A DNA stretch of 64,000 nucleotides from a virus (taxonomy: Duplodnaviria > Heunggongvirae > Uroviricota > Caudoviricetes): the IMG/VR virus record IMGVR_UViG_3300035696_001272, one strand, 5' to 3'. Shown piece by piece: positions 1 to 64,000 of this stretch (within the stretch, counting starts at the first letter, position 1; each line of letters opens with the position of its first letter). A program made the position numbers and the translations under genes. The notes beneath the pieces were generated by a model. The model saw only the letters and a program-made list of their open reading frames with translations, made no database searches and was not told the DNA's origin.

Positions 1-1
1 T

Positions 2-289
2 AGCACCAAGTCCATCAACTATTGTGATGTCAAGGGCTCTTATTGGGCACAAGGCAGCAACAAGACCGCTTATTTGTTCTTAGGTGATGTGGCCTTCGGT
101 AATCAGAAGATTGCTGGCGGGTCTCATATGTATACCAAGAACAATATCAAACCAAACCACTCTGTGTGGGCTAAGTCTGGTGGATCTTCTGGATTGTACA
201 ACGATGAGTTGATTACCTACACTGCCACTGGTCCCGAGCAACAACACGCTATCCGCTATATCATTGAATTCGAAACTCAGGTGAAGTGA
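2..289 (+). CDS. PARP-family ADP-ribosyltransferase, C-terminal catalytic fragment (5' end lies upstream of the window)
   Basis: Frame is open from the window edge. STKSINYCDV..LFLGDVAFGN..HSVWAKSGG..LYNDELITYT..YIIEFE parallels the PARP1 C-terminus (SKSANYC..LLGEVALGN..HSVKGLG..LLYNEYIVYD..YLLKLKF), including the catalytic Glu. Confidence 0.6.
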   Translation, partial: STKSINYCDVKGSYWAQGSNKTAYLFLGDVAFGNQKIAGGSHMYTKNNIKPNHSVWAKSGGSSGLYNDELITYTATGPEQQHAIRYIIEFETQVK

Positions 290-660
290 TGCCTCGCTAT
301 ATTGTTAAGTTGACTGAAGACGACAAGTCTTGGTATATGGAATGGTCTACTGTCGTAGATGCTCCTCGCACTTTCGGTATGTCTTTGGAAGAATTCAAAG
401 AATATTATAAGGAGGAGTACGGCCGGTCTTCATTGCAAGAGCTTGAGGACAGACTCAAACGTGTTGAGGAAAGAGGAACTAGCTGTATGCTTGATAAATC
501 GGCTGAGGATACTATTTCCTGGAACCGAGCTGGCAAAGACGAAACCAATCTTTCCATAAAACAAATCATTGATTTCTACTGTAAATTGCCAGAACTCAAA
601 ACTGATGAAGAGTTTAAGGCTTATGAAGAAACCAAACCAAGAGGCAAGAAACATGGTTGA
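286..660 (+). CDS. hypothetical protein
   Basis: ATGA overlap with the upstream stop; 124 aa; coiled-coil-like segment; no recognisable motif. Confidence 0.45.
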   Translation: MMPRYIVKLTEDDKSWYMEWSTVVDAPRTFGMSLEEFKEYYKEEYGRSSLQELEDRLKRVEERGTSCMLDKSAEDTISWNRAGKDETNLSIKQIIDFYCKLPELKTDEEFKAYEETKPRGKKHG

Positions 661-970
661 AATATTGCAGGGAGAATTAGTTTACCTTTTCGAAGGTCGT
701 GGCGACGTTGATCAAACTGAAGGCCGTGGCGGCACTCGATGTGTTGGATGGTATCTTTCTCGTAAAGATGCTGAAAACGCCGTTAAGAATGAAGGTGTAA
801 TGGGTACACCTGGCTATGTCAAATCTCATCAGGCACTTGCTGTACGAATGGATAATGGCGATTTTCAATACTACAAAATTGAAAAGCTGGAAGTTGAAAC
901 TGTGGAAACCGCTCGTCAACGTGCGCTGGCCAAGCTAACTCCAGAAGAGAAGAAATTATTGGGCTTATGA
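653..970 (+). CDS. hypothetical protein
   Basis: ATG at 653 is in frame within the 569..970 ORF and avoids most of the overlap; no motif. Confidence 0.4.
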   Translation: MVEILQGELVYLFEGRGDVDQTEGRGGTRCVGWYLSRKDAENAVKNEGVMGTPGYVKSHQALAVRMDNGDFQYYKIEKLEVETVETARQRALAKLTPEEKKLLGL

Positions 971-1446
971 TTGAAATAGTAACGGGTGATCTTTTCGAAG
1001 CCACTGAAAAATATCTTTGTCATCAATGCAATTGTGTGACTAACAAGGCCGCACACTTAGCAAAAGATATGTTCGAGAAGTTCCCACATTCTGACATCTA
1101 CACTGCACGCACCGAAGCTGACAAGCCCGGTCATATCATCATTCGTGGTGATGGTCAGAATGAAAGATTCGTTGTCGCTTTACTCGGTCAGTATTATCCC
1201 GGTCGACCAAAGTACCCTCTTTCCAATTTAGATGGTTCTGCGGTTCGCGAGAAATACTTCTACCGTTGCTTGCTGCGCCTGGCCAAAGTGCCCGACTTGG
1301 AAAGTATAGCATTCCCCTGGCGCATTGGGTGCGGTGCGGCAGGTGGTGATTGGGAACATTACCTTGGCAATATTACTAACTTTGCTCAATATGTTGGTGA
1401 AAAAGGAGTCAAAGTGCGTATTTACAGGCGTGAGGGAGACGAGTAA
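967..1446 (+). CDS. macro domain protein, TARG1/OARD1-like (ADP-ribose glycohydrolase family)
   Basis: ATGA overlap; MIEIVTGDLFEA..LCHQCNC...FPWRIGCGAAGGDWEHY matches the OARD1 pattern GDLF..HC..C...PRIGCGLD.L.WE. Confidence 0.6.
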   Translation: MIEIVTGDLFEATEKYLCHQCNCVTNKAAHLAKDMFEKFPHSDIYTARTEADKPGHIIIRGDGQNERFVVALLGQYYPGRPKYPLSNLDGSAVREKYFYRCLLRLAKVPDLESIAFPWRIGCGAAGGDWEHYLGNITNFAQYVGEKGVKVRIYRREGDE

Positions 1447-1757
1447 TGTCCAAAGCATACATATCGAACAAGTCAGTGGGTAAACTCATATCAGAAACAC
1501 AAGACAAAGCTCTTGCCCGTTTAACTATAGATCCTACGCTACTCTTCGACTATTATGTGTCCCTCACGGTTTACGATTGTGGTGGAACCTGGCAAGCCTG
1601 GTTGGATTATGGAAAATCAGGCGAGAAACCTACACACGAAGTTGTCGTTGATGGCCGAGAATATGTAGAAGGTAAAACGTTGCGAGGAGCTATTATCAAG
1701 TTGCGAAAACAAGTCCTTGATAAAGATATCTCGATCTCAATAAGGAGACACAAGTAA
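1446..1757 (+). CDS. hypothetical protein
   Basis: TAATG overlap; 103 aa; no motif. Confidence 0.4.
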   Translation: MSKAYISNKSVGKLISETQDKALARLTIDPTLLFDYYVSLTVYDCGGTWQAWLDYGKSGEKPTHEVVVDGREYVEGKTLRGAIIKLRKQVLDKDISISIRRHK

Positions 1758-2189
1758 ATGGCAATCAAATTCTATCGTACCAAAGACCCTTATGGTTTCC
1801 TTGGAAACTATTACCGAGCCCGAATGTTCATTTATGGGCGCTGGTGGAATTGGAATGAACAGCCTTACCAGGCCGCTAAGACTACCGTTCAATCTGAGAT
1901 TGATGCTATCTGGGCGGCTCCGAAGGCCAATGAGTCTCGCCTTTTGGGACAAAAAGTAACCATGCGCCCCGATTGGGATCAAGTCAAACGTCAGGTTATG
2001 AAAGAGTGTTGCATGGCTAAGTTCTTGCAACATCCAGAATTGCGTAAGCAGCTAATGGAAACTGGTGACCAAGAACTTATTGAAGACTCCCCGGTAGATT
2101 GGTATTGGGGAATTGGCGCTGATGGTAAAGGCCAAAATGTGCTCGGCCAAGTTTTAATGGAGATTCGAGAGGAGTTAAAAGGTGAGTGA
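1758..2189 (+). CDS. NADAR (YbiA-like, DUF1768) domain protein
   Basis: TAAGGAGA RBS; FLGNYY..WNWNEQPYQAAK...RPDWDQVKRQVM...DSPVDWYWGIGADGKGQNVLGQVLMEIR matches the NADAR signature (EHAYQAAKF...DW...D..WG.G.DG.G.N.LG). Confidence 0.65.
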   Translation: MAIKFYRTKDPYGFLGNYYRARMFIYGRWWNWNEQPYQAAKTTVQSEIDAIWAAPKANESRLLGQKVTMRPDWDQVKRQVMKECCMAKFLQHPELRKQLMETGDQELIEDSPVDWYWGIGADGKGQNVLGQVLMEIREELKGE

Positions 2190-2388
2190 ATTAGCTCTTA
2201 GATTTTTACAGCTTGTTGAAGATACTAAAAATCTATGTAAAGAAACTGGTTGCAGCATAGGTCTGATCAAAGCTATCCCAGAGTCTATTTATGAGGAAGT
2301 AAGGCCATTTTTAGAATGTGGATGTCTAGATTATGTTGAATTAAATGAAGATGGCAAGAAACTTTTAGAGTCACCTCCCGCCCCTTGA
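2182..2388 (+). CDS. hypothetical protein
   Basis: GTG start after a GAGGAG RBS; 68 aa. Confidence 0.3.
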   Translation: MSELALRFLQLVEDTKNLCKETGCSIGLIKAIPESIYEEVRPFLECGCLDYVELNEDGKKLLESPPAP

Positions 2389-2434
2389 CTTTTATTTTTA
2401 AAGATACAAATTACACAAATTAGGAGAAATTACA

Positions 2435-2917
2435 ATGGCAAATTTAGAAGATACAGTTCGTTCAGTCGTGCAAGATTTTATCAAGAATGAGGTTTTGTTT
2501 ACGGCATTGGACGTAAGCAATGCGGTCAAACAGGCACTTCCACACGCTAAGCATCGTGAAGTGAGAGACGTGGTTCGTGCAATGTTCACCACAGATATCG
2601 AGACCCAAGGTTGGGCTCGTACACCAATCTCCGTTACCTTAGCAGATGGTTCTCAGGCTGATGCCCTATTGTATCATCCATTGGTTGATTCCTGGGATTT
2701 GGATGCCAAGTATGATGACCAGAAGCGCAAGTCTTTTGCTTTCCGTCCAGCCGCTGCTGCCCAAGCAACGCTTGCTCGGGCACAAGCTCAAGCACAAACC
2801 GTTCCTGCCCCAGCACCAGTTCCAACTGTTGTTCCAGCTCCAGCTGCTCCAGCTTCAGCACGCTCAATGTGGGATAATCTTTTCAAGACACAACCGTCTA
2901 TCTTCCCAAAGAAGTAA
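2435..2917 (+). CDS. hypothetical protein with Ala/Pro/Gln-rich low-complexity tail
   Basis: AGGAGA RBS; 160 aa; AQAQAQTVPAPAPVPTVVPAPAAPA tail. Confidence 0.45.
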   Translation: MANLEDTVRSVVQDFIKNEVLFTALDVSNAVKQALPHAKHREVRDVVRAMFTTDIETQGWARTPISVTLADGSQADALLYHPLVDSWDLDAKYDDQKRKSFAFRPAAAAQATLARAQAQAQTVPAPAPVPTVVPAPAAPASARSMWDNLFKTQPSIFPKK

Positions 2918-2919
2918 TC

Positions 2920-3147
2920 ATGCAAGCTAAAATGCAGAGCAGGATTAAGTCTGTCAAAAGACTTCCTGACGATTCGACTGTAGAATTGGAATTCATGGGT
3001 AAAGTGACCAATACTACACTCATCAATGCCAAGGATATCAAAATGACCGCTAGTCTATCACTCAAAACTGCTCTGGCCGACCAGATCAGAGTTGGTTCCG
3101 TGATTACAATCACTCTAAGTGATGAAGAGCCAGAAAAGGTTGACTGA
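2920..3147 (+). CDS. hypothetical protein
   Basis: 75 aa; tight junctions. Confidence 0.35.
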   Translation: MQAKMQSRIKSVKRLPDDSTVELEFMGKVTNTTLINAKDIKMTASLSLKTALADQIRVGSVITITLSDEEPEKVD

Positions 3148-3862
3148 AATGGGAAGCGTTTACGTTGTAGTTGCTACACGCGATGAAGAAATTGAAAATT
3201 GTGAAACCTTTGCCGGTGTGCAGTCAGCATTAGGCAGAGCTTTCCAGTTAGCTACCAACAAGGCTGGTAGTGTCAATAGTGATTGGGTTATTACCTCACC
3301 CAGTGAAGAGACAATGCCTGATGGCTCCATTCGCTGGACTTTCATGGACACATCTAAACAAAAGGTCATGGTTTTCTATCGCAAGATTGAGGAATCTCTT
3401 TTGTCTCAGAAGGACCCCATGAGTTTCTTGGGTGGTCTTAGCAATACCAAAGATGTTCCAAGAGATGTAGTGCCAGCAGGTCATCTTGATCCGATGCAGA
3501 GTTCTTTTTCAAGTAAGTACTTTGTAGTGACACTCGTGCCTCCATATGAATTTATGGATCCTACCTTACCTGTTGGATGGTTTCTTGATAACAAGCCAGC
3601 TGTAATGCAGGATTTACTCAATCGACCCTTTGACGTTAAAGATCCTGCATGGCTCTCTGATGATCAAAAATGGGCACTGGTAACGGCTCGTGTGCGCAAA
3701 TCTCCAGGGTTCCTAACTGATATTGGTGGTGGCCTCAATCAGCAAGAGTCTCTGCTTGAGTTTAAGAACAAAACTCTAGATGGTGAATTGATTAGGGACG
3801 AAGAGATCGATGGCCTTCACGAACTTCGTGAAGCTCTAATAAACGATACTGACCACGCTTGA
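3119..3862 (+). CDS. hypothetical protein (the start may be the ATG at 3149)
   Basis: 247 aa open frame; no motif. Confidence 0.45.
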   Translation: MMKSQKRLTEMGSVYVVVATRDEEIENCETFAGVQSALGRAFQLATNKAGSVNSDWVITSPSEETMPDGSIRWTFMDTSKQKVMVFYRKIEESLLSQKDPMSFLGGLSNTKDVPRDVVPAGHLDPMQSSFSSKYFVVTLVPPYEFMDPTLPVGWFLDNKPAVMQDLLNRPFDVKDPAWLSDDQKWALVTARVRKSPGFLTDIGGGLNQQESLLEFKNKTLDGELIRDEEIDGLHELREALINDTDHA

Positions 3863-4474
3863 TTATCGCTTTTCTGATTTGGTTACTTCTTGTTGACCGG
3901 CTCTAAAATCAGGAATAACTGTCATCGTCTGTTGAAGACGAGGTGGTGGCAATTGTGCTGAGACTGGTGGTTCAATCAAAGGATGTTGGACCATGAATTG
4001 TCTAGTGCGCGTGGCTAAAGCTTTCAATCTATCCAAGCTACGCATTTCAGGATGTTGTAGCATTGGGCCAGCTGTAAAATCTACATTGGTCAGTAGTAAG
4101 TGTTGCTTAGCCAGAAAATCTAGGTTGTCTATGATGGAGCTGCTAGGTTTTTCCAAAACTAGTTGAACCAATTTTTTAGCGCCATCATATGGCTTCTCTC
4201 TGTTGAGTTCCCTAATGATTGCGTGCAGTTCTTGATAAACTTTGATCAGCATCTTCATCATTTTGGCGTCAAGTTGTCGCTCTCTCAACACAACTATTTC
4301 CCCACCCAATTCGCCAGTTATAGCACGAAGAGAGTCATGAAGTTGTTCATAGAATTTGTCCAATAAGGCGCGTTGTGTTTTATATGCTACACTAGGGGCA
4401 GGTAATTGGCCAGTAATTTCATCAGCCAATGACACAAATTGGTCAATCATTTTACAGACTTTTTCATGGGACAT
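3863..4474 (-). CDS. hypothetical protein (lone minus-strand gene)
   Basis: 203 aa ORF exactly fills the gap between plus-strand genes and starts with ATG (MSHEK). Confidence 0.4.
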   Translation of the reverse strand: MSHEKVCKMIDQFVSLADEITGQLPAPSVAYKTQRALLDKFYEQLHDSLRAITGELGGEIVVLRERQLDAKMMKMLIKVYQELHAIIRELNREKPYDGAKKLVQLVLEKPSSSIIDNLDFLAKQHLLLTNVDFTAGPMLQHPEMRSLDRLKALATRTRQFMVQHPLIEPPVSAQLPPPRLQQTMTVIPDFRAGQQEVTKSEKR

Positions 4475-4491
4475 AGGGCACCTAAAGTAAT

Positions 4492-5118
4492 ATGAAATTA
4501 TTCAATAGTATCCAAGAATTGTGGGAATACTGCGAGTTTTGTCCACTCTGCTCTAAAAACTGTCGTCCCGTAGATATATCTGTCGGACCTGATATGGTTT
4601 TTAAGCTTTCTTCTTTTCAAAAGAATAGCGATAGTTTAGATTTGCACTGCTCATTTGGCAATAAATCAAGCGTATATTTATTGGATTATTCCATCAATTG
4701 CATGGATAATACGTTTGATATACAAGTTTCGGACGAGACAATTATTGAACCGGTTCATGTTGCCAAGAGCAAAAGAGTAAAAGAGGCTTATTTTTTCTTT
4801 TATGTCCAAGGAATTTGTCCAGAATGTGAATGTTCGACGGCAAACAGCTTTGATTTAGAGTTTGACATGTTAGAGAGAAGAGTCGTTAACATTGGATTAG
4901 AGCGCGAAACCTTTAGTCTATATGGAAAAGATGAACAGTTCTACGTTACACTTTCTCATGATAGAAATGTAATGTTGGTTAGTAAAATTCACCAGTCTAA
5001 CAAGAAGGATGGCAATTTCATTTTCGGGCCACCTCTAGAACTTCCCTTAGTTAACTTAAGCTTATCTGATCTAGAAAAAGCAATCAACAAAATCAAGACG
5101 CTCATTTTATTTAGTTGA
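4492..5118 (+). CDS. hypothetical Cys-rich protein
   Basis: 208 aa; CEFCPLCSKNC...CPECEC clusters. Confidence 0.45.
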   Translation: MKLFNSIQELWEYCEFCPLCSKNCRPVDISVGPDMVFKLSSFQKNSDSLDLHCSFGNKSSVYLLDYSINCMDNTFDIQVSDETIIEPVHVAKSKRVKEAYFFFYVQGICPECECSTANSFDLEFDMLERRVVNIGLERETFSLYGKDEQFYVTLSHDRNVMLVSKIHQSNKKDGNFIFGPPLELPLVNLSLSDLEKAINKIKTLILFS

Positions 5119-5126
5119 GGTAATCC

Positions 5127-5330
5127 ATGTCTACTTTTAGTGAAGCTAATCAGGTTCGTCTCGCCCTGAAAATGAAATTATCCCAGTACTCGTGGTATAG
5201 TTCCAGCAGGATTTTTCCAGTTGATGATGGTTTTGGTATCATTGTTGGTGTCAGACATCTAGACAACTCAATTCGTAAACTGGTGGCACCAGTTATCGAT
5301 GGTATTACAGTTAAAACAGAGTTAGAATGA
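5127..5330 (+). CDS. hypothetical protein
   Basis: GAGG RBS; 67 aa. Confidence 0.35.
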   Translation: MSTFSEANQVRLALKMKLSQYSWYSSSRIFPVDDGFGIIVGVRHLDNSIRKLVAPVIDGITVKTELE

Positions 5331-6037
5331 AGATTCAACGTATTTCAGATAAGTTTGTTAGGAATTTCAAAATGCGCATTTGCCACATTAGTGACACACA
5401 TGGACAATTTCCAAGACTGTATGGGCGCTACGATGTAGTTGTTCATACTGGAGATCTGTTCCCGAATAGTCACAATGTTGGCCAAAACTTGGCAAAAGAG
5501 CAAGCCTTTCAGCTTCAGTGGCTGCGTGATTCCATGGGTGAGATTAAACAGTGGCTACAAGGGCGCACGCTCTTATATGTCCCAGGTAACCACGACTTTT
5601 TGGATTCCAGTTTGATGGAATTCGAAATGCACAAAGCTGGTCTGGAAGCCTTTGATCTAACAGATAAAATGCTTTCCTACAACGACGTCAACTTTTTTGG
5701 ATTCCCTTATGTTCCCGCCATCAATGGTATGTGGAACTATGAGAGGGAGATTCCTGAAATGGAAAAAGAAGTAGAGAAGTTAGTGGCAGCATGTAACGAT
5801 CAACACATCGATGTGCTGGCTTGCCACGCCCCTCTTTACAAGAGTCTTGATCTTTCTATGGGCAATCAGATTTTGGGTAGCTCCGTAATCTCTAATGCCC
5901 TGGATTACAAGGTTGCAAGGGACATGATGCCCTCCTATTATCTGTGCGGTCATATCCATGAAGCTAATGGAATAACTGTGCGTAATGGTATGGTAATTAG
6001 CAACGCTGCTACTACTAGGCATATAATCGAGGTTTAA
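5327..6037 (+). CDS. calcineurin-like metallophosphoesterase
   Basis: ATGA overlap; ICHISDTHG...VVHTGDL...GNHD...GHIH metallophosphatase motifs. Confidence 0.65.
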   Translation: MKIQRISDKFVRNFKMRICHISDTHGQFPRLYGRYDVVVHTGDLFPNSHNVGQNLAKEQAFQLQWLRDSMGEIKQWLQGRTLLYVPGNHDFLDSSLMEFEMHKAGLEAFDLTDKMLSYNDVNFFGFPYVPAINGMWNYEREIPEMEKEVEKLVAACNDQHIDVLACHAPLYKSLDLSMGNQILGSSVISNALDYKVARDMMPSYYLCGHIHEANGITVRNGMVISNAATTRHIIEV

Positions 6038-6038
6038 T

Positions 6039-6395
6039 ATGAAAGTCAAACCTAAAGAAGTATTGGTTAACGTTCCGGTGGTGCTGCTCTTTGATGACAA
6101 GGACAGCATCCCGGAATTGGCCAGTAATTTCAATACCTTTTTGCATGGAAAGGTGAAACTAAAATACGAAGAGATTGGAATTTTGAATGGTCAATTCGTT
6201 GCGATATTTTATTTGCAAAGAGGAGATGAGTTCCAGCAACTCAGGGATCAATTTTCAAGTTTGATTGAACAAGAAGAAATGATGAAGCATCCTGCCCCCA
6301 AATCTTATGTTCCATCTTGCACACGATGCGGTGTTGATGGCTATGACGATGATGGCACTTATCGCTGTTCAATATGTAATCAAATTTTAGGATAA
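6039..6395 (+). CDS. hypothetical protein with C-terminal zinc ribbon
   Basis: CTRCG...CSICN. Confidence 0.4.
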   Translation: MKVKPKEVLVNVPVVLLFDDKDSIPELASNFNTFLHGKVKLKYEEIGILNGQFVAIFYLQRGDEFQQLRDQFSSLIEQEEMMKHPAPKSYVPSCTRCGVDGYDDDGTYRCSICNQILG

Positions 6396-6400
6396 TGTAA

Positions 6401-6715
6401 ATGAACATTAAGACTAAAGCCAAAGAATGGCTAATTCAACACGAGCATTACGAACATGAACCATCGTTCAACGATGATTTGGAAAGTCTATCAAAGCTAA
6501 TCGAGAGTATTGCGTATTATGAGGGCGTCCTTTCTGATGAGCCCGAATATGATGAAACATTTGGTGATAACAAAACTTGTGAGTGTGGCTGCGCATATTA
6601 TCGCCATTTCGACACTTATTCTAATATGGATGCTGTTGGTTGCAAATATTGTTACCATGGCGATCACTATGGTGACAATTGTTGTGCTGGTTTCAGAGAA
6701 AGAAAAGAAGCGTGA
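6401..6715 (+). CDS. hypothetical Cys/His-rich metal-binding protein
   Basis: CECGC..C.YCYHGDHYGDNCC. Confidence 0.4.
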   Translation: MNIKTKAKEWLIQHEHYEHEPSFNDDLESLSKLIESIAYYEGVLSDEPEYDETFGDNKTCECGCAYYRHFDTYSNMDAVGCKYCYHGDHYGDNCCAGFRERKEA

Positions 6716-7197
6716 TTGTTGCATTCACTGGCCACAGACCAGATAAGTTGGGAGGTTACAAGGTACCCAATCCAATGTACATCAAGGTCTGCAGAGAAAT
6801 TGACAAGGTTCTAAGGGAGCTGAAGCCAGAGAAAGTTATCACTGGAATGGCTTTGGGTGTGGATCAGTGGGCAGCCATGATTGCTCACAAGATGGAGATT
6901 CCATTCCTTGCCGCCATCCCTTTTGAAAAGCAAGAGGCCAAATGGCCTGAGCAAAGCCAAAAGACTTACCGTCTTTTACGCAAGCTAGCCTCGGAAGAAG
7001 TTATCGTAAGTCCTGGCGGTTATTCTGCCGACAAAATGCAGACTAGAAACAAGTGGATGGTGGACCATTGTGATAAACTTATCGCAATATGGGATGGATC
7101 TTCTGGTGGCACCGGCAATTGTATCAATTATGCGAAATCTATTAAAAGGGAAATCATTTATATCGATCCCAAAGCCACTACTACAACTGGAGTGTAA
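6679..7197 (+). CDS. YpsA/DUF1273-family SLOG-superfamily protein
   Basis: VIVAFTGHRP..GVDQWAAMIA..IPFEKQEAKWPEQSQKTYRLL..NKWMVDHCDKLIAIWDGSSGG parallels B. subtilis YpsA (TGYKP..GVELWAAEAA..ITPFYEQEKNWKEPNKEQYEAVL..NQWFIDKSDGLLLLYDPEKEGS). Confidence 0.55.
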   Translation: MLCWFQRKKRSVIVAFTGHRPDKLGGYKVPNPMYIKVCREIDKVLRELKPEKVITGMALGVDQWAAMIAHKMEIPFLAAIPFEKQEAKWPEQSQKTYRLLRKLASEEVIVSPGGYSADKMQTRNKWMVDHCDKLIAIWDGSSGGTGNCINYAKSIKREIIYIDPKATTTTGV

Positions 7198-8430
7198 ATG
7201 AGCACTTATCAGCCTAATAAATTCCGTGTTTATTCAAAGCAAGACGTAGCAAGACTAAAAGGTTCTTTTGATATCGAATATACGCTCGCCAAGATGGGCG
7301 CTAACAGATTATGGCAACTATTCAATACGCAGCCATATGTTAAAGCCTTAGGAGCATTAACTGGAAATCAAGCCGTTCAACAGGTGAAAGCTGGATTGGA
7401 TGCCGTTTATCTTTCTGGTTGGCAAGTGGCAGCTGACGCTAATCTGGCCGGTCAAATGTATCCTGATCAATCCTTGTACCCTGCCAACAGCGTCCCTAAT
7501 GTGGTTAAGAAGGTCAATTCGGCTCTAATGAGGGCTGATCAGATTGAACATTCTGAAGGCGGTACACAAAGATATTGGATGGCTCCTATCATCGCTGACG
7601 CAGAGGCCGGCTTTGGTGGTCCTCTTAATTCATTCGAATTAATGAAGGCAATGATTGAAGCTGGAGCTGCTGGCGTTCACTTTGAAGACCAACTATCCTC
7701 TGAGAAGAAGTGTGGACATATGGGTGGCAAAGTTTTAGTCCCCATGTCTCATTTTATCAAGTCTTTGGTAGCAGCCAGGCTAGCCGCTGACATTTGCGGC
7801 ACTGATACCATTATCGTGGCTAGAACAGATGCCGACTCTGCTAAACTCCTGACTTCCAACATTGACGAAAAGGATTTACCATTTATTCTTTCAGATATTC
7901 GTACAGAAGAAGGATTTTACAAAATCAAAAGTGGTATGGAGTATTGCGTAGCCAGAGGCTTAGCCTTTGCCCCATATGCCGACATGCTTTGGATGGAAAC
8001 TTCCACTCCAGACATTGGACAGGCCAAAGAATTTGCCCAAGAGATTCATAAACAGTTTCCTAACAAACTTTTGATGTATAATTGTTCTCCTTCTTTCAAT
8101 TGGAAGAAAAACTTGACCGAATCTCAAATTGCCTCTTTCCAAGATGAATTAGGTTCATTTGGCTATAAATTCCAGTTCGTTACCCTGGCTGGCTTTCATG
8201 CTCTAAATCATTCCATGTTTTCTTTATCCAAGAATTACAGAGAGCAAGGCATGACTGCTTATGCCGCTTTACAAGAACAAGAGTTCGAGAACGTGGCCGC
8301 TGGATATACTGCCGTAAAACACCAACATGAAGTTGGTGCTAGTTATTTTGACGAAGTTTCCAAACTAGTTTCGGGTGGCTCTAGTGCTACCGTTGCTTTA
8401 GAGGGATCTACTGAAGAAAAACAATTCTAA
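7198..8430 (+). CDS. aceA: isocitrate lyase
   Basis: 410 aa; KKCGHMGGK signature; long colinear identity with E. coli AceA ([58 protein letters not shown]). Confidence 0.9.
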
Positions 8431-9947
8431 TGTATGTGCAAGATATAGACAAATATAGTGTCGTATTGACTGACGAAGCAATCAATTTTGTAGTAGATTT
8501 AGTAGAAAAGTTTTCTCCTAGAGTCAAATCAATATTAGGGCTGCGTCAGCTTATGGCTGGTAAAAGGCCCAGTTTCTTAGCTTATTCCTCTTATATTCGA
8601 GAATCTGATTGGACTGTTGCACCATTACCAGCGGACCTATTAGATAGGCGAGTTGAGATTACTGGACCAACAGATCGCAAGATGATCATCAATGCACTCA
8701 ATTCTGGTGCCAATGTTTTCATGGCCGACTTGGAGGACTCTAATTCTCCAACCTGGGAAAACATGATGCAAGGTCAGATTAATTTGATGGATGCCGTCCG
8801 TCGCACTATTATCTTTACTTCTGAAGCAGGTAAGCTCTATCAACTCAATGAAAAGACTGCTGTTTTAATGGTAAGGCCACGAGGCTGGCATTTAGTAGAA
8901 AAACATTTTCTGGTCAACGATCAGCCTATTCCAGGCGCTTTGTTAGACTTTGGGCTGTACTTTTTCCATAATGCCAAAGAGTTGATGGCTCGTGGTACCG
9001 CTCCATATTTTTATCTTCCCAAGATGGAAAATCATCTGGAGGCCAAATTATGGAACGATATTTTCACATACGCTCAAGCTAAGCTTGGTATTCCAGTTGG
9101 AACCATTAAAGCTACTTGCCTAATCGAAACTATTAGTGCTGCCTTTGAAATGAATGAAATCTTATGGGAATTGAAAGATCATTCGGCTGGCCTCAATTGT
9201 GGTCGTTGGGATTACATTTTTAGCTTCATTAAGAGATTTGCCAAAGATCCAAATTTTATCCTGCCAGATCGTTCTCAGTTGACCATGGACAAGGGCTTTC
9301 TCAATGCTTACGTTCGTCTCTTAATACAGACCTGTCATCGAAGAAATGTGCATGCTATGGGTGGAATGGCGGCGCAAATCCCCATTAAAAACGATGAGAT
9401 GGCAAATAAGAAAGCTCTTGCTAAAGTGGCTTCCGACAAAATGCGTGAGGTTCAGGCCGGTCATGATGGTACTTGGGTCGCTCATCCTGGATTAGTTTCA
9501 TTGGCCCGTGATATTTTTGACCATGATATGCCTGCATCTAATCAAATACAGAAGATACCTAGCTATGTTGTAACAGAAGCGGATCTGTTAACAGTTCAAG
9601 AAGGAACCTACACCGAAGAAGGCTTGCGACACAATATTAGGGTAGGCGTTATTTATTTAGAATCTTGGTTGAATGGAAATGGTTGCGTGCCAATATATAA
9701 TCTAATGGAGGACGCGGCCACAGCAGAACTGTCTCGCGCCCAGGTTTGGCAAGGCATCTATCACCAGGTTATAATAGGTGACAAACCATTAACCAAGGAG
9801 CTTTTCTTACAGATTCTTGATGAAGAAATGAATAACATTCAAAAGGGCAATCGCTTCTTAGAAGCCCGCGAATTATTTATTAAATTATCAACGGCCCCAG
9901 AATTTGAAGAATTTCTTACACTTATAGCTTATAATAACTTGACATAA
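8430..9947 (+). CDS. aceB: malate synthase A
   Basis: TAATG overlap; 505 aa; FMADLEDSNSPTW, YFYLPKMEN, GTIKATCLIET, GLNCGRWDYIFS, GGMAAQIP, GHDGTWVAHPGL, EDAATAELSRAQVWQ colinear with E. coli AceB. Confidence 0.9.
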   Translation: MYVQDIDKYSVVLTDEAINFVVDLVEKFSPRVKSILGLRQLMAGKRPSFLAYSSYIRESDWTVAPLPADLLDRRVEITGPTDRKMIINALNSGANVFMADLEDSNSPTWENMMQGQINLMDAVRRTIIFTSEAGKLYQLNEKTAVLMVRPRGWHLVEKHFLVNDQPIPGALLDFGLYFFHNAKELMARGTAPYFYLPKMENHLEAKLWNDIFTYAQAKLGIPVGTIKATCLIETISAAFEMNEILWELKDHSAGLNCGRWDYIFSFIKRFAKDPNFILPDRSQLTMDKGFLNAYVRLLIQTCHRRNVHAMGGMAAQIPIKNDEMANKKALAKVASDKMREVQAGHDGTWVAHPGLVSLARDIFDHDMPASNQIQKIPSYVVTEADLLTVQEGTYTEEGLRHNIRVGVIYLESWLNGNGCVPIYNLMEDAATAELSRAQVWQGIYHQVIIGDKPLTKELFLQILDEEMNNIQKGNRFLEARELFIKLSTAPEFEEFLTLIAYNNLT

Positions 9948-9954
9948 TAGTATT

Positions 9955-10041
9955 GCCATTGTGGCGGAACAGGCAGACGCGCTGGTCTCAAAAATCAGTG
10001 TCCGCAAGGACGTGTGGGTTCGACTCCCACCAATGGCACCA
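9955..10041 (+). tRNA. tRNA-Leu(CAA), type II, encoded CCA
   Basis: Acceptor GCCATTG/CAATGGC; anticodon stem CTGGT/ATCAG with loop CTCAAAA; long variable arm; T-arm GGGTTCGACTCCC; architecture as E. coli tRNA-Leu. Confidence 0.8.
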
Positions 10042-10072
10042 AGATTCTTGATTTATATTATAGGAAGGTCAT

Positions 10073-11473
10073 ATGGCTGATAAAGACGTTCAGGTCTGGA
10101 GAGAAGGCTCTTCAGGCGAACCCAAGTTTCCAGTTAAGTTTGATGTTCTGAAGAAAGCAATTCTTCAAGTAACTGATATCGGTACCAATCGTAATAAGTA
10201 TTATGCCATCGAGTTACATGAGGCTGGTAACAAATACCGAGTCTATACTCATTATGGACGAACGGACGATTTAGATTCTAATCCTGATGCTGGCATTCGT
10301 GAATGTCGTTATCCAGTAAATCTAATTCATGCTGAGAATTTGTATGAAAAGATTTACAAAGAGAAAACTTCTGCTCGTAAAGGTTACAAGGAATTAAATG
10401 TGGCTTCAGCCAAAATTGGTTCCAAACAAACTCTTGGTAAGAGTAGCGGTGAAGTAGACGACAAGACTCTCAAGAAGATGGCTAAAGTTCAGGCAACTGT
10501 AGTCAAAGATGCAGCTCCACCCGTTGCTATTCCTAAAGAGGTTCAGAAGCTAGTTACTCATTTATATGATGAAGCAACTAAGACACTGACTAAAAAGGTT
10601 AATGCTACAATTACCGCTAACGGTATCGAAACTCCTCTTGGTGTTTTGACAATCGGCCAGATCGAAAAGGGCGAAAAGATTCTAGAAGAAATTGCATCTT
10701 CCCTCAAAAAGAAAAACGATGTTCTCTCTAATTTGAGTGGGCAATTCTACACGGTTATTCCCCATAAATTGGGACGTTCTAAAATTGATGTTTTAGATGC
10801 CATTATCAATACAACATCCAAAGTTAAGGAAAAAGAGGATACCTTGCAACTCATGCGAGATATGCTTAACGTAAGCGGTAAAGGCGCAAACGTTTTAGCC
10901 AATCCCAAAGTTGAAAAGCAGTATCTGGCCCTCGGTTGTGAAATTGGTTACCTGGATAAAAACCATGACGATTTCAAGAAGATCAAATCTTCTGTTAAGG
11001 GTTACAGTAACTCTATCAAAAACATTTTCACCATAAAGAGACCTGACGAGCACAAAGCCTTCACCACCAACATTTCTAACCATAAACTCTTGTTCCATGG
11101 TTCTGGTGCCCACAATTGGGTTGGTATTCTGTCTCGTGGCTTGATGTTACCAAAGATGGTCACTAAATTTGGAGTTCATCGTACTGATGAGGGTTGGTTA
11201 GGTCACGGCATTTATTTCGGAGACGTTATCGACACCGCTCTAAATTATGCTTCCAGCGGTAAATTAGACTCTACTTTCGTAGCCATTGCTAAAGTGGCTT
11301 TAGGCAAGATTAAGAAATACAAAGTAGTTACTTATGGTTTAACTTCTCCTCCAAAGGGATACCATAGTTGTCATGGTGACCCAACTGGATATTCAGAGTT
11401 TGATGATCATGAATTTGTTATCTATGATACGAAACAGCAGCGTTTGGAGTATTTACTAGAACTCGACTGGTGA
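10073..11473 (+). CDS. PARP-like ADP-ribosyltransferase (WGR - helical regulatory - catalytic domain)
   Basis: GGAAGG RBS; WGR-like NKYYAIELHEAGNKYRVYTHYGRTD; helical-domain LSGQFYTVIPHKLG; catalytic HGSGAHNWVGILSRGL, GHGIYFGD, HEFVIYD (H-Y-E triad). Confidence 0.7.
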   Translation: MADKDVQVWREGSSGEPKFPVKFDVLKKAILQVTDIGTNRNKYYAIELHEAGNKYRVYTHYGRTDDLDSNPDAGIRECRYPVNLIHAENLYEKIYKEKTSARKGYKELNVASAKIGSKQTLGKSSGEVDDKTLKKMAKVQATVVKDAAPPVAIPKEVQKLVTHLYDEATKTLTKKVNATITANGIETPLGVLTIGQIEKGEKILEEIASSLKKKNDVLSNLSGQFYTVIPHKLGRSKIDVLDAIINTTSKVKEKEDTLQLMRDMLNVSGKGANVLANPKVEKQYLALGCEIGYLDKNHDDFKKIKSSVKGYSNSIKNIFTIKRPDEHKAFTTNISNHKLLFHGSGAHNWVGILSRGLMLPKMVTKFGVHRTDEGWLGHGIYFGDVIDTALNYASSGKLDSTFVAIAKVALGKIKKYKVVTYGLTSPPKGYHSCHGDPTGYSEFDDHEFVIYDTKQQRLEYLLELDW

Positions 11474-11477
11474 AGAC

Positions 11478-11939
11478 ATGAATTTAAGAAATTTGTTGAC
11501 CTTGACAATTCAAAGATTAAGTTTTAACTTGGTTGCTCAACGTCCCGGCCTCGTGGAAGAACTCCGCAAATTAACTATAGAGCCATTCTCAGGAATGAAT
11601 CATGAGTTAAATTGGATGCTTAGAGAGGCTAAAGAGCGAGAGATTGATTGCGATATATTTTTAGCTTATCGCTCTCAAAGTCTAGTCGGTTGGGCACTCT
11701 TGTCAAAAGAAGACACTGATTTCGTCTTTGCCAACTCTTATGAGCCTTTCAGGTCTGAAAATGGTTGGCTCTTTCAAGTGTTCATTGACCCTGACCATCG
11801 GAGACAAGGAATTGCCTCTGAACTGTTAAAGAGAGCCCAAAATCTAATTGGAGACGGCACCCTTTGTATCTGTCCCTGGGACGAAGTAAGTAGAGGGTTT
11901 TACAGTTCACTCAATCTTAGTAATGCGAGACACTTATGA
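11478..11939 (+). CDS. GNAT-family N-acetyltransferase
   Basis: FQVFIDPDHRRQGIASELLKRA motif A. Confidence 0.55.
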   Translation: MNLRNLLTLTIQRLSFNLVAQRPGLVEELRKLTIEPFSGMNHELNWMLREAKEREIDCDIFLAYRSQSLVGWALLSKEDTDFVFANSYEPFRSENGWLFQVFIDPDHRRQGIASELLKRAQNLIGDGTLCICPWDEVSRGFYSSLNLSNARHL

Positions 11940-12511
11940 TATACAACACCATTGAAGAACTGGCCAAATATCTAGAAAGTTATAATTTGCCTTATAGGCA
12001 TCTTGTAGCAACGTCTGGCGGCTTCGATCCCATTCACATCGGGCACTTACGCTGCATCCAGCAATCCAAGCAAAGTCTTCACGATATTTTGGTAGTGATT
12101 GTTAACGGTGATGGATTCCTCACTCGTAAGAAGGGTAAGCCCTTCATGCCTCTTGCTGAGCGTATGGAGATAATTGATGGCCTTCGTGGTGTTGATTTTG
12201 TCACCACTTGGGATGATGGCTCACAGAATGTTATAGGTGCCCTGGAAATTCTAAAACCACATCTTTTCGCTAAGGGTGGTGATAGGTCTTCGGCTGATAA
12301 GGTTCCCGAAGCTGAAGTTTGCGCCAAAATTGGTTGCACGATTTTGTATGGTGTTGGTGGAACTGATAAGGTTCAATCAAGTAGCAACCTTATCAAAAAC
12401 TCAAAAGAAGATAAAATCAAATATCTTGATCCTAATTGTGAACATAATTGGGTATTGGATGGACATAATGCTGGTGAAGGCATTTGCTCCAAGTGTTTGA
12501 AGAGAGAATAA
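11936..12511 (+). CDS. cytidylyltransferase-superfamily nucleotidyltransferase, HldE/RfaE domain II (heptose-1-P adenylyltransferase)-like
   Basis: ATGA overlap; GGFDPIHIGH (HxGH); VNGDGFLTRKKGKPFMPLAERMEIIDGLRGVDFV and FAKGGD...SSSNLIKN parallel E. coli HldE C-domain ([36 protein letters not shown]...VKGGD...STTNIIKK). Confidence 0.55.
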   Translation: MIYNTIEELAKYLESYNLPYRHLVATSGGFDPIHIGHLRCIQQSKQSLHDILVVIVNGDGFLTRKKGKPFMPLAERMEIIDGLRGVDFVTTWDDGSQNVIGALEILKPHLFAKGGDRSSADKVPEAEVCAKIGCTILYGVGGTDKVQSSSNLIKNSKEDKIKYLDPNCEHNWVLDGHNAGEGICSKCLKRE

Positions 12512-12525
12512 AACATAGCAATAAT

Positions 12526-12535
12526 CTGATATATA
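12526..12535 (+). promoter_or_regulatory. extended -10 element CTGATATATA upstream of the tRNA-Leu cluster
   Basis: TGnTATATA 11 nt before the first tRNA; an identical 10-mer recurs at 15488 before the second tRNA cluster. Confidence 0.4.
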
Positions 12536-12546
12536 CAACACACAAT

Positions 12547-12630
12547 GCTACCGTGGTGGAATGGCAGACACGCTGGTCTTAGAAGCCAGTGCCGCGAGGC
12601 GTGAAGGTTCGAGTCCTTTCGGTAGCACCA
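12547..12630 (+). tRNA. tRNA-Leu(UAG), type II, encoded CCA
   Basis: Acceptor GCTACCG/CGGTAGC; anticodon loop CTTAGAA; long variable arm. Confidence 0.8.
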
Positions 12631-12633
12631 ATT

Positions 12634-12720
12634 GTTCATGTGGTGGAATGGCAGACACACTAGTCTCAGAAGCTAGGGTCCGTAAGGACATTGAGGGTTC
12701 AAGTCCCTCCAGGAACACCA
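12634..12720 (+). tRNA. tRNA-Leu(CAG), type II, encoded CCA (A-G mismatch at acceptor pair 5-68)
   Basis: Acceptor GTTCATG/CAGGAAC; anticodon stem CTAGT/GCTAG with loop CTCAGAA. Confidence 0.7.
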
Positions 12721-12726
12721 AAATAT

Positions 12727-12813
12727 CTCATCGTGGTGGAATGGTATACACACTAGGCTGAGAACCTAGGGCTCGAAAGGGCCGTGAGGGTTCGAGTCCC
12801 TCCGATGAGACCA
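12727..12813 (+). tRNA. tRNA-Leu(GAG), type II, encoded CCA
   Basis: Acceptor CTCATCG/CGATGAG; anticodon stem CTAGG/CCTAG with loop CTGAGAA. Confidence 0.75.
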
Positions 12814-12824
12814 AGGAAGTTATT

Positions 12825-13109
12825 ATGTTATTCGATGAATTCTGTGAATGTCGCTGCCATACAAGCGGCAATATCAAGTATATTGTAGCTTGCTGCCATA
12901 CTTGTTCTTATTGTCATAAGAAAGTTAAGACGCATGCTTATGTTGAACATCAAAAGGAATGTTCTGATAAGCACGATCCAAAAATAAATGGTGTGCGACT
13001 AACAGAGATTCTAAGTGCTCTCAAAACACTTGAAGATGCCGATATTGATATCACTAGCATCAGCGCTCAGGTTAGCAAGTTATTTGCCAGCGCATTGAGC
13101 GAAGAATAA
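12825..13109 (+). CDS. hypothetical Cys-rich zinc-finger protein
   Basis: AAGGAAG RBS; CECRCH...CCHTCSYCH. Confidence 0.4.
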   Translation: MLFDEFCECRCHTSGNIKYIVACCHTCSYCHKKVKTHAYVEHQKECSDKHDPKINGVRLTEILSALKTLEDADIDITSISAQVSKLFASALSEE

Positions 13110-14057
13110 TCAGAATCCAGGTCCAAAGTCACCAGGCTTGCGCTGTTGTTGCCGTTGTTGCTGGGGCTGTTGTGCTTGTTGTTGCTTTTGCTTTTGTCTC
13201 GTATTCATGTAGACATTAGCATTATCATCATAGACCATAGCTTTTCCAGTAGCAAACTCAGGTTCACGCTTCAAATACTCAAAGGCTAATTCGTTGCTTA
13301 TGCCCGGATTATCTACGCTTTTCTTATAGATATCTAATGCGGACTGTGTGATGTGGCCTAATGCTCCATCTGTGTTTACTCCCAACATAGCCTGAAACTT
13401 TTTGTCAATTGGCGGATACTTTGACTTATGTTGTTGGGCCACAGGTGCCTGTTGCACTTTTGGAGGCATTATATTCACGTTACTGAACATTGTAGGAATG
13501 CCGCCACCAAACCATGGAGTTGGAGTTTGTTGCGTCTGAGCTTCTTTTACAGACCCACTTTTAACTTTTTTTTTAGAAAGATCGCATCCGATCTTGTGCT
13601 CTAGGTGCTCTAGATCAAGACCTTTGCCGCCACACTCTGGACACCTTGCTTCAGGCATAAAATTGGCGTACTTAGAAAGCAACAAGTCAATTTCCTCAAA
13701 AGAAGACTTTTTAGACTTCTTATCACTCTTACCAATAGATGGATACTTAGAATGAACTTTACGGCTTACCAAAGCTTGTAATCCCTTTAGAGAGCCCTTG
13801 TACCATTCTGGCACAGAGCTATATTGATGAACACGAGCTAAAGCATTACGTGCTTGATCTTCGTCATTAATTGGAAAATGATCTTTTTTATCCTTAGCTG
13901 ATTCAGCTGGTACACAGACAGTTCCTCTATTACGGACCTTAGCCTTTGGATCTAGCTTCTTCTTTTCCTTTTTCTTAGCTGTGGCAAGCAAGGATTCAGT
14001 AGCTAAATGTTCATAATTTACGGCCATTTTAATTAATTGGTCTGGACTGTAGGACAT
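13110..14057 (-). CDS. hypothetical protein (Lys-rich with Gln-rich C-terminal tail; CPECGGKG knuckle)
   Basis: 315 aa minus-strand ORF starting with ATG (MSYSP) between two plus-strand genes. Confidence 0.45.
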   Translation of the reverse strand: MSYSPDQLIKMAVNYEHLATESLLATAKKKEKKKLDPKAKVRNRGTVCVPAESAKDKKDHFPINDEDQARNALARVHQYSSVPEWYKGSLKGLQALVSRKVHSKYPSIGKSDKKSKKSSFEEIDLLLSKYANFMPEARCPECGGKGLDLEHLEHKIGCDLSKKKVKSGSVKEAQTQQTPTPWFGGGIPTMFSNVNIMPPKVQQAPVAQQHKSKYPPIDKKFQAMLGVNTDGALGHITQSALDIYKKSVDNPGISNELAFEYLKREPEFATGKAMVYDDNANVYMNTRQKQKQQQAQQPQQQRQQQRKPGDFGPGF

Positions 14058-14102
14058 TAAAAACCTCGATATATTCTGTATACTAATAATTAGGCAATAT
14101 TA

Positions 14103-14636
14103 TTGCTACATTTATGGTGTTCATTCGTGGTTGCATTTAATAACGAAGAAAGTTTGTTAGCTTGGGCAGCGGGCCTGTTCGATGGTGAAGGAACCATTTA
14201 TTCTGCTAATGGTAGGGTTAGAGCTTCTGTGCATATGACTGACCTTGATGTATTAGAAACTTTTCATTCTAATTTCGGTGGAGCCATACATAAATGTAAG
14301 AAGCAAAAAGAACATCATAAGGAATCTTGGCGATGGTCATTACAAGCCTCTAGTGAGGCCGTGAATTTTCTGAAAAAGATTTTACCGTTTTTACATAATC
14401 GAAGGACAAAGAGAGCAAAAGAAGCGATAGAATACTATAACATAGTGGAACAGCAACAAAAAGACAAACAAGGTAAAGTATTAGAGTTAAGAAGTAAAAT
14501 TGCAAAAATGAGTAAAAGTGGTATGACGCACAAGGACATATCAATATTATTCAATGTAGATAGAAGTTATGTAACACGTATTTTGAATGGAAAATATGGT
14601 GATGTGAGGGAGCTGGTTGAACCCGGTACTCTGTGA
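14103..14636 (+). CDS. LAGLIDADG-type homing endonuclease with C-terminal HTH (non-ATG start; exact 5' end uncertain)
   Basis: LLAWAAGLFDGEGTIYS LAGLIDADG-like motif; C-terminal GMTHKDISILFNVDRSYVTRIL HTH; the 3' end overlaps tRNA-His. Confidence 0.5.
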   Translation: MLHLWCSFVVAFNNEESLLAWAAGLFDGEGTIYSANGRVRASVHMTDLDVLETFHSNFGGAIHKCKKQKEHHKESWRWSLQASSEAVNFLKKILPFLHNRRTKRAKEAIEYYNIVEQQQKDKQGKVLELRSKIAKMSKSGMTHKDISILFNVDRSYVTRILNGKYGDVRELVEPGTL

Positions 14637-14675
14637 AAGTATCTCTGACGGGATCGTAACCCGTACATCACCCCA
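14598..14675 (+). tRNA. tRNA-His(GUG) with encoded G-1 and CCA
   Basis: G-1 then acceptor GTGATGT/ACATCAC; discriminator C; anticodon stem GTACT/AGTAT with loop CTGTGAA; T-arm ACGGGATCGTAACCCGT. Confidence 0.75.
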
Positions 14676-14678
14676 ACT

Positions 14679-14752
14679 GGTCTGTTCGTCTAATGGTAGG
14701 ACAAAGCGCTTTCAATGCTTGAACAGGAGATCGATACTCCTACAGATCACCA
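14679..14752 (+). tRNA. tRNA-Glu(UUC), encoded CCA
   Basis: Acceptor GGTCTGT/ACAGATC; D-arm GTCTAATGGTAGGAC; anticodon stem AAGCG/TGCTT with loop CTTTCAA. Confidence 0.75.
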
Positions 14753-14974
14753 ATGAAAAAACTTGCTTTCTTAGTAGTACTTGGATTTATCTTTGTTGCT
14801 TGTCATACAAATATTACTGCAGCCAATGCGCCAAAGGGATCTATTTTATGCGGTAATGATTCGGGATGTCCAGATGATTACTACTGTGGATTTGCTGGAG
14901 TAGATCAGCCAGCCACTTGTATTTATTCTCCTGGTTATCAAATAATGGAGTGGGAAAGCCACACAGGTCGTTAA
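14753..14974 (+). CDS. small secreted Cys-rich protein, probable lipoprotein
   Basis: MKKLAFLVVLGFIFVAC signal peptide with lipobox-like VAC; 8 Cys in 73 aa. Confidence 0.45.
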   Translation: MKKLAFLVVLGFIFVACHTNITAANAPKGSILCGNDSGCPDDYYCGFAGVDQPATCIYSPGYQIMEWESHTGR

Positions 14975-14979
14975 TAAAC

Positions 14980-15055
14980 GGCCCCATCATCTAATGGTTT
15001 AGGATGAGAGACCTTCACTCTCTTCATATGGGTTCGAATCCCATTGGGGTCGCCA
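14980..15055 (+). tRNA. tRNA-Glu(UUC)-like with a noncanonical anticodon loop CCTTCAC (C at position 33), encoded CCA
   Basis: Acceptor GGCCCCA/TGGGGTC; Glu-type D-arm ATCTAATGGTTTAGGAT; anticodon stem AGAGA/TCTCT; T-arm ATGGGTTCGAATCCCAT. The alternative register gives loop ACCTTCA (Lys CUU), also with C33. Confidence 0.55.
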
Positions 15056-15463
15056 ATGAAGTATTTTTTATTTTTAAGTCTATTGTTAGCTTTTAGTTGT
15101 ACACAAAATACTCCTGCTGTTCCTTTATTGGAAACTTCACCAGTTCCCGTACAAGTTGCTTTAGGTACCGATGGTAAATTATATTGGCGCTGTCAGTTAC
15201 AAGGATTGAATCAAGACTCAGTGCGAGTCAGTTGTAATTTTCACAACCAATCTATCGATACTCTTAATAGCTGCATTAGAGTTTCCTATTACGATAATGC
15301 AGATGGCCATCTAGTTGCTCAAAGTCACCAAATTTGTTCTGGTTCTTTGACACCTGGCACTTCTAGTGATAAAGTAGCAATATTTATGGAAAATAGCCGC
15401 AGGGCTTTACAAAACTGCGGGGAATCGTTAAATTTGTGTGTGATGTTGGCGGGCGATCATTAA
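15056..15463 (+). CDS. secreted protein or lipoprotein
   Basis: MKYFLFLSLLLAFSCTQ signal peptide; 135 aa; several Cys. Confidence 0.45.
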   Translation: MKYFLFLSLLLAFSCTQNTPAVPLLETSPVPVQVALGTDGKLYWRCQLQGLNQDSVRVSCNFHNQSIDTLNSCIRVSYYDNADGHLVAQSHQICSGSLTPGTSSDKVAIFMENSRRALQNCGESLNLCVMLAGDH

Positions 15464-15487
15464 AGTAATAAATCGCCTACTAATAAG

Positions 15488-15497
15488 CTGATATATA
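15488..15497 (+). promoter_or_regulatory. extended -10 element CTGATATATA upstream of the second tRNA cluster
   Basis: Identical 10-mer to 12526; 9 nt before tRNA-Glu(CUC). Confidence 0.4.
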
Positions 15498-15506
15498 GGA
15501 TACACT

Positions 15507-15581
15507 GGCCCATTCGTCTAACGGTTAGGACGGCAGCCTCTCAAGTTGTTAATACGGGTTCGATTCCCGTATGGGTCGCCA
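15507..15581 (+). tRNA. tRNA-Glu(CUC), encoded CCA
   Basis: Acceptor GGCCCAT/ATGGGTC; D-arm GTCTAACGGTTAGGAC; anticodon stem GCAGC/GTTGT with loop CTCTCAA. Confidence 0.7.
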
Positions 15582-15592
15582 AGTAAGTTTAT

Positions 15593-15668
15593 GCGCCTGT
15601 AGCTCAATGGATAGAGCATTCGGTTTCTACCCGACAGGTTGGGGGTTCAAGTCCCTCCAGGCGTGCCA
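15593..15668 (+). tRNA. tRNA-Arg(UCU), encoded CCA
   Basis: Acceptor GCGCCTG/CAGGCGT; D-arm GCTCAATGGATAGAGC; loop TTTCTAC; 27-43 mismatch. Confidence 0.7.
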
Positions 15669-15679
15669 AGTTAATTTAT

Positions 15680-15755
15680 GTGCCTGTAGCTCAATGGATA
15701 GAGCGTTGGTCTACGAAACCAAAGGTTGTGAGTTCAACCCTCACCAGGCATACCA
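15680..15755 (+). tRNA. tRNA-Arg(ACG), encoded CCA
   Basis: Acceptor GTGCCTG/CAGGCAT; anticodon stem TTGGT/ACCAA with loop CTACGAA. Confidence 0.8.
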
Positions 15756-15757
15756 AA

Positions 15758-16204
15758 ATGAAAATCTGCACGAAGTGCAAATTCGATTATCCTGCACCAT
15801 TAGAAGAATATTTTAGTAAGAAGTCTTGCACTAAAGATGGGTTCCAATACCAATGCAAAAAGTGTTGGACAGATGCTCATAAAGAGCATTACAAAGAAAA
15901 TAAGACCTACTATAAAAAGAAAGCTCGCAAACATAACGCAGAGTATAGATTAAGAAATCTCCAATACATGGTAGATTATCTTAAAGAACATTCTTGTGTG
16001 GATTGCGGAGAAAATAATCCAATCTTACTAGATTTTGATCATGTCAGAGGCACTAAGATTACCAATGTTAGTAGAATGGTGTCATTGAATCCGAATTTGG
16101 AAGTAATCAAAGCAGAAATTGAAAAATGTGAAGTGCGCTGTGTAAAATGTCACAGACTAAAAACAGCCATTCAATTAGGGTGGTATAAAGGCATTAAGTT
16201 GTAA
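15758..16204 (+). CDS. HNH homing endonuclease
   Basis: Start taken at the ATG just after the tRNA CCA. Cys pairs CTKCKF...CKKC; HNH core CVDCGENNPILLDFDHVRGTK...CVKCHRLKT. Confidence 0.6.
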   Translation: MKICTKCKFDYPAPLEEYFSKKSCTKDGFQYQCKKCWTDAHKEHYKENKTYYKKKARKHNAEYRLRNLQYMVDYLKEHSCVDCGENNPILLDFDHVRGTKITNVSRMVSLNPNLEVIKAEIEKCEVRCVKCHRLKTAIQLGWYKGIKL

Positions 16205-16207
16205 TAC

Positions 16208-16283
16208 GTTCCCATAACTCAGCGAACAGAGTGCCACGCTTCGAACGTGGAAGTCGCAGGTTTGAATCCTGCTGGGAATGCCA
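16208..16283 (+). tRNA. tRNA-Arg(UCG), encoded CCA
   Basis: Acceptor GTTCCCA/TGGGAAT; anticodon stem CCACG/CGTGG with loop CTTCGAA. Confidence 0.8.
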
Positions 16284-16354
16284 AGTAGCTCCGTAAGGAG
16301 CTATTTTTATTTGTGCTGGTATATGTACTTCGGAATTTCAATTCAGGAGTCATT

Positions 16355-16828
16355 ATGAGCAAGTCCGAGCAAGCTACCAAAAATATTGCCAAATTAACTA
16401 AATTAGTCAAAGCCCGTCTAAACAGTAGTGGTAAAGCCAAAACTGTGGATGACAAAGGCAACGTCACTTACGTAGATCATGATATCTTTTCGTATGAGAT
16501 GATTGCAGATTTCCTAACGCTATCATTAAGTGATTTTAATCAAACACCTTACTTTACCAATTTTACTTTCGATAATAGTGATTTCGTCGCTACCTTTGCC
16601 GAAGTTTTGGTGATGGGTGCAGCTTTGCAAGCATTAGCATCTCAAGCTTTGATTGAAAGAGGCAGAGAGTTTGTGATCAGTGACAACGGCATTTCATTTA
16701 GTCCACCTACTCTTTCCGAAATGTTGAACACCCAATACTGTACGCTGTTAAACAGTCACGCAGAAAAACTCCGTATTATCAAGTTAGATAAATCCATTAA
16801 TAAATTCGCTCCAAAAAAGAACAAATGA
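16355..16828 (+). CDS. hypothetical protein
   Basis: AGGAG RBS 5 nt before ATG 16355; internal to the 16313 ORF. Confidence 0.45.
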   Translation: MSKSEQATKNIAKLTKLVKARLNSSGKAKTVDDKGNVTYVDHDIFSYEMIADFLTLSLSDFNQTPYFTNFTFDNSDFVATFAEVLVMGAALQALASQALIERGREFVISDNGISFSPPTLSEMLNTQYCTLLNSHAEKLRIIKLDKSINKFAPKKNK

Positions 16829-17166
16829 AAAAAGCCAAAAGAGTAATCGTTGAATCTCCATATGCTGGTGACATTGAAAAGAATATGAGATATGTCAGAG
16901 CTTGTATGAGAGATTGTTTGTTACGTGGTGAGGCTCCATTCGCTTCTCATGCTCTCTACACCCAAGAAGGCGTATTGAGAGATGAGATTCCAGAAGAGCG
17001 TACACATGGAATTACAGCAGGGTTTGCTTGGCGTGAAGCTGCTGACCTAACTGTAGTCTATATGGACCTAGGAGTTTCCAAAGGAATGGAATACGGCATT
17101 GCTCATGCTACTGAATTGGGTCATCCTATTGAACGCCGTTACTTAGGTGAGGGCTGGGATAAATAA
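16825..17166 (+). CDS. DUF4406 / nucleoside 2-deoxyribosyltransferase-like (SLOG-related) protein
   Basis: ATGA overlap; KRVIVESPYAG...VVYMDLGVSKGMEYGIAHATELGHPI resembles the DUF4406 pattern (IYLAGP...DGW..S.GA..E...A...G..V). Confidence 0.35.
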   Translation: MKKAKRVIVESPYAGDIEKNMRYVRACMRDCLLRGEAPFASHALYTQEGVLRDEIPEERTHGITAGFAWREAADLTVVYMDLGVSKGMEYGIAHATELGHPIERRYLGEGWDK

Positions 17167-17464
17167 CATGGATATGGATGATAATGAACCGAATACTAGG
17201 CTCTGGTCGCCTGGTTATTTCGGAAATGTTTCAACATCTACTGTAGACTTATCGAAATTGAACTTGTCAGATGAAGAAAGAAAAATTCTGGCGAGAATGC
17301 AAGAAGACTACAAAATGTACAAGCTGTATCAGCATCACGAGCCAGAGGCCAGAAATAAAGAAAAGCTACACGTCATTCGTGGACTTAAATACGTGTTTGA
17401 TGAAATTCAATCAACAGAAGATGGCTATCGTCAGGGTTTAGATTGGCAAGCCCTTCTGTATTAA
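17147..17464 (+). CDS. hypothetical protein
   Basis: 105 aa; no motif. Confidence 0.4.
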   Translation: MRAGINNMDMDDNEPNTRLWSPGYFGNVSTSTVDLSKLNLSDEERKILARMQEDYKMYKLYQHHEPEARNKEKLHVIRGLKYVFDEIQSTEDGYRQGLDWQALLY

Positions 17465-17550
17465 AGACTTGGGTAATCTCTCTTCAATGTTGTGATTTAG
17501 CAACAAGCTGAATGGTGAGCTAGATTAACAGTTGAAGATGATAGCGTGGT

Positions 17551-17571
17551 AGGGGGAATAGTACCCCTTTT
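17551..17571 (+). terminator. rho-independent terminator
   Basis: GGGGGAATAGTACCCC hairpin followed by TTTT. Confidence 0.5.
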
Positions 17572-17647
17572 GACGAGGTGAATTGACACCGCATTGATCG
17601 TGCTCGAATCAATCATGCCCTGAACCAGACGAACTGTATAGTTCCTT

Positions 17648-17941
17648 TTGCACCATGGGAAACGTGTCACCACTGCCGGGGAGCAAGCCGGTATTACCCA
17701 AACAATGGGAAATAGCATGAATAACGACAATGATAATGATGAGAGTTTACATTTACGAGACAAATTTGCTATGGAGGCTTTGCCCGCTCTCATAGCAAGG
17801 TATACCGCTAAAAATGATTCCATTTGGGTTGACATCAACGGAATAACGGAATCTTTTGAACAGAGTGCCGAAATTATTGCAGTAATGGCTTATAAAATAG
17901 CGGACGAAATGCGTAAAGCAAGATTACAATCTTTTACCTGA
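17648..17941 (+). CDS. hypothetical acidic protein (the start may be the ATG at 17717)
   Basis: 97 aa ORF ending 9 nt before tyrS. Confidence 0.3.
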   Translation: MHHGKRVTTAGEQAGITQTMGNSMNNDNDNDESLHLRDKFAMEALPALIARYTAKNDSIWVDINGITESFEQSAEIIAVMAYKIADEMRKARLQSFT

Positions 17942-17950
17942 GAATGTGAA

Positions 17951-19144
17951 ATGATATTCCAAGAGTTGGTTGATCGAGGTTTGGTAAAGCAAACAACCAA
18001 TGCAGAGAAGATCCGTCAACTTCTAGACAATCAGAAAATCGCTTTTTACATTGGATTCGATCCGACAGCAGACAGTCTGCATGTCGGGCATTTGCTCCAA
18101 TTGGTAACTGCTAGGCGATTGGTGGATGCAGGTCATACGGCAGTTATGCTAATTGGCGGTTCAACTGCATTGATTGGAGACCCCACTGGAAAAACTGAGA
18201 TGCGCAAAATGCTATCTCGCTCCGACATCAATGTCAACAGTGAGGCCATTGAAAAGCAAATCAAACAAATCGTTGGCCCCTCTGTTCATATGGTTAATAA
18301 TCTTCTGTGGCATGATGGTGCAAATTTCTTGCAAGTCTTGCGTGAGCTAGGTCCATTTTTCTCCGTCAATAACATGCTCCGAGCCGAGTGCTTCAAAAGC
18401 CGCATGGAGAACGGTCTATCATTTTTAGAATTCAATTACATGATTCTGCAAGCAGAAGATTTTCGCATACTCAATCTTGAGTTTGGTGAGAATTGTGTAC
18501 TGCAAATCGGTGGAGACGATCAGTGGTCAAACATTTTGGCCGGGATTGAACTTATCCACAAGAAAGAAAAACGAGAAGCGTTTGGACTGACACTTCCGCT
18601 CTTAGTCAATTCAGATGGAACCAAGATGGGGAAAACTGAAAAAGGGGCGGTGTGGCTTGATCCGAACAAAACTACTCCATTCGATTTCTTCCAATTCTGG
18701 AGAAATCTTCCAGACGATCAAGCTAGAAAATGTTTTGACCTTTTTGCAGATTGTTCGCCAAACGGTCTTAACATTAATGAATTGAAGAAAGTTTTAGCCT
18801 TTCATCTTACTACATTAGTTCATAGCCAAGATGCAGCAGATCGAGCGCTCGAACAGGCAGAAGCCTTGTTCGAGAAACGAGACACTTCTACATTGGAAAC
18901 TACTCCAATTGCAGATGGAACTCATATCCTTGACCTGGTAATTAAATGTGGCTTCGCCAAGTCGCGAACTGAAGCCAGAAATTTGATTACCAATAAAGGA
19001 ATCACCATAAACGAAGAAGTGCAAACAAACCCTACTATTAATATTTCCAAATCTATATTTGGGAATGAGCTTATAGTTAAAAAGGGTAAAAAGCACTTCT
19101 GCCGATTGCTCATTGAGGATACATGCCAAGACCATCATTCGTAA
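17951..19144 (+). CDS. tyrS: tyrosyl-tRNA synthetase (bacterial type, with C-terminal S4-like domain)
   Basis: GFDPTADSLHVGHL (HIGH), KMGKTEKGAVWLDPNKTTPFDFFQFW (KMSKS region) parallel E. coli TyrS ([26 protein letters not shown]). Confidence 0.85.
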   Translation: MIFQELVDRGLVKQTTNAEKIRQLLDNQKIAFYIGFDPTADSLHVGHLLQLVTARRLVDAGHTAVMLIGGSTALIGDPTGKTEMRKMLSRSDINVNSEAIEKQIKQIVGPSVHMVNNLLWHDGANFLQVLRELGPFFSVNNMLRAECFKSRMENGLSFLEFNYMILQAEDFRILNLEFGENCVLQIGGDDQWSNILAGIELIHKKEKREAFGLTLPLLVNSDGTKMGKTEKGAVWLDPNKTTPFDFFQFWRNLPDDQARKCFDLFADCSPNGLNINELKKVLAFHLTTLVHSQDAADRALEQAEALFEKRDTSTLETTPIADGTHILDLVIKCGFAKSRTEARNLITNKGITINEEVQTNPTINISKSIFGNELIVKKGKKHFCRLLIEDTCQDHHS

Positions 19145-19431
19145 CAAATGAAGACCTTTTACGCTGGTCAGAAATAATTGATAAAGATCCGCTCATCCCA
19201 TCTAGTATAGCACAAAACGCTATTATTAGGGAAGTATGTTATGCTGGACAATGGTTATCCGAGAAATTAACCGAACTAGATTGCCCTGACCACTTAGTTG
19301 GTCAGATGATGTATACTGCTGGAAGAATATGTTTTGGTCGGAAAGACCCATGGGATATTCATCAAGAGATGTTGCGTCAATTCATAGATGGCACTTTAGA
19401 ATTCGAGATGGATCCAAATGAGATGAATTAA
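19123..19431 (+). CDS. hypothetical protein
   Basis: 102 aa. Confidence 0.35.
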   Translation: MPRPSFVTNEDLLRWSEIIDKDPLIPSSIAQNAIIREVCYAGQWLSEKLTELDCPDHLVGQMMYTAGRICFGRKDPWDIHQEMLRQFIDGTLEFEMDPNEMN

Positions 19432-19793
19432 TGCAATGGTTCTACAGGGATTTTGATGAGGCTGCTGCTAAATGTCTATTCTGCCAAGGCGAATGTGACG
19501 TAGTTTCTTCATCATTGCCTGCCAGGCTTTTCATTCATGAGAATGATTACACTTGTAGAACTTGTAGCGAGTATTACAAAATTTACATCTTCGAAGGGCT
19601 TGATAAAAATGTGAGCCGGATCTATAGCTTCTCCTGTGGCGACTATATAGTTGCTTTAGGTGAAAAGCAAGAAGACTTTTCAATTAGAAAAAAGGACAAA
19701 GAAGTTCTCGTCTATGTTCCTAAATTTGACATAGACCTTACCGACAAAGAAAAACTACTAGAGAAACTGAGAACTTATTTAATATTTTCGTGA
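19431..19793 (+). CDS. hypothetical Cys-containing protein
   Basis: TAATG overlap; CLFCQGECD...CRTC. Confidence 0.4.
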   Translation: MQWFYRDFDEAAAKCLFCQGECDVVSSSLPARLFIHENDYTCRTCSEYYKIYIFEGLDKNVSRIYSFSCGDYIVALGEKQEDFSIRKKDKEVLVYVPKFDIDLTDKEKLLEKLRTYLIFS

Positions 19794-19842
19794 AATTATT
19801 TTTAACATTTGAGAGTTCCATATCTTTTTCTTTTGCGCCAGG

Positions 19843-19870
19843 TTGACACAAATCATGGCGTGAGTATATT
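19843..19870 (+). promoter_or_regulatory. sigma70-like promoter
   Basis: TTGACA, 16 nt spacer, TATATT; 32 nt upstream of the AGGAAGGA RBS of the AAA+ gene. Confidence 0.5.
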
Positions 19871-19902
19871 GTTATGTGAACTTCTATTGAAGGAAGGAAA
19901 AG

Positions 19903-21030
19903 ATGCCAAATCAACAGACTACAATGAGTACTTCGGATTTCAATCTTCAGAAATTGAATACGAAGGAGCTAGCAGACCATGTGGACGCCACCATTCAAAT
20001 AGGCGGTAACATTGCAATATTCGGTCGCCGTGGTACGGGTAAGACAGAAATCTCCAAAGAAGAGATTAGGAGACTAGGATTTAAAGAGGTTTATATTAAC
20101 CTCTCCGTTTTGGAAAGAGTGGACATGGGTGGTTATCCAAACATCATGGCTGCTGCCGCTCAAAAAGAATTCGTTGACTTCATTCTCCCTCAATTCTATC
20201 AACCAATGATTCAAGGTGCAAAGGGCGTCGTGGCCTTGCTAGACGAGGTTGATAAAGCCGATCCAAGTTTGTGGGCTCCATTGCTTGAGTTTACTCAGTT
20301 TAGATCGATCAACCACAAGCCGCTGCCACATTTGCAAGCCATCATCATGACGGGTAACCTAATCTCTGAAGGTGGTTCCCGTCCTAGCTTACCATTGCTA
20401 GACAGAACCGAAAAGTTCTTGGTTGAAGCTGATACGGCCTCTTGGTTGGATTGGGCTGGTAAGTCTGGTCGCATCCACCCATCTATCACTGCTTACATTC
20501 ATGATCATCCAAATGATCTATTTGGTGCGGTTGATCCAGAAGAAAGATATGCCGATCCATCTCCTCGTGGTTGGGACCGAGCTTCTCAAATTCTATTCAG
20601 AGGTGAAGAGAATGGCTGGAGCACATACCTTCTCAATAAGAAAGTATCCGGCTGCGTAGGCAAAGATGCCGGAATCAAGTACTCAAACTACTACGAGCAT
20701 TATATGGAACTGTTGCCAATGGTAGAAGATATCTATAATGGCAAGGACGTATCAGGCAAGTACGGTACACTAGAGCCAGGCAAGAGACTGGTAGCCTGTA
20801 TGATTACTTGTGCACGTCTTGCTGCACAATTGGACAAAGTACAGAACCTCAATGAACTGCCTCCATCCGTTAAACATGTGGGCAAGTTCTTGCACAAGGT
20901 CTCTCACGAAAATGTCTTGGTGGCAGTAAGAAGCCAGGTCCAAATCGAGCGCCTTGTTAAGTTCAACCTTGATGAGCATCCTGATTGGGCTCAAGTCCTC
21001 AGCAGAATTAATAAAGAAGTAGATCAATAA
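19903..21030 (+). CDS. MoxR-like AAA+ ATPase
   Basis: Walker A FGRRGTGKTE; Walker B VALLDEVDKA; sensor MTGN; 375 aa. Confidence 0.65.
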   Translation: MPNQQTTMSTSDFNLQKLNTKELADHVDATIQIGGNIAIFGRRGTGKTEISKEEIRRLGFKEVYINLSVLERVDMGGYPNIMAAAAQKEFVDFILPQFYQPMIQGAKGVVALLDEVDKADPSLWAPLLEFTQFRSINHKPLPHLQAIIMTGNLISEGGSRPSLPLLDRTEKFLVEADTASWLDWAGKSGRIHPSITAYIHDHPNDLFGAVDPEERYADPSPRGWDRASQILFRGEENGWSTYLLNKKVSGCVGKDAGIKYSNYYEHYMELLPMVEDIYNGKDVSGKYGTLEPGKRLVACMITCARLAAQLDKVQNLNELPPSVKHVGKFLHKVSHENVLVAVRSQVQIERLVKFNLDEHPDWAQVLSRINKEVDQ

Positions 21031-21068
21031 TACCTATCTCTTAAGATATATGATCTATAGGAGTTTCC

Positions 21069-22817
<1,749 letters not shown>

Positions 22818-22833
22818 CCCTATAAATAGAGCC

Positions 22834-22861
22834 TTGACACCCTAATTTTTGGTCTTATAAT
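22834..22861 (+). promoter_or_regulatory. sigma70-consensus promoter (TTGACA, 16 nt spacer, TATAAT); TATAAATA at 22821-22828 just upstream
   Basis: Perfect -35 and -10 hexamers 30 nt before ATG 22891. Confidence 0.55.
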
Positions 22862-22890
22862 AGACCGACTACTAGCGCGGCATCTTTGTC

Positions 22891-23355
22891 ATGAGCGCCT
22901 ATAGTTTATCCAAATTAGCTAATAAATTCGAGAGAAAGTACCGTTTGTTGTCTTTAGGTCAACAAGTAGGTCCAGATCCCGAGTCAAAGATAAAATATGC
23001 ATTAAACGCCTTGTATCGTTTGGTTTCATATTTGGAAAATCCAACATACAAGAAGCAGCTAGTAGGTGCAAACGCTGTTGCCGCTCAAAACGTCGTTAGT
23101 CTTTATAGGCAAATACTGGCCCCAAAGATGAACGAAGTTTATGATGAGGCAACTCAAAGATACAGTTTAGATGGTGAAACCATTCTAAATATGAAGAAGT
23201 TCTTTGATTCAGCCATCCAAGACATATCTACTGCAACAGTTGCATTAGAAACTATCCTTCCTGATCAAGCTTCTAGATTAGAGGCGCTTCTAAATTCTCT
23301 CCGAGAAAATATTAGACAGCTTCAACCTTCTCAAGTAGAAGTCTTCAATCCTTAA
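22891..23355 (+). CDS. hypothetical protein
   Basis: 154 aa. Confidence 0.45.
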   Translation: MSAYSLSKLANKFERKYRLLSLGQQVGPDPESKIKYALNALYRLVSYLENPTYKKQLVGANAVAAQNVVSLYRQILAPKMNEVYDEATQRYSLDGETILNMKKFFDSAIQDISTATVALETILPDQASRLEALLNSLRENIRQLQPSQVEVFNP

Positions 23356-23357
23356 TT

Positions 23358-23828
23358 ATGAGTAAGGTAATCTTCTTAGAGTTTTACGATAAGGAGAATT
23401 TTCCACCAGGTAAGTGGTTGAGAGAGCCTGATTTCTGTTATTGGGAAAAGAAGTTACCTTGCATAGCCGTCCGAGACATGGGTATGGGTATTTGGAAAGG
23501 GTTTGTTGGTGTTGATGACAAACATCCTTTCTATGGCAAGGGTGTTGATGAGTTGCTCAAAATATCTGAGGCTGTAGAAGTTTTCTTCTCTGTTTATGGA
23601 GGATTGAGTGGTGCAGGTCGCCTCCCAGCCAAGTTTAAAGAGTATGCCAAGAATTATTGGTGGATTGGAATTGAGACTTCTCATGGTGGAGACTTGATGC
23701 CATTGTTTAAACTGGAAGCCAACGATCCAGATATGGCTAGGATGTTATCTAATCAGACCTACAAGGACTTCAAGTTTATTCGAAAAGAAATCAATAAATT
23801 GGCCTCCTGTCTATCAAAAATAAAATGA
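23358..23828 (+). CDS. hypothetical protein
   Basis: 156 aa. Confidence 0.45.
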   Translation: MSKVIFLEFYDKENFPPGKWLREPDFCYWEKKLPCIAVRDMGMGIWKGFVGVDDKHPFYGKGVDELLKISEAVEVFFSVYGGLSGAGRLPAKFKEYAKNYWWIGIETSHGGDLMPLFKLEANDPDMARMLSNQTYKDFKFIRKEINKLASCLSKIK

Positions 23829-23918
23829 CTTTCGTTATGTTCATTATAATTAGCGTTCTTTTGTCTGTTAGTTTGTTTTACAATCTAAGCAAAAAAGATT
23901 AAGTATTGGAGTAAGTAA

Positions 23919-24434
23919 ATGTTACTGATTCTTGAAATCGCTCTATTGGGCGGTTTGATGATGGTTTTAGCAACCATCCACTTCTTTGTGGATTGGATTT
24001 TCCAGAGTCATGCTGAAGCTATGGTTAAACACAACAATCCCAAGATTAGAGCTAAACACTGCCTTATCTATACAGCTGGTTTCATTCCGCTCTTGGCAGT
24101 TTGTCATTTATCATTGGTTGAGTGGTTGATTGCTACCAATATCCTATTCTGGTCTCACTTTTGTGAAGACACTTACATTCCAGTTTTCCTATGGGCTAAA
24201 TACATTCGCAAGCCGCCTGAGATGACTGAGCCTCGTAAGAAAACAGAATTGGACGGTTATGTGACCATCATGCCGCCTGATGCTAAGGCTGGATTTGCAG
24301 AGTGGGTTCAAGGTACAATGGGCAAGATTCTAATGATTGCCATCGATCAGATTATTCATATTGTGTTCTTGCTACCAGTAGCTTGGATAATCTTATCTCA
24401 TATCATTCCAGTTCTACAACATTTGGTGAAATAA
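23919..24434 (+). CDS. membrane protein (multiple TM helices)
   Basis: GGAG RBS; hydrophobic segments LLGGLMMVLATIHFF, LIYTAGFIPLLAV, LMIAIDQIIHIVFLLPVAWIIL. Confidence 0.5.
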   Translation: MLLILEIALLGGLMMVLATIHFFVDWIFQSHAEAMVKHNNPKIRAKHCLIYTAGFIPLLAVCHLSLVEWLIATNILFWSHFCEDTYIPVFLWAKYIRKPPEMTEPRKKTELDGYVTIMPPDAKAGFAEWVQGTMGKILMIAIDQIIHIVFLLPVAWIILSHIIPVLQHLVK

Positions 24435-24838
24435 TGGATTGGTCAGACTTTAGGGGATTGATTCTCGATAATCTATCCGATGATTTATTAACTTCAAAAT
24501 ATCGACGACTGAAGAAGAAGTTTGATGTTCCCGACTCTTTCGGACACTGCTATGTTGCAAGCGAAGCCTCTTATCACTTACTAGGTGGTAAGGAAGAAGG
24601 CTGGACTCCACAATTCATCAGACATCTAGGAGAGCCACACTGGTTTCTCAAACACAAATCTGGCTTCATTTTGGATTTGACATACAACCAATTCAAATCG
24701 TCGGTTGACTATTCCAAATCTCGTGGAATTGGTTTCTTGACCAAGGAGCCGAGTAAGAGAACCAAGAAACTCATCAAGAAAATCGCTGAGTCAGAGGGCT
24801 GGGCGAAACTTAAAAAATCACACCGCTTGACGCGGTAA
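24434..24838 (+). CDS. hypothetical protein
   Basis: TAATG overlap; ATG 24434 in frame within the 24302 ORF. Confidence 0.4.
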   Translation: MDWSDFRGLILDNLSDDLLTSKYRRLKKKFDVPDSFGHCYVASEASYHLLGGKEEGWTPQFIRHLGEPHWFLKHKSGFILDLTYNQFKSSVDYSKSRGIGFLTKEPSKRTKKLIKKIAESEGWAKLKKSHRLTR

Positions 24839-24839
24839 T

Positions 24840-25088
24840 TTGTGGGAATATGTTGCCGTGATGTGGAACGAATTAAGTTACGAGCTTCAGCTCAAGGTAA
24901 TCAGTCTAATACAAGACGATCTACTATTAAAACAAACGGATATAGATCTACAAGATGGGCTAGTTGCTGCCTTGGCAGAATTGGAAACTTGGAGCAATTC
25001 TCCATGTCCTATCTCTGAGGATTACGATGAGTATCCTTATGTTGCACAGGCAGTTGATCAAGAGGATCTGAATGATAACGATAACTGA
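24840..25088 (+). CDS. hypothetical acidic protein
   Basis: 82 aa. Confidence 0.35.
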   Translation: MWEYVAVMWNELSYELQLKVISLIQDDLLLKQTDIDLQDGLVAALAELETWSNSPCPISEDYDEYPYVAQAVDQEDLNDNDN

Positions 25089-25395
25089 AAAGGCCATTAA
25101 GGCTGTCAAGAGCATTTCAGATGATGAAGGCATTGGCTATTACATAGTTAGACTCAAAGTGAAGGGTGGGGGTTGTGCTGGCTTCACTTACGATATGTAT
25201 TTTGACGATCTAATCAATGAAGCCGATGAAGTCATTGAAACCGATGGCATCAAAGTGGTTGTGGATCCATTATCCGTCCAATATCTGGAAGGCGTAACCG
25301 TTGATTTCGTTGATGACACATACGGTAGGGGATTCAAATTCATCAACCCTAATGCTACTGGCAGTTGTGGTTGTGGTTCAAGTTTTAGTGTGTAA
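25072..25395 (+). CDS. HesB/IscA-family Fe-S cluster insertion (A-type carrier) protein
   Basis: GGGCAGFTY...GSCGCGSSFSV: the three conserved Cys of A-type carriers. Confidence 0.65.
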   Translation: MITITEKAIKAVKSISDDEGIGYYIVRLKVKGGGCAGFTYDMYFDDLINEADEVIETDGIKVVVDPLSVQYLEGVTVDFVDDTYGRGFKFINPNATGSCGCGSSFSV

Positions 25396-25397
25396 TC

Positions 25398-25667
25398 ATG
25401 ATTTGTGAAGTCTTCCAAGTTAACGATAATCCTGATCATCTACTATTGGTAACACTGGACGGTGAAGTTATCAATGGATTCTGGCATATCAATAATGCTG
25501 ATAAGTATGGTCTTAAGATAACCATGTTGGGCTACATTGAGTGGCCTTGGAAAAATGAATCTGATAATGAGGATTACAATATCACTCTTGCTAGGTTCAG
25601 AGATGGCGAAAGAGCGGCAGTGGAAACGTGTCCTACCTGTGGTCATAAAGAATGGAAAAGTAAATGA
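25398..25667 (+). CDS. hypothetical protein with C-terminal CPTCGH knuckle
   Basis: 89 aa. Confidence 0.35.
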   Translation: MICEVFQVNDNPDHLLLVTLDGEVINGFWHINNADKYGLKITMLGYIEWPWKNESDNEDYNITLARFRDGERAAVETCPTCGHKEWKSK

Positions 25668-26812
25668 GCAAGCATCCTGTATTAGATTTGATTGAGAAGA
25701 GAAGCCCACATCTTGGGTGGATACAGGAAGGAACTGTCTTGTTGGTTCGACATGGTTCTCATGCTTATGGTACCAACACAGCCACCTCAGATGAAGACTT
25801 CAAAGGCATTGCTATTCCTCCTAGAAAGTATTTCCTAGGAACCATGCATCGTTTTGAGCAAGCTGAATTGAAAGCTCCAGATCCAGATGCTGTTATCTAT
25901 GACATTCGTAAATTCTTCAATCTGGCTGCCGATTGCAACCCGAACATCATCGAAGTGTTGCATACTGATCCTTCGGACCACTTCATTGTGGACCCAATCG
26001 GTGAAGTCATCTTGGAACACAAGAACGAATTCTTGTCTAAGAAAATCAAGCATACCTTCTTGGGTTACTCCGTGGCTCAATTGAAGAGAATCAAGACTCA
26101 CAAGCGCTGGATTATGAATCCACCTAGCGCCCCTCCTACAAGAGCTAGCTTGGGATTGCCAGAACAGACTTTGATTCCAAACGATCAGCTGATGGCTGCC
26201 ACAGCTGAAGTGCAAAAGGAATTGGATCGATTCCAGTTCGATTTCATGGAAGGTTTGGAAGAGTCTCAAAAGATTGGGATTCGTACTACTGTTTCTGAAA
26301 TGCTGGCGGAACTCAAAATCACTGCCGATCAGCATTGGGAAGCTGCGGCTCGCAAGATTGGCCTGACTGATAACTTTATTGAAATCATGCAGCGCGAGCG
26401 CCAGTACACCAGCGCTAAACGTGAGTGGGATCAGTATCAGAACTGGAAAAAGACTCGTAACCCAACTCGTTCCGCCTTGGAAGAGAAGTTTGGTTACGAT
26501 ACTAAACATGCCTATCACTTGGTCCGACTCATTCGTATGTGTCGAGAGATCTTGACCACAGGTGTTGTTCAAGTGAAAAGACCTGACCGAGAAGAACTGT
26601 TGGCTATTCGTAACGGAGCTTGGACTTATGATCAGTTGATTGAATTCGCTGATCGTGAGGACAAAGCCCTTGCCGAGTTGTATAACACTTCTACAGCTTT
26701 GCCTAAGACGCCCGACAAAGAAAAGCTGGATCAACTTTGTATTCGATTGGTGCAAATGGCCTTGTCGAAATACTCGTGGTACAACGTCCGTAAACTATTT
26801 GGAGGCTCTTGA
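25664..26812 (+). CDS. Pol-beta-superfamily nucleotidyltransferase (PF10127 'predicted nucleotidyltransferase'-like; RNA-repair associated)
   Basis: ATGA overlap; LVRHGSHAYGTNTATSDEDFKGIAI = hG[GS]-x10-DxD NTase core; 382 aa. Confidence 0.5.
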   Translation: MSKHPVLDLIEKRSPHLGWIQEGTVLLVRHGSHAYGTNTATSDEDFKGIAIPPRKYFLGTMHRFEQAELKAPDPDAVIYDIRKFFNLAADCNPNIIEVLHTDPSDHFIVDPIGEVILEHKNEFLSKKIKHTFLGYSVAQLKRIKTHKRWIMNPPSAPPTRASLGLPEQTLIPNDQLMAATAEVQKELDRFQFDFMEGLEESQKIGIRTTVSEMLAELKITADQHWEAAARKIGLTDNFIEIMQRERQYTSAKREWDQYQNWKKTRNPTRSALEEKFGYDTKHAYHLVRLIRMCREILTTGVVQVKRPDREELLAIRNGAWTYDQLIEFADREDKALAELYNTSTALPKTPDKEKLDQLCIRLVQMALSKYSWYNVRKLFGGS

Positions 26813-27219
26813 TGTTTGCCTATTTGTTTGCATCTTTATTTGAATTTGCATTGATTGTGGTTGCCGTAGTGGTGGTGTATCAGGTCTTCTTGTCAGACCT
26901 GATTGCCGCCAAACGCTCTCAATGGAAAGAGAGTAAAGAGAAGTACAGTAGCATGGATAAGATTGCTCAAGTCAAATTAGTATCGGATGATGCCAAGGAG
27001 ATTGAGAAATTCGTGACAGACAATGCCCAATTCATATCCAACAATATGGTTAACAAATTGGTCGAGCGTATTGAGTATTTACATGCTGACAAATACATTG
27101 CCAGCAATGAAGATACGTTGAAGAAGCGCATTGCCGATTTACCTCAGCAACCTGAGGCAGAAGAGATTGGCGTGCTGGATGAGTCAGCTGATAAAAAGAC
27201 TAAAACTAAAAGGAAGTAA
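26809..27219 (+). CDS. membrane-anchored coiled-coil protein
   Basis: N-terminal TM segment FEFALIVVAVVVVYQVFL. Confidence 0.4.
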   Translation: MMFAYLFASLFEFALIVVAVVVVYQVFLSDLIAAKRSQWKESKEKYSSMDKIAQVKLVSDDAKEIEKFVTDNAQFISNNMVNKLVERIEYLHADKYIASNEDTLKKRIADLPQQPEAEEIGVLDESADKKTKTKRK

Positions 27220-27220
27220 T

Positions 27221-27790
27221 ATGCCAAGACCATTAAACCCCAATGTACTTGTAATTGATGTAGAAAGCACCTGTTGGGAGCTACCCGAAATACAAGGTAA
27301 AGATGAAATCTCTGAGATTATCGAAATTGGTATTGCCGTTGTTAATATCAACGATCTCAAGATTATCAAAAATGATTCGATTATGGTTCGCCCCCAAAGA
27401 TCAAAAGTTAGCAAGTTTTGCACCAAATTGACTACCTTAACCCAAGAAATGGTTAATAAGGGAGTTTTATTCAGTGAAGCTATGAGAATTCTGAAGAAGG
27501 ATTATCAATCAGATGATAGCACTTTCGTTAGTTGGGGAGACTACGATCGCAAGATGTTTGAGAGGAACTGTCGTGACTATGAGGTCAAGTACCCCTTTGG
27601 ACCGCGCCATATGAATCTTAAAAATTCTTTCACCATGCTCCATGGGCTGGACAGAGAACCGGGCCTTGATACCGCCCTGGATTATCTTGGAATGAAACTA
27701 GAAGGCACTCATCACCGAGGGGTTGATGATGCGAAAAACATTGCTAATGTCTTTATTCATACCTTAAAGCAATTTAGGGGTATCGAGTAA
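27221..27790 (+). CDS. DEDDh 3'-5' exonuclease (DnaQ/oligoribonuclease-like)
   Basis: LVIDVESTC (Exo I DxE), FVSWGDYD (Exo II), HRGVDDAKNIANVF (Exo III H..D). Confidence 0.6.
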   Translation: MPRPLNPNVLVIDVESTCWELPEIQGKDEISEIIEIGIAVVNINDLKIIKNDSIMVRPQRSKVSKFCTKLTTLTQEMVNKGVLFSEAMRILKKDYQSDDSTFVSWGDYDRKMFERNCRDYEVKYPFGPRHMNLKNSFTMLHGLDREPGLDTALDYLGMKLEGTHHRGVDDAKNIANVFIHTLKQFRGIE

Positions 27791-27808
27791 TTTTCAGGCA
27801 TTAACTTA

Positions 27809-28156
27809 ATGGAAGCAAACAAGAATTACCAGATTACTGTTTCGCCGGAAGCGGCCAAACAGGTTAAGCTTCAGCTGGAAAAGCGAGGGACTCCAAATGC
27901 CCATCTTAGATTGGGTGTTAAGGGTGCCGGCTGTTCTGGCTATTCTTACGTTATTCAATTTGAAGATTCTGCTCCAAGAGAGAAAGACAAACTCTTTCAA
28001 ATGCATGACATCAGTGTCGTAGTAGATATTAAGAGCTTGGTTTACCTTAATGGTTGTACTTTAGATTGGGAAAAGACCTTAATACATCAGGGCTTCAAGT
28101 TCATTAATCCGAATGAGAAGTCAAAATGTGGATGCGGTCATTCTTTCTCAGTTTGA
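27809..28156 (+). CDS. HesB/IscA-family Fe-S cluster insertion protein (second copy)
   Basis: GAGCSGYSY...KCGCGHSFSV. Confidence 0.65.
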   Translation: MEANKNYQITVSPEAAKQVKLQLEKRGTPNAHLRLGVKGAGCSGYSYVIQFEDSAPREKDKLFQMHDISVVVDIKSLVYLNGCTLDWEKTLIHQGFKFINPNEKSKCGCGHSFSV

Positions 28157-28169
28157 TAAAGGAATTAAC

Positions 28170-28394
28170 ATGATTCATGGAATCTACCTACGAAGCAGGC
28201 CCAAAAACAAGTGGCACCTAGTGTCATTAGCAATGTCTCCAGAAGCAGCAAATCTTGAGATAGCAACTTTCAAAAAGCAAGCTGAACAAGAGGGTAACGA
28301 ACAAGCGGAAGTGGCTGTCCAAATTTTCGATACAGTCTTCTGGATTCCTGAGTATGTAGACGAGATTAAAGAACAAAAACCAATGTTCAATTAA
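28170..28394 (+). CDS. hypothetical protein
   Basis: AAGGAA RBS before ATG 28170. Confidence 0.35.
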   Translation: MIHGIYLRSRPKNKWHLVSLAMSPEAANLEIATFKKQAEQEGNEQAEVAVQIFDTVFWIPEYVDEIKEQKPMFN

Positions 28395-28397
28395 GCT

Positions 28398-29348
28398 ATG
28401 TTATCACAAGATTTTTACGATTACTTATTGCACTTCGAGATAAATGAAGCGTCTCCCGAAAGCCTGGCAAATTTTACCAAGCTTGTGGAGTTAAATAAAG
28501 TATTTGAATATATGTTTGAAACATATATTAATCAACGTCTGAAAGAAAATTTCCACTCTCAGTATCTGTTGAATTTGATTCGTAATCTAGAAAAATCAGA
28601 GAAGACTAGTCATCTTAGTAAGTTGGTCAATGAGCGGTTAGTGGTCTTCATGACCATAAATAGAGAGTGCTTTGATCATTTCTATTATTTATACCGTAAT
28701 GAATTCCGTAAAGAAAGAAATGTTCTTGACGCCCTGATTGAGAATTTGGGCAGAACGCCTCAATCTCGGTTTGAAGAGATGATGCAAATTATCGACTTGA
28801 TTTCTCCCAATATTGGTATCGACAAGTATTCTCTAATACTTCTAATAATGGAATCGAAGGGCCCTGGCGGTAAAGCTCGCAGGTTACTTAACAGTGTAGT
28901 TATGGGTAAGCTAGAAGTGCCCGATCGCTACATGGTTCTAGTTAGGGCTGTGGAAAAACATAGTTCCCAAGTTTATGATTTACAAAACGCCCTGGTTGCA
29001 GAGTTTAAAGTCTTTGTCTCCAATCAATTCAAAACGAACAAAGATCAGGACGTTTTAGCATTGGCTTTACAAAGATGCATGCTTCCAATTACTCAATTGT
29101 ACAATTGTACATTCTTGAATGAGGTCTTATATCATAATGCAGAAAACATTCCACATACTCTAGACTATTTATACCATAGGGCTGAGTCTGAGAATTTATG
29201 GGAATATCTTCTTCTATTAGGCGTTAATAAGAACAAAAAAGAGTTGTTACAGAGTATTGTTAAATCCAAGAGTCATCGTCTAATTGATAAATTTTTCTTA
29301 CTATACAAGAATTACCCAGAGGTAAAGCATCTTGCTCCTTTCCTATGA
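28398..29348 (+). CDS. hypothetical protein
   Basis: 316 aa; helical. Confidence 0.45.
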   Translation: MLSQDFYDYLLHFEINEASPESLANFTKLVELNKVFEYMFETYINQRLKENFHSQYLLNLIRNLEKSEKTSHLSKLVNERLVVFMTINRECFDHFYYLYRNEFRKERNVLDALIENLGRTPQSRFEEMMQIIDLISPNIGIDKYSLILLIMESKGPGGKARRLLNSVVMGKLEVPDRYMVLVRAVEKHSSQVYDLQNALVAEFKVFVSNQFKTNKDQDVLALALQRCMLPITQLYNCTFLNEVLYHNAENIPHTLDYLYHRAESENLWEYLLLLGVNKNKKELLQSIVKSKSHRLIDKFFLLYKNYPEVKHLAPFL

Positions 29349-29388
29349 GATGGCATGTTATATAGTTACATGATATCTCAAGGGAAAC

Positions 29389-30495
29389 ATGTCGAATGCT
29401 CTGAATCTCACAGAAATAGATCAAGAACAAGCTCTTAATCTTACCAAGTTTTTTATCCAATCACAACAGAATGTTTTTTTGTTTGGAAGACGAGGTGTAG
29501 GTAAGACAGACATTGCTATTCAAGCGGCCAAAGAATGTGGATATAAAATCAATTATATTAATCTAAGTGTAATTGAAAGGCCTGATTTGGCTGGCTATCC
29601 AGATATGAATACGGAAAGCGATATCATTAATTATAAATCGCCCCACTTCTTACCAAAGCTTCTACCTGATTCTAAACCAGACAGTATTATTCTGTTTGAT
29701 GAAGTGGATAAAGTTCAAGCAGAAGTAACCGCTCCCCTATTAGAGATTCTATTGTTCAAGAAGATCAATGGTATACCCATCAATGCTGCTGCCTGTATTT
29801 TAACCGGCAACTTGATGAATGAAGGCGCTTACTCCAATGAGCTTAGTTCAGCCTTGTTAGATCGAGGCGCTAAGTACATTTTGACATTCAATTTTGAAAA
29901 GTGGGTGGATTGGGCCAAGGCACATAACGTGCATGATCTTATTCTCGGTTTTTTGCGCAGCGATCCAGATTTTGCTTGTGGAAAAGTAGAAGAATCTGTT
30001 TACGCTTCGCCATCACCTAGAAGTTGGACATGGGCATCACAAGCTTTGTTGAAGGCCAAGGAACTCAAAATAGGCGATATAGATTCGGTCACCCAAATCA
30101 TCTCCGGTTATGTCGGATTTGAAGCGGCCCTAAGGTTCAAAATTTGGTATGAGTATTTTCGTAAGTTTGAGCCTTTCGTTCATTCACTAATTGAACGTGG
30201 CGAAATGTCTCTCGATTTCAGTAGCTTAGCACCTACTGAGAAAGTTGTCTTCGTAGTATCTGCTTGTTATTATGCAAAACAGAAAGTCTTTTCTGTGAAA
30301 TCTAAGAATAGATTTGTATATCTAGAGCACTTATGTAACTTTTTCAACCAATACAAAGTAGAAGCTGAAGTTCAGGTCATGGGGTTACATAACTCTTTTG
30401 ATTTTGACATGATCAGGGCGCACAAGCTATACACTTGTCAGCCATTTTTTGATCACTTTACTAAGTTGAGTGAGAACGTTACATTCAAGAAGTGA
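29389..30495 (+). CDS. MoxR-like AAA+ ATPase (paralog of 19903..21030, no adjacent VWA partner)
   Basis: FGRRGVGKTD, ILFDEVDKV, LTGN; same domain order as the first copy. Confidence 0.6.
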   Translation: MSNALNLTEIDQEQALNLTKFFIQSQQNVFLFGRRGVGKTDIAIQAAKECGYKINYINLSVIERPDLAGYPDMNTESDIINYKSPHFLPKLLPDSKPDSIILFDEVDKVQAEVTAPLLEILLFKKINGIPINAAACILTGNLMNEGAYSNELSSALLDRGAKYILTFNFEKWVDWAKAHNVHDLILGFLRSDPDFACGKVEESVYASPSPRSWTWASQALLKAKELKIGDIDSVTQIISGYVGFEAALRFKIWYEYFRKFEPFVHSLIERGEMSLDFSSLAPTEKVVFVVSACYYAKQKVFSVKSKNRFVYLEHLCNFFNQYKVEAEVQVMGLHNSFDFDMIRAHKLYTCQPFFDHFTKLSENVTFKK

Positions 30496-30502
30496 TGACG
30501 CA

Positions 30503-30531
30503 CCCTTGACATCCTATTTATAGGATTTAAG
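30503..30531 (+). promoter_or_regulatory. conserved promoter-like motif CCCTTGACATCCTATTTATAGGATTTAAG (copy 1)
   Basis: 26 of 29 nt identical to 36806-36834; contains TTGACA, a 16 nt spacer and TAAGCT; 14 nt before the trx ATG. Confidence 0.45.
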
Positions 30532-30545
30532 CTCTAAAGCGAGGC

Positions 30546-30878
30546 ATGATGAGTGAAGTAGTACATGTAGATGATAATAATTTTGAAGCCGAAGTTCTCA
30601 ATTCCAAAGTACCAGTTTTGGTAGATTTTAGCGCAACTTGGTGTGGACCTTGTCAAAGACAAATGCCACTATTAGAAAAGTTCGCCATTGAAAATGGTGA
30701 ACGTGTGAAAGTCGTTAAAGTGGATATTGATGATGCTCCAGTGATTACCGCCAAATTAGGCGTAAGAGGAGTACCAACACTAATGTTGTTCAATGGAGGA
30801 AGTTCATTGGGCTCCAAGGTTGGCTTAACAAGCTTAGCTGAGATGAATAACTTCTTCTTGACTAAGATTACTGGCTAA
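30546..30878 (+). CDS. trxA: thioredoxin
   Basis: WCGPCQ active site; 110 aa. Confidence 0.85.
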   Translation: MMSEVVHVDDNNFEAEVLNSKVPVLVDFSATWCGPCQRQMPLLEKFAIENGERVKVVKVDIDDAPVITAKLGVRGVPTLMLFNGGSSLGSKVGLTSLAEMNNFFLTKITG

Positions 30879-30904
30879 GTTACGTTTTAACAATTTAATA
30901 TTGA

Positions 30905-30937
30905 AAAAGGGCCGGCGTTTGCTGGCCTTTAGCTTTT
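30905..30937 (+). terminator. rho-independent terminator
   Basis: AAAGGGCCGGC-GTTT-GCTGGCCTTT hairpin, then a T-rich run. Confidence 0.55.
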
Positions 30938-30944
30938 TGATCAA

Positions 30945-31136
30945 ATGAATATTTATATCGCATCCCTCTATCTAAAAGAGGGTATTAAAGTTCGTCGCCA
31001 AGGCTGGAACCAAATCAAAGGTTGGGAACAAATCAAATATCTCAGCTTGGATAACATCCAGTTTATCAAATTATCACTAGATGATTTGATAGCAACCGAT
31101 TGGGAACTTGTTACAGAGGACAATCATGTGGTTTGA
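30945..31136 (+). CDS. hypothetical protein
   Basis: 63 aa. Confidence 0.3.
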   Translation: MNIYIASLYLKEGIKVRRQGWNQIKGWEQIKYLSLDNIQFIKLSLDDLIATDWELVTEDNHVV

Positions 31137-31383
31137 AGATTTAATGCTATTGGTATTGTTGGCTAGCGGAATTTTCCTTATTGGAATTCCAGCTTTCAAG
31201 TTCGCAAAACTAGTTATACCTCGCAAGAGAGACGCTTTAGCGGAAGCTAAGGAAAGACTTGAGCGGGCTCGTATAGATTTGGAAGCCGCTAAGGTAAACA
31301 AAGAAGCCGATAAGCTTTACGAAGATTTGTATGAAGAGGCTCTCCAAGATGAAGAGCAAATCCAACAGGAGAAACATAAATGA
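31108..31383 (+). CDS. small membrane protein with coiled-coil tail
   Basis: LMLLVLLASGIFLIGIPAF TM segment. Confidence 0.35.
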   Translation: MLQRTIMWFEDLMLLVLLASGIFLIGIPAFKFAKLVIPRKRDALAEAKERLERARIDLEAAKVNKEADKLYEDLYEEALQDEEQIQQEKHK

Positions 31384-32624
31384 GTAAGACAGAAGAAAAT
31401 TCCCTGACCGCCTTGATTATCAAGATTGGTCTTGGATTGGTTGTGTTAATAGTTGGCGTTATCCTTATTGCCAACATGGTTACTACAGTCGGTGCCGATG
31501 AAATTGTCATTAAGCAGGACTTAGTGGGTGGCCAGCTGCATGTGTGGGACACATCTGGTGTTCACTGGCAGAACTTTGGTACCGTCACTCGTTACAAGAG
31601 AAGTGCTCAGCTTTGGTTTAGTGCCAAGGAAGACGAGGGCAAGAAGACCGATGACTCCATCAAGGTGAGGTTTAACGATGGTGGTCACGGTAACATCAGC
31701 GGTTCGTTGCGTTACACCCTTCCAGTTGATCCTAACAAGATGATTGCTCTGCATCAAACTTATCATTCCATGGAAGCTATCGACCATGAATTGGTTCGCC
31801 AAGTGGTCAACAAGAGCGTCTTTATGAGCGGTCCTCTGATGAGTTCTCGTGAGTCTTATGCTGAGAAGCGAGCCGATCTCATCAATTACATCACTGACCA
31901 AATCGTTTATGGTGTCTATCGCACAGAGCATGATCAAGCCAAGACTATTGATCCTATTACTGGACAAGAGAAGGTGATTGAGACCGTCAAGCCCAAGCAG
32001 AAGGTTGGAGCACCCAACGGTATCGAGCGTGAAGAGGAAAGCCCAATTCAACGTTTTGGTATGAATGCATCGAACATTACCATCAATGGTATTGAGTACG
32101 ATCCTGAAGTAGAGAAACAGATTCAGCAACAGCAACAGGCTACCATGGCAGTCCAACAGGCTATCGTGAACGCCAAGAAGGCTGAACAAGACACTCTGAC
32201 TGTGGAACAACAAGGTAAGGCTGCTGCGGCTAAGGCCAAGTGGGACCAGGAAGTTCAAAAGGCTACAGCTGTGACCGCTGCTGAGCAAGAGAAGGCAGTT
32301 GCTGTGACTAAGGCTGAGAAGGACAAAGAAGTTGCTCAACTCAGTTTGGATACAGCCAAGCTAGCTGCTCAACAGACCATTACGGAAGCCAAGGCTGAAG
32401 CAGATGCTAAGAAACTACAAGTTCAGGCTAACAACAACTTGCAAGATAGATTGGCAGCATATGTGGACGTTCAGAAGGCATGGGCAGCAGCTTATGGCAG
32501 CCAGCGTCAAACTCCTGATATCCTCATGAGCGGTGGTAATAGCAGTGGTGGCGTTAATCAGTCACTAGTTGATTTGATGACTGTCAAGACAGCTCGTGAC
32601 CTCAACGTTAGCCCCAAGCCATGA
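31380..32624 (+). CDS. SPFH/band-7 (prohibitin/flotillin-like) membrane protein with Ala/Gln-rich coiled coil
   Basis: ATGA overlap; N-terminal TM LIIKIGLGLVVLIVGVILIA; band-7-like core; long QQQQATMAVQQAIV...AKAEADAKK coiled coil. Confidence 0.5.
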   Translation: MSKTEENSLTALIIKIGLGLVVLIVGVILIANMVTTVGADEIVIKQDLVGGQLHVWDTSGVHWQNFGTVTRYKRSAQLWFSAKEDEGKKTDDSIKVRFNDGGHGNISGSLRYTLPVDPNKMIALHQTYHSMEAIDHELVRQVVNKSVFMSGPLMSSRESYAEKRADLINYITDQIVYGVYRTEHDQAKTIDPITGQEKVIETVKPKQKVGAPNGIEREEESPIQRFGMNASNITINGIEYDPEVEKQIQQQQQATMAVQQAIVNAKKAEQDTLTVEQQGKAAAAKAKWDQEVQKATAVTAAEQEKAVAVTKAEKDKEVAQLSLDTAKLAAQQTITEAKAEADAKKLQVQANNNLQDRLAAYVDVQKAWAAAYGSQRQTPDILMSGGNSSGGVNQSLVDLMTVKTARDLNVSPKP

Positions 32625-32992
32625 TTATCTTCCTGACCATATTGTTTAGCATTATCGTCTATATAGTAGGGGCAGGAGCAACCCATGGTTATGGGAAACA
32701 TCGATGGCCCAAACAAATGGGACATGATGGCTGGGGAAATCCAATAGATGAGAATGAATTTACTAGAGTTGCAGCCTCTTTCCTTTGGCTCTTCTATTGG
32801 ACATTTGTTTGGCCATTCACCAAAACAAATGAAGTAACATTCTCTCATATCGAAAAGCATGCTGCTTTACAGATTGCTAAAAACAAAGCTCGTGTTGCTG
32901 ACCTTCAAGCAACACGAGTCCAATTGGAGGCATCCAATGCGGAACTGGAAGCAGCTGAGGTTGAAGTAGAAAAAGAAATGTCCAAACTATGA
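32621..32992 (+). CDS. membrane protein
   Basis: Two hydrophobic segments; coiled C-terminus. Confidence 0.4.
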   Translation: MIIFLTILFSIIVYIVGAGATHGYGKHRWPKQMGHDGWGNPIDENEFTRVAASFLWLFYWTFVWPFTKTNEVTFSHIEKHAALQIAKNKARVADLQATRVQLEASNAELEAAEVEVEKEMSKL

Positions 32993-33294
32993 TGATTCTA
33001 GCTAAGCCGGAAAAACCACAAAAGAAGATAACTCAAAGACAAACTGCGACTTACAACTTTGATTGGGTTAGTAAGAAAGTTTCTTGGGATGGTTTTCTAG
33101 ATTGGGCTAAGGAAACTATTCCGGCTGGCGCTAAAGACGTTACGCTGGAACTAATAGAAGATTGGCAATATGATGATTGCATTACATATCTAGAATTATC
33201 TTGGGATGAGATAGTTACTAATCCTAATTATGATAAAGAGATGAAGAAGTACGAAAGGAAACTTGCAAAGTGGAAAAAAGAATGCCAAGAGTAA
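32989..33294 (+). CDS. hypothetical protein
   Basis: 101 aa. Confidence 0.35.
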   Translation: MMILAKPEKPQKKITQRQTATYNFDWVSKKVSWDGFLDWAKETIPAGAKDVTLELIEDWQYDDCITYLELSWDEIVTNPNYDKEMKKYERKLAKWKKECQE

Positions 33295-34217
33295 CCATGG
33301 TGATGGGCTATCCTGCTAGTGGGAAAAGCACTTTAACCAAAACGATAGTTAAGCACGGGGCCATCTCGCTTAATCGTGATACAGAAGGTGGCACTATTGC
33401 CGACCTTTTGCCAAAGATGGAAGCACTGCTCCAAGATCGCAAAGATGTAGTTCTAGACAATCTGTTTCCTACCGTTGAAGTTCGTAAACCATTTATCGAG
33501 ATGGCAGCCAAACACAAAGCTGAGATTGCTTGTATTCTTATGGATACCAGTATCGAAGACGCTCAGTTCAATGTTGTTCAGCGAGCTATTGGCTTAATTG
33601 GTAAGTTTCCAACTCCTGAAGAGATTAAAAAGGCCAAACACACCAATATTTTCCCGCCATTGGTTCTATTCAAGTATAAGAAGGATTTTCAAAAGCCAAC
33701 AACGGAAGAGGGATTCAAGTTCGTAACGACTGAAAAGTTTGTTCGTCAGGACAATCCTAACTTCACTAATAAGGCTCTCATTGTAGATTATGACGGCACT
33801 CTCAGAGAATGTATCAATGGTAACGATAAGTATCCTGTCAATAAGGATCAGATTGAGATTAAACCGAATCGTACAGAAGTTCTCAAGTCGTATAAAGACA
33901 AAGGATATATCTTGTTGGGCGCCTCCAATCAAAGCGGCATTGCCAAAGGCGAGGTTAGTGAGCAAGTTGTTACTGAATTGTTTGAGTACACCAATAAACA
34001 ATTAGGCATTGATATAGAGTACCGCTTCTGCTCTCATCAATCAGCGCCCATCAGTTGCTATTGTCGCAAACCGATGAATGGAATTGGCGTTGAATTCATA
34101 CTGAAACACAAACTAGATCGCAAACAGTGTATTATGGTTGGCGACATGACAACTGACAAGACGTTTGCTACTCGCTGCGGCTTCCAGTATGTTGATCAAG
34201 CGGAGTTCTTTAAATGA
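33282..34217 (+). CDS. polynucleotide 5'-kinase / 3'-phosphatase (T4 Pnk-like), copy 1
   Basis: P-loop MGYPASGKSTL; C-terminal HAD phosphatase LIVDYDGTL...GDMTTDK. The start is ambiguous (GTG 33270, ATG 33282 or 33297). Confidence 0.7.
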   Translation: MPRVTMVMGYPASGKSTLTKTIVKHGAISLNRDTEGGTIADLLPKMEALLQDRKDVVLDNLFPTVEVRKPFIEMAAKHKAEIACILMDTSIEDAQFNVVQRAIGLIGKFPTPEEIKKAKHTNIFPPLVLFKYKKDFQKPTTEEGFKFVTTEKFVRQDNPNFTNKALIVDYDGTLRECINGNDKYPVNKDQIEIKPNRTEVLKSYKDKGYILLGASNQSGIAKGEVSEQVVTELFEYTNKQLGIDIEYRFCSHQSAPISCYCRKPMNGIGVEFILKHKLDRKQCIMVGDMTTDKTFATRCGFQYVDQAEFFK

Positions 34218-34483
34218 AAGAATCAATTAAGACAGAGTGTGGCTCTTGTGGTGGCACCGGTATTTATTGTGGCTTTGCGGAGCCAGAGGGTACTGGTGTA
34301 ATTTGTTTTAACTGTGACGGCAGTGGTTGTCGAATCATTGAGTACGTTCCCTTTACTAGCCGAAAGGAACGTAGGAATGTCAGCAAAGTGATGCGCTCTC
34401 GTGGCACATTTATTGGAACGGGTGTGGGGCCGGTGGGCGACTACATAACTTATGAAGATTTTCTAAAGGGTAAGAAGCCATGA
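34214..34483 (+). CDS. zinc-ribbon protein
   Basis: CGSCGGTG...CFNCDGSGC. Confidence 0.35.
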   Translation: MKESIKTECGSCGGTGIYCGFAEPEGTGVICFNCDGSGCRIIEYVPFTSRKERRNVSKVMRSRGTFIGTGVGPVGDYITYEDFLKGKKP

Positions 34484-34782
34484 AGGAATATGAATTACTT
34501 ATGAAGTTCGATGAGCATGAGGGCGAAGATATAGCTGATGCGGTATATGCCATTCATCAAGTTGTCTCAAATAGGCAGGGAGAGATTTTAGACGTTGCAG
34601 TTTGTCGAGCCAAGATGAGCATGATCTTTGACTACATTGAAGTAAAGAAAAGATTCGACAAATTGCGCATTGAAATTAACGACGACCTATCGTTTGACAA
34701 AAAAGGATTCAAAGTTGTTAATACCAAATTCCAAACTTTAGATGAAGTGGAAAAGGCAATTAGAAACAAGGCGTTTTTATAA
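34480..34782 (+). CDS. hypothetical protein
   Basis: 100 aa. Confidence 0.35.
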   Translation: MKEYELLMKFDEHEGEDIADAVYAIHQVVSNRQGEILDVAVCRAKMSMIFDYIEVKKRFDKLRIEINDDLSFDKKGFKVVNTKFQTLDEVEKAIRNKAFL

Positions 34783-34803
34783 AAGTTTTAATGAGGTAAT
34801 GTT

Positions 34804-35799
34804 ATGATTAAGGTAGAGATGTTAGTCGGTATTCCCGGTTCAGGTAAATCCACGTATGCCAAGCAGGTGGTTGCCAAGGATCCATCCAACTATGTTCGAA
34901 TCAACAACGATGATTTACGAGCAATGATGAACGGCTCCGTTTGGTCTGCCGATTATGAGAAGATGATTACGGATGCCCGCAACTACCTAATCCGAGACGC
35001 CCTTAAGCGAGGCAAGAACGTCATCATTGACAACTTGAACCTCAACCGTCGTCACTTCGATGATGTGTGTAAGATTGCCAAGTCTGTCAACACAGACGTT
35101 CAAGTCTTTGAGAAGGCTTTCTATATCGAATTGGAAGATGCTCTAGAGCGTAACTCCAAGCGTGAAGGTGCGGCTCGTGTACCTGATGACGTTGTCAAGA
35201 AGTGGTGGAAGGATTCTGGTGGTAAGCAGTTTAGGCATTATCATCCACGTGTTGAAATCTTCCAAGAGCACAAAGGCAACCTACAATCGTTGGCAGAGGC
35301 TCCTGCTAACGTTCCAGGTGCACCAGAAGCAGTTTTGTGCGACTTGGACGGTACATTAGCCCTGATTCATGGCAGAAGCCCCTACGATGCTTCCGACTGT
35401 GATATCAAGGACTTCCCAAACGTTCCTGTTATCGAAACCATTCTTGCCCACTACGCAGCTGGTCGCAAGATCATCTTCTGTTCGGGCAGGGAAGACAAAT
35501 ACCGACCAGAAACTGTTAGATTCATTGAGAAGTGGGTGACACACCCCAAATACGTTGTGAAAACTGACACTACTTTTGGGCCAGAAGGAGATATGGTTAA
35601 TAGACCTATTCCATATCAGCTTCATATGCGTAAGACTGATGACTTCCGTAAGGATGCCATCATCAAAGAAGAAATCTATAAGGAACACATTGAAGGTAAG
35701 TATAATGTGTTGCTTGTCTTAGATGACCGCGATCAAGTGGTCGAGTTTTGGAGGGGCAAGGGCTTAACTTGCTTCCAAGTCGCTTATGGCAATTTCTGA
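34804..35799 (+). CDS. polynucleotide 5'-kinase / 3'-phosphatase (T4 Pnk-like), copy 2
   Basis: P-loop VGIPGSGKST; HAD motifs LCDLDGTLA and LVLDDRD. Confidence 0.7.
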   Translation: MIKVEMLVGIPGSGKSTYAKQVVAKDPSNYVRINNDDLRAMMNGSVWSADYEKMITDARNYLIRDALKRGKNVIIDNLNLNRRHFDDVCKIAKSVNTDVQVFEKAFYIELEDALERNSKREGAARVPDDVVKKWWKDSGGKQFRHYHPRVEIFQEHKGNLQSLAEAPANVPGAPEAVLCDLDGTLALIHGRSPYDASDCDIKDFPNVPVIETILAHYAAGRKIIFCSGREDKYRPETVRFIEKWVTHPKYVVKTDTTFGPEGDMVNRPIPYQLHMRKTDDFRKDAIIKEEIYKEHIEGKYNVLLVLDDRDQVVEFWRGKGLTCFQVAYGNF

Positions 35800-36052
35800 G
35801 ATGAGTTTTTACGTAGTAGTCAGAAAGATTACCGTAGACAATACTTATCTTCCGACCTATGAGATTGCATATGAGAAACCAGCACCAGGCGTTAAGAATG
35901 CGCATCTTACGCCTGGTGACTATGTTTATGTTTCCAAATGTAGCTGGAGGCGTGAATACAACGAAGTGGTCTACGAAGTTTGGAAAGTTTCTAATGAAGA
36001 TGGTAAGCTCATCGAAGAGTTAACTGAAACTTTTACTGCGGAGAGGCAATGA
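35786..36052 (+). CDS. hypothetical protein
   Basis: 88 aa. Confidence 0.3.
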   Translation: MAISEMSFYVVVRKITVDNTYLPTYEIAYEKPAPGVKNAHLTPGDYVYVSKCSWRREYNEVVYEVWKVSNEDGKLIEELTETFTAERQ

Positions 36053-36285
36053 GGCGTCTCATCTATCTTAAAGTAACATACGGGGAAAAATCCGATGCTG
36101 CCTTCAAACAGTTCAAAGAGGATTTGAAAGGGCTAAGCTACATCAAGTTGATCAAGGAATACGCGCCTAAACCAGAAGCTTTGGTGGAGTTTCCTGACAG
36201 TAGGCTTGATGATGCATACGAGGCTCTCAGAAAATTGGATATAGTAGCCATCATCGATTCCATGCTACCAAAGGGCGAACAATGA
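36049..36285 (+). CDS. hypothetical protein
   Basis: 78 aa. Confidence 0.3.
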   Translation: MRRLIYLKVTYGEKSDAAFKQFKEDLKGLSYIKLIKEYAPKPEALVEFPDSRLDDAYEALRKLDIVAIIDSMLPKGEQ

Positions 36286-36791
36286 AAAGACCTTATATGA
36301 ATAGATTTCCAGTCCATGAGTGGGATTACGAAGAAAAAGATATTTCTGCGGTAATCTATTCATACTACGAAAAGACTCCTCGTGATGATGAATTCGAGTA
36401 CGAGGATGAGGATGAAGAATTAGACGAAAATGATGAAGAAGACACTTGGATACACAATAAAGATACCGAGGAGAAGAATTCTATTAGGAAGTTAAAACTT
36501 GAGGACATCAATCTTCAAATGTTGATAGATAATCTTCCAGAAGGTGTTCAGCCATCTGATGTTAAGATATCTATGTACATAGACTGTAGTGATATGGCTG
36601 TTGAGGGTACTAAACTATCTTTCCACTATCACAAACATCTCCCCGCCCGTCCTGAGCTTTACAAACGAGATAAAGAAGCTTTCGATAAAGAATATGCTGA
36701 GTTTCAAGAGAAATTAGCTGCTTATGAAAAGTGGGAGAAAGAGCAGCAGATAAAAGAGTTAGAAGATAAGCTGTCTAATCTGAAAAAATAA
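36282..36791 (+). CDS. hypothetical acidic (Asp/Glu-rich) protein
   Basis: EFEYEDEDEELDENDEED tract. Confidence 0.4.
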   Translation: MKRPYMNRFPVHEWDYEEKDISAVIYSYYEKTPRDDEFEYEDEDEELDENDEEDTWIHNKDTEEKNSIRKLKLEDINLQMLIDNLPEGVQPSDVKISMYIDCSDMAVEGTKLSFHYHKHLPARPELYKRDKEAFDKEYAEFQEKLAAYEKWEKEQQIKELEDKLSNLKK

Positions 36792-36805
36792 TTTTAGAAA
36801 ATAAG

Positions 36806-36834
36806 CCCTTGACCTCCTATTTATCGGAATTAAG
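36806..36834 (+). promoter_or_regulatory. conserved promoter-like motif CCCTTGACCTCCTATTTATCGGAATTAAG (copy 2)
   Basis: 26 of 29 nt identical to 30503-30531; 8 nt before ATG 36843. Confidence 0.45.
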
Positions 36835-36842
36835 ATAGGTGT

Positions 36843-37604
36843 ATGATCAAGCTACCACGAACGCTACACATTGAGGGCTCCAGGCTTCCCAAGGGGAAGA
36901 CCGATCCCGAGGCGGTAGAATTTAATAAATTAGCTGGTCAATTTCTAGTGGTAGAAGAAAAGGTAGATGGCACTGGTGTCAGCCTGTTTTTTGACAAAGA
37001 CTGGAATCTACAGATTTGGCATAGAGGTAGCCCTGCCAATTCAAAAGAGTTCTACCAACTGCATCGATGGGCCGCAAATTACACCAATCAATTGTTTGAT
37101 ACTCTAGAAACTAGATACGCTCTATTTGGCGAATGGATGCATCAAAAACATACTATCTTTTACGATAGCCTTCCACATTATTTTTTGGAATCGGACATCT
37201 ACGATAGTAAAGAAAATGTATGGCTTTCTACTAAGGCAAGAAATCAATTGCTGACTAAATGTCGTCCATTTATGTTTTCAGTGCCTATCGAAAAAGCTTT
37301 CAAACCAACTCGCCTAGTTGATGTAACAAGATTAGTTACTCGTCCCATGTATCAATCGTTGCATTGGCGAGAGCGTCTTTGGAAATCTTGCGAGAGATTC
37401 AACTTAAATCTAGAGGAAGTTCTTAAACAAACTGATCAATCGGATTTAATGGAAGGGTTGTATATCAAGCATGAAGATGATCAAAAGGTCATCGGACGAT
37501 ACAAATATGTTCGTTATGAGTTCGTAGAGAACATTATTAATTCTGGCTCTCATCTTAGAGACAGACAACCTATACCAAATTTACTTTCTTCGGAGATATT
37601 CTAA
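36843..37604 (+). CDS. ATP-dependent RNA/DNA ligase-family nucleotidyltransferase (small Rnl-like, copy A)
   Basis: Motif I VVEEKVDGTGVSL (KxDG); FGEWMHQKH (motif IV-like); paralog of 42227..42892. Confidence 0.5.
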   Translation: MIKLPRTLHIEGSRLPKGKTDPEAVEFNKLAGQFLVVEEKVDGTGVSLFFDKDWNLQIWHRGSPANSKEFYQLHRWAANYTNQLFDTLETRYALFGEWMHQKHTIFYDSLPHYFLESDIYDSKENVWLSTKARNQLLTKCRPFMFSVPIEKAFKPTRLVDVTRLVTRPMYQSLHWRERLWKSCERFNLNLEEVLKQTDQSDLMEGLYIKHEDDQKVIGRYKYVRYEFVENIINSGSHLRDRQPIPNLLSSEIF

Positions 37605-37867
37605 TGTATATCATTTTCGGAATAGTGCTATTGGCTTTCATTTATCTTTTGTGGAAGCTGTTCATTGATGGATGGCTTTTCAAGATCATTCTGTTTTTTG
37701 GCGGCTGGTTTGGGATTTATGTGTTCTGTCGAATGCATCTCGAAGGGGCCACTAAAGTTGGAATTACTATCGGTGTCGATAACCCCATCTCTTTTACGTG
37801 GGCAGCAGTAGTCCCAACTGTTATATGTTTTCTAGTTCTTTTATTTACAAAGGTTCACAATGACTAA
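37604..37867 (+). CDS. membrane protein
   Basis: Three hydrophobic helices. Confidence 0.4.
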   Translation: MYIIFGIVLLAFIYLLWKLFIDGWLFKIILFFGGWFGIYVFCRMHLEGATKVGITIGVDNPISFTWAAVVPTVICFLVLLFTKVHND

Positions 37868-38288
37868 TTGGTTCAAAGGAAATGGCTTTCTTAGTGAAGA
37901 GGGTCAAAAAGTTGTGCAAGAGTTTAAAAACGCATTGAGTAATGTCTTGGCTTCCAAAGAAGTTGAAGACATGAATCATGGTGACGTTCTAACGTTACAA
38001 GCTAACATGGCTAAAATGGTGGGCGATCATTTCTCCAATTTTCTTTTAGCCAGAGAAGATGCCAAGAAAGCATTTAGTCATTTGACTGATAAACAGTTCT
38101 ATGCCTACTTGCAAGAGAAGTATGGTGACAAGTGGCAGCTGGTGGCCTTGACCAAGGAAGAGTTAGCTCGATGCCCAACACCGACACAGGAAGAGATACA
38201 GGCGGCTTTTGATCAAGGACAGGCTAATGCTGAGGCTGCCAGGAAAAATCACATTGTAATGCCTTCTTCTAATATGAGATTTAAGTGA
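37860..38288 (+). CDS. hypothetical protein
   Basis: 142 aa. Confidence 0.4.
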   Translation: MTNWFKGNGFLSEEGQKVVQEFKNALSNVLASKEVEDMNHGDVLTLQANMAKMVGDHFSNFLLAREDAKKAFSHLTDKQFYAYLQEKYGDKWQLVALTKEELARCPTPTQEEIQAAFDQGQANAEAARKNHIVMPSSNMRFK

Positions 38289-38292
38289 AATT

Positions 38293-39540
38293 ATGTTACT
38301 AGTTCAACAGTATTTGGAAACTCATAACTTCAATGAATTGATTAGGGATCATGGTGTTTATCCATCTTTCTCTAAATCAGATCGTAAGTTCTCTTTGAAT
38401 TATGATCAAATTGAAGCAAAGGAAAGTGATCCTTTGGCCCAAGAATGCCGTGGGCTAGTCTTGTCTCGTGAAGATGGTCGTTCAATATTCGAAGACCAAA
38501 ATGCTAAATTTCCTGGTGTGGAATATGATCGTTATAGCATTTCGCCTGGTAAGACCAAGGTTCTAGCATATCCTATGAAGCGATTCTTCAACTATGGCCA
38601 AGGATCTGCGGCCGAAATTAATTGGAGCGATCCATATCTGGCGGTATTAGAAAAGTTGGACGGAACTCTATGCATCGTATATTGGGATCCATTCACCGAT
38701 CAATGGTGTGTGGCAACTCGCTCAGTTCCCGAAGCAGACTTGCTGATGGACAACGGTATCTATACTTTTCGAACTTTGTTCGAGAAGGCTGTAGAAGACA
38801 CGACTGAATTGACCTTCAATGCACTAACGGGATGCCTTGATAAAGGCTATACTTATTGTTTCGAATTGACCACCCCATACAATCGTATTGTGGTGCACTA
38901 TCCAAACAATGGTGTAACTTTGCTTGCGGCTCGTGATTTAGCTACTTGTAAGGAAGTAGATTTTTATCACGAGGTAGTTCAATATCTAAACTGTGTAGTT
39001 CCATTTGTGCAAGCACACACGTACACGTCTGTGCAAGAACTTGTGGATTGGGTATCTTCATTAAACCCAATGGAACACGAAGGTGTTGTAGTTAGAGACT
39101 CTAAGTTCAACCGTATCAAGGTCAAGAATGCGGCATACGTAGCTTACAACAAGGTACGTGACGCTTTAGGAACTTCTGAACGTAATTGCGTCGAATTGAT
39201 TCTGTCAGAAAAAGATGACGATGTCATCCCAATGCTGCCAGAAGAGATTGTCAAGAACCTTCAGAAGCTCAAGGTCGGTGTTCAGGCAACTATCAAAGAG
39301 CATGATGAGGCTTATAAAATGGCCAAGGCTAAGGCTGATTTGATGGCGCCAGGTGATAAGAAGACTTTTGCTATTTTGGTTACCCAAAACAAGAGTTTAT
39401 GGTCAGCCCCATTCTTTCAAATGTTCGAGGGTAAAGTCTCGAATATGAAGGACTTTATTGCTAAGAACCGCAAAGACGGTACTTGGGGCAATAGTTTTCT
39501 TGATAAGATGCTGGAATTGGCAAAAATTCATTCGCCCTGA
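38293..39540 (+). CDS. RNA ligase, T4 Rnl1-like
   Basis: Motif I LEKLDGTLCIVYWD (KxDG[ST]L); 415 aa. Confidence 0.5.
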   Translation: MLLVQQYLETHNFNELIRDHGVYPSFSKSDRKFSLNYDQIEAKESDPLAQECRGLVLSREDGRSIFEDQNAKFPGVEYDRYSISPGKTKVLAYPMKRFFNYGQGSAAEINWSDPYLAVLEKLDGTLCIVYWDPFTDQWCVATRSVPEADLLMDNGIYTFRTLFEKAVEDTTELTFNALTGCLDKGYTYCFELTTPYNRIVVHYPNNGVTLLAARDLATCKEVDFYHEVVQYLNCVVPFVQAHTYTSVQELVDWVSSLNPMEHEGVVVRDSKFNRIKVKNAAYVAYNKVRDALGTSERNCVELILSEKDDDVIPMLPEEIVKNLQKLKVGVQATIKEHDEAYKMAKAKADLMAPGDKKTFAILVTQNKSLWSAPFFQMFEGKVSNMKDFIAKNRKDGTWGNSFLDKMLELAKIHSP

Positions 39541-39642
39541 TATATAGGGAATTTGGAGGGGTTGACGCCACCTAAAACTGGCGTTACCCTTCCAGTGACC
39601 TTCCACGGTCCTAACCTTTTTATTTTCTTTATGGAGGTAATC

Positions 39643-40092
39643 ATGTTATCACTTTGGAATCCATTAGTTCCTGTTAGGGAACGTTCGGATAGTAGAATGT
39701 CAGTAAAGAATTATTTCGACCGTTTGTTCGAGGATTCTTTTACTGCTATGACTCATGACCTATTCACTGCCCCTTGGGCTGGCCTAGGAATTGAGAACAA
39801 AAAGAATGAAGACGGCACTTTAGCTGTTTCCATTGACATTCCTGGTATCAAGGAAGAAGACATCACTATTGAAGTCAAAGAGGACGTAGTGCATGTCAAA
39901 GGTAAGCGTACTACCGCCACTTCCTCTTATGAAGTGAGCAAAGCATTCAACATCCCTGAAGGTTACACTTCAGATGATGTGAGGGCCGAGCTAACCAACG
40001 GTGTACTAACCCTGACACTTGCTGCCAAGCAGCTCCCTCAAAAAGAGGTAAAGAAGATACCAATAACTTCTCCTGTTAAACAGTTGAAGTAA
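39643..40092 (+). CDS. Hsp20/alpha-crystallin small heat-shock protein
   Basis: GGAGGT RBS before ATG 39643; alpha-crystallin core AVSIDIPGIKEEDITIEV...ELTNGVLTLTL. Confidence 0.65.
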   Translation: MLSLWNPLVPVRERSDSRMSVKNYFDRLFEDSFTAMTHDLFTAPWAGLGIENKKNEDGTLAVSIDIPGIKEEDITIEVKEDVVHVKGKRTTATSSYEVSKAFNIPEGYTSDDVRAELTNGVLTLTLAAKQLPQKEVKKIPITSPVKQLK

Positions 40093-40096
40093 GTTG

Positions 40097-40139
40097 AAAA
40101 AGGGCCGGTTGATTAAATCAACCGGCCCTTTTGTTTTTG
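40097..40139 (+). terminator. strong rho-independent terminator
   Basis: AAAAAGGGCCGGTTGAT-TAA-ATCAACCGGCCCTTTT perfect hairpin plus GTTTTTG. Confidence 0.8.
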
Positions 40140-40164
40140 CTATTAATTACGATATATACTATGT

Positions 40165-40878
40165 ATGAACAAATACATGTATGAGAGTGATTATAGTGGA
40201 GACTCTCTTAGATGGCTTACTAAGATTACCGAATTAAATCCTAAGTTCGGTAACGATGAAGAGCTTGAGAAACTTCAGGATGAAATAATTGCAGCCAAAG
40301 ATGCTGCTATGGCTTACTTCTTTGCAAGCGAATTTTCATATAAACATTACCGAATGCAAAAGGTAGTACTAGATAAAAAAGATCCTAAGTACGCTTTCGC
40401 ATTTGCTCAACATATTCCCAACGCCGATATCAAAGCATTACAAAACGTAGTCGTTGATTCAAAGAAGATTAAATACATTACCAAATTTGCCTGCTTCGTT
40501 AAACAAGCCGACCGCAAACTTTTAGAATCAGTCATTCTCAAATCTAAAAAAGTCAAGTATGCCCACATGTTACTCAAGCATGTAAAGGGCGTTGACGTTA
40601 ATAAATTCAAACAGATTATCCTTGAATCAAATAAACCACGATATCTATTCGAATTAGCTAAGCATACTCATTCGCCATCCGATATCGAGATGATAGAGGA
40701 TTTAATTATCAAATCTAACTCCTTTACTTACATGCGTCTTTTTGCTGAAAAGATAAAGAAGGCCAACGTAGATAAGATTGAACAAGCTGTTTTAGCAACT
40801 GATAATGGAGTTGAAATCAAGAAATTCGCTAAATATGTGCGAAAATCAAAGATGAAACAGTTCTTATTAGTTATGTAA
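40165..40878 (+). CDS. tandem-repeat protein (about six 29-aa Lys-rich helical repeats)
   Basis: Repeating [KN]K.[KR]Y...FA..[IV]...D.......[VI]L.S units. Confidence 0.45.
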   Translation: MNKYMYESDYSGDSLRWLTKITELNPKFGNDEELEKLQDEIIAAKDAAMAYFFASEFSYKHYRMQKVVLDKKDPKYAFAFAQHIPNADIKALQNVVVDSKKIKYITKFACFVKQADRKLLESVILKSKKVKYAHMLLKHVKGVDVNKFKQIILESNKPRYLFELAKHTHSPSDIEMIEDLIIKSNSFTYMRLFAEKIKKANVDKIEQAVLATDNGVEIKKFAKYVRKSKMKQFLLVM

Positions 40879-40879
40879 G

Positions 40880-41290
40880 TTGGTGTTATTATTGCATTGT
40901 CTTATGATTAAGACAATCAAGCATGGTGTCAATCTGATAAGACACGCTCTAAGAGATGTAGGAGTTAGCGAAAAGCGCTCTTCCAAATGGCCAACTCTAG
41001 AGAAACATTTCCTGGCCGAACATCCAACATGTGAAGCTTGTGGCAGTAAGAAGCGCTTAAATGTGCATCATTGCAAGCCTTTTCATTTAGACCCAGCCCT
41101 AGAGTTAGATCCAAACAATCTAATTACGCTATGTATGGATACCAAAGAGTGCCATCTGCATCTTGGTCATGGCGGCTCTTTCAAACAGTATTGTCCAGAC
41201 GTTAGAAAGTATGCTGCAGAAGCTTTGGCACATCCTGACAAATTTGATAATCTTGTTAAGGAAGCTTTAGCTAATAGAAAAGTTAACTGA
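40880..41290 (+). CDS. HNH nuclease
   Basis: CEACGS...NVHHCKPF...NNLITLC...CHLHLGH. Confidence 0.55.
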   Translation: MVLLLHCLMIKTIKHGVNLIRHALRDVGVSEKRSSKWPTLEKHFLAEHPTCEACGSKKRLNVHHCKPFHLDPALELDPNNLITLCMDTKECHLHLGHGGSFKQYCPDVRKYAAEALAHPDKFDNLVKEALANRKVN

Positions 41291-41303
41291 TATAGGAATC
41301 AAG

Positions 41304-41900
41304 ATGCGCCTATTCCTTTGGTCTCTCATTTTCACCGTCATATTGCTGGTCGGATTTGCACAAGTTGTTACGCCCTTTATTAAACATAAAAGTGTTGAAC
41401 ATAAATTACCAATTCACAAAACTTTATATGTAGAGCGCTACATCGAAGATGATGAATTGTTTTATATTTTTAGGGCAACGATGGAGTGGAATAAAGTTAC
41501 CAACGGCCAAGTAACCTTTGACATCAAAAGATTGCCTCAAAGAGAAATAATGGTTACGGATGCTATTGTAGTAGTTAACGTTAGCCCAGATTATCCAGAA
41601 GTCATTATGTTGGATGCATCTAAGAATCAAAAAACACTAGGCTACTGTAATATGAGTGGCTTACCTTTCATAGCCTTGATTCCAGAGAGATTAGATGATA
41701 AGATTTATACTCAGGTCATGTTACATGAACTTGGACATTCATTGGGGCTAGAACATGTTGAAGGTGATGCCGGAATAGGTATGTTGATGTATCCGACAGT
41801 CGAGCACGGTTCTTTGCATATTACTGATGGTGATTTATTTCAACTCTGTATGTTGTATCATTGTGATCCAAGGAAGTTCCATGGAGTGGACGAAAATTGA
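41304..41900 (+). CDS. secreted or membrane-anchored zinc metalloprotease (metzincin)
   Basis: N-terminal hydrophobic leader LWSLIFTVILLVGFA; HELGHSLGLEH zinc-binding motif; Met-turn candidate. Confidence 0.6.
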   Translation: MRLFLWSLIFTVILLVGFAQVVTPFIKHKSVEHKLPIHKTLYVERYIEDDELFYIFRATMEWNKVTNGQVTFDIKRLPQREIMVTDAIVVVNVSPDYPEVIMLDASKNQKTLGYCNMSGLPFIALIPERLDDKIYTQVMLHELGHSLGLEHVEGDAGIGMLMYPTVEHGSLHITDGDLFQLCMLYHCDPRKFHGVDEN

Positions 41901-42216
41901 TGTAACTCGATGTCCTACTTGCGGTTCAAGGTGGATGCGAAAGGCAAGAAAGAATTCATACACTGATTGTTCTAATAGAAGTGAATGTGGGACATGGAAG
42001 GTTCAATTTGAAAACATCAATCCCTTGCCAATTATCTGCAAACAATTTGATGATGGTAAAGGTTGGTATTACGTAATTGAATGGGATCTAACAAATAAAA
42101 AGTGTAAGGTTTCAAGCGTCAATATGTCAAAAGGTGCTCCAGTAATAAGATTTGATTTTGCATTACCATTTACAATAACTTTAGAAAAGCTAGAAATATA
42201 TTTGTTATTCTCATAA
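41881..42216 (+). CDS. hypothetical protein with N-terminal zinc ribbon
   Basis: AAGGAAG RBS; CPTCGS...C..C. Confidence 0.35.
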   Translation: MEWTKIDVTRCPTCGSRWMRKARKNSYTDCSNRSECGTWKVQFENINPLPIICKQFDDGKGWYYVIEWDLTNKKCKVSSVNMSKGAPVIRFDFALPFTITLEKLEIYLLFS

Positions 42217-42226
42217 CGGTGCTATC

Positions 42227-42892
42227 ATGGATTCCCCCAAATATAATAGAACATTCCATTTGCCCTGGAGTCCTGGTGGGACCTCGGATGACAAGATAGC
42301 TACGTCCGTTGATAATCTAATTGGTAAGCCTATCATCATTACTGAAAAGATAGATGGTTCAAATACTTCTTTAGAGACTAAAGGATGTTTTGCGCGTACT
42401 CATTCTGGCGCACCATCTCATCCATCTTTTGATGGCCTTAAAGCTTTGCACGCAACACTCAAGCATAAGATTCCTGCCAACTACCAAATGTTTGGTGAAT
42501 GGTGTTATGCACTTCATTCGATTGCCTATAATGAGCTGCCGGGATATTTTCTTCTTTTCAACATTAGAGAACTAAACGAAGTTCTTCCAACCATTTGGCT
42601 TTCTTGGGCAGAAGTTAAAATGTGGGCAGAAGATATTGGAGTTCCAACAGTTCCAGTCTTATTCGAAGGAATTGTAAAGTCAGAATCTGAATTGAAGATT
42701 TTAACAGAATCTTTTATGAAAGAAGCTTCTTGTTGCGGTGGTATAAGGGAGGGCGTGGTTGTCCGTTTAGCCAATCAATTTCAAGATAATGACTTCTCCA
42801 ATTGTGTGATGAAGTGTGTTCGTGCAAACCATGTACAAACTTCGGATCATTGGAAAGATCAGGAAATCATTAAGAATAAATTAAAGTCCTAA
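42227..42892 (+). CDS. ATP-dependent RNA/DNA ligase-family nucleotidyltransferase (small Rnl-like, copy B)
   Basis: Motif I ITEKIDGSNTSL; FGEWCYALHS; LPGYFLLFNI parallels copy A (LPHYFLESDI). Confidence 0.5.
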   Translation: MDSPKYNRTFHLPWSPGGTSDDKIATSVDNLIGKPIIITEKIDGSNTSLETKGCFARTHSGAPSHPSFDGLKALHATLKHKIPANYQMFGEWCYALHSIAYNELPGYFLLFNIRELNEVLPTIWLSWAEVKMWAEDIGVPTVPVLFEGIVKSESELKILTESFMKEASCCGGIREGVVVRLANQFQDNDFSNCVMKCVRANHVQTSDHWKDQEIIKNKLKS

Positions 42893-42901
42893 TTTGGGTG
42901 C

Positions 42902-42929
42902 TTGACTCCCCCGGCATCTGCGTTATATT
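42902..42929 (+). promoter_or_regulatory. sigma70-like promoter
   Basis: TTGACT, 16 nt spacer, TATATT; downstream TTATGTGAA also occurs after the promoter at 19865. Confidence 0.45.
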
Positions 42930-42980
42930 ATGTGAATAACTAGACATCAGATACAGGGGAATTTAACGAAGGATAGAACT

Positions 42981-43247
42981 ATGGGTTTACGTAGATTTCA
43001 TTTCGAAAGATTGGAAGATGCGTCTGGAGTAAGTGGTTGTGGAAGAGTAGCTGAAGGCTGCTTATTTACTGATACTGGAGAGGCCGTTGTCCACTGGTTG
43101 GGCGGTCACGGAAGTATTAACGTATACCACTCCATTGATGATGTGATCTATGTTCATGGTCATGAGGGTAGGACTAAGCTTATCTTCGATGATCCACAAC
43201 CTGTTGAAAGCGGAAAGAAAGAAGAATTAAAGAAGGATGGAAACTAA
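42981..43247 (+). CDS. hypothetical protein
   Basis: 88 aa. Confidence 0.35.
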   Translation: MGLRRFHFERLEDASGVSGCGRVAEGCLFTDTGEAVVHWLGGHGSINVYHSIDDVIYVHGHEGRTKLIFDDPQPVESGKKEELKKDGN

Positions 43248-43959
43248 GTTACGCACAATATTCATTGGCGACATTCATGGTTGTATTGATGAGTTCAATG
43301 AGCTACTTGAAAAACTCAAGTATGATCCACAAGGAGATGAACTCATCCTATTAGGAGATTTGGTAGATCGCGGCCCCGATTCTGTGGCGGTCGTTCAGAA
43401 AGCTAGAGAGATGAATGTAAAGTGCCTTATGGGCAACCATGAACACAAGTTCGTCAAATGGTTCAGATCACAAGGAACCAAAGTAGATGTTTATGATCGT
43501 AGAGACTACTACGGAAAGTTATCCGATCAAGATATTGTTTATATTCACGACATGCCACTCTATGTTGAGTTTGCAGATGTCATTGCAGTTCACGCCGGGT
43601 TAAAACCCGGCATTCGTTTATCTGAGCAGTCAAAAGATGATCTCATGTACTTGAGATACACTGATTCAGATAGGAAATTCATTAGTCTCAAAAAAATCAA
43701 CAAGCTAGGCAAGGAACAACTTGGCGCTAGGTTCTGGACAGAGTTCTGGTCAGGGCCAAAGAGTGTAGTGTATGGGCACAACGTTCACTCTTACACAGAT
43801 CCTCTTATTGAGGAGACGGCTCCAGGTGTAACTTGTTATGGCATAGATACCGGCTGTTGCTTTGGTGGACGACTAACCGCCCTCATTTGGGAGACCAAGG
43901 AAATCGTCCAGGTCCAAGCGAAAAAGGCATATTACAAATCAGACTTCGAAATAAGATAA
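43237..43959 (+). CDS. PPP-family Ser/Thr or diadenosine-tetraphosphatase-like metallophosphatase
   Basis: GDIHGC, GDLVDRGP, GNHE motifs (lambda-PPase/ApaH-like). Confidence 0.65.
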   Translation: METKLRTIFIGDIHGCIDEFNELLEKLKYDPQGDELILLGDLVDRGPDSVAVVQKAREMNVKCLMGNHEHKFVKWFRSQGTKVDVYDRRDYYGKLSDQDIVYIHDMPLYVEFADVIAVHAGLKPGIRLSEQSKDDLMYLRYTDSDRKFISLKKINKLGKEQLGARFWTEFWSGPKSVVYGHNVHSYTDPLIEETAPGVTCYGIDTGCCFGGRLTALIWETKEIVQVQAKKAYYKSDFEIR

Positions 43960-43990
43960 ATCACTCCAACCAACCTGAGGTACTACCAAC

Positions 43991-44506
43991 ATGAAAGAGA
44001 AAAAAGCCGACCTGTTCGAAACCATTTTTGAGGACAAAGTTGATGCGATATGCATCACAACAAACGGACAATATACTCTAGATGGTAAGGCGGCTATGGG
44101 TGGTGGATGTGCAGGAGTTTGTGCCAAGCGCTGGCCCACTACAGCGATTAGATTGGGCAAGTGTTTGAAGAACTTCGGCACCAATGTTCCATTCGTAATT
44201 GGAGCGCTCGATGTCAAAGGAAACTATATTGACATCACTCTCAAGATGATCAAGGAACGTAAGTTCAAGTGCTTGATACTCAGCTTCCCAACTATCAACA
44301 ACTTGATTGATGGGGCCAGCTTAGATCTGATCAAGCGGTCAGCTCTTGAGTTAAGGGTAATGGCTGACAAGTATGATTTAAGAAACATAATTGTCCCTCG
44401 ACCAGGTGTTGGTATAGGCGGCTTGACATGGGGTGATGTCAAATCAGTCTTAGAACCAATTCTCGACGACAAATTCACAATCGTTTCTTTTGAACACGAG
44501 GAATAA
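43991..44506 (+). CDS. macro-domain-like protein
   Basis: VDAICITTNG...AMGGGCAGV resembles the macro N-terminal DAIVNAAN...GGGGVDGAI. Confidence 0.4.
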   Translation: MKEKKADLFETIFEDKVDAICITTNGQYTLDGKAAMGGGCAGVCAKRWPTTAIRLGKCLKNFGTNVPFVIGALDVKGNYIDITLKMIKERKFKCLILSFPTINNLIDGASLDLIKRSALELRVMADKYDLRNIIVPRPGVGIGGLTWGDVKSVLEPILDDKFTIVSFEHEE

Positions 44507-44508
44507 TT

Positions 44509-44682
44509 ATGAACAAGGGAAAGTTGATCTGGTGGGGCAGTAATGCCGTCCTTTTTCTAATGTATTGGGCAATGTTCACGGCAATTTGGAACTGGTGGAT
44601 TGCTCTAAACTTAGCTGCAACTATAACTGGAATACAGATATATATTCAGTACGAATTGGATAAAGGCAAAATAATAAAATGA
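44509..44682 (+). CDS. small membrane protein (57 aa; not in the ORF track)
   Basis: ATG 4 nt after the stop; Trp-rich hydrophobic LIWWGSNAVLFLMYWAMFTAIWNWWIAL. Confidence 0.3.
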   Translation: MNKGKLIWWGSNAVLFLMYWAMFTAIWNWWIALNLAATITGIQIYIQYELDKGKIIK

Positions 44683-44840
44683 AACTACTGAAGTGCAAGC
44701 TATGTTTGGGTGAAATTGATATCGTCGGAAACGAACGCTCTGTCAACAGAAAAGTAAAATGTCAGAAGTGCGGATTCACAAATGAATTCGAGAACAAAGG
44801 TCCGGAAGTTGTTGTGATTAAGAAGCGTCCTGTCCAATGA
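44679..44840 (+). CDS. small zinc-ribbon protein (53 aa; not in the ORF track)
   Basis: ATGA overlap; CKLC...CQKC. Confidence 0.3.
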   Translation: MKLLKCKLCLGEIDIVGNERSVNRKVKCQKCGFTNEFENKGPEVVVIKKRPVQ

Positions 44841-45762
44841 TCTGAGCTTGATTTTCTCTGAACCATTGAATAGTTTTACGCAAGCCAGTTACCAAATCAG
44901 TCTTAGCGGTCCAGCCCAACAATTCGCGGGCTCGGGTAATGTCTAACATTCTCTTTGGCTGACCATCGGAGACTTCTCCAGTAAATACAATTTCGCCTTG
45001 ATACTCTGTTAAATCTTTAACAAGATAGGCTAGATCTCTGATAGAAATATCTTCGCCAATGCCTAAGTTGATTGGCAGGTTGGTGTCAAGACCACTATTT
45101 ATTGCCTTGGCGATGGCTTCTGCCGTATCTCCAGCATAGAGGAACTCTCTAGTGGCTTCACCAGTTCCCCAGCATTTTACAGTTTTGCTATTGGTCTGAA
45201 TTGCCTCTTCAAATTTACGGACAAGAGCAGGAATAACGTGGCTGTAAGTGAGATCAAAAGAATCATATTCGCCATACATATTTACTGGTATAAGGTGAGC
45301 GCCTGCAAGATTGTATTGCTGACGATATGTTTGTCCCAGCATCATTAAGGTTCTTTTAGCCTGTCCATATGGGAAGTTTGTCTCTTCAGCGGCCCCGTTC
45401 CAAATGTCATCTTCTTTAAAAGGGGCAGGGCAAAACTTGGGATATGCGCACACTGAACCTAGTGAGTAAACTTTTGGCACACCATAAATACGAGCTGCTT
45501 CATAAACGTTGAGGGCCATCTGAGTGTTGTCTCTCAGAAAATCAGCAGGATTGATACGATTTCCAAGAATACCCGCGCACTTGGCAGCCATGTGCAAAAT
45601 GACATCTGGCCGATAGCGCCCTACATTATCTTCGAAATTAGAAAAATCTAGCACGTTTAATTCCTTACTTGATGGTGCCCAGACTTCGTGTTGATCGCCT
45701 TTTAATTTAGGAACTACATGTTTTCCAAGAAATCCAGTTCCTCCAGTTACTAATATCCTCAT
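44818..45762 (-). CDS. fcl: GDP-L-fucose synthase (GDP-4-keto-6-deoxymannose 3,5-epimerase/4-reductase)
   Basis: ILVTGGTGFLG; PYGQAK (YxxxK); SHVIPALVRKF, WGTGEATREFL, DGQPKRMLD colinear with E. coli Fcl. Confidence 0.8.
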   Translation of the reverse strand: MRILVTGGTGFLGKHVVPKLKGDQHEVWAPSSKELNVLDFSNFEDNVGRYRPDVILHMAAKCAGILGNRINPADFLRDNTQMALNVYEAARIYGVPKVYSLGSVCAYPKFCPAPFKEDDIWNGAAEETNFPYGQAKRTLMMLGQTYRQQYNLAGAHLIPVNMYGEYDSFDLTYSHVIPALVRKFEEAIQTNSKTVKCWGTGEATREFLYAGDTAEAIAKAINSGLDTNLPINLGIGEDISIRDLAYLVKDLTEYQGEIVFTGEVSDGQPKRMLDITRARELLGWTAKTDLVTGLRKTIQWFRENQAQIIGQDAS

Positions 45763-46763
45763 TTATGATGATCCTTTATTGTCTTTTCCTTACGAGCCAA
45801 TTCTAAATCAAATTTAATCATTTCATCAACCAAGTCTTCAAAACTATAAACTGGTTCCCAACCTAGTTTAGTTATTAGTTTAGTTGGGTCTCCACATAGG
45901 GCATCTACTTCTGATGGTCTTAAATAACGGGGATCAAATTCAACATATTGAGAATAATCCAAGCCAAGCTTAGAGAAGACCAACTGAGCAAACTCTTTGA
46001 CTGAATGCATCTCACCGCTGGCCACCACAAAATCATCTGCCTGTGGCGCTGTAATAATTTTATACATTGCTTCAGCCACATCTGCGGCATGTGACCAGTC
46101 TCGCTTAGCATCTAAATTACCAAGATAAAGTTTGTCCTGCAATCCGAGTTTGATTCTGGTAGCAGCCATTGTGATCTTACGAGTCACGAAGGTTTCGCCT
46201 CTACGTGGAGATTCGTGATTGAAAGAAATAGCATTACAGGCATGTAATCCGTAAGCTTCTCGATAGTTTACAGTGGCGAAGAAGCCTGCCACCTTAGCGA
46301 CTCCATAAGGAGAGCGAGGATGGAATGGCGTGTTTTCGCTCTGAGGTGGTGGTATAGAGCCAAACATTTCCGAGCTAGAGGCTGTCAAGAATTTTGTTTG
46401 TGGACTATTTTTACGAATAGCCTCCAACACTCTTATGACACCAGTACCAGTTACATCCATTGTGTACTCTGGAATATCAAAGCTAACACGCACGTGGCTT
46501 TGAGCGCCCATATTGAAAAACAAATCCGGCTTTATATCGCCTACCCAGCTTGCCAGCGATGAGTAGTCAGATAGATCACCATAGATCATTTCCAGCATAG
46601 TACTATCAACATGAGGATCAGAGTACACGTGATCAATACGGTCAGTATTAATTGAACTACTACGGCGCTTCAAGCCATAAACTTTGTAACCCTTGGCTAT
46701 TAAAGAGTCACATAGGTAAGAACCGGTTTGTCCTGTTATTCCTGTAATACATGCTGTGGGCAT
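45759..46763 (-). CDS. gmd: GDP-mannose 4,6-dehydratase
   Basis: CITGITGQTGSYL, YGVAKVAGF..NYREAYGL, NHESPRRGETFVTRKIT. Confidence 0.8.
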   Translation of the reverse strand: MPTACITGITGQTGSYLCDSLIAKGYKVYGLKRRSSSINTDRIDHVYSDPHVDSTMLEMIYGDLSDYSSLASWVGDIKPDLFFNMGAQSHVRVSFDIPEYTMDVTGTGVIRVLEAIRKNSPQTKFLTASSSEMFGSIPPPQSENTPFHPRSPYGVAKVAGFFATVNYREAYGLHACNAISFNHESPRRGETFVTRKITMAATRIKLGLQDKLYLGNLDAKRDWSHAADVAEAMYKIITAPQADDFVVASGEMHSVKEFAQLVFSKLGLDYSQYVEFDPRYLRPSEVDALCGDPTKLITKLGWEPVYSFEDLVDEMIKFDLELARKEKTIKDHHK

Positions 46764-47770
46764 ATTTCTTCTCCTGTAGATTCTTCTGCCATAGGCATTT
46801 CTTCTACAATAGGCAACATCTTTTCTTCTACAGGCATTTCTTCCTTCGGAGAAAAGGTTTCTATTATTTTATTGTAAACCCTTTTGACATCAGCAATGTA
46901 ATGAAGCCCGTAGGGGTCTCTCAAATTTGCTTCGACCTTGTTCAAAAAATCTTCATACTTTGCATCATCATATTCTTCCATAGCTTTTACTAAGCCTGGA
47001 CAGTCGATATTGTAATATCTTCCTTCTTTTTGTACGAATCTTCTCAAATCAAGATATGGAGGAATATTAAAACTATCAATGTTGTAGCAACCCATGTAAA
47101 GAGGAATAGTTCCAGCTAGCAAGACATCTGGCATCTTCTCACTGAAAAAATTGTAGCTGAATATTGGGTCGTATGAATTTTCGCAACATATTGAAAACCT
47201 TGCACTTTTCAAAGTCTCTATCTTGTTATTCGTGTCAAGCTTTCCACGATAGTATGGCTTTGGTACAAATGAATTGCCGTACCAAGAAACTTTGAACTTA
47301 GTATAGTTACTCAAATAATCTGCTAACCCCATTCTCAACGAATATAATTCTGAAGGATGTTTTGATGTTTTGTTATTAGCAACAAATACTACTTCGTTTG
47401 ATTTTAGTTTCCAAGGCAACCAGTTCTTGCGTAAATAGTCTGGATCAGTATAGCTAACACTGTAATAGTTAACTTCTACAACTTTGTCGTGAAGTGACAT
47501 ATGTTCAAATGCTTTGACAGCCCAAGTGAAGATCTTATTATATCTAGATACATAATCAAAGTTATAGTCTTTTTCATTAACACATCGTGGTTCTATAATT
47601 AGGATACTATCATCTGGATCTGGATTAGGAATTGAATACCAATTAACTCCGACATTATGAGTCCCAAAAATCTTTTTATCGGAATAAGTAATTCTAGCGC
47701 GTTCATCTTCGAATGCAACATATGAATTAGGTAAGTTGGAATATACAATTGTTATTTCTAATTTAGACAT
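46736..47770 (-). CDS. alpha-1,3-fucosyltransferase (GT10 family)
   Basis: FSICCENSYDPIFSYNFFSEK matches the GT10 motif (F.FENS...GY.TEK). Start taken at the MSKLEI Met abutting the upstream stop (track ORF extends to 47836). Confidence 0.55.
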   Translation of the reverse strand: MSKLEITIVYSNLPNSYVAFEDERARITYSDKKIFGTHNVGVNWYSIPNPDPDDSILIIEPRCVNEKDYNFDYVSRYNKIFTWAVKAFEHMSLHDKVVEVNYYSVSYTDPDYLRKNWLPWKLKSNEVVFVANNKTSKHPSELYSLRMGLADYLSNYTKFKVSWYGNSFVPKPYYRGKLDTNNKIETLKSARFSICCENSYDPIFSYNFFSEKMPDVLLAGTIPLYMGCYNIDSFNIPPYLDLRRFVQKEGRYYNIDCPGLVKAMEEYDDAKYEDFLNKVEANLRDPYGLHYIADVKRVYNKIIETFSPKEEMPVEEKMLPIVEEMPMAEESTGEEICPQHVLQE

Positions 47771-48678
47771 TATGCTCTCTTGAAAAAGTTGAGGGTAGAT
47801 TGTATACCGGCATCGATTGTCCAACCAGAATTCCATCCCTTTGAAATTAATTTGTCTGCACTTAACATAGTATATAGCATTTCGCCAGGCACAGCGTCAG
47901 CATGGATTACTTGTGATGTACTATTAAGCATGTTTAGTATCTTATCAGCGACTTGGTTTACGCTCGTTTGTGTATTGGAACTGACATTGAAGATGCCATC
48001 TAATTCAGACTCCATCGCCAACATATTAGCGGAGACTACATCATCTATATATACAAAGTCTCTGGTTTGTTCTCCATCACCAAAAATAGTCAGATTTTTA
48101 TTCTCCAAAGCATTGTTTATGAAGATAGAAATTACTCCAGCCTCTCCTTTAGCATTTTGGCGCGGCCCATAGACATTGCTGTACCTCAATACAGTGTATT
48201 GCAATCCATGTATCTTGCGAAACATCTCTAGGTACTTTTCTATTGTTAATTTGGCCAATCCATATGGAGACTCTGGTTTTGCTTCAGATGATTCCGTAAA
48301 AGGCAGAGCGGCATCAACCGAATAGATAGCTCCACCTGTAGAAGAAAAGATTACTCTTTTGACTTTATGCCTGACACAGTTTTCTAAGACATTAAGACTA
48401 CCTACGATATTAGTCAGAGCATCTTGCTGAGGTTCCCTAATGGAATGTCGTAAATTAATTTGAGCTGCTAAGTGGAAGACGTAATCAAAGTTATACTTAG
48501 CAAATAAATCATCGAGAGAATCAGTGATACTTCTCTTTATGAAAATACCGCCATGTATGTTATCAAAATTGCCCGTTGACAGATTGTCTATTATAATTAC
48601 TTCATGACCGAGTTTAACTAGTGCATCAACTACATGGCTTCCAATAAATCCAGCACCACCGGTAACTAAAATGTTCAT
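47770..48678 (-). CDS. NAD-dependent sugar epimerase/dehydratase (GalE-like extended SDR)
   Basis: ILVTGGAGFIGSH; YGLAK. Confidence 0.65.
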   Translation of the reverse strand: MNILVTGGAGFIGSHVVDALVKLGHEVIIIDNLSTGNFDNIHGGIFIKRSITDSLDDLFAKYNFDYVFHLAAQINLRHSIREPQQDALTNIVGSLNVLENCVRHKVKRVIFSSTGGAIYSVDAALPFTESSEAKPESPYGLAKLTIEKYLEMFRKIHGLQYTVLRYSNVYGPRQNAKGEAGVISIFINNALENKNLTIFGDGEQTRDFVYIDDVVSANMLAMESELDGIFNVSSNTQTSVNQVADKILNMLNSTSQVIHADAVPGEMLYTMLSADKLISKGWNSGWTIDAGIQSTLNFFKRA

Positions 48679-48679
48679 G

Positions 48680-49786
48680 TTATTTGCTTTTTATATAGTG
48701 ATTGAGGGTGTCCAATATATGATTCTGTTCCGCACCGCTCAACTCTGGATAGCTAGGTAAAATGAAACACTCTCTATTAAGAGTTTCAGCATTGGTGCAA
48801 TCACCATACGATACAACACAGTTATTGACCAAATGTGTGTGAGCGCTGATAGGGTAAAACATTGGTCGTATCTCTATATCATTGGCTTTGAAATATGCTT
48901 CTGCTTTATCGTAGCTACCATTGCTAGGAACTCTGACACCAAACATCCAGTTCGAGTGCTCAGTATTAGGAGCTTGCTTTTGGATGAACACATCTTCCCT
49001 ATTATTTAGAGCATTACAATAATTACCAAAAACAACTTTTTTCATATCAATAATATCTGGTAATATTTCTAATTGACCAAATAGAATAGCTGCCTGTATA
49101 TTAGTCATTCTATAATTATAACCAAGCTCTTTATGAACGAATCGTTTGTCAGATTGCCCTTGCCCATATAAACATTTCGCAAAAAAATAAGCATCCTCAT
49201 CGTTGGTAACGAAAGCTCCACCTTCTCCACTGGTTATGTTCTTGTTTCCAAAGAAGGAAATAGCGGAGGCGTAGCTGGCAGTGCCGGAGTATTGATCTTC
49301 ATAGGTTCCTAAAAAACCTTCACAGTTATCCTCTACAAATAAAGTGTTAGGATATTTTCTTTTTAATTCTGGAACATTGATAATGTTTCCGATGTTGTGA
49401 ACTACTAACACAGCAGCACTGGGACACATTTTGATAGTTTGATCCAGCTTTTCTAAATCATAATTCCAAGTATCAAGTTCGCACTCTACAGCAAATAATT
49501 CATAGCTAGAGTCAAATAAAAAGGCATTCCAGGCAGCCACATATACATTGTTTGGGACGATGATGGCATTTTTACCGTGTTTAGTCGAGAGGCACTTTGC
49601 TAATAAATGACAGGCGCTTGTGCCATTGTTTAATGGTAAAACGTATTTGACTCCTAATAATTCTTGTAGCTTTTCTTGTACCATCACTAAATACTTACCG
49701 TGCGAAGAAAGCCAAGTTGAATCTATAGCATCGTGTACATGCTTAAGAGAGCTGGAAGGTAAGTATGGTTTGTAAACGGGGATCAT
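48680..49786 (-). CDS. DegT/DnrJ/EryC1/StrS-family PLP sugar aminotransferase (GDP-perosamine synthase-like)
   Basis: LPLNNGTSACH; SFFGNKNITSGEGGAF (PLP-Lys region). Confidence 0.65.
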   Translation of the reverse strand: MIPVYKPYLPSSSLKHVHDAIDSTWLSSHGKYLVMVQEKLQELLGVKYVLPLNNGTSACHLLAKCLSTKHGKNAIIVPNNVYVAAWNAFLFDSSYELFAVECELDTWNYDLEKLDQTIKMCPSAAVLVVHNIGNIINVPELKRKYPNTLFVEDNCEGFLGTYEDQYSGTASYASAISFFGNKNITSGEGGAFVTNDEDAYFFAKCLYGQGQSDKRFVHKELGYNYRMTNIQAAILFGQLEILPDIIDMKKVVFGNYCNALNNREDVFIQKQAPNTEHSNWMFGVRVPSNGSYDKAEAYFKANDIEIRPMFYPISAHTHLVNNCVVSYGDCTNAETLNRECFILPSYPELSGAEQNHILDTLNHYIKSK

Positions 49787-50436
49787 TTAGATTTGATAGC
49801 TATTCCAACACCAGGCATATTTTTTTCATAGTTATGATATTCTAAATCTGGGAAAATGCTCCTCATACCATCGAAAACTTCTTTTAATCCTGCTAGGACG
49901 ATATCATCAAATAATAGAATGCCACCAGGACTTAGATGCGGTATAACATTTACAAGATCATCAATAGCGCCTTCTCTGGAGTGATCTCCATCTACCAATA
50001 TTAAATCAAATTGCATCGTCGGGTTCTTTTGGAAGAATTCTGGTATTGTCTTATGACTATCTCCACTAATGAAATGAATCTCTTTTTGATAACCTAATTT
50101 CCTCATTTCATTACCTACAAAATCTGGTCCTGGATTAGCAATACCGGCATAGTCGTATTGCCACATATCAAAACTGTAAATCTCACACTCTGGTACCGTA
50201 GCGCAGACCATGCCCAATGACCACCCTCTTCTAGTGCCTATCTCTAGATAGTTTTTAGGATGAATTTTTTTGGCAGCCCAATACACAAAGCTTCTAGTTT
50301 CAGCTTGCCCATTATTTAGTAAATTCATTAGTTCAGGACCAATTACCAAATCAGGAGTCATTGTGTTAATTATTTTCTGGACAGCTTGAAAATTTTCGGG
50401 TCTTAAAACTTCTTGGAATAATTCTTCAGATTGCAT
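49783..50436 (-). CDS. class I SAM-dependent (O-)methyltransferase
   Basis: LEIGTRRGWS; LILVDGDHS. Confidence 0.55.
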   Translation of the reverse strand: MQSEELFQEVLRPENFQAVQKIINTMTPDLVIGPELMNLLNNGQAETRSFVYWAAKKIHPKNYLEIGTRRGWSLGMVCATVPECEIYSFDMWQYDYAGIANPGPDFVGNEMRKLGYQKEIHFISGDSHKTIPEFFQKNPTMQFDLILVDGDHSREGAIDDLVNVIPHLSPGGILLFDDIVLAGLKEVFDGMRSIFPDLEYHNYEKNMPGVGIAIKSK

Positions 50437-50446
50437 TTCGCCGCCT

Positions 50447-50773
50447 TTAATATGTTTTATGTTTTCTTTGCAAAAATTTACCGTTATCTAACTCTTCGCC
50501 TGACTGTGCGGCTTCCACGATCTCTATAATTTTTTCGTCAACTTCATCAATTAGCTGATTGCGCTGCACATTCAAATCACAAGCTTTTTTGAGGCTATCC
50601 CATAAAATTTGGGCACCTTCTTCAGAAAAGTATTTTGCTTTATACTCTTCGAAAGTCATTCGACGAATCTCGTAAAGCAATTCTTGATTGTTCCACATTT
50701 TCAAGTCGATTGTAATTAACTTATCAATCAACCCTCCAAGAGTATCAGCCATGGTTTTTCTCCCTGTATTCAT
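50447..50773 (-). CDS. hypothetical protein
   Basis: 108 aa. Confidence 0.35.
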   Translation of the reverse strand: MNTGRKTMADTLGGLIDKLITIDLKMWNNQELLYEIRRMTFEEYKAKYFSEEGAQILWDSLKKACDLNVQRNQLIDEVDEKIIEIVEAAQSGEELDNGKFLQRKHKTY

Positions 50774-51311
50774 GTTCCAATTTTTCTAATCGCTCTCTAT
50801 TTCTGTAACCCAATACTCGTATTGGGCACCCCGCCACAATTGTGTATTCTGAAACGTCTTTACTAATTAAGCTTAACGCTCCTACCGAAGATCCAACTTT
50901 TAGGGTAATATTCGGTAAAATGACACTGCCACAACCGACTATGACGTGTCTCTCTAAAGTAACTGGTCCGGCTTCTACCTTCTTATACTCATCTGGTACG
51001 GTAGGACCAGTTAAATATCCTTCTTTATAATCATCTGTAGCTGTAAAAATATTGCATCGCGCCGCCATTCCTACAAAATCTTCTAGGGTAATAAGCCCAC
51101 CATTACCAGCGAGTTGTACATTGAATGCAATATGTACATTGTTGCCTATGATGATTCCCTTACCGGCAGATAAAAAAGATAGAGCATCAATTCTAACATT
51201 GGAACCAATATGAATATTTTCTGGGTGAATGAACTGAACTGAGGAGTCAATCTGGACGTTTTCTCCACAACTGCCAAAGCGCTTCAAATCTTCTTTCGAT
51301 AATGTTTTCAT
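50745..51311 (-). CDS. hexapeptide-repeat (LbH) sugar N/O-acetyltransferase
   Basis: Repeated [LIV]G..[ST]x..V hexapeptides (IGSNVRIDALSFLSAGKGIIIGNNVHIAFN). Confidence 0.55.
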   Translation of the reverse strand: MKTLSKEDLKRFGSCGENVQIDSSVQFIHPENIHIGSNVRIDALSFLSAGKGIIIGNNVHIAFNVQLAGNGGLITLEDFVGMAARCNIFTATDDYKEGYLTGPTVPDEYKKVEAGPVTLERHVIVGCGSVILPNITLKVGSSVGALSLISKDVSEYTIVAGCPIRVLGYRNRERLEKLEHEYREKNHG

Positions 51312-51386
51312 TTGTTTTTCTAACCGTCAACGTGGTTATATCAATATTATTTTATCCCTATAGTGCTCGTCATGCGGATGCGGTAA

Positions 51387-52625
51387 ATGATGCTAAAAAC
51401 AACGTATCAAATTTTTGATTCTTCAGCCGGAAAAACAATAGTTTTCCGTAATCTTTATTTTATAGATGGGAAATTTATTTTTAATGGCACAGCATCTGGC
51501 TCTGAAATTGCTACTTATCCTAATGTTCATTATCGCCATACTAAACGTGAAACTTGGGCGCCCGCAATAATGGAATTGCCAGACCAAAATGATGTTCCAG
51601 TTGTTACAACTCCTCATTTTTATTTAAAAGAATCTGTCAACAATTACATAACTCACGCTTTAGCAGATGATGTGTTTTCTGTTTTTTATAGTCTCTATCG
51701 ATGTAGAATTAATTACAACCCATGCGTTTGTATCGTAGAAACATCTGGTGGCGAAACGTTTCATGATTGTAAAGGAATATTTAGATGTCTTTTTGGACAA
51801 GAAGCTATTGGACTTAATTGTCTTAAAGAAACATACTCACAAGTTTGTTTCGAAACTTTTGTTGTAGGAAATGGAGATTCTGGTTCCATTTCTTTCGATT
51901 CTAATTATGCAAGTCCATTTCAAGATAATATTTGGAGACAATTTAGGGATGCATATTACAAGGAATCTGAGATCGATTTAGAAGTAGGTAAGAAAATACT
52001 TTATGGGGATGCAGGCAAGTTTCCCATTCAAAGTGACCTTAAAGACATATTATTAACAAATAATGTTGAAATTATCCGCTGGGACTATGTAGGTGATATC
52101 AAAGAACAGTTAAGAATACTTAAAGGTGTCAAAATTTACATTACAACCGACGGTGCCCCGGCAATAAATACTATCTTTCTTCCAGATAATGCTATAGTAA
52201 TAAATTTGGGAAGAGTATATGCAAATGGAAATTATAGAGTTCTTGGCTATTGTTCATGCCCTCTTTTCCCAGCCCTATCTCACATAGATGTTTTTTATTT
52301 TGAAGATTATTATTTGAATTATCATAAAGCACAAGATCCTTATCCAAATCCGGGCGATTTAATGGATATGATTGAGTCTCTTAATGACAAACAAAAAAAA
52401 ACGCATCTATTACAAAGGCGTGCAGAAATTTATGATAATTTTGCCTTAAAGGTTATGAACAAAATCGACTGTGCCCTCAAGCTAAATAACTTTTCTCCGA
52501 ATGCCCGCTTGCTACTTGAAAATTATTCGAATCTTGAGGAAAGAGACAAAGTAATAGAAGAGCTTAAGCGAGGAAATACAACATTTGAGTGTAATGAAAA
52601 AGTTCGTCCATTTAGAGTACCTTGA
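51387..52625 (+). CDS. putative glycosyltransferase (GT61/DUF563-like)
   Basis: ITTDGAPAINTIFLPDNAIVINLG resembles the GT61 G.HGAGL.N..F.P.GA.VIE motif. Confidence 0.35.
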   Translation: MMLKTTYQIFDSSAGKTIVFRNLYFIDGKFIFNGTASGSEIATYPNVHYRHTKRETWAPAIMELPDQNDVPVVTTPHFYLKESVNNYITHALADDVFSVFYSLYRCRINYNPCVCIVETSGGETFHDCKGIFRCLFGQEAIGLNCLKETYSQVCFETFVVGNGDSGSISFDSNYASPFQDNIWRQFRDAYYKESEIDLEVGKKILYGDAGKFPIQSDLKDILLTNNVEIIRWDYVGDIKEQLRILKGVKIYITTDGAPAINTIFLPDNAIVINLGRVYANGNYRVLGYCSCPLFPALSHIDVFYFEDYYLNYHKAQDPYPNPGDLMDMIESLNDKQKKTHLLQRRAEIYDNFALKVMNKIDCALKLNNFSPNARLLLENYSNLEERDKVIEELKRGNTTFECNEKVRPFRVP

Positions 52626-52655
52626 GTGATGCAATGATATACATTTTGGAAGGAA

Positions 52656-53459
52656 ATGATGAAAAAGATAGTTAGCTATAGCCTTTACAACAACAGACCA
52701 AAAGACGTAATAAACGCCATTATCAACTGCCTCCTACTCCCTAAGATTTATCCCGATTGGACTGGTAGGTTTTATGTTGATGACACCATTCCTACCTGCA
52801 TAGATAAACTCCTCAGATCATTTGATTATATTGAAGTTATAAACATGCCGCGCCACAAAGGTAGCGAAGCTATGTTATGGAGATTTTTACCAGCCGCAGA
52901 ATATGATACCGTCATGATTTCCAGAGATGCTGACTCTTGGTTGTCAGTTAGAGAAAAGGTTTGTGTTGATCAGTGGCTTGCGAGCAACAAGAATTTTCAC
53001 ATCATTAGGGACCATTGCTATCATAGTCAGAAGATTATGGGCGGTATGTGGGGCGTAAGAAACTATATTTTACCTAAAATGGCTGAGGAAGTAGACGCTT
53101 TCTGCAAGACTGGCACATATGATCAGGGTTTCTTAGCTGATAGAATCTATCCTAACATTACCCATGACCTGATGGTACATTACGGTAATCCACAATACAA
53201 TAATCAAGGACAACTTGTCAATGGTTATTTTAATGATGGCGGCATTCCAATTCCTGCCTATCAAGAATGGGATGAACCAGTTCCAGGACTTTCATTCCGT
53301 GAAGCCAACACTATAAATACTTTTTTCTGTGCTCACTGCAAAAAACATCATGATGTTCTCATCGGTGGAATTACAGAGCACGTTCCACCTCGTGCTATGC
53401 AAGTGGTGAGGGACTACGCTGCAAACAAAGGAATCACTCTAGACTCTCCGCCATTCTGA
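52656..53459 (+). CDS. putative GT-A glycosyltransferase (DxD)
   Basis: MISRDADSW DxD-like motif; 267 aa. Confidence 0.3.
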   Translation: MMKKIVSYSLYNNRPKDVINAIINCLLLPKIYPDWTGRFYVDDTIPTCIDKLLRSFDYIEVINMPRHKGSEAMLWRFLPAAEYDTVMISRDADSWLSVREKVCVDQWLASNKNFHIIRDHCYHSQKIMGGMWGVRNYILPKMAEEVDAFCKTGTYDQGFLADRIYPNITHDLMVHYGNPQYNNQGQLVNGYFNDGGIPIPAYQEWDEPVPGLSFREANTINTFFCAHCKKHHDVLIGGITEHVPPRAMQVVRDYAANKGITLDSPPF

Positions 53460-54233
53460 TTAGTAGAAATACTTCAGAAACAGATCCATTCTTAGTTTGT
53501 GTCCAGCTGCAAAGACTGGGTTCTCAGCGTTCCATTGGGATCCCGCCATGTAGTGGTAGAATCCTTCAGCTACCCAACCAGCACTCAAACCGTGGGCTCT
53601 AGCGATTTCCAAATCAGCCTTATAATATTCTCCAAGCGGCTCACCTTCAAGCGTGCGTACAAAGTAAGAAATTTGATGGTTAGCCAAGAACTTAACTGCA
53701 TTGGGAAACTTTTGAATAAATTCTCTAGTTCTTCCGCCTGTATCTAGTCCTGGCTCTAAACCAAAATCCAAATCTTGAACATTACTCAAACGCTTCATAT
53801 TGACCATCGTAAGAGCGGGATAAAGGTAAGTAACGCCCACACCATTCCTAATCCTGAATTCTGTTGTAGCTGCGACGGTATGTTCTCCCAGAATTTCGGA
53901 AACATTGACATCACAAATAGGAAATACATCTGTATGTATGAGAACAATAATTTCGCAATTATTCTGGGGAGCATAGACATGCATTGCCCAGTTTAGTGTA
54001 GCGGCATAACCCTCGGAAGGGTTTTGAATTACGTGAATCTGCTGTGGGACTCTTACGCACTTGATATTGTTACACGCAGCTATCGTATTAATGTTGTGTT
54101 CCATCTGAACATCCATGGCATCATTAAATAAAATGAATTCAAAATCTTCTTTCATATACTTCTTGTATTGTCTGTGCATGACATCGATTGGAAACTTGTC
54201 ATTTACAGCAAAAGCAAAAATAGTTACTTTCAT
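53460..54233 (-). CDS. hypothetical protein (possible glycosyltransferase)
   Basis: 257 aa; convergent stops TGA/TTA at 53457-53462. Confidence 0.35.
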   Translation of the reverse strand: MKVTIFAFAVNDKFPIDVMHRQYKKYMKEDFEFILFNDAMDVQMEHNINTIAACNNIKCVRVPQQIHVIQNPSEGYAATLNWAMHVYAPQNNCEIIVLIHTDVFPICDVNVSEILGEHTVAATTEFRIRNGVGVTYLYPALTMVNMKRLSNVQDLDFGLEPGLDTGGRTREFIQKFPNAVKFLANHQISYFVRTLEGEPLGEYYKADLEIARAHGLSAGWVAEGFYHYMAGSQWNAENPVFAAGHKLRMDLFLKYFY

Positions 54234-55126
54234 ACAGACTCCATAGAGCTAACGGTTTTTTCCAGTCCGGCCTTTAATGATGTGAAAGAAATATCTGGCA
54301 TTATTGTTTTCAGATAAGAGTTGCTAACAGTTTTTATTAGGTTTCCATCTGATTTGCTAGTATCAAATTGTATTTGATTTTTGAAATTCAGCACCTCTGC
54401 TATTTGATTTGCCAACTCGGCAATAGTAATTTCAGTATCTGCACAACAAATGATTGGCTTGGTATCTGAGTAATTTACAACTAAATGTTTGATTATTCTA
54501 GCTAAATCAAGAGAGTAAATGAATTGTCGTAATGGTTTTCCTGTTCCATTGATTACTACATCTGTATTATCTTTAGATGCCTTTTTAAATTTAGTGATGA
54601 GATTAGGGATTAATCGACCTGAGCTTAGATTATCGTTTGGCCCATAGATATTGCAGGGAATAATTCCAAAATATTTTTTCTCATATTGAGTATTATAATT
54701 TTGACATTGTAATTCTAGCATTCTCTTGGAATAAGAATAGCCGGCAAAAGCGCCAGTTAAATGACCATCAAAAATCATTGATTCATCCATTGGGAAAGCT
54801 TTTGGCTTTTCAGGGAACATATTCACAGAAAGACAGAACATGCCCCTCTCCACTCCCGCCAAGCTAGAAGCCTCTAGCACATTTTCATTTATTCTTACGT
54901 TGCTGGAAAAGGAGGCAACCCTGTCAATGTTGTAAAAACCCGGAACGTAGGATGCCAGATGAACCACATAGTCTGGATCAATTCTTTTGAACATCTCAAT
55001 AGTGTGCTCTTTATTCGTAAGATCACAATCTCGCCTATCGGCAAAGAACCAGTTGTCTTCGCCTTCACACACGGATTTCAAAGCGCTTCCTACACAGCCA
55101 TTGCTGCCTGTCACAAGAATTTTCAT
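54230..55126 (-). CDS. Fcl-like NAD(P)-dependent sugar epimerase/reductase
   Basis: ILVTGSNGCVGS; YSYSK; NIYGPNDN...IPNLITKF parallels Fcl (LYGPHDN..IPALLRRF). Confidence 0.55.
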   Translation of the reverse strand: MKILVTGSNGCVGSALKSVCEGEDNWFFADRRDCDLTNKEHTIEMFKRIDPDYVVHLASYVPGFYNIDRVASFSSNVRINENVLEASSLAGVERGMFCLSVNMFPEKPKAFPMDESMIFDGHLTGAFAGYSYSKRMLELQCQNYNTQYEKKYFGIIPCNIYGPNDNLSSGRLIPNLITKFKKASKDNTDVVINGTGKPLRQFIYSLDLARIIKHLVVNYSDTKPIICCADTEITIAELANQIAEVLNFKNQIQFDTSKSDGNLIKTVSNSYLKTIMPDISFTSLKAGLEKTVSSMESV

Positions 55127-56307
55127 GATGGGTAACTCAATAGTATATCAACCAACTCTTCAACTAAAGAGTCGGGCATCAGGTTGCACGATAAGCCGAT
55201 AAATAATCCACTAAAATGGCACTCCTCGGCCCCCGGAAAATCAAGAGCGTTTAAATCAGAATACAGATCTTTGATGACCGGTTGTCTAATTATGTTACCA
55301 GTAATAATTGGCCTATTCTCAACGCCATGGGTAGTTAGGTAATCTAAATAATCCGATAACTTAATATCTTTTCTTAAAAACAAAGTTACACCAAACCAAG
55401 CTATGTCGGCGTTGTCACTTTCCTTAGCGAAAGAAAGAAAGGTACTTCTTGGATCGCTTTCTATTTTTCTTTTGATATTGTAATAGTTTATCTTTCTATT
55501 ATCATTCTTGACTTTCAACTTTTGAAGTTGGCCAATACCCATTGAAGCCTGTATTTCCATCGGCCTTACATTGTAACCTAAATTGACAAACGTAAACCTT
55601 GGGTCCAAATCTGGATATTGTGCTTGGATTTGTTCTTCGTCTTTTAGATTCCTAGACCATCCATGAGCACGAAGACACTTCATTAGTTCATAGTGTTCAT
55701 TGTCATTACAAATTATCATTCCACCTTCCATTGTTGTTATGTGGTGGGAGTAATAAAATGAATATGTTCCAATAGAGCCAAAAGTTCCCAAGTATTTGTC
55801 ATTGTATTTAGAGCCTAATGACTCACATGTATCTTCTATCAAAATTAAATTGTAGCGGGTAACGATGTCTATTAGTTTCTTCATATCGGTACAGTTTCCA
55901 AGGACATGAACAAGCATAATGGCTTTTGTCTTATTAGTTATCTTTTTTTCAAGATCATACAAGTCTATATTCAAAGTTTGTGGATTTACATCAACAAATA
56001 TTGGAGTAAGATTACATTGAATAATGGGGAAAATGCTGGTAGACCAACACAGTGCCGGAACCAAAACTTCATCTCCCGGAACTAATCTATTATTACATTT
56101 GTAATTTGTAAGGACAGATAAAGCAATCAGGTTGGCCGACGAACCAGAATTTACCATCATTGCATGTTTGATCCCAATATATTCAGCAAACATTTTTTCG
56201 AAACTACTAACCTGTTCACCCATGGTAAATTTTCCAGTAATTAAAGTTTCGATCATGTTGAGAATATCTTCAGAATCATGAACATTTTGTCCCAATGGAA
56301 ATTTCAT
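55123..56307 (-). CDS. DegT-family PLP aminotransferase/dehydratase (second copy)
   Basis: MVNSGSSANLIAL; TYSFYYSHHITTMEGGMI. Confidence 0.6.
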   Translation of the reverse strand: MKFPLGQNVHDSEDILNMIETLITGKFTMGEQVSSFEKMFAEYIGIKHAMMVNSGSSANLIALSVLTNYKCNNRLVPGDEVLVPALCWSTSIFPIIQCNLTPIFVDVNPQTLNIDLYDLEKKITNKTKAIMLVHVLGNCTDMKKLIDIVTRYNLILIEDTCESLGSKYNDKYLGTFGSIGTYSFYYSHHITTMEGGMIICNDNEHYELMKCLRAHGWSRNLKDEEQIQAQYPDLDPRFTFVNLGYNVRPMEIQASMGIGQLQKLKVKNDNRKINYYNIKRKIESDPRSTFLSFAKESDNADIAWFGVTLFLRKDIKLSDYLDYLTTHGVENRPIITGNIIRQPVIKDLYSDLNALDFPGAEECHFSGLFIGLSCNLMPDSLVEELVDILLSYPS

Positions 56308-57371
56308 TTTGTGCTCGCGATACTGGTAAGTATTTCTTGCCAGCTATTATAAATGGATGCCCTTCTCATCTCATTATGGGTGGCCATACTGTTACTGATT
56401 TCATGCGTATTTACTATTCGTAGTAAATGTTCTAGGTGAGCTGGCGAATCAAAGTATTGAATGTGTTTCATATTCCCCTCATCATAAAAATCACAAGTAT
56501 CTAGCCATTTATTCAAAACTGCCGGATTACGAAGACTATTAGGATTATTAATATCATCTGGCTCTTGCGCCCTATTTATTCTGTAAAAAGTCAAATCAGA
56601 CAAAGCTCTATTTTGATGAAACAATTCTTTCATGTATGTTTTAGATGGGAAAAACATAGGAACATTTGCAGTATAGTGTTCGAATATTGACATGGATCCA
56701 TTATGATAGGGCACATGAATTGTCCCCTTATAACTATAAAGATCCTGCCAACTATATCTCCAGGAGGAATTTCTAACTGCCCCAAGACTGATGCATATAT
56801 TACCAGGAACCGTTATTTCTGATCGATCATGGATAACATATTGGTTTTTAGTTCCAGTATATTTTGCATTTGTATATTCACATAAACTTGGAATATGCAT
56901 GCCTTGAATTCCAGTCATATATTGTGTGTACCACTGATCGCCCTTATTATTACAAACGTAATATAATTTTCCTTCTGTATGTCGGCGCTTTAAAAATTCG
57001 TTCAATCTATCTCTGAGGGTTGGATTAAAAGTATTGGGATGATCGTATCTAATACAGTTTACTATTATAATCGGCTTATTGAATTTTTCATAAAGAAGCG
57101 CAAATTCTACCGGATAACAGGCAATAAAGGCATCATATTTTTGTAATTCATCTTTATTTTGCTGATAAAATTTATCGCAAACTTCTTCGGTACAGACTCC
57201 TGAACAAGTTAATTGTGTACCATCACTAAGCATAATTTTGGGTTTTGGTTTATTCATCACCCAATGATGGCCAGATAAAGACCAATCAACTACTTCATGT
57301 CCCAGATTTTTAAAGATATATGCTATGTCAGCGATTACTGAAACGTGCTGGTCTATATTGAAAAATTTCAT
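56304..57371 (-). CDS. hypothetical protein in the glycan cluster
   Basis: 355 aa; no motif. Confidence 0.35.
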   Translation of the reverse strand: MKFFNIDQHVSVIADIAYIFKNLGHEVVDWSLSGHHWVMNKPKPKIMLSDGTQLTCSGVCTEEVCDKFYQQNKDELQKYDAFIACYPVEFALLYEKFNKPIIIVNCIRYDHPNTFNPTLRDRLNEFLKRRHTEGKLYYVCNNKGDQWYTQYMTGIQGMHIPSLCEYTNAKYTGTKNQYVIHDRSEITVPGNICISLGAVRNSSWRYSWQDLYSYKGTIHVPYHNGSMSIFEHYTANVPMFFPSKTYMKELFHQNRALSDLTFYRINRAQEPDDINNPNSLRNPAVLNKWLDTCDFYDEGNMKHIQYFDSPAHLEHLLRIVNTHEISNSMATHNEMRRASIYNSWQEILTSIASTK

Positions 57372-57979
57372 TTGCCTTTACCTTTCGCTTTCTTTTGTAC
57401 CTTTTTAGATAAGCGAATACAAACTTGGGACTTATGTTCGAGATAATACATTTCAACATCATGATCCATCATGTATGGAGTCATGATATTATATAGCGTG
57501 TATGGAGAAAACCAGTACTTATGATCTGGGTGAACGGACTCTACACAATATTCATCATGCATAAATAATTGTCCGGTTCCCATATTAGGAACGGTTATTA
57601 TTATCTCTTTGTGCTCGATAGCAAATAAACTGTCTAAAAACTCTTTAGCATTCCAAACGTGTTCTAATACTTCAGGAACAATAATCACATCATATTTAGA
57701 ATCGCATTCTTTAAAATTTGTGAAATAAGTTCCTGGGCACGCTTCATTTAACTTGTCTAAATACATTTTGTTTGTATCTACACCATGCAATCTCTTAACT
57801 TTTTTAGCTAGATAGATATGAAGGTTGCTATCAGGATCGAAAACCATTGCATCAGCACAACCCACATGTAGAGTTTTCTTTTTAGCACAAATCTTTTCGA
57901 AGAATTTAAACCTATGTGTACCAATATTTTTAATAGTGATATACTGGACAAAAAAATCGTTTGTCCTATTGTAAGTCAT
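57368..57979 (-). CDS. class I SAM-dependent methyltransferase
   Basis: LHVGCADA (motif I); VLEHV. Confidence 0.5.
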   Translation of the reverse strand: MTYNRTNDFFVQYITIKNIGTHRFKFFEKICAKKKTLHVGCADAMVFDPDSNLHIYLAKKVKRLHGVDTNKMYLDKLNEACPGTYFTNFKECDSKYDVIIVPEVLEHVWNAKEFLDSLFAIEHKEIIITVPNMGTGQLFMHDEYCVESVHPDHKYWFSPYTLYNIMTPYMMDHDVEMYYLEHKSQVCIRLSKKVQKKAKGKGK

Positions 57980-58689
57980 ATTCTAATCCATTCTTTGGGT
58001 AACAAGTCTTTTGTATCATGTGGTAAAGCTGGACCAAACCAACCCTGTGGAGCAATAACGATTTTGGAAGGGCTTTTGTTCAGATAAGCTCCCCACCACG
58101 AAAAGCTACTATTAGCAATGATAGTGTGCTCACAATTTGCCATCATCGCTAAATCTCGTGCAGGAGATCCGCCTTCATAAAATATGATGTTGTCACCATG
58201 GAAATTCGCCCTGCACCAGGCCATGTCATCTGAAAATATAACATAGTGTTTTGATGATATCATTTGCATGGCTGTAGCATAATAATTCATATCTAACTGA
58301 ACATATTCTCGTCTGAGATTGAGATAATCTCCTCTGCGAACATGTACTGCCGTATGATTATAATGGATACCAAACCCCATTTTAGGTGTGAAAAGGCTTT
58401 GTATAACATCTTTAGAATCAGCGAAATACTTTTCTGATTGAAAATATCCTTCGAGATTCAAATTTGGTCGATAAGGAATTTTGGTGTATGTAAATCCTGG
58501 CTCTCTGAATGTATCAAAATTTGGAATGTTATTGGCAAAACATTCAATCAAATTAAAATTGGGCGCATCTGGCCATGGTGGAAATACATAGTCATCATTA
58601 TTTTCTACAGCCAATGCCACGGTGGCAGCCATTTGAAATAACTGATTACCCAATCTTCCTAAGTTTCCCAAGTTTTTAAAAGAAATCAT
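57976..58689 (-). CDS. alpha-1,2-fucosyltransferase (GT11 family)
   Basis: GRLGNQLFQMA (GT11 motif I); AVHVRRGDY (HxRRGD). Confidence 0.65.
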   Translation of the reverse strand: MISFKNLGNLGRLGNQLFQMAATVALAVENNDDYVFPPWPDAPNFNLIECFANNIPNFDTFREPGFTYTKIPYRPNLNLEGYFQSEKYFADSKDVIQSLFTPKMGFGIHYNHTAVHVRRGDYLNLRREYVQLDMNYYATAMQMISSKHYVIFSDDMAWCRANFHGDNIIFYEGGSPARDLAMMANCEHTIIANSSFSWWGAYLNKSPSKIVIAPQGWFGPALPHDTKDLLPKEWIRI

Positions 58690-61094
58690 TGGCGTATATT
58701 ATGATGGTCCTTGTCCAGTAGCATAATTCTTGGATGGAAAACATTGCCACCCCACATCTTTTTGTATCTTTCGATATTAGACTGTGGATAATGATAACTT
58801 GGTGTTAGGCTCAATGGCGGATGATCTAAGAAATATCTGTTAATAGCAGTTTCATCATGCCAAACTGGAATGATACCATTAGATACATCTTTATCAATCA
58901 TATCGCTACACCAGCTGGACAGTGCCAAATAATTGGCCTTTTTACCTCCACTAAATCCACCACCATAGTATTGCTTATACTTACTGCGATCTTGAACATA
59001 AAATACTGAGTTTGGATTTTCTTCGTAAGGTCCAACCCTTTGGACAAATCCACAGTGTTGTACGCCAACTAAATCGCCTAAGATTTCGCTATTTACGCGA
59101 TCAACAAATAAGCAATCTATATCTACATAGAATAGATAATCTTGTCTATTCAGCTTGTCAGCATTTTTGGTAAAGTGTTTGAATCTATCCATACTAGCAT
59201 ATGGGAAGGGTCTGTGCTCGATGTTTATCTGAACTATATTGCGCTTACTACTAATTGTATGATTGGCGTCACTAAATAGAAAATAAGTGACATCATAGTT
59301 ATCATCCATAAAGTAATTGTCTGCCGATGAAATAAGTCCTTGAATAAATCTATGATATTTACCGGTTGCTATAAGTAGCAATCCTATGGCAGTTTTTGGT
59401 ACTGGTGGCCTTTGAGTTCTTGCATATCTCGGTTTGCTTCTAATGAAACCGTCCAAACTTGCTTGCAATTGACGACTGACTTTGTGATCATTAATTGGAT
59501 TATCAAGATTGTACACATATAGTATGTCAGATAAAAATTGAGAATGTGAGCCGGACATTTCCAACATTGGGAACATCATGGCAAAATCCCAAGTCATCTG
59601 GAAAAAGACACCGTCCTTCATCAAATCTTCTTTTTTGATTCTCTTAAATAACCAGGTATAAAAGGTTCTCAAGTGAGAAGCGCCCCATCTAAATGATCTG
59701 AATGAATTTGAATCTACCACTTCCTGTGGATAAGGAGAGGATACGCCGCCCTGACCATCTGTACTGTTTTTATATTGACCATAAGTCAACCAGATATCTC
59801 GACTGGTGTAAACTTCTCTTAGGCGACCAAGTACATTATCATGTGGAAACCAATCATCACCATCTAATGTAAGGATGATCTCATCATCATCACAGCTCAT
59901 GATCATGTTGTATAGGTTGGCGAGAGCGCCCATACGAGTAGTATTTTTTATCAAAGTAACTCTGTAAGCATTGGGTGAAGCATTAACTGCTTCACTTACC
60001 TTAGCAAAGGTATCATCACTAGAACAATCATCGGTGAAGATTATTCTGAACTTGTCGTAATTTTGAGTTAGGGCAGAATTAATATTTTGAACACACCATC
60101 TGCTATTATTGTAGCTTGGAATAACGATGACAAATCTTTTGTTAGGATCTTCAAAGCTAGGCACCCCGTTTGGCGCTGTGCTTAATTGTGGGGGTGGCGG
60201 TGGGGTTGGAGCTGGTGTATTATTGCCAGTATCCCAAACCAATTTATCTCCAGATACTTTCCAGGTCCCTGTTGTTGCCTGAGTTGTCGGCTGTGGCTGC
60301 TCTTGTGTTTGAACATGATGTGAGGTTGGTGGTTTTGGACTGGCCGTTAAAACAAGTGGCGGTATATTCGGTTGCGTAACTTCAGCAAAACCCATATTTG
60401 AATTAACTGGCTGTAAAGTTATTGCTTGTTGTGGCGGCAACACATCCTGAACTGTATTGGCAACAGTATTTTTAACGGCAAACCAAATTCGTCGTTTATT
60501 TAGAGAAGTACTATTATCATTCTGGGACTGCCAGTCGTATACATAATCACCCGCATTAAATTTGGCATTGTCCATACGTTTAAAAGTCATTCCACAAGCT
60601 GTCAAAACTCTTTCGATGGCTGCTGCGGTTGGTCGACATCCCATACCACTATAGGCCAAATCATAAACGTCCTTTCCCTCTGGAACTTGAACGCACATGT
60701 TTGGATCACTAGAATCACAAACGGCAGTCTCTAGTACTAAATAAGTAGTAGAAGCACAAACTGCCTTCAAATGATCTTCGAAGGAAGCTAAATGGCAGAT
60801 TAGAGCCAAATCTAAAATCAAATCAAATTTCTGACCAAAAAAAGGCCACGGACCATCCAGGTTGGCCTTGACCACCTTGACACCAGCAAATTTCTTGCTT
60901 ACTATCTTTAAGTGCTCTTGGCGGGCATCGATGGCGGTTATTTCTGAGCCTAAACGATATAAAGAGCCACTTAGATCAGCGTGCCCACATCCCAAATCAG
61001 CTATTTTCTTGCCATAAAATTCTTTGTAGCCATAGTATTCTATGATGGCCTTGATACGCTTTTGATTCCATTCAAAGTACTTACCGTCAAACAT
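58686..61094 (-). CDS. tri-domain protein: SAM methyltransferase - Pro/Thr/Gln-rich linker - GT2 glycosyltransferase - GT6 (ABO/alpha-1,3-Gal(NAc)-transferase-like) domain
   Basis: IADLGCGHADLSG (MTase motif I); FVIVIPSYNN...FTDDCSSDDT (GT2); C-terminal YYGGGFSGG...NGIIPVWHDETAINRYFL parallels the human ABO/a3GalT segment YLGGFFGGSV...NGIEAVWHDESHLNKYLL. Confidence 0.6.
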   Translation of the reverse strand: MFDGKYFEWNQKRIKAIIEYYGYKEFYGKKIADLGCGHADLSGSLYRLGSEITAIDARQEHLKIVSKKFAGVKVVKANLDGPWPFFGQKFDLILDLALICHLASFEDHLKAVCASTTYLVLETAVCDSSDPNMCVQVPEGKDVYDLAYSGMGCRPTAAAIERVLTACGMTFKRMDNAKFNAGDYVYDWQSQNDNSTSLNKRRIWFAVKNTVANTVQDVLPPQQAITLQPVNSNMGFAEVTQPNIPPLVLTASPKPPTSHHVQTQEQPQPTTQATTGTWKVSGDKLVWDTGNNTPAPTPPPPPQLSTAPNGVPSFEDPNKRFVIVIPSYNNSRWCVQNINSALTQNYDKFRIIFTDDCSSDDTFAKVSEAVNASPNAYRVTLIKNTTRMGALANLYNMIMSCDDDEIILTLDGDDWFPHDNVLGRLREVYTSRDIWLTYGQYKNSTDGQGGVSSPYPQEVVDSNSFRSFRWGASHLRTFYTWLFKRIKKEDLMKDGVFFQMTWDFAMMFPMLEMSGSHSQFLSDILYVYNLDNPINDHKVSRQLQASLDGFIRSKPRYARTQRPPVPKTAIGLLLIATGKYHRFIQGLISSADNYFMDDNYDVTYFLFSDANHTISSKRNIVQINIEHRPFPYASMDRFKHFTKNADKLNRQDYLFYVDIDCLFVDRVNSEILGDLVGVQHCGFVQRVGPYEENPNSVFYVQDRSKYKQYYGGGFSGGKKANYLALSSWCSDMIDKDVSNGIIPVWHDETAINRYFLDHPPLSLTPSYHYPQSNIERYKKMWGGNVFHPRIMLLDKDHHNIRQ

Positions 61095-61122
61095 ATTTAA
61101 CCTTATTAGTATTAGGTTTTAT

Positions 61123-61869
61123 TCACATCGCAGGACCATGATATGGAATAAAAACTGGTTTGGTATGACCCATATAAGCATAACAATTTTGATGAAATTT
61201 AGCTAGATTATCTTTGTGGCACTTGGTTTTGAACTCTCGATATTCACCAACATCTAAAGCTCCCTCTCCAAAATGGACGCCCTTATTTTTAAGATAACCC
61301 ATTTCCCAACCCTTCATACGAGCACGGAAGTAGAAGTCGGCGTCTTCTTCGCCATAAAGCCCGTAATCAGTAGTAAAGAAACCAATTGCCTCATGAAGCT
61401 CTTTATGGAATACTGAACAAGCAGTTCCTAAATTACCAATTGGTTTTAGCTGAAATGTTTTACCATTTCTAGTTACCATAGGAAAACTTGTGGTTTCAAA
61501 ATTAATACCAACTGCTATTTTATGATTATCACTGATAATATCAGTACATTCTGTTAACCAATTGTCTGATAATTCAATGTCATTATCAATTGTACATAAG
61601 AATTCAGAATCTGGTGTGAGTTTGTCGGCTAAGAGCAAGCCCTGATTTCTACCAGCAGCAATACCTTCATTAGCTGCATTGAGATGAAGGTGGCAAGTTA
61701 TCGGAGATTTTTCTTTAAATGCTGTCAACCAATCTTGAGTTCCATCAGTGGATCCGTTATCCACAACTATCAATGTATAGGGACTTTTGGTATTAGCGAG
61801 CAAGCTATCTAACATTCGTTTGGTCAATTCGAGTCGGTTGTAAGTTACCATCATTATTGAAGTCGTCAT
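61123..61869 (-). CDS. GT2-family glycosyltransferase
   Basis: IMMVTYNRLELT...LIVVDNGSTDGT; internal DNDIE. Confidence 0.65.
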   Translation of the reverse strand: MTTSIMMVTYNRLELTKRMLDSLLANTKSPYTLIVVDNGSTDGTQDWLTAFKEKSPITCHLHLNAANEGIAAGRNQGLLLADKLTPDSEFLCTIDNDIELSDNWLTECTDIISDNHKIAVGINFETTSFPMVTRNGKTFQLKPIGNLGTACSVFHKELHEAIGFFTTDYGLYGEEDADFYFRARMKGWEMGYLKNKGVHFGEGALDVGEYREFKTKCHKDNLAKFHQNCYAYMGHTKPVFIPYHGPAM

Positions 61870-61934
61870 GATAATCTCTCATATATCTTGATGATGAGGG
61901 TACATATTTTTTGGTATATAGAAAAGGAAATTAA

Positions 61935-62375
61935 ATGCCGTACAGCGATAAAGTTCTAGAACATGCAGAGAATCCCAAAAATGTTGGCACTCTGGATAAA
62001 TCTGATCCCAATGTGGGAACTGGTTTGGTTGGCGCTCCTGCTTGTGGTGATGTTATGCGCCTGCAAATCAAAGTTGATCCTGAGACGAATGTTATTTTAG
62101 ATGCCAAGTTCAAGACTTTCGGTTGTGGTTCGGCAATTGCCGCTTCATCTTTGGCAACAGAATGGATCAAAGGCAAGACGGTTGATGAAGCAGAGGCTTT
62201 GAAGAATTCTGATTTGGTAGAAGAGTTAAATTTGCCACCTGTTAAGATTCATTGCAGCGTTTTAGCTGAAGATGCTATCAAATCAGCTATTGCAGATTTT
62301 CGTGCCAAACAAAAGAAACAGGAGGAAGACCATGGCGCTAATATTGTCAGGCAAGTCAGTTTGCCCATTGTGTGA
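61935..62375 (+). CDS. iscU: Fe-S cluster assembly scaffold IscU
   Basis: HAENPKNVG, GAPACGDVM, FKTFGCGSAIASSS, conserved His in KIHCSVLAEDAI. Confidence 0.8.
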   Translation: MPYSDKVLEHAENPKNVGTLDKSDPNVGTGLVGAPACGDVMRLQIKVDPETNVILDAKFKTFGCGSAIAASSLATEWIKGKTVDEAEALKNSDLVEELNLPPVKIHCSVLAEDAIKSAIADFRAKQKKQEEDHGANIVRQVSLPIV

Positions 62376-62817
62376 AAAAGTAATGGAGTCTGATGATAAG
62401 ATAACTGGTTTCCCGGCCATTATTCCTCGCGATCATCCATTGGGTAAATATTCTGATGCTGCCTTTCATGCCGCATGTTGGGATAAATGCCCAGACAAAG
62501 AGTGGATGGAAGAGATTCACTATTTATGGAACTTAATTTACAATTCTCGCCCCAAAAATCTCAAAACTATTGAAGAAATTGATGCTTGGACGAAAGAAGC
62601 ATTTCAGGACTGGCCACCAAAGGGGCGCGTGGTTATATTCGAGCAGCTCTATCCAGGTGAAAACGATGACGAGCCCAATTTCTTTTATTCCGATAAAGAA
62701 GCGTGGGATGAGTTTGAAAAAGCCGAAAAAGAGGCCGAAGACCGTATGCAGGAACTTAGGCGTTATCATGACGAGCTAGAGCGCCGGAAATTACGGTTTG
62801 TTAGAGACGACGACTAA
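62332..62817 (+). CDS. hypothetical protein (CPLCEK knuckle)
   Basis: ATG 62332 in frame within the 62272 ORF; overlaps the iscU end. Confidence 0.4.
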   Translation: MALILSGKSVCPLCEKVMESDDKITGFPAIIPRDHPLGKYSDAAFHAACWDKCPDKEWMEEIHYLWNLIYNSRPKNLKTIEEIDAWTKEAFQDWPPKGRVVIFEQLYPGENDDEPNFFYSDKEAWDEFEKAEKEAEDRMQELRRYHDELERRKLRFVRDDD

Positions 62818-62832
62818 TTTGGTATTATGTAG

Positions 62833-63420
62833 ATGTTTTCGTTAAAGAGCCGTCTTAAAATCCTAACTAAAATTGCGCAACAAACAGGGGCAGCCGCCGT
62901 TAGTCAGCCATCTACCAGCACCACGTCTACTACAACTGCTACTGTGCCGACCCCACCTGCCTTTAATGCTGCATCTGGACCATGGGCTTGGATTGTTAGG
63001 GCTTACAACCCTCCTACTGTTCAATATTTATCTTTCCTATTGCGTATGATTCATGTCGCTCTACATTATGCTAGCAATGGTCAGCATAATTTAGTTAAGG
63101 ATCAAAATGATATTGGTAGCGTGGACCCAAGTGGCATGGCATCAGTTGATGCTAAAAATTTGGTTTTGTTAGCTCAATTATTTTATAGAACTTTTCTTAA
63201 TAATGGTAATGCTCTTCCCCAAGCCCCAAGTCCTGCTCACATAGGAAATTGGGCTAGTACAATTGCCAATTCACAACCACTCCTCAATTTATCTCAATTA
63301 AATCCAACGGGACCAACTGCCCAACAACTTGGACTAGATGGTAGTTTCAGACAAAATATGGTTAATTATCTAACTTACATAAGACAGTATAATCCAGCCC
63401 AACAACAGCAACAACGATAA
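62833..63420 (+). CDS. hypothetical protein (Ser/Thr-rich N-terminus, Gln-rich C-terminus)
   Basis: 195 aa. Confidence 0.4.
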   Translation: MFSLKSRLKILTKIAQQTGAAAVSQPSTSTTSTTTATVPTPPAFNAASGPWAWIVRAYNPPTVQYLSFLLRMIHVALHYASNGQHNLVKDQNDIGSVDPSGMASVDAKNLVLLAQLFYRTFLNNGNALPQAPSPAHIGNWASTIANSQPLLNLSQLNPTGPTAQQLGLDGSFRQNMVNYLTYIRQYNPAQQQQQR

Positions 63421-63435
63421 GTTATATTTCTAATT

Positions 63436-64000
63436 ATGTCAAACAAGTTGAAAGATAGAATCGAAGGCTATCAAGCGGCCACCGATTACAAACTACTCAA
63501 CCGCGTTCCAATTATAATTTGTATCAATGGACGCGGATTCAGTAAGCTCACGCAGCTTTTGGACAAACCCTATTGTCCTAAGTTCTCTGAATGCATTCTT
63601 TCGACTATGTTACGCCTATCCACCGATGTTGAGGGGGCACTGTTTAGCTATCAACACAATGATGAAATAGTAATCGTGGCGCGTAATGATCAAACGGGTG
63701 AAACCAATCCCTGGTATGATAATAAGTTGCAAAAAATTTGTTCAGTTACTTCGGCAATAGCTACCATGCATTTTAACGAGTGTGCTACAACTATCAATCT
63801 CAATATGGTCGGTGATCCAATCTTTGTTTCACAAGTATTTGTGGTACCAAGTATTGGAGAAGCTGTTAATACCATTATTTACAAGCAACAACATAATTTT
63901 GAAGTCTCTATTAGAAATGCTTGTCTATATGAATTGATTAAAAAATATGATAAGAATACTATTAAGGAAATGTTGGCAGGCTTGAGTGTCGATGAGAAAG
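63436..64000 (+). CDS. Thg1-like protein (tRNA-His guanylyltransferase family, 3'-5' polymerase); 3' end beyond the window
   Basis: Open to the window end; IIICINGRGFSKL, SYQHNDEIVIVA, NKLQKICSVTSAIATMHF parallel human THG1L VVVRLDGRNFHRF, AYGQSDEYSFVF, RRASKFMTHVASQFAS. Confidence 0.55.
   Translation, partial: MSNKLKDRIEGYQAATDYKLLNRVPIIICINGRGFSKLTQLLDKPYCPKFSECILSTMLRLSTDVEGALFSYQHNDEIVIVARNDQTGETNPWYDNKLQKICSVTSAIATMHFNECATTINLNMVGDPIFVSQVFVVPSIGEAVNTIIYKQQHNFEVSIRNACLYELIKKYDKNTIKEMLAGLSVDEK

Follow-up and report, generated by a model that had tools for sequence, protein, structure and literature searches.

A run of genes in phage DNA of 64,000 nt (IMG/VR record IMGVR_UViG_3300035696_001272; the whole stretch is called the window) encodes the end of a PARP-type ADP-ribosyltransferase (PARP-A), a macrodomain protein and a NADAR domain protein, and appears to be the core of a NAD+/ADP-ribose gene island conserved in one clade of huge phages. 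The explanation that we favor, tentatively and at a little less than an even chance, is a break-sensing PARP with a nearby ligase, accompanied by two hydrolases that would mainly strip ADP-ribose marks or metabolites imposed by the host. PARP-A is a PARP1-3-like enzyme in which a WGR domain, the DNA-break sensor, and an autoinhibitory helical domain precede an ADP-ribosyltransferase (ART) domain with the H-Y-E triad. Nucleic-acid breaks would most likely switch it on; the active enzyme would then use NAD+ for ADP-ribosylation of itself, of proteins close by or of phosphorylated DNA ends, in a break-handling module to which the NAD+-dependent DNA ligase LigA, encoded 2.6 kb upstream, would also belong. 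The two downstream hydrolases would each act on different linkages, i.e., the macrodomain on Glu/Asp-, phosphate- and ring-nitrogen-linked ADP-ribose and on ADPR-1''-phosphate, and the YbiA-type NADAR on exocyclic N-glycosidic links such as guanine-N2-ADP-ribose. Their main job may be to clear phage DNA or RNA of ADP-ribose attached by host defences (DarT2-type on thymidine, DarT1-type on guanine), or else to deal with products of NAD+ breakdown (RES-type ADPR-1''P); a further role of the macrodomain could be to reset marks left by the PARPs of the phage itself. Break activation, the substrates and this division of labor are what we infer for the island.

The domains and catalytic residues of the proteins, the fold class, the overlaps between the genes and the conserved order of the genes were established directly. 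A preliminary description, made from the sequence alone, had placed three ADP-ribosylation genes on one strand within positions 2-2189, and all three are there on the + strand: the 3' end of the PARP-A gene (2-289), the gene for the predicted macrodomain hydrolase (159 aa, 967-1446) and the NADAR gene (143 aa, 1758-2189). Interleaved with them, also on the + strand, are three ORFs without assigned function on which that description was silent. The first, orfA (123 aa, 289-660; no family match), begins at an ATG that overlaps the PARP-A stop codon (TGATG), the GTG at 286 given in the ORF list not being the real start; its position is not conserved in most related contigs. The second, orfB (105 aa, 653-970; phrog_5370, function not assigned), overlaps orfA by 8 nt and the start of the macrodomain gene by 4 nt (ATGA), and the third, orfC (103 aa, 1446-1757; no family match), has a start codon overlapping the macrodomain stop codon (TAATG). 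The last ORF of the overlapping run is orf68 (68 aa, 2182-2388, +; no assigned function), directly followed by a 46-nt AT-rich spacer. The ORF junctions in the run, all seven, overlap or abut, and overlapping start and stop codons imply co-expression; no terminator-like site was found on the + strand from 1 to 4180, and promoter and terminator scans gave sites no more numerous than in shuffled sequence. The genes of the run are probably co-transcribed.

Further downstream on the + strand lie orf160 (2435-2917; no assigned function, with an Ala/Pro-rich tail), the clade-wide conserved downstream neighbor of the macrodomain/NADAR pair, and two genes of the conserved island backbone encoding a calcineurin-like phosphoesterase (Metallophos, 5327-6037) and a YpsA-type SLOG domain protein (6679-7197). 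Proteins of the YpsA-type SLOG family are predicted to bind, or to act on, derivatives of ADP-ribose (PMC9503650). A second PARP gene (PARP-B, 10073-11473) is directly followed by genes for a GNAT acetyltransferase (11478-11939) and a cytidylyl/adenylyltransferase-fold protein (11936-12511). An assignment of the last protein (191 aa) as NMN adenylyltransferase was rejected, the nearest NCBIfam model being RfaE domain II, with scores under every cut-off.

The window contains only residues 406-500 of PARP-A (95 residues and the stop codon by translation), and this fragment matches the Pfam PARP profile at E=0.034 only. It had been described as the C-terminal catalytic end of a PARP carrying the catalytic Glu, with the suggestion that upstream extension would recover the N-terminus. 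The 5' part was obtained from the same genome on ENA contig ERZ27256985 k141_1283505 (188 kb), a JGI contig and a Logan contig, and the complete gene encodes 500 aa (L001:8499-10001). Full-length PARP-A is above the Pfam cut-offs for WGR (59 bits, cut-off 22), PARP_reg (74 bits, cut-off 26.8) and PARP (67 bits, cut-off 26.7), as is PARP-B (32, 63 and 100 bits, respectively), a second complete WGR/PARP_reg/PARP paralogue of 466 aa with an intact H-Y-E triad, which is 29% identical to PARP-A and is present in only some related contigs. Human PARP1 WGR-CAT matches PARP-A at 3e-30, in an alignment that takes in the HG...GIYFA...SKSANYC block. An alignment with three other phage PARPs shows no variation at His367, Tyr401, Tyr412 and Glu474 of PARP-A; of these residues, the window covers just Tyr412 (nt 20-22) and the catalytic Glu474 (nt 206-208). 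The WGR positions invariant in the phage PARP alignment (N34, N36, K37, Y39, G58, R59, K88, K91, G92 and Y93) fall within three high-coevolution stretches (N34-Y39, Y57-G61 and K88-Y93) that have been tied to the DNA-dependent activity of bacterial PARPs (PMC5966428), a point in favor of a break-activated PARP-A. Bacterial WGR-PARPs with this architecture are DNA-dependent polymerases (PMC4245714, PMC5966428).

Judged by their domains and the H-Y-E triad, PARP-A and PARP-B are assigned to clade 1 of the PARP family (PARP1-3-like ARTD). [quoted passage not shown] The proteins studied here differ from these in being phage-encoded and in occurring as two paralogous copies; PARP-A is only 23-27% identical to its bacterial relatives and carries ~35 additional residues that separate its helical and ART domains. 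A PARG partner was not seen either: the PARG signature GGG-X6-8-QEE, strict or relaxed, has no match in any of the six frames translated from the window, L001 and L114 (84 kb), and a PARP-PARG reversible poly(ADP-ribose) system was rejected for the 84 kb on that ground.

PARP-type transferases are rare in phages, with matches at E<=1e-3 in 16 of 50,697 phage records. The preliminary description was right that they are not a standard phage feature, but they are not unheard of: phage PARPs, mostly with WGR and a regulatory domain as here, had been noted in genomic surveys (PMC4245714, PMC7824862). Phage Macro/NADAR pairs, too, are already known from genomic surveys. Among the phages noted for PARPs, Xanthomonas phage XacN1 (BBA65562.1), Cellulophaga phage phi4:1 (gp031), Klebsiella phage FBKp34 (gp111) and Aeromonas phage Aeh1 are likewise large phages with PARP-family ARTs. 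The identity with these earlier-noted proteins is 24-44%, over parts of the protein only, and none of their records carries two PARPs. No macrodomain or NADAR gene is annotated within ~4.5-6 kb of the PARP gene in XacN1 and phi4:1; FBKp34 has a homologue of the macrodomain 3 kb upstream of its PARP and no annotated NADAR in the region viewed.

At 22 unrelated phage PARP loci, which represent lineages not wholly independent of one another, the families most often encoded within 3.5 kb of the PARP gene are ATP-dependent DNA ligase, at 6 loci, and RNA ligase, at 5, and one further locus has LigA; a macrodomain was found near 2 of the 22 and NADAR near none. The cultured phage phi4:1 has its PARP gene, then one ORF, then a DNA ligase gene. 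As a control, the 25 commonest neighbor families of 19 macrodomain-centered loci include no ligase family. The 51 bacterial PARP loci contained no close relative and yielded few informative neighbors with the seed set used, namely LigA at two loci and an Adpp-like macrodomain at one. The PARP-ligase association could simply reflect placement of the PARP gene in a phage DNA-metabolism module. No experimental test of any phage PARP was found in the literature searched.

The family profiles singled out for comparison in the preliminary description gave scores above threshold for full-length PARP and for NADAR, whereas the macrodomain scored under the Pfam Macro threshold. It has the macro fold, and its nearest structural neighbors are in the ALC1-like class (TARG1/DarG/Poa1p); it belongs to this TARG1-related class. 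The earlier name "TARG1-like" stands to that extent, but the Lys84-Asp125 catalytic dyad of TARG1 is missing, and the protein is not TARG1/OARD1 in the strict sense. In an L-INS-i alignment, Gln75 occupies the position of TARG1 catalytic Lys84, and Ala125, within the motif R119-I-G-C-G-A-A-G-G127, that of Asp125; Gln75 is invariant among 24 family members and Ala125 nearly so. The family of each of the three proteins was nevertheless named correctly in the preliminary description. A pairwise HMMER alignment with DarG that put the catalytic Lys opposite Ser86 was dropped, because Gln75 is the counterpart of this Lys both in the multiple alignment and by the strand pattern of the structural model.

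Within the class, the macrodomain falls in the SCO6735/Bt_1257/Adpp-like subclass, its GQY and RIGCGAAGG aligning with GQH and RIGCGLAGG of Bt_1257 (the SCO6735 sequence itself was aligned over the C-terminal part only). The RIGCGxAGGxW motif, Gln in place of the catalytic Lys and a long loop after this Gln are shared with SCO6735 and Bt_1257 (PMC9411070). Identity to Bt_1257 is ~24%, and the loop (residues 76-95), which exceeds those of TARG1 and DarG in length and is poorly ordered in the structural model, is longer still than in SCO6735/Bt_1257 and has the family-specific invariant residues P84, S86, D89 and G90. SCO6735 removes DarT-made thymidine-ADPr as well as protein ADPr, and the Gln at that position is essential (PMC9411070).

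The macrodomain belongs to Phrog_335, which is labelled "phosphatase", and this label favors an explanation that we consider unlikely, in which the macrodomain would be an Adpp/Poa1p-like ADPR-1''-phosphate phosphatase and the NADAR a YbiA-type N-glycosidase whose substrates are soluble ribosyl compounds, either ADPr-derived immune signals or reactive riboflavin intermediates. The two enzymes would safeguard the NAD+ pool and silence signals of the host, with no tie to macromolecular ADP-ribosylation or to PARP. In the same direction, and also toward the ADPR-1''P processing that is part of the favored explanation, points a homologue in Vibrio phage Thalassa (28% identity over the full length, pairwise E=4e-14) that is located between Adps and Namat, since the protein at the same operon position in Vibrio phage Gary is an ADPR-1''P phosphatase that defeats aRES (bioRxiv 10.64898/2026.01.28.702374). 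The macrodomain is in the same PHROG as Adpp, the macrodomain ADPR-1''-phosphate phosphatase of the phage NARP1-AP pathway (Vibrio phage Gary), it shares HQCNC, GQY and IGCGxAGGDW with the Thalassa protein, and phage Adpp has the same Gln/Ala solution at the Lys/Asp dyad positions as SCO6735/Bt_1257. However, 28% is a low identity, and the macrodomain gene studied here lies downstream of PARP, not between Adps and Namat, neither of which was detected by tblastn with Thalassa queries in the window, L001 and L114 (84 kb) or near any macrodomain homologue of the clade; identification as the Adpp of NARP1-AP by operon context was rejected for want of these neighbors. Tpt1/KptA was not seen in the window either, and SCO6735, active on DNA and protein, is a member of the same subclass.

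The NADAR protein is placed in the YbiA subfamily of the NADAR superfamily, as the preliminary description had it. It matches Pfam NADAR (PF08719) at 2e-34 and 119 bits (cut-off 35.1), E. coli YbiA (2b3w) at 6e-24 and TIGR02464, riboflavin biosynthesis intermediates N-glycosidase, at 117 bits (cut-off 73.7), the last of which counts against the favored explanation and, like the SLOG gene 4.5 kb downstream, suits an action on soluble metabolites. Its conserved residues Glu34, Lys41 and Glu109 correspond in alignment to E43, K50 and E125 of the P. nicotianae NADAR (8bau), and the catalytic residue of the last strand is of the Glu type, not Asp or His, by the subfamily rule of PMC11125620. Like E. 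coli YbiA, it is a bare YbiA-fold domain that retains the catalytic Glu, the Lys and the last-strand Glu; it differs from the DarT1-linked NADAR (Asp type) and from T4 gp30.3 (His type) (PMC11125620). It differs from the DarT1-linked NADAR also in its surroundings, which hold the macrodomain and PARP genes and no adjoining DarT or YarT toxin gene. No ART match was found among the adjacent small ORFs, and a DarTG-type toxin-antitoxin module was rejected, the sole ART in the run being a PARP with WGR and regulatory domains. In vitro, both YbiA-type NADARs and those of phages are active in the removal of guanine-ADPr, which supports the favored explanation; against it, neither E. coli YbiA nor T4 NADAR rescues from DarT1 toxicity in vivo (PMC11125620).

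The order PARP-A, macrodomain, NADAR is kept in ~25 of ~28 related huge-phage contigs (IMG/VR loci of up to 0.45-0.5 Mb), despite turnover of the intervening small ORFs and gaps of 0.1 to 2.9 kb, and LigA lies upstream of PARP-A in all related contigs with enough flank. The homology E-values together with the conserved gene order rule out chance. This persistent linkage to PARP-A is left unexplained by an action of the hydrolases on soluble metabolites. The tight block is equally compatible with a closed cycle, a possibility that we regard as rather doubtful, in which PARP-A (and PARP-B) would write and the macrodomain and NADAR would be dedicated erasers of a single reversible signalling or capping module. 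The operon-like overlaps, the homologue near the FBKp34 PARP and the macrodomains near 2 of the 22 unrelated phage PARPs agree with it, and PARP-made protein, DNA-end and base marks are substrates that TARG1-class macrodomains remove (PMC8385414; bioRxiv 10.64898/2026.03.31.715305). Against it, NADAR does not remove PARP15-made guanine-N1-ADPr, and no PARP product is known as a NADAR substrate (bioRxiv 10.64898/2026.03.31.715305). In addition, three contigs (L056, L057 and L080) have PARP-A and the macrodomain without an adjoining NADAR and a fourth (L061) has a fragmentary one; another (L082) retains the macrodomain and NADAR beside a truncated PARP-A; more distant macrodomain homologues occur without PARP, with no recurring partner seen in their neighborhoods; and the 84 kb examined lacks the PARG signature. 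The order is confined to one clade, outside which the three families were not found together, and the region had no hit among 50,697 phage records in megablast and blastn searches; there is no close cultured relative among them.

The synteny block extends to genes unrelated to a three-gene unit (LigA, orf160, Metallophos, SLOG and GNAT), and the conservation of LigA and orf160 in it means that the synteny may be descent of the backbone and not selection for the three genes together. Taken to its end, and together with the restriction of the trio to the clade, this would make them independent accessory genes without shared function, side by side through block inheritance, which we think very unlikely: the assignable genes of defined function in the first 12.5 kb (LigA, two PARPs, macrodomain, NADAR and SLOG) all concern NAD+ or ADP-ribose, a concentration that is improbable without functional selection, and the overlapping start and stop codons imply co-expression. 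In large phages, Macro, NADAR and SLOG co-occur without PARP (PMC9503650), which fits a PARP-independent role of the hydrolases. The Macro-NADAR-SLOG neighborhoods of large DNA viruses (Iyer, Burroughs, Anantharaman, Aravind 2022; PMC9503650) have the same stand-alone genes together in an RNA-repair-rich accessory region, and the clade differs in the addition of one or two PARP writers and a NAD+-dependent ligase; a keyword search of that survey for PARP and WGR found no mention of such a combination.

The preliminary description had offered a self-contained signalling cycle or a toolkit that modifies host targets while erasing defensive ADP-ribosylation. Of these two, the toolkit that also erases defensive marks agrees better with what was observed. 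The three-gene order is limited to one clade, and a ligase is the recurrent PARP neighbor elsewhere. A variant in which the phage's cycle runs on nucleic acids is, in our estimate, distinctly unlikely: break-activated PARP-A (with PARP-B) would cap phosphorylated DNA or RNA ends or modify bases and so protect, mark or block the phage or host genome, the macrodomain would take off phosphate- and ring-nitrogen-linked marks and NADAR exocyclic-nitrogen-linked ones, and the ligase could then seal the break.

A partnership of PARP and ligase is known from eukaryotic break repair. The recurrence of ligases beside PARPs in unrelated phages suggests that this partnership is older and wider than assumed. 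The clade offers a compact and conserved test bed, with one or two intact PARPs, two predicted hydrolases of complementary chemistry and a ligase. If the hydrolases are counter-defence enzymes, as we favor, they would jointly counter immunity of the DarT1, DarT2 and RES types; if the nucleic-acid cycle is true, the island would be a viral, ligase-coupled writer/eraser system that works on nucleic acids, not on proteins.

The first 2400 nt of the window carry seven tightly packed ORFs on the plus strand: the 3' part of PARP-A, a PARP-family ADP-ribosyltransferase gene cut by the window start (2-289), orfA (289-660), orfB (653-970), a macrodomain ORF of 159 aa (967-1446), orfC (1446-1757), a NADAR ORF of 143 aa (1758-2189) and orf68 (2182-2388). 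All six junctions overlap or abut (in order, TGATG, 8-nt overlap, ATGA, TAATG, 0 nt and 8-nt overlap), and a scan of the window found no terminator-like site on the plus strand before position 4181; the PARP, macrodomain and NADAR genes thus lie within one operon-like run. The preliminary description placed these three ADP-ribosylation genes in a single run, which holds, except that three small unknown ORFs (orfA, orfB and orfC) are interleaved. Promoter-like sites did not exceed their frequency in shuffled sequence.

The 95-residue PARP-A fragment in the window gives a weak Pfam match by itself (E=0.034). An exact-protein look-up located the same genome on three contigs (ENA, 188 kb; JGI; Logan), which supplied the missing upstream part; extension over locus L001, as the preliminary description had proposed, gave a complete PARP-A of 500 residues (L001:8499-10001). 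Full-length PARP-A exceeds the Pfam threshold for each of its domains, WGR (59 bits), PARP_reg (74 bits) and PARP catalytic (67 bits), and the closest solved structures are the WGR-CAT constructs of human PARP1 (3e-30) and PARP2 (1e-25). In an alignment of PARP-A, the paralogue PARP-B and the PARPs of Klebsiella phage FBKp34 and Xanthomonas phage XacN1, the residues His367, Tyr401, Tyr412 and Glu474 are invariant. The H-Y-E residues are therefore kept and the earlier PARP family call is borne out, as is its catalytic Glu, which is Glu474 (GAG, window 206-208). PARP relatives in bacteria (Myxococcota and Planctomycetota) are distant, at ≤27% identity. Bacterial PARPs with the WGR/PARP_reg/PARP architecture are DNA-dependent polymerases (PMC4245714, PMC5966428), and the WGR positions invariant in the four-PARP alignment (N34, N36, K37, Y39, G58, R59, K88, K91, G92 and Y93) fall within stretches tied to DNA-dependent activity (PMC5966428).

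PARP-B (10073-11473, plus strand) is a complete paralogue of 466 aa with WGR, PARP_reg and PARP domains and an intact H-Y-E, and shares 29% identity with PARP-A. A tRNA-Leu gene precedes it, and GNAT and nucleotidyltransferase genes follow; it is present only in some related contigs, inserted there between SLOG and GNAT. Two PARP matches were not seen together in any cultured phage record of the collection searched.

Around 22 unrelated phage PARP loci the recurrent neighbour is a ligase (ATP-dependent DNA ligase in 6, RNA ligase in 5, NAD+-dependent LigA in 1), at about 0.4-3.7 kb from the PARP (L081-L111, L112); in Cellulophaga phage phi4:1 the DNA ligase is one gene away. The ligases belong to three non-homologous types (ATP-dependent DNA ligase, Rnl-type RNA ligase and LigA). 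No ligase occurred among the 25 commonest neighbour families of macrodomain-centred control loci, and LigA was nearby in 2 of 51 bacterial PARP loci. This adjacency is suggestive of a real association rather than proof of one, because the phage loci are partly non-independent and phage replication genes cluster regardless. One of these loci, L081 (3811-6146 and 8001-9386), has Nudix and NAMPT/Namat-like (NAD+ synthesis) genes about 2 kb upstream of the PARP, so that NAD+ supply and consumption are encoded side by side; 2.8 kb downstream of the PARP lies an RNA ligase.

The macrodomain matches phrog_335 ("phosphatase", 1e-16). Its homologues number 233 among cultured-phage records and 376 among metagenomic protein clusters, in some cases on contigs as long as 511 kb. 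A predicted structure built on 24 family members has the macro fold (pLDDT 78.5), and the family profile picks up Bt_1257, DarG and SCO6735 at the sequence level; on these grounds the protein is assigned to the ALC1-like, TARG1-related class. The TARG1-like macro domain of the preliminary description is therefore right as to class; a TARG1 mechanism is not retained, as the catalytic residues are replaced. A multiple alignment that includes TARG1, DarG, Bt_1257 and three homologues from phages places Gln75 opposite TARG1 Lys84 and DarG Lys80, and Ala125 opposite TARG1 Asp125; across the family Gln75 is invariant and Ala125 nearly so. This is the arrangement of SCO6735 and Bt_1257. SCO6735 requires the equivalent Gln85; it strips ADP-ribose from proteins as well as from DarT-modified thymidine (PMC9411070). 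A Vibrio phage Thalassa protein, 28% identical to the macrodomain and itself matching TARG1 (9e-10), is encoded exactly between Adps and Namat, two NARP1-pathway genes that carry the annotations ribose-phosphate pyrophosphokinase and nicotinamide phosphoribosyltransferase. In Vibrio phage Gary, the macrodomain at the Adps-Namat position is Adpp, a phosphatase of ADPR-1''-phosphate that overcomes RES-type NAD+ depletion (bioRxiv 10.64898/2026.01.28.702374). The subclass thus has two proven activities, between which sequence alone does not discriminate for the window macrodomain. Purely small-molecule clean-up, for which Adpp is a precedent and which is also backed by the view taken in PMC9503650, would require no nucleic-acid or protein target; we consider it improbable, since the Adps and Namat partners were not found in the 84 kb examined.

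The YbiA-like NADAR call is upheld: the protein passes Pfam NADAR (2e-34) and NCBIfam TIGR02464 (117 bits, cut-off 73.7), E. coli YbiA matches it at 6e-24, and Glu34, Lys41 and Glu109 align with catalytic E43, K50 and E125 of a Phytophthora NADAR. The YbiA subfamily is defined by a last-strand Glu, which is Asp in DarT1-linked NADARs and His in T4 gp30.3; YbiA-type and phage NADARs remove guanine ADP-ribose in vitro, yet failed to rescue cells from DarT1 toxicity (PMC11125620). A guanine-N1 mark written by PARP15 is removed by TARG1 and not by NADAR (bioRxiv 10.64898/2026.03.31.715305).

The order LigA, PARP-A, macrodomain, NADAR, orf160 (2435-2917) is kept in about 28 related contigs whose PARP-A proteins are 53-83% identical, with varying small intervening ORFs and a PARP-macrodomain gap of 96 nt to 2.9 kb. 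The exceptions are a NADAR absent from L056, L057 and L080 and fragmentary in L061, a truncated PARP-A in L082, and the most divergent locus, L074, which has neither hydrolase. The linkage is conserved within this clade and dissolves outside it: around macrodomain homologues below 50% identity, neither a PARP nor a NADAR lies within 8 kb and no neighbour recurs, and at the 22 unrelated phage PARP loci no NADAR was found and a Macro at only two, although in FBKp34 a macrodomain homologue is encoded 3 kb upstream of the PARP. The 84 kb examined contained no PARG signature. The strong linkage within the clade, together with the reversal of PARP products by TARG1-class enzymes (PMC8385414), speaks for the main rival reading, the closed writer/eraser cycle raised in the preliminary description, which we nevertheless judge unlikely, given the loose phyletic coupling and a NADAR without any known PARP substrate.

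The window derives from a very large phage; related IMG/VR contigs measure 0.43-0.5 Mb, and DNA searches of phage records found no close cultured relative. The upstream contig flank encodes LigA and a Metallophos phosphoesterase, and, at L001:1675-2742, a phenylalanyl-tRNA-synthetase-like protein, Thg1 and an HD_4 (PF13328) protein. Downstream of the run are, in order, Metallophos (5327-6037), a YpsA-type SLOG (6679-7197), the glyoxylate-shunt enzymes isocitrate lyase and malate synthase, back to back (7198-8430 and 8430-9947, plus strand), tRNA-Leu, PARP-B, GNAT and nucleotidyltransferase. By this gene content, the first 12.5 kb and the upstream flank form an NAD+/ADP-ribose island. The isocitrate lyase/malate synthase pair also occurs in related L019/L020 and is absent from many other related contigs.

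The plus strand also carries 11 tRNA genes (4 Leu, His, 3 Glu, 3 Arg) arrayed with small ORFs in between (9955-16283), tyrosyl-tRNA synthetase (17951-19144) and a dense RNA-repair set (33297-43959) of two PNKP-like kinase/phosphatase genes (33297-34217, 34804-35799), three RNA ligases (36843-37604, 38293-39540, 42227-42892) and a terminal Metallophos (43237-43959), with an HSP20 (39643-40092) in their midst. Between the last ligase and this Metallophos, an 88-aa ORF (42981-43247, plus strand) has a precomputed Pfam match to PF26761 ('Acb5'), which we take from its name to be an anti-CBASS family. On the minus strand, a long cluster of sugar-nucleotide and glycan genes (44818-61869) suggests that the phage directs glycan synthesis or modification; it holds several epimerase/dehydratases, two DegT aminotransferases, methyltransferases and three glycosyltransferases, one of them an 802-aa fusion. 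Fe-S assembly genes (two Fe-S_biosyn proteins, one NifU_N) and thioredoxin are scattered (regions of 24302-24838 and 27131-27790; 61935-62375), and the window end cuts off a second Thg1 that begins at 63436.

PARP genes were listed in a few phages in 2014 and 2021 (PMC4245714, PMC7824862), and a 2022 study describes co-occurrence of Macro, NADAR and SLOG in large phages (PMC9503650). A limited literature search found no description of a clade-wide island of one or two intact WGR-PARPs, an SCO6735/Adpp-like macrodomain, a YbiA-type NADAR and LigA, of two PARP paralogues in one phage, or of the ligase adjacency of phage PARPs. Domain content, catalytic residues, fold class and synteny are established by the analysis. 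The reading we tentatively prefer, at slightly under an even chance as a whole, infers substrates and division of labour from characterised relatives: PARP-A would be an ADP-ribosyltransferase activated by breaks and functionally paired with the ligase in nucleic-acid break handling, and the macrodomain and NADAR would be hydrolases of complementary bond specificity that mainly strip host-imposed ADP-ribose from phage nucleic acids or process NAD+ breakdown products, while the macrodomain may also reset PARP marks.

Follow-up and report, generated by a model that had tools for sequence, protein, structure and literature searches.

Organization of the locus

Genes for an isocitrate lyase (ICL) and a malate synthase A (MS) lie side by side on the plus strand of a 64,000-nucleotide stretch of an uncultivated viral genome (IMG/VR record IMGVR_UViG_3300035696_001272), which is referred to below as the window. 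Both open reading frames occur at full length and at exactly the coordinates given in the original prediction, and annotation of open reading frames, Pfam domains and tRNAs bears out its placement of the pair between a YpsA-like gene and a tRNA island (Table 1). The tRNA-Leu(CAA) gene, which begins after a spacing of 8 nt from the MS stop codon, is the first tRNA of a syntenic Leu/His/Glu/Arg island.

Table 1. Features at and around the ICL and MS genes of the window.
Feature	Coordinates	Strand	Evidence and remarks
YpsA/SLOG-family gene	6712..7197	+	PF06908 YpsA E=4.8e-18; alternative starts TTG 6679, ATG 6775
Isocitrate lyase (ICL, AceA type), 410 aa	7198..8430	+	NF011645 707.7 bits; PF00463 E=4e-106
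TAATG stop/start overlap of ICL and MS, 1 nt shared	8428..8432	+	Sequence
Malate synthase A (MS, AceB type), 505 aa	8430..9947	+	TIGR01344 756.4 bits; PF01274 and PF20659
tRNA-Leu(CAA)	9955..10041	+	ARAGORN; Rfam 54.7 bits
PARP-like protein (WGR, PARP regulatory and PARP catalytic domains)	10073..11473	+	PF00644 E=1.9e-28, PF02877, PF05406

The TAA stop codon of the YpsA-like gene (7195-7197) abuts the ATG of the ICL gene at 7198, which has a GGAG Shine-Dalgarno-like motif 5 nt upstream. At the junction between the two enzyme genes (...TTC TAA TG TAT...) the last nucleotide of the ICL stop codon (TAA, 8428-8430) is the first of the MS start codon (ATG, 8430-8432), and no Shine-Dalgarno-like motif was found upstream of the latter. 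The pair had been described as translationally coupled, and the 1-nt overlap on which that description drew is present. However, of the same-strand junctions in the window (80 in all), 4-nt overlaps account for 20 and 1-nt overlaps for 6, and a further 2 abut (28/80). Such junctions are commonplace here, so the coupling of ICL and MS is not special. Nor is the overlap conserved, as the relative L092 has a 1-nt gap at this position and L005 has an HNH open reading frame between the two genes.

Terminator-like sites occurred at shuffle level in a scan of the window. Promoter-like sites numbered 35, against 22.3 +/- 5.5 in shuffles, and none was positioned so as to define a transcription unit. 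PADLOC returned no defense-family match for ICL or MS.

Isocitrate lyase and malate synthase A

The ICL scores well above the cut-off of its best model, NF011645 (562 bits), and reaches 561 bits with TIGR01346 (cut-off 275.9), against just 71-92 bits with methylisocitrate lyase models (cut-offs ~353). Its best solved structure is 6lrp, at 638 bits, and the alignment runs through the last residue of both 6lrp and 7cmx, indicating that the C-terminal segment is complete. The catalytic loop K170-K171-C172-G173-H174 (E. coli K193-H197) is kept, and its K-K-C-G-H sequence does not vary among the 82 bacterial and 23 phage-type ICLs compared. Residues D90, D134, E136, H161, E163, R209, N295, S297, S299 and T329 are all kept as well. 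The metal- and substrate-binding set, which we take to be S91, G92, W93, D108, D157, E159, H184, E186, R232, N317, S319, S321 and T351 of the E. coli enzyme, is identical in the window ICL and in 23/23 phage-type ICLs. All of the active-site positions that were checked (18/18) are identical, and 160/167 bacterial-conserved columns are retained. The N-terminus is ~16 residues shorter than that of E. coli AceA, a trait that is found throughout the phage-type clade (409-411 aa).

The MS likewise exceeds the TIGR01344 cut-off (594.5 bits), and its score of 25.6 bits on the malate synthase G model (cut-off 565) identifies it as the A isoform. Alignments to solved structures reached 637 bits with 3cux and 550 bits with 3cuz. 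The counterparts of E. coli R166, E250, D278 and D447 (numbering verified on the aceB translation) are R149, E233, D261 and D428, and none of these four active-site residues varies across 51 bacterial and 8 phage-type sequences. They comprise the catalytic Asp base, an enolate-stabilising Arg and two Mg2+ ligands, with D631 and R338 as malate synthase G equivalents (PMC3112382). The protein keeps 113/114 bacterial-conserved columns. The N-terminal domain PF20656 (MS_N) was not reported for the window MS at E<=0.001, and TIGR01344 aligns residue 12 to model position 1; PF20656 is recorded for the MS relatives P0123, P0125, P0126 and P0129. By alignment, the N-terminal region of the window protein is present, shortened and diverged.

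The motifs that had been quoted for the two enzymes, including GHDGTWVAHPGL, were all found in the translations. Agreement at this level lies far beyond chance and confirms both proteins, the isocitrate lyase and the malate synthase A, as full length; each is predicted from its sequence to be catalytically complete.

Comparison with known systems

Phage aceA/aceB genes were reported in 2013, in 2017 (as an aceBA operon) and in 2025; the window adds a well-documented example to these reports and no new category. [quoted passage not shown] As in the loci described here, the pairs of the Huge Phage Genome Collection have both enzymes adjacent and ICL far commoner than MS, to judge from that part of the text, which makes no mention of a fixed YpsA-ICL linkage, of an ICL-then-MS order or of a site of MS presence and absence. 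TARA_ERS478052_N000008, a marine T4-like environmental viral genome of 179 kb with an aceBA operon (Nishimura et al. 2017, PMC5332604), resembles the window in carrying adjacent shunt genes and polysaccharide-biosynthesis genes in a large uncultivated phage. In that genome, however, aceB precedes aceA, whereas aceA precedes aceB in the window, and this difference in order suggests that the marine pair and the window pair may have separate origins.

The proteins are near-colinear with their E. coli counterparts, as originally noted, with 59% identity to AceA (residues 10-410), 51% to AceB (12-501) and the same catalytic residues. The E. coli aceBAK operon has aceB before aceA and is completed by aceK, whereas the window order is reversed and its neighbors are phage genes and tRNAs. 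A tblastn search of the window with E. coli AceK found no homologue (best E=0.16), which together with the reversed order agrees with the earlier view that this is not a host-like ace operon. The highest-scoring named cellular homologues belong to the Myxococcota (Polyangiaceae), with 70-72% identity for ICL and 65-67% for MS, but there the MS gene precedes the ICL gene and GC content is 66%, compared to 42% in the window pair.

The only genuine phage record with an ICL homologue that tblastn found in GenBank is that of phage C48C1 (OQ984149.1, Kyanoviridae, 156 kb). Its protein is 55% identical to the window ICL; unlike the window, C48C1 has no MS to go with it, the ICL gene product is annotated as a hypothetical protein, and the genome context is unrelated. 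No genuine phage MS was found by tblastn in GenBank phage records, and megablast of 25 kb found no close phage relatives in GenBank/INPHARED. Blastn matches of the pair in these collections were rejected as phage relatives, as they proved to be just bacterial aceA in misfiled records. An enzyme assay of a phage ICL or MS was not found in the searchable literature.

Distribution and phylogeny of the pair

A YpsA gene lies directly upstream of ICL in L001-L004, L005, L088, L089, L090, L091 and L093. In five of these, the syntenic relatives L088 (467 kb), L089 (462 kb), L090, L091 and L093, YpsA-ICL occupies the same position without MS, and one of the five, L091, is the closest relative (ICL 87% identical). 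The same tRNA-Leu follows ICL after 32 nt in L089, and ICL is followed directly by PARP in L090 and L091. The site of MS presence or absence is fixed between ICL and tRNA-Leu(CAA)/PARP, with tRNA-Leu(CAA) marking its downstream edge. What stays constant in this lineage is the lyase; MS is present in some genomes and absent from others, always at that site. The complete glyoxylate shunt that had been proposed therefore stands for this genome, in which both genes are intact, but not as a conserved unit; the five relatives without MS indicate that the lineage can do without the full bypass. IMG/VR contains 204 ICL-encoding stretches. Among the best 80 ICL loci there, 49 are without MS within 5 kb, 28 have the order aceB-aceA and 3 have the window order, aceA-aceB.

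Neighbor-joining bootstrap trees, built with 81 named sequences for ICL and 50 for MS, placed 23 phage-type ICLs in one clade (100% bootstrap) and 8 phage-type MSs in another (98%); the members come from phage-like contigs, the longest of 477 kb. A phylogeny had been proposed as the means of sourcing the acquisition, and it delivered these monophyletic clades but no well-supported donor. The Polyangiaceae, top-scoring among named cellular homologues in the HMMER ranking, are not resolved as sister to the phage clade in the trees, which support no sister group well. For ICL the nearest branch is that of a Bacteriovoracaceae sequence (56% bootstrap); for MS it is a MAG contig with 37.5% GC (88%). 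Taxa of low GC content group with the phage sequences in these trees, which may be a case of compositional attraction. Given that no sister group is well supported, no donor is assigned. Within the phage ICL clade the internal nodes carry 6-51% bootstrap, too low to order the gains and losses of MS.

Compared to their relatives, ICL and MS have pN of 0.08-0.20, pS of 0.69-0.83 (saturated) and dN/dS of ~0.05 or less, which supports the view that both genes are intact and under strong purifying selection. We consider it probable that an uncultivated huge phage carries ICL and MS as intact auxiliary metabolic genes, passed on vertically, that would give the infected cell a glyoxylate bypass, the lyase being constant and the synthase optional. 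A tentative alternative, which we think rather unlikely, is that the selected function is that of ICL alone, whether as a supply of succinate and glyoxylate, as an isocitrate drain or possibly through methylisocitrate lyase activity, with MS a dispensable passenger; on the same unlikely footing, the term complete shunt would over-read one genome. The five relatives with YpsA-ICL and no MS, the 49 IMG/VR loci, the preprint's excess of ICL over MS in its accessible part and the solitary ICL of phage C48C1 all favor this alternative. Against it, purifying selection on MS, where present, equals that on ICL, and the near-complete retention of conserved MS columns points the same way. Additionally, the phage-type MSs form one clade whose deep branching matches that of their partner ICLs, a sign that MS has been retained for long, and many hosts have an MS of their own, so that phages with only ICL may still complete the shunt.

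Phage identity and integrity of the genome

The reading of the pair as phage auxiliary metabolic genes depends on the nature of the genome that carries it. The longest of the pair-bearing contigs is 476,653 bp (an uncultivated huge phage of ~477 kb), and contigs of 427-477 kb occur in the lineage. The window is phage-like in style, being 92.5% coding with many small overlapping genes and a TyrRS gene, and the pair is flanked on both sides by phage-type genes (Pnk, RNA ligases) in addition to the tRNA island. Related contigs of 204 and 130 kb are filed in IMG/VR as viral. Three PHROG scans of 32 window open reading frames (30 of at least 200 aa) found no capsid, portal or terminase gene, and Pfam annotation of 10-kb extensions on each side (~84 kb in total with the window) found no hallmark structural genes. 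With no capsid or terminase gene found by these scans, we infer the phage identity of the window from context and from the IMG/VR relatives.

It is very unlikely, in our judgement, that the element is no tailed phage but a large replicon of another class (a giant plasmid, for instance, or else a reduced symbiont or eukaryotic giant virus) whose genes serve its own or the cell's metabolism. This idea draws on the lack of structural and packaging genes in the ~84 kb examined, and on the presence of TyrRS, IF3, a PheRS-like gene, 11 tRNAs, a large sugar/polysaccharide-biosynthesis cluster (44.8-61.9 kb of the window) and a PARP of eukaryote-like architecture. The PHROG matches in the window, however, are to phage-type Pnk, RNA ligases, RlaP and HNH, the overlapping genes with Shine-Dalgarno motifs are of bacterial style, and an Rfam scan of the window gave tRNAs only, with no rRNA. 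The relatives' filing as viral genomes also speaks against it, as do contig sizes of 427-477 kb combined with translation genes, which are typical of published huge phages in the accessible part of the preprint cited above (10.1101/2025.02.27.640493).

Positions 1-18430 of the window match four separately assembled contigs (Logan, ENA, JGI) with 0 mismatches and with both junctions of the pair spanned, although the four may come from related samples, so that the match tests assemblers more than biology. The exact ICL is present on 8 contigs, and a fifth contig of 188 kb has the same gene order. In GC, GC3 and codon usage the ICL and MS genes fall within +0.5 and -0.4 SD of the window genes, and their GC content is 41-43%, compared to 66% in Polyangiaceae-like aceA. 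A chimeric assembly with host DNA, named at the outset as a finding that would overturn the prediction, was not upheld by these contigs or by the window-like composition. That the pair is host DNA misassembled onto a phage, or that a bacterial ace operon was captured only very recently, is scarcely credible and effectively refuted: both enzymes are of an ordinary cellular type, with 64-72% identity to bacterial proteins, and most of the GenBank "phage" records with aceA/aceB are contaminating bacterial sequence, but the junctions matched without mismatch, the GC content and codon usage, the synteny kept in relatives that are saturated at synonymous sites and the gene order reversed relative to the best-scoring bacterial homologues all contradict it. 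The conclusion that ICL and MS are native to this phage-like genome, old and vertically maintained, and not an assembly artefact, is supported.

Proposed function

As phage auxiliary metabolic genes, ICL and MS would act from within a tightly packed same-strand run of the YpsA-like gene, ICL, MS and tRNA-Leu, in which the two enzyme genes are presumably co-transcribed and may be translationally coupled. If the enzymes are active, as their residues predict, ICL would split isocitrate into succinate and glyoxylate, and MS would join glyoxylate to acetyl-CoA to form malate. Together they would provide the infected cell with a bypass around the two TCA-cycle steps that decarboxylate and reduce NAD(P)+. 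Such a phage bypass would escape both host transcriptional control and the control exerted through AceK and isocitrate dehydrogenase, and may alter host carbon flux.

Conserved gene linkage also raises the idea, which we rate as quite improbable, that ICL is not a free-standing carbon-metabolism gene but a constant part of an island devoted to NAD+/ADP-ribose conflict. The members of the island are two PARP-like genes, NADAR and the YpsA/SLOG protein that abuts ICL; a NUDIX gene is found in one relative, and an ADP-ribosylglycohydrolase directly follows MS in another. If this were true, ICL, with a phage or host MS, could sustain C4 and biosynthetic flux during NAD+ consumption by bypassing NAD(P)+-dependent decarboxylations, and the consumer of NAD+ could be the phage's own PARPs or NAD+-depleting defenses of the host.

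The pair is an old and native possession of a clade of 430-480-kb phages and is kept there under strong purifying selection. Its arrangement differs from that of the marine aceBA phages, and the invariant part is the lyase and not the pair. This frames a testable question about the virocell, namely whether the phage would benefit from ICL alone and what MS may contribute, and makes the pair a sensible choice for a first biochemical assay of a phage ICL and MS.

Identity and integrity of the gene pair

Two adjoining open reading frames in the window encode an isocitrate lyase (ICL, AceA type) and a malate synthase A (MS, AceB type). The ICL frame matched the Pfam ICL family (E=4e-106) and the NCBIfam isocitrate lyase equivalog NF011645 (707.7 bits, cut-off 562), and methylisocitrate lyase models scored well under their own cut-offs. 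The MS frame matched the Pfam malate synthase TIM-barrel and C-terminal domains as well as TIGR01344, malate synthase A (756.4 bits, cut-off 594.5), with only 25.6 bits for the malate synthase G model. Both proteins aligned over their whole length with solved structures: 6lrp for ICL (638 bits), and 3cux (637 bits) and E. coli 3cuz (550 bits) for MS. They are colinear with the E. coli enzymes of the annotated aceBAK locus, to which they are 59% (ICL) and 51% (MS) identical. The full-length pair of the original prediction was thus borne out by reading frames, family scores, structure alignments and E. coli colinearity.

Columns at least 97% conserved among bacteria were taken from alignments with 82 ICLs and 51 MSs of bacterial origin, drawn from E. 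coli and other named genomes. Of these columns the window ICL retains 160 of 167, its seven changes being mostly conservative, and the MS retains 113 of 114. Retained in the ICL are the catalytic loop K170-K171-C172-G173-H174 (E. coli K193-H197), the S73-G74-W75 motif, and all positions checked among those that we take to be metal or substrate ligands (D90, D134, E136, H161, E163, R209, N295, S297, S299 and T329). MS retains R149, E233, D261 and D428 (E. coli R166, E250, D278 and D447; E. coli numbering was confirmed on translated aceA and aceB), and the part that the corresponding MSG residues play in the mechanism has been described (PMC3112382). About 16 N-terminal residues of E. coli AceA are missing from the phage ICL, a trait of its whole clade, and the N-terminal region of MS is shortened, Pfam PF20656 no longer detecting it. 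Judged by sequence, both enzymes are intact.

Genomic context

The window has a coding density of 92.5%, with 98 mostly small ORFs and 11 tRNAs grouped by amino acid, and the order of its tRNA island is conserved in six related loci (L005, L088-L091 and L093). HNH-type and MoxR/VWA-type genes are present, as are an RNA/tRNA repair set (RlaP nucleotidyltransferase, T4-type polynucleotide kinase, two RNA ligases and a NinI-like phosphatase) and a sugar cluster containing three epimerase/dehydratases, two DegT-type aminotransferases and several glycosyltransferases. The sequence immediately beyond the window encodes IF3, Thg1, PTH2, a PheRS-like protein, an NAD-dependent DNA ligase and a second PARP. 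The longest contig bearing both genes is 476,653 bp, relatives occur on contigs 427-467 kb long and in IMG/VR on two viral genomes (130 and 204 kb), and these sizes and the gene content are consistent with published huge phages. Context therefore supports phage identity well but does not prove it, because no capsid, portal or terminase gene was found in the roughly 84 kb examined and no close cultured relative was found.

Coordinates of the gene pair and associated features (L096 and L097 cover sequence just beyond the window ends; other L handles are loci on other contigs)
Feature	Location	Strand	Remarks
ICL ORF	window 7198..8430	+	410 aa
MS ORF	window 8430..9947	+	505 aa
Second PARP paralogue, 3' end	window 1-289		cut by window start
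NADAR gene	window 1758-2189
tRNA island	window 9955-16283		Leu x4, His, Glu x3, Arg x3; small ORFs between tRNAs
PARP-like protein	window 10073-11473	+	full WGR, regulatory and catalytic architecture
Tyrosyl-tRNA synthetase, bacterial type	window 17951-19144
Two MoxR-like AAA ATPases (phrog_1297), one adjoining a DUF2201 metallopeptidase/VWA protein	window 19903-21030, 21069-22817, 29389-30495
T4-style RNA/tRNA repair set	window 25664-26812, 34804-35799, 36843-37604, 38293-39540, 43237-43959
Sugar-nucleotide and glycosyltransferase cluster	window 44818-61869	-	~17 kb, begins at strand switch
Methyltransferase + GT2 + GT6 fusion	window 58686-61094	-	802 aa, within sugar cluster
Translation genes outside window (IF3, PheRS-like, two Thg1-like, PTH2-like)	L096 17599-18141; L097 1675-2742, 602-1399
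HNH-type endonuclease-like ORF between ICL and MS	L005 9534-9992		also L098/L099
Further HNH-like ORFs near pair	L005 12154-12564, 14148-14585
NUDIX gene in relative	L089 11922-12518
ADP-ribosylglycohydrolase immediately after MS in relative	L092 7786-8712
ICL homologue, Phage C48C1	L095 4998-6239		OQ984149.1 44175-45416

A chimeric assembly, which the original prediction had named as its own possible undoing, and recent host DNA are both ruled out by matching contigs and by composition. Over up to 18,430 bases, both junctions included, the window is matched without a single mismatch by four contigs, which come from Logan, ENA and JGI assemblies; they may stem from related samples, so that their agreement says more about the assemblers than about independent biology. 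The same gene order recurs on a fifth contig, 188 kb long, and the exact ICL protein is present on eight contigs. The two genes (GC 42.7% and 40.9%, GC3 37%) resemble the other genes of the window in these values and in their choice of synonymous codons (z = +0.5 and -0.4); the aceA of a Polyangiaceae-like genome has 66% GC.

Junctions and expression signals

The TAA stop of the upstream YpsA-like ORF (7195-7197) immediately adjoins the ICL ATG, and tRNA-Leu(CAA) starts 8 nt past the MS stop. At the TTC-TAA-TG junction the last base of the ICL stop codon (8428-8430) doubles as the first of the MS start codon (8430-8432). No Shine-Dalgarno-like motif was found at the MS start, whereas ICL has GGAG upstream at a good distance, which makes coupling by reinitiation plausible. 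Of the translationally coupled pair originally proposed, the 1-nt TAATG overlap is real, but it reflects the general style of the genome and is nothing special to the pair: 20 of 80 same-strand junctions overlap by 4 nt, six by 1 nt and two abut, and the overlap is not conserved among relatives. In scans of the window, terminator-like sites occurred at shuffle level and promoter-like sites somewhat above it, none placed to mark the start of the YpsA-ICL-MS run.

Distribution and evolution

Syntenic relatives have in common a backbone of Metallophos, YpsA, ICL, tRNA-Leu, PARP/GNAT and the Leu/His/Glu/Arg tRNA island. MS adjoining ICL is present in the window (477-kb contig), in L005/L006 (204 and 130 kb; ICL 81% identical to the window's), where an HNH-type ORF separates the genes, and in L092 (427 kb; 75%), after a 1-nt gap. 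It is absent from L088 (467 kb; 82%), L089 (462 kb; 78%), L090 (160 kb; 85%), L091 (66 kb; 87%, the closest) and L093 (11 kb; 72%). Because tRNA-Leu(CAA), PARP or GNAT directly follows ICL in these MS-less relatives, MS is a presence/absence polymorphism at one site; ICL is the constant element of the lineage and MS is optional. On the main rival reading to a phage-encoded bypass, selection would act on ICL alone, with MS an add-on.

The 23 best ICL matches form a clade (72-100% identical, 409-411 aa, 100% bootstrap), as do eight MS matches (98%). Between clade members synonymous sites are saturated (pS 0.69-0.83; pN 0.08-0.20) and dN/dS is about 0.05 or less for ICL and MS alike. Both genes have long been maintained functional in phages. 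MS is monophyletic and its deep branching agrees with that of the partner ICLs, a pattern that fits a single acquisition of MS and its later loss from, or transfer among, phages; the internal nodes of the ICL tree are too weak to settle the matter.

Among the 204 IMG/VR stretches encoding ICL relatives, the best 80 loci comprise 49 without MS within 5 kb, 28 with MS then ICL, and three with ICL then MS, two of the three being of the window's lineage. E. coli, the Polyangiaceae-like genome and most sampled bacteria have the reverse of the window's order; Ktedonobacteria and some Alphaproteobacteria have ICL then MS as in the phage, but their MSs are more distant. The best-scoring cellular homologues are from Polyangiaceae and other Myxococcota (ICL 70-72%, MS 65-67%). 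Neighbor-joining distance trees place a Bacteriovoracaceae ICL (56% bootstrap) and the MS of a contig binned to a MAG (88% bootstrap) as weak sister groups that do not fix a donor. The latter contig (L055, CAYMMQ010000074.1, binned as Ectothiorhodospiraceae; 11 kb, 37.5% GC) carries MS then a 409-aa ICL, an HNH gene and UvdE, and may be a misbinned viral contig.

Function and precedents

A phage-encoded glyoxylate bypass is the best-supported reading. The data show that the two genes are intact, under selection and resident in the phage. ICL would convert isocitrate to succinate and glyoxylate, and MS would form malate from glyoxylate and acetyl-CoA; the bypass would conserve carbon, lower NAD(P)H production and run independently of control by the host. 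No aceK was found in the window. We infer that the pair is expressed and active and may affect flux. Conserved linkage with two PARPs, NADAR, YpsA/SLOG, NUDIX and ADP-ribosylglycohydrolase prompts a more speculative reading, improbable in our view, in which the bypass would make NAD(P)+-dependent steps avoidable when NAD+ is contested. GenBank phage PARP homologues (Xoo-sp13, CM1, RAS14) are only 24-26% identical.

Among GenBank phage records we found one genuine ICL and no genuine MS. The ICL, of Phage C48C1 (Kyanoviridae), is 55% identical over 98% coverage, is annotated 'hypothetical protein' and has no MS nearby. Some INPHARED entries labelled phage are Salmonella chromosomal contigs of 500 kb or host fragments of 1-4 kb, and these give false 'phage aceA/aceB' matches (AFYI01000007.1, AGRM01000005.1, OR845679.1, OR850939.1, OR845746.1, OR851757.1). 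The literature search turned up no study in which a phage ICL or MS had been tested biochemically.

[quoted passage not shown] A 2025 preprint on the Huge Phage Genome Collection (10.1101/2025.02.27.640493) lists 98 genes for ICL and 22 for MS across 98 huge phages; in 20 genomes the two are neighbours. The window's pair is real and intact. Given these reports it is nothing unusual in kind, and it has possibly been catalogued before; what is added here is a lineage-level picture of the ICL/MS pair.

What the first reader, a model, noticed from the sequence alone, without database searches (positions are those of the whole stretch)
9955..16283. tRNA island with a narrow isoacceptor repertoire (4 Leu, 3 Arg, 3 Glu-type, 1 His), all with encoded CCA, interleaved with homing endonucleases and lipoproteins
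Eleven tRNAs lie in 6.3 kb and cover only four amino acids:
- Leu: CAA, UAG, CAG, GAG;
- Arg: UCU, ACG, UCG;
- Glu: UUC, CUC, and a UUC-like variant;
- His: GUG.

That is near-complete decoding for Leu and Arg but nothing else. The pattern fits codon-usage compensation poorly. It fits better as replacement of tRNAs targeted by host anticodon nucleases or tRNA-depleting defences (colicin-D-like for Arg, colicin-E5/PrrC-like families for His).

The island is punctuated by a LAGLIDADG gene whose 3' end overlaps tRNA-His, a free-standing HNH gene wedged between two tRNA-Arg genes, and two signal-peptide/lipobox proteins. Both multi-tRNA clusters are preceded by the identical extended -10 element CTGATATATA.
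Basis: partly seen in the sequence, partly recalled or inferred. Interest (0 to 1): 0.6.

Follow-up and report, generated by a model that had tools for sequence, protein, structure and literature searches.

The report
Conserved tRNA array of a huge phage
This is a real, evolutionarily conserved block of eleven transfer-RNA genes in a very large bacteriophage genome, invaded by two selfish nuclease genes; it is one of several such blocks, so its apparent restriction to four amino acids comes from where the window ends.

Summary
All eleven tRNA genes sit at the stated coordinates, and all encode CCA. Ten pass Rfam. tRNA-His fails Rfam, but compensatory changes in four orthologues support it. The LAGLIDADG gene, the HNH gene, the two lipobox ORFs and the repeated CTGATATATA element are also real.

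The same ordered array (Leu CAA/UAG/CAG/GAG, His, Glu UUC/CUC, Arg UCU/ACG/UCG, upstream of TyrRS) recurs in at least nine related IMG/VR or metagenome contigs of 64-481 kb. It is therefore ancestral to a huge-phage clade.

The "narrow repertoire" does not hold for the genome. The same genome carries three tRNA-Thr, two amber suppressors, Arg-CCU and a tmRNA within 8 kb past the window end. Relatives add Lys, Tyr, Pro and Asn clusters.

The tRNA set does not track the phage's own codon preferences. The window also encodes two PNKP-like proteins, three RNA-ligase-like proteins, RlaP, a Thg1-like protein and TyrRS.

Best reading: one module of a general tRNA supply-and-repair kit. A link to tRNA-cleaving host defences is plausible. 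Specificity for colicin D, colicin E5 or PrrC-type nucleases is unsupported.

The homing endonucleases are mobile passengers. This is a new member of a known kind.

The parts
9955..10041 (+). tRNA-Leu(CAA), class II, A73, encoded CCA
   Evidence: ARAGORN. Rfam 54.7 bits. Orthologues occupy the same position in L013, L014, L018, L341 and L342.
12520..12535 (+). Promoter-like motif AATAATCTGATATATA (extended -10 type), 11 nt upstream of Leu-UAG
   Evidence: The same motif sits at the same place in L013, L014, L017, L018 and L341.
12547..12630 (+). tRNA-Leu(UAG)
   Evidence: Rfam 57.0 bits. 92% identical to the L014 orthologue.
12634..12720 (+). tRNA-Leu(CAG)
   Evidence: Rfam 50.6 bits. 94% identical to the L018 orthologue.
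12727..12813 (+). tRNA-Leu(GAG), with a C1-G72 first pair
   Evidence: Rfam 58.0 bits. 94% identical to the L013 orthologue.
12825..13109 (+). 94-aa Cys/His-rich ORF with a Shine-Dalgarno sequence; function unknown
   Evidence: No Pfam or PHROG match.
13110..14057 (-). 315-aa conserved ORF of unknown function on the opposite strand, between the Leu and His blocks
   Evidence: tblastn homologues lie in the same slot in L013, L014, L017 and L018, plus a hit in the more distant L012.
14063..14113 (+). Conserved promoter-like element and leader (tcGATATATT...tatactaataattaggcaatattattgctacattta)
   Evidence: The same leader precedes the first tRNA-His in L013, L014, L018 and L216. It precedes the LAGLIDADG gene in L341, L342 and L343.
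14127..14636 (+). Free-standing LAGLIDADG-type homing endonuclease with a C-terminal HTH. Its last 38 nt run into tRNA-His, and its TGA stop overlaps the GTG anticodon.
   Evidence: - Motif LAGLFDGEG.
- Pfam LAGLIDADG_3 at 3.6e-4, sub-threshold.
- phrog_5046 at 1e-29.
- Homologues carry PF14528.
- Homologues occupy the same slot in L341-L343 and are absent from L013, L014, L017 and L018.
14598..14675 (+). tRNA-His(GUG) with encoded G-1 opposite C73. Non-canonical: G8 and T-loop AUCGUAA.
   Evidence: - ARAGORN only.
- Missed by Rfam.
- 7 of 23 pairs show compensatory changes and none is broken across 4 orthologues.
- 25 distinct phage tRNA-His genes share this T-arm.
14679..14752 (+). tRNA-Glu(UUC), copy 1, with T-loop AUCGAUA (A54) and A73
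   Evidence: Rfam 52.6 bits. Same type as Glu-UUC in L013, L015 and L017.
14753..14974 (+). 73-aa putative lipoprotein (signal peptide, lipobox FVAC, four further Cys). Its ATG directly follows the CCA.
   Evidence: Read. Homologues follow Glu-UUC in L013 and L015. A similar ORF is present in L018.
14980..15055 (+). tRNA-Glu(UUC), copy 2, with anticodon loop CCUUCAC (C33 in place of the near-universal U33)
   Evidence: Rfam 53.4 bits. 88-89% identical to Glu-UUC of L014 and L018, whose loop is UUUUCAC. Absent between the two lipoprotein genes of L015.
15056..15463 (+). 135-aa putative lipoprotein (lipobox AFSC). Its ATG directly follows the CCA.
   Evidence: 42% identical homologue in L015.
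15482..15497 (+). Promoter-like motif AATAAGCTGATATATA, 9 nt upstream of Glu-CUC
   Evidence: Conserved upstream of Glu-CUC in L013, L014, L015, L018, L216, L342 and L343.
15507..15581 (+). tRNA-Glu(CUC)
   Evidence: Rfam 59.1 bits. 92-93% identical to orthologues.
15593..15668 (+). tRNA-Arg(UCU)
   Evidence: Rfam 65.7 bits.
15680..15755 (+). tRNA-Arg(ACG)
   Evidence: Rfam 68.4 bits.
15758..16204 (+). Free-standing HNH homing endonuclease that exactly fills the Arg-ACG/Arg-UCG spacer
   Evidence: - phrog_2255 at 1.7e-28.
- The spacer is only 4-5 nt in L013 and L018.
- Homologues sit in other tRNA spacers in L018 and L216, and in the same spacer in L341.
- 26 of 80 family members lie within 1.5 kb of tRNA genes.
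16208..16283 (+). tRNA-Arg(UCG)
   Evidence: Rfam 61.3 bits.
16283..16312 (+). Intrinsic-terminator-like hairpin followed by a T-run, closing the array
   Evidence: An equivalent hairpin follows Arg-UCG in L013, L014, L015 and L018.
17951..19144 (+). Context: bacterial-type tyrosyl-tRNA synthetase, the conserved anchor downstream of the array
   Evidence: Pfam tRNA-synt_1b plus SYY_C-terminal. About 70% identical in all clade relatives.
25664..26812 (+). Context: RlaP-family nucleotidyltransferase (RNA-repair associated)
   Evidence: PF10127. phrog_388 at 1.4e-68.
33270..35799 (+). Context: two polynucleotide kinase/phosphatase-like genes (33270-34217 and 34804-35799)
   Evidence: Pfam AAA_33 plus PNK3P for the first; AAA_33 plus HAD_PNKP at 2.2e-46 for the second.
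36843..42892 (+). Context: three RNA-ligase-like genes, with other ORFs between them.
- 36843-37604: PF09414.
- 38293-39540: T4 Rnl1-like.
- 42227-42892: phrog_24030.
63436..64000 (+). Context: Thg1-like gene, cut by the window end, which precedes the next tRNA cluster
   Evidence: PF04446 on L007 10604-11398. L007 is identical to the window over 11,168 nt.

Best explanation
**What it is**
- The island is the largest of several tRNA gene clusters in a huge bacteriophage. Contigs carrying its proteins reach 308 kb, and relatives reach 481 kb.
- Within each cluster the genes are grouped by amino acid.
- It is an ancestral, syntenic array in this clade.

**Expression (inferred from sequence)**
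- Extended -10-type promoters of the form AATAA-N3-4-GATATAWW lie about 10 nt upstream of the first tRNA of each block.
- Transcription gives polycistronic precursors that end at a hairpin terminator after Arg-UCG.
- Processing yields tRNAs that already carry CCA.

**Function (inferred)**
- The array gives the phage its own near-complete decoders for Leu, His, Glu and Arg.
- It would act together with:
  - the neighbouring Thr, suppressor and Arg-CCU cluster;
  - tmRNA, TyrRS, a PheRS-like enzyme and IF3;
  - Thg1-like enzymes;
  - a PNKP and RNA-ligase repair kit.
- Together these would keep phage translation running when the host tRNA pool is insufficient, degraded or attacked.

**The embedded genes**
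- The LAGLIDADG and HNH genes are selfish homing endonucleases that live in tRNA spacers.
- They probably drive the mosaic exchange of tRNA genes seen between relatives. A role in copy-number changes is suggested only by analogy with SegB.
- The small lipoprotein genes are long-term residents of the operon. Their function is unknown.

**Shown versus inferred**
- Shown: gene content, conservation, mobility of the endonuclease genes, and the motifs.
- Inferred: expression, processing and physiological role.
For: **The genes are real**
- 11 tRNAs, all with encoded CCA.
- tRNA-His is supported by covariation.

**The array is conserved**
- The same anticodon order lies upstream of TyrRS in L013, L014, L015, L017, L018, L216/L242, L341, L342 and L343. 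Contigs are 64-481 kb.
- Individual tRNA sequences diverge to 61-94% identity with mosaic affinities. The anticodon set and order, rather than the sequence, appear to be what is kept.

**There are more tRNAs in the same genome and in relatives**
- Thr x3, suppressor CUA x2, Arg-CCU and a tmRNA in the same genome. This cluster is conserved in relatives.
- Lys, Tyr, Pro and Asn clusters in relatives.

**Regulatory motifs**
- The promoter motif precedes 23 of 79 cluster-first tRNAs, against a background of 0.0046 per 35-nt window.
- The terminator is conserved.

**Translation and repair genes nearby**
-.

**The set is not tuned to codon bias**
-.

**The endonuclease genes are mobile**
- HNH lies in three different spacers, and the spacer is 4-5 nt where it is absent.
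- LAGLIDADG is present or absent at one fixed slot.

**Published precedent**
- Huge phages carry up to 67 tRNAs, up to 15 aminoacyl-tRNA synthetases, IF3 and genes for ligating cleaved tRNAs (PMC7162821).
Against: - No expression, processing or aminoacylation data exist.
- The host is unknown, so a host-versus-phage codon comparison was impossible.
- Only about 84 kb of a genome of at least 308 kb was seen, so the full repertoire is unknown.
- No virion hallmark gene lies in the sampled region. The viral assignment rests on three things:
  - the relatives are IMG/VR entries;
  - several ORFs match PHROG families;
  - the gene organisation looks phage-like (my own judgement).
- Some members may be impaired: Glu-UUC copy 2 has C33, and tRNA-His has G8 and A54.
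- 'Supply and repair' is broad. It does not explain why these amino acids are grouped here.
Confidence: 0.65

Rival explanations
1. The island specifically replaces the isoacceptors destroyed by particular host anticodon nucleases: colicin-D-like for Arg, colicin-E5 or PrrC-like for His, and unknown enzymes for Leu and Glu. The phage copies would be resistant variants.
For: - A healing-and-sealing RNA repair kit in the same window shows tRNA breakage matters to this phage.
- Arg genes are the most expanded in relatives, at up to 5 copies, and they neighbour the HNH gene.
- Several tRNAs carry unusual features: C33 in Glu-UUC copy 2, and A54 T-loops in His and Glu-UUC copy 1.
- The mechanism is established elsewhere (PMC10264068, PMC11464382, PMC11555353, PMC13096335).
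Against: - The repertoire is not narrow. Thr, suppressor, Arg-CCU, Lys, Tyr, Pro and Asn tRNAs occur in the genome or clade.
- The Arg and His anticodon loops look canonical by my own reading: CUACGAA, CUUCGAA and CUGUGAA.
- Colicin E5 also cuts Tyr, Asn and Asp tRNAs, and PrrC cuts Lys (established knowledge). None of these is in the island.
- The host and its nucleases are unknown.
Confidence: 0.15
2. Codon-usage compensation. A 40% G+C phage growing in a host with different codon usage supplies the tRNAs the host has too little of.
For: - The phage's GC3 is 0.37.
- Arg-UCU (AGA, RSCU 2.07), Glu-UUC (GAA, 1.33), Leu-CAA (UUG, 1.48) and Arg-ACG (CGU, 1.41) decode its favoured codons.
- The best bacterial matches to its isocitrate lyase include many high-G+C Myxococcota and Chloroflexota. 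This is a weak hint.
Against: - The set also holds Leu-CAG, Leu-GAG, Glu-CUC and Arg-UCG, which read codons the phage uses least: CUG 0.52, CUC 0.52, GAG 0.67 and CGG 0.11.
- It lacks Leu-UAA for UUA, the joint commonest Leu codon at RSCU 1.50.
- The anticodon set stays constant across relatives.
Confidence: 0.15
3. The tRNA genes are mostly decaying cargo or landing pads for homing endonucleases, kept by gene drive rather than by any function in translation.
For: - Two homing endonuclease genes lie in 2.2 kb.
- The HNH family is strongly tRNA-associated: 26 of 80 loci.
- tRNA affinities are mosaic.
- One copy carries C33, and tRNA-His fails the Rfam model.
Against: - Ten of 11 score 50-68 bits against the tRNA model.
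- Stems change by compensatory substitution.
- The anticodon set and order are conserved across genomes whose TyrRS is only about 70% identical.
- The array keeps the same anticodon order in the nine sampled relatives whether or not either endonuclease gene is present. L013 and L014 (sampled from Leu-CAA to TyrRS) and L017 (from Leu-UAG) lack both.
Confidence: 0.04

Closest known systems
Phage T4/T6 tRNA gene cluster with the free-standing homing endonuclease SegB (PMC2330249, PMC13096335)
   Same: - A co-oriented phage tRNA cluster with a free-standing homing endonuclease gene between the tRNA genes.
- The endonuclease is polymorphic between related phages and is linked to exchange of the tRNA region. 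In T6 it amplifies a tRNA gene to escape a tRNA-cleaving defence.
   Different: - SegB is a GIY-YIG enzyme. Here the enzymes are HNH and LAGLIDADG.
- The array is larger and sorted by amino acid.
- Cleavage activity, homing and amplification were not tested here.
Translation gene sets of huge phages (Al-Shayeb et al. 2020, PMC7162821)
   Same: - Genome above 200 kb.
- Many tRNAs that, in that study, differ from the host's.
- Aminoacyl-tRNA synthetases, IF3, and genes for ligating cleaved tRNAs.
- The proposed role is redirecting or sustaining translation.
   Different: - I could not place this genome in any of that paper's named clades.
- The paper passages I read do not mention a conserved anticodon order or resident homing endonucleases.
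Phage tRNAs as counter-defence against tRNA-cleaving immunity (van den Berg 2023, PMC10264068; PARIS and T5 tRNA-Lys, PMC11464382; retron Ec78 and tRNA-Tyr, PMC11555353)
   Same: - Phage-encoded isoacceptors would replace host tRNAs cut by defence nucleases.
- Non-canonical features in phage tRNAs are a hallmark of this role.
   Different: - Those cases involve one or a few identified target tRNAs and a known nuclease.
- Here no nuclease or host is known, and the set covers almost whole codon families.
T4 Pnkp plus Rnl1 repair of PrrC-cleaved tRNA-Lys (established knowledge; cited in PMC10264068)
   Same: The window encodes kinase/phosphatase (HAD_PNKP) and T4-Rnl1-like ligase domains 17-23 kb from the island.
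   Different: - The matches are distant: TIGR02308 scores 68 bits against a cut-off of 242.
- The genes are present in several copies.
- Activity and substrate are unknown.
Mitochondrial 'tRNA punctuation' of polycistronic transcripts (established knowledge)
   Same: ORFs begin 0-2 nt after a tRNA 3' end, so excising the tRNA could leave an mRNA that starts at its AUG.
   Different: This is an analogy only. No processing data exist, and bacterial 3' processing of CCA-encoding precursors works differently.

Membership tests
Phage tRNA gene cluster | Several adjacent genes that fold as cloverleaf tRNAs and score with independent predictors | tested here: met
   ARAGORN finds 11 of 11. Rfam finds 10 of 11 at 50.6-68.4 bits. 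tRNA-His is supported by 7 compensatory pairs.
Phage tRNA gene cluster | Located in a bacteriophage genome | tested here: inconclusive
   - Relatives are IMG/VR viral contigs of 64-481 kb.
- Several ORFs match PHROG families.
- Some genes have Shine-Dalgarno sequences.
- No capsid or terminase gene lies in the 84 kb sampled.
Anti-anticodon-nuclease replacement tRNAs | The host encodes a tRNase that cuts the same isoacceptors | not testable with these tools
   The host is unidentified. Isocitrate lyase matches are spread over many phyla at 64-70% identity.
Anti-anticodon-nuclease replacement tRNAs | The phage copies differ from canonical tRNAs at the nuclease's recognition or cleavage site | tested here: inconclusive
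   - Only Glu-UUC copy 2 has an altered anticodon loop (C32, C33).
- The Arg, His and Leu loops are ordinary by my own reading against E. coli tRNAs.
- A54 T-loops occur in His and Glu-UUC copy 1. Their meaning is unknown.
Anti-anticodon-nuclease replacement tRNAs | The repertoire is restricted to the targeted isoacceptors | tested here: not met
   Thr, suppressor and Arg-CCU tRNAs plus a tmRNA occur in the same genome. Lys, Tyr, Pro and Asn tRNAs occur in relatives.
Codon-compensation tRNA set | The tRNAs match codons the phage uses more than the host does | not testable with these tools
   No host genome is available.
Codon-compensation tRNA set | The tRNAs match the phage's own preferred codons | tested here: not met
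   - Decoders exist for CUG (RSCU 0.52) and CGG (0.11).
- None exists for UUA (1.50) in the 84 kb sampled.
Free-standing homing endonuclease (HNH) | HNH nuclease domain | tested here: met
   - phrog_2255 at 1.7e-28 and phrog_3106 at 5.9e-19.
- The CxxC...DH...N...CxxCH motif can be read in the sequence.
- There is no Pfam hit.
Free-standing homing endonuclease (HNH) | Presence/absence polymorphism at a precise site among related genomes | tested here: met
   - The Arg-ACG/Arg-UCG spacer is 4-5 nt in L013 and L018, against 452 nt in the window.
- Homologues lie in the Glu-UUC/Glu-CUC spacer (L018), the Arg-UCU/Arg-ACG spacer (L216) and the same spacer as the window (L341, 64% identity).
Free-standing homing endonuclease (HNH and LAGLIDADG) | Cleaves the endonuclease-less allele and is copied in by repair | not testable with these tools
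   This needs a biochemical assay or a co-infection cross.
LAGLIDADG homing endonuclease | LAGLIDADG domain | tested here: inconclusive
   - Pfam LAGLIDADG_3 scores 21.2 bits against a cut-off of 22.5.
- The motif LAGLFDGEG is readable.
- 4 of 17 homologues carry PF14528.
- The AlphaFold single-sequence model was too poor to use, with pLDDT 57.
SegB (GIY-YIG) family | GIY-YIG catalytic domain | tested here: not met
   Neither endonuclease gave a GIY-YIG match in Pfam, PHROGs or NCBIfam. The resemblance to SegB is functional, not family membership.
Bacterial lipoprotein | N-terminal signal peptide followed by a lipobox cysteine | tested here: met
   - MKKLAFLVVLGFIFVAC and MKYFLFLSLLLAFSC are read directly from the sequence.
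- The Cys is conserved in the L013, L015 and L018 homologues.
- No dedicated signal-peptide predictor was available.
T4-type tRNA healing and sealing (Pnkp plus Rnl1) | Kinase/phosphatase and Rnl1-type ligase domains | tested here: met
   - HAD_PNKP at 2.2e-46 plus AAA_33.
- RNA_lig_T4_1 at 4.4e-15.
- TIGR02308 scores 68 bits, below its equivalog cut-off.

The most novel reading that the evidence does not exclude
The island may work as a 'tRNA-punctuated' operon.

- In the window, both lipoprotein genes start at the base directly after a tRNA's CCA, and the HNH gene starts 2 nt after one.
- Across the clade, 16 of 60 tRNA-to-ORF junctions have an ATG 0-4 nt after the tRNA 3' end. The figure for random positions is 7%, and no junction falls at 5-9 nt.
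- Excising the tRNA could therefore release leaderless mRNAs, as in mitochondria.
- Expression of these genes would then be tied to tRNA maturation, in a phage that also encodes its own IF3.
- Separately, the clade's non-canonical tRNAs could form a pool that host tRNA nucleases or modification enzymes handle differently. These include the A54 T-loop tRNA-His class, found in 25 distinct phage genes.
Probability: 0.2. Interest if true: 0.65.

Novelty: new member of a known kind. Interest (0 to 1): 0.4.

Why it matters
**Main lesson**
- A tRNA repertoire read from a fixed window can mislead. The four-amino-acid pattern comes from arrays that are sorted by amino acid and cut by the window edge.

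**What the locus offers**
- A clean comparative system. The anticodon order stays fixed across a huge-phage clade while individual tRNA genes are swapped, duplicated and invaded by two kinds of homing endonuclease.
- An HNH family that, like SegB, lives preferentially between tRNA genes in many unrelated phages.
- tRNA supply genes next to an unusually rich RNA-repair set, which makes it a good candidate for testing experimentally how large phages withstand tRNA-targeting immunity.

Tried and rejected
- **Megablast of the island against GenBank phages:** no match. No annotated close relative exists, so I could not do a whole-genome tRNA census.
- **PARP-like protein as a query for relatives:** only one distant locus, L012, with a single tRNA.
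- **Whole-genome tRNA census:** impossible, because only 10 kb either side of a gene can be fetched. I sampled about 84 kb of this genome and scattered parts of relatives.
- **Host inference from isocitrate lyase:** matches of 64-70% identity across many phyla, so not informative.
- **Origin of isoacceptor families by recent tandem duplication:**
  - Identities within an amino acid are 53-78%, against 46-65% between amino acids.
  - tRNAs flanking HNH genes are 52-77% identical.
  - This suggests old duplications in places (Arg-ACG and Arg-UCG in L341 are 77% identical) but it is not demonstrated.
- **TAG read as a sense codon:** coding density does not rise (0.894 to 0.890). TAG is avoided in this region rather than recoded.
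- **Lack of a Shine-Dalgarno sequence as something special to the CCA-ATG ORFs:** rejected, because only about 35-40% of all genes have one.
- **AlphaFold model of the LAGLIDADG protein:** pLDDT 57, so I did not use it for a fold search.
- **LAGLIDADG scan of IMG/VR:** nothing found. Homologues came from the protein database instead.
- **Alternative reading of Glu-UUC copy 2 as a Lys-CUU tRNA in a shifted register:** rejected on alignment to E. coli tRNA-Glu (recalled from memory) and to its L014 and L018 orthologues.
- **Weak Rfam matches in the island (YrlA, SpF41 and others):** all far below their gathering scores and overlapping tRNAs, so treated as chance.

Full report
**1.

ARAGORN finds exactly eleven tRNA genes in the 64-kb window. 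All eleven end in an encoded CCA. The Rfam tRNA covariance model independently recovers ten of them at 50.6-68.4 bits.

tRNA-His (14599-14675) is the exception. Rfam does not report it at E<=1 over the island, or at E<=10 over a 111-nt stretch. It has G8, an unusual D-arm and a T-loop AUCGUAA (A54/U58). It also has the bacterial tRNA-His hallmark, a G at -1 (14598) opposite C73.

Orthologues of this tRNA-His exist in four relatives of the clade. A consensus fold of the window's copy with three of them gives a cloverleaf in which all 23 pairs are kept, and 7 of them change on both sides. It is therefore a real but non-canonical tRNA.

The 'UUC-like variant' (14980-15055) has the anticodon loop CCUUCAC, with C33 in place of the near-universal U33. 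Its orthologues in two relatives have UUUUCAC.

**2. The embedded genes and signals are also as described**

- **LAGLIDADG ORF (14127-14636).**
  - It carries the motif LAGLFDGEG and a C-terminal HTH.
  - It scores just under the Pfam LAGLIDADG_3 cut-off and matches phrog_5046 at 1e-29.
  - Several of its homologues carry PF14528.
  - Its last 38 nt overlap tRNA-His, and its TGA stop overlaps the GTG anticodon.
- **HNH ORF (15758-16204).**
  - It has no Pfam hit but matches phrog_2255 'HNH endonuclease' at 1.7e-28.
  - It fills the Arg-ACG/Arg-UCG spacer to within 2-3 nt at each end.
- **Two small ORFs (14753-14974 and 15056-15463).** Each has a signal peptide and a lipobox cysteine, and each has homologues in relatives.
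- **CTGATATATA.** It occurs three times exactly, against 0.24 expected. Two copies lie 11 and 9 nt upstream of Leu-UAG and Glu-CUC.
- **Terminator.** A hairpin followed by a T-run lies directly after Arg-UCG.

**3. What genome this is**

The window is identical to metagenome contigs from several samples. A near-identical (99%) copy of one of its proteins lies on a contig of 307,844 bp. There is no close relative among GenBank phages.

The TyrRS just downstream of the island has roughly 70%-identical homologues on IMG/VR viral contigs of 64-481 kb. Several window ORFs match PHROG families, and some genes have Shine-Dalgarno sequences.

I take it to be a huge bacteriophage. One caveat applies: no virion gene lies in the 84 kb I could see.

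**4. The array is ancestral**

The relatives fetched through TyrRS, HNH or LAGLIDADG homologues are L013, L014, L015, L017, L018, L216/L242, L341, L342 and L343. They carry the same order, wholly or for the part of the array that was sampled, apart from local swaps within the Leu block and a few absent or extra members:

Leu CAA, UAG, CAG, GAG; His (x1-2); Glu UUC; Glu CUC; Arg UCU (x1-2); Arg ACG (x1-2); Arg UCG; then TyrRS.

Also conserved:
- the GNAT gene upstream of the Leu block;
- the 315-aa ORF on the opposite strand;
- a lipoprotein gene after Glu-UUC;
- the terminator hairpin after Arg-UCG.

The promoter-like motif AATA[AT]-N2-5-[GT][AGT]TATA[ATG][ATG] precedes 23 of 79 cluster-first tRNAs. 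The background rate is 0.0046 per 35-nt window. Those 23 sites are half of all 47 occurrences in 358 kb.

The tRNA sequences themselves vary. Each window tRNA has its closest orthologue in a different relative:

| Window tRNA | Closest orthologue | Identity |
|---|---|---|
| Leu-UAG | L014 | 92% |
| Leu-CAG | L018 | 94% |
| Leu-GAG | L013 | 94% |
| His | L017 | 90% |
| Arg-UCG | L018 | 75% |

So the anticodon set and order appear to be maintained, while the genes are exchanged.

**5. The 'narrow repertoire' comes from the window edge**

Locus L007 overlaps the last 11,168 nt of the window with no mismatch. It continues 9.4 kb beyond the window end. That stretch holds:
- Thr-UGU, Thr-GGU and Thr-CGU;
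- a tmRNA at 116.8 bits;
- two suppressor tRNAs with anticodon CUA;
- Arg-CCU.

The same cluster, just downstream of a Thg1-like gene, is conserved in the clade. The 267-kb relative also has a cluster of four tRNA-Lys about 70 kb upstream of its Leu-Arg array. Another relative has Tyr, Pro and Asn tRNAs.

The genome therefore has at least 17 tRNAs plus a tmRNA in about 84 kb, arranged in blocks sorted by amino acid.

**6. Codon usage**

In 86 ORFs (19,021 codons), the relative synonymous codon usage is:

| Amino acid | Codon values |
|---|---|
| Leu | UUA 1.50, UUG 1.48, CUU 1.06, CUA 0.91, CUC 0.52, CUG 0.52 |
| Arg | AGA 2.07, CGU 1.41, CGC 0.84, AGG 0.80, CGA 0.78, CGG 0.11 |
| Glu | GAA 1.33 |
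| His | CAU 1.36 |

The island supplies decoders for the rarest codons (CUG, CUC, CGG). It has none for UUA, the joint commonest Leu codon. The set is close to whole-family coverage and is not tuned to phage preference. The decisive comparison needs the host, which I could not identify.

**7. Context that bears on function**

Within the window and its 10-kb flanks the phage encodes:
- TyrRS;
- a mitochondrial-type monomeric PheRS-like enzyme (TIGR00469, 274 bits, above its cut-off);
- IF3 and a PTH2-like protein;
- two Thg1-like proteins;
- an RNase T-family exonuclease;
- RlaP;
- two PNKP-like proteins (HAD_PNKP at 2.2e-46);
- three RNA-ligase-like proteins, one of them T4 Rnl1-like.

In T4, Pnkp and Rnl1 repair tRNA-Lys cut by the PrrC anticodon nuclease (established knowledge; cited in PMC10264068). 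[quoted passage not shown]

The island thus fits a general kit for supplying, charging and repairing tRNA. The repair genes are indirect evidence that tRNA damage matters to this phage. They do not point to particular nucleases or isoacceptors.

**8. The homing endonucleases are mobile passengers**

*HNH*
- Where it is absent (L013, L018), Arg-ACG and Arg-UCG lie 4-5 nt apart.
- A 64%-identical orthologue sits in the same spacer in L341.
- A 57%-identical one sits between Arg-UCU and Arg-ACG in L216/L242.
- A 44%-identical one sits between Glu-UUC and Glu-CUC in L018.
- Of the 80 best family members in IMG/VR, 26 have tRNA genes within 1.5 kb. They are typically wedged between two tRNAs, for example Lys|HNH|Lys, Met|HNH|Met and Ile|HNH|Ile.
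- This is the behaviour described for the GIY-YIG enzyme SegB in T4 and T6 (PMC2330249, PMC13096335), shown here by a different nuclease family.

*LAGLIDADG*
- The gene always occupies one slot. It lies after a conserved leader (tatactaataatt...) and directly upstream of tRNA-His in the window, L341, L342 and L343.
- Relatives without it have a second tRNA-His in that slot (L013, L014, L018, L216).
- The overlap with tRNA-His varies: 38 nt in the window and L343, none in L341 and L342. It looks incidental.

**9. Things seen that may be new but are unproven**

- In the window, three ORFs start 0-2 nt after a tRNA's CCA. In the clade, 16 of 60 tRNA-to-ORF junctions have an ATG at 0-4 nt, against 7% at random positions. 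No junction falls at 5-9 nt. This could simply reflect genome compaction, since only about 35-40% of genes have a Shine-Dalgarno sequence. It could also mean that tRNA excision creates leaderless mRNAs.
- The T-arm GGGAUCG(A/U)AACCC with C73-CCA occurs in 25 distinct phage tRNA-His genes, 24 of them with G-1. This suggests a widespread phage class of A54-type tRNA-His.

**10. Verdict**

Its central argument fails, because the repertoire is not narrow and no specific nuclease is implicated.

The thing itself is a new member of a known kind: a tRNA array of a huge phage with resident homing endonucleases.

Noticed in passing
L007 16050-16123 and 16242-16315 (same genome; equivalent to window 68882-68955 and 69074-69147); stop-codon counts over window 1-64000: Two suppressor tRNAs with anticodon CUA lie just past the window end and are conserved in the clade (x1-2). 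TAG ends only 1 of 86 window ORFs and about 4 of 248 ORFs pooled over the clade. Reading TAG as sense does not raise coding density. This suggests TAG read-through or recoding elsewhere, perhaps in late genes.
   Followed up: partly
L007 13470-13821 (same genome, equivalent to window 66302-66653): A phage-encoded tmRNA (Rfam 116.8 bits) that ARAGORN missed in this locus. Relatives carry tmRNAs with tags such as ANDNAFAMAA.
   Followed up: partly
window 25664-26812, 33270-35799, 36843-39540, 42227-42892: A dense RNA-repair region: RlaP, two PNKP-like proteins and three RNA-ligase-like proteins, including one like T4 Rnl1.
   Followed up: partly
L004 997-2064 (same genome, about 8 kb upstream of the window start): A monomeric mitochondrial-type PheRS-like gene (TIGR00469 pheS_mito, 274 bits, above its cut-off; tRNA-synt_2d plus FDX-ACB). 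It is conserved at 71-79% identity in 12 related viral contigs.
   Followed up: partly
window 7198-9947: Adjacent isocitrate lyase and malate synthase genes, a complete glyoxylate shunt, in a phage genome directly upstream of tRNA-Leu(CAA).
   Followed up: partly
window 10073-11473, 1758-2189, 11936-12511; L004 7821-9323: Two WGR-PARP_reg-PARP proteins, a NADAR-domain protein and a cytidylyl/adenylyl-transferase-like protein, which hint at NAD/ADP-ribose metabolism. The PARP and transferase genes lie between Leu-CAA and Leu-UAG here. In L013 and L018 that interval holds only the GNAT gene, while L014 also has the transferase.
   Followed up: no
loci L296-L340 (IMG/VR); window 14598-14675: The T-arm GGGAUCG(A/U)AACCC (A54 in place of T54, like eukaryotic initiator tRNA) followed by C73-CCA occurs in 25 distinct phage tRNA-His genes from unrelated contigs. 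The window's Glu-UUC copy 1 and several relatives' Glu tRNAs also have A54 T-loops.
   Followed up: partly
L013 6345-6421, L014 4190-4266; L014 7090-7173, L018 7207-7290, L017 8046-8130: In relatives, the 'Leu-CAG' slot holds a 77-nt tRNA without the long variable arm. Extra 'Arg-ACG' genes of 84-85 nt have a long variable arm. The structural class does not match the anticodon.
   Followed up: no
window 14752/14753, 15055/15056, 15755/15758; clade loci: ORFs start 0-4 nt after a tRNA's CCA at 16 of 60 junctions. Many other ORFs have TGATATATA 7-10 nt upstream of their ATG. Both patterns are compatible with leaderless mRNAs.
   Followed up: partly
window 63436-64000 and L004 1-721: Two Thg1-like genes flank the region, although tRNA-His has its G-1 encoded in the genome. 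This fits 5'-end tRNA repair better than G-1 addition.
   Followed up: no
window 44818-61869: A run of genes on the - strand for sugar-nucleotide modification and glycosyltransferases: GDP-mannose dehydratase, epimerases, a DegT aminotransferase, methyltransferases and glycosyltransferases. It coincides with the reversal of cumulative GC skew near 45 kb.
   Followed up: no
window 39537-39546: The third exact CTGATATATA lies at the 3' end of the Rnl1-like gene (its first four bases overlap the gene's stop) and 6 nt upstream of the TTG start of the next ORF, 39553-40092.
   Followed up: no
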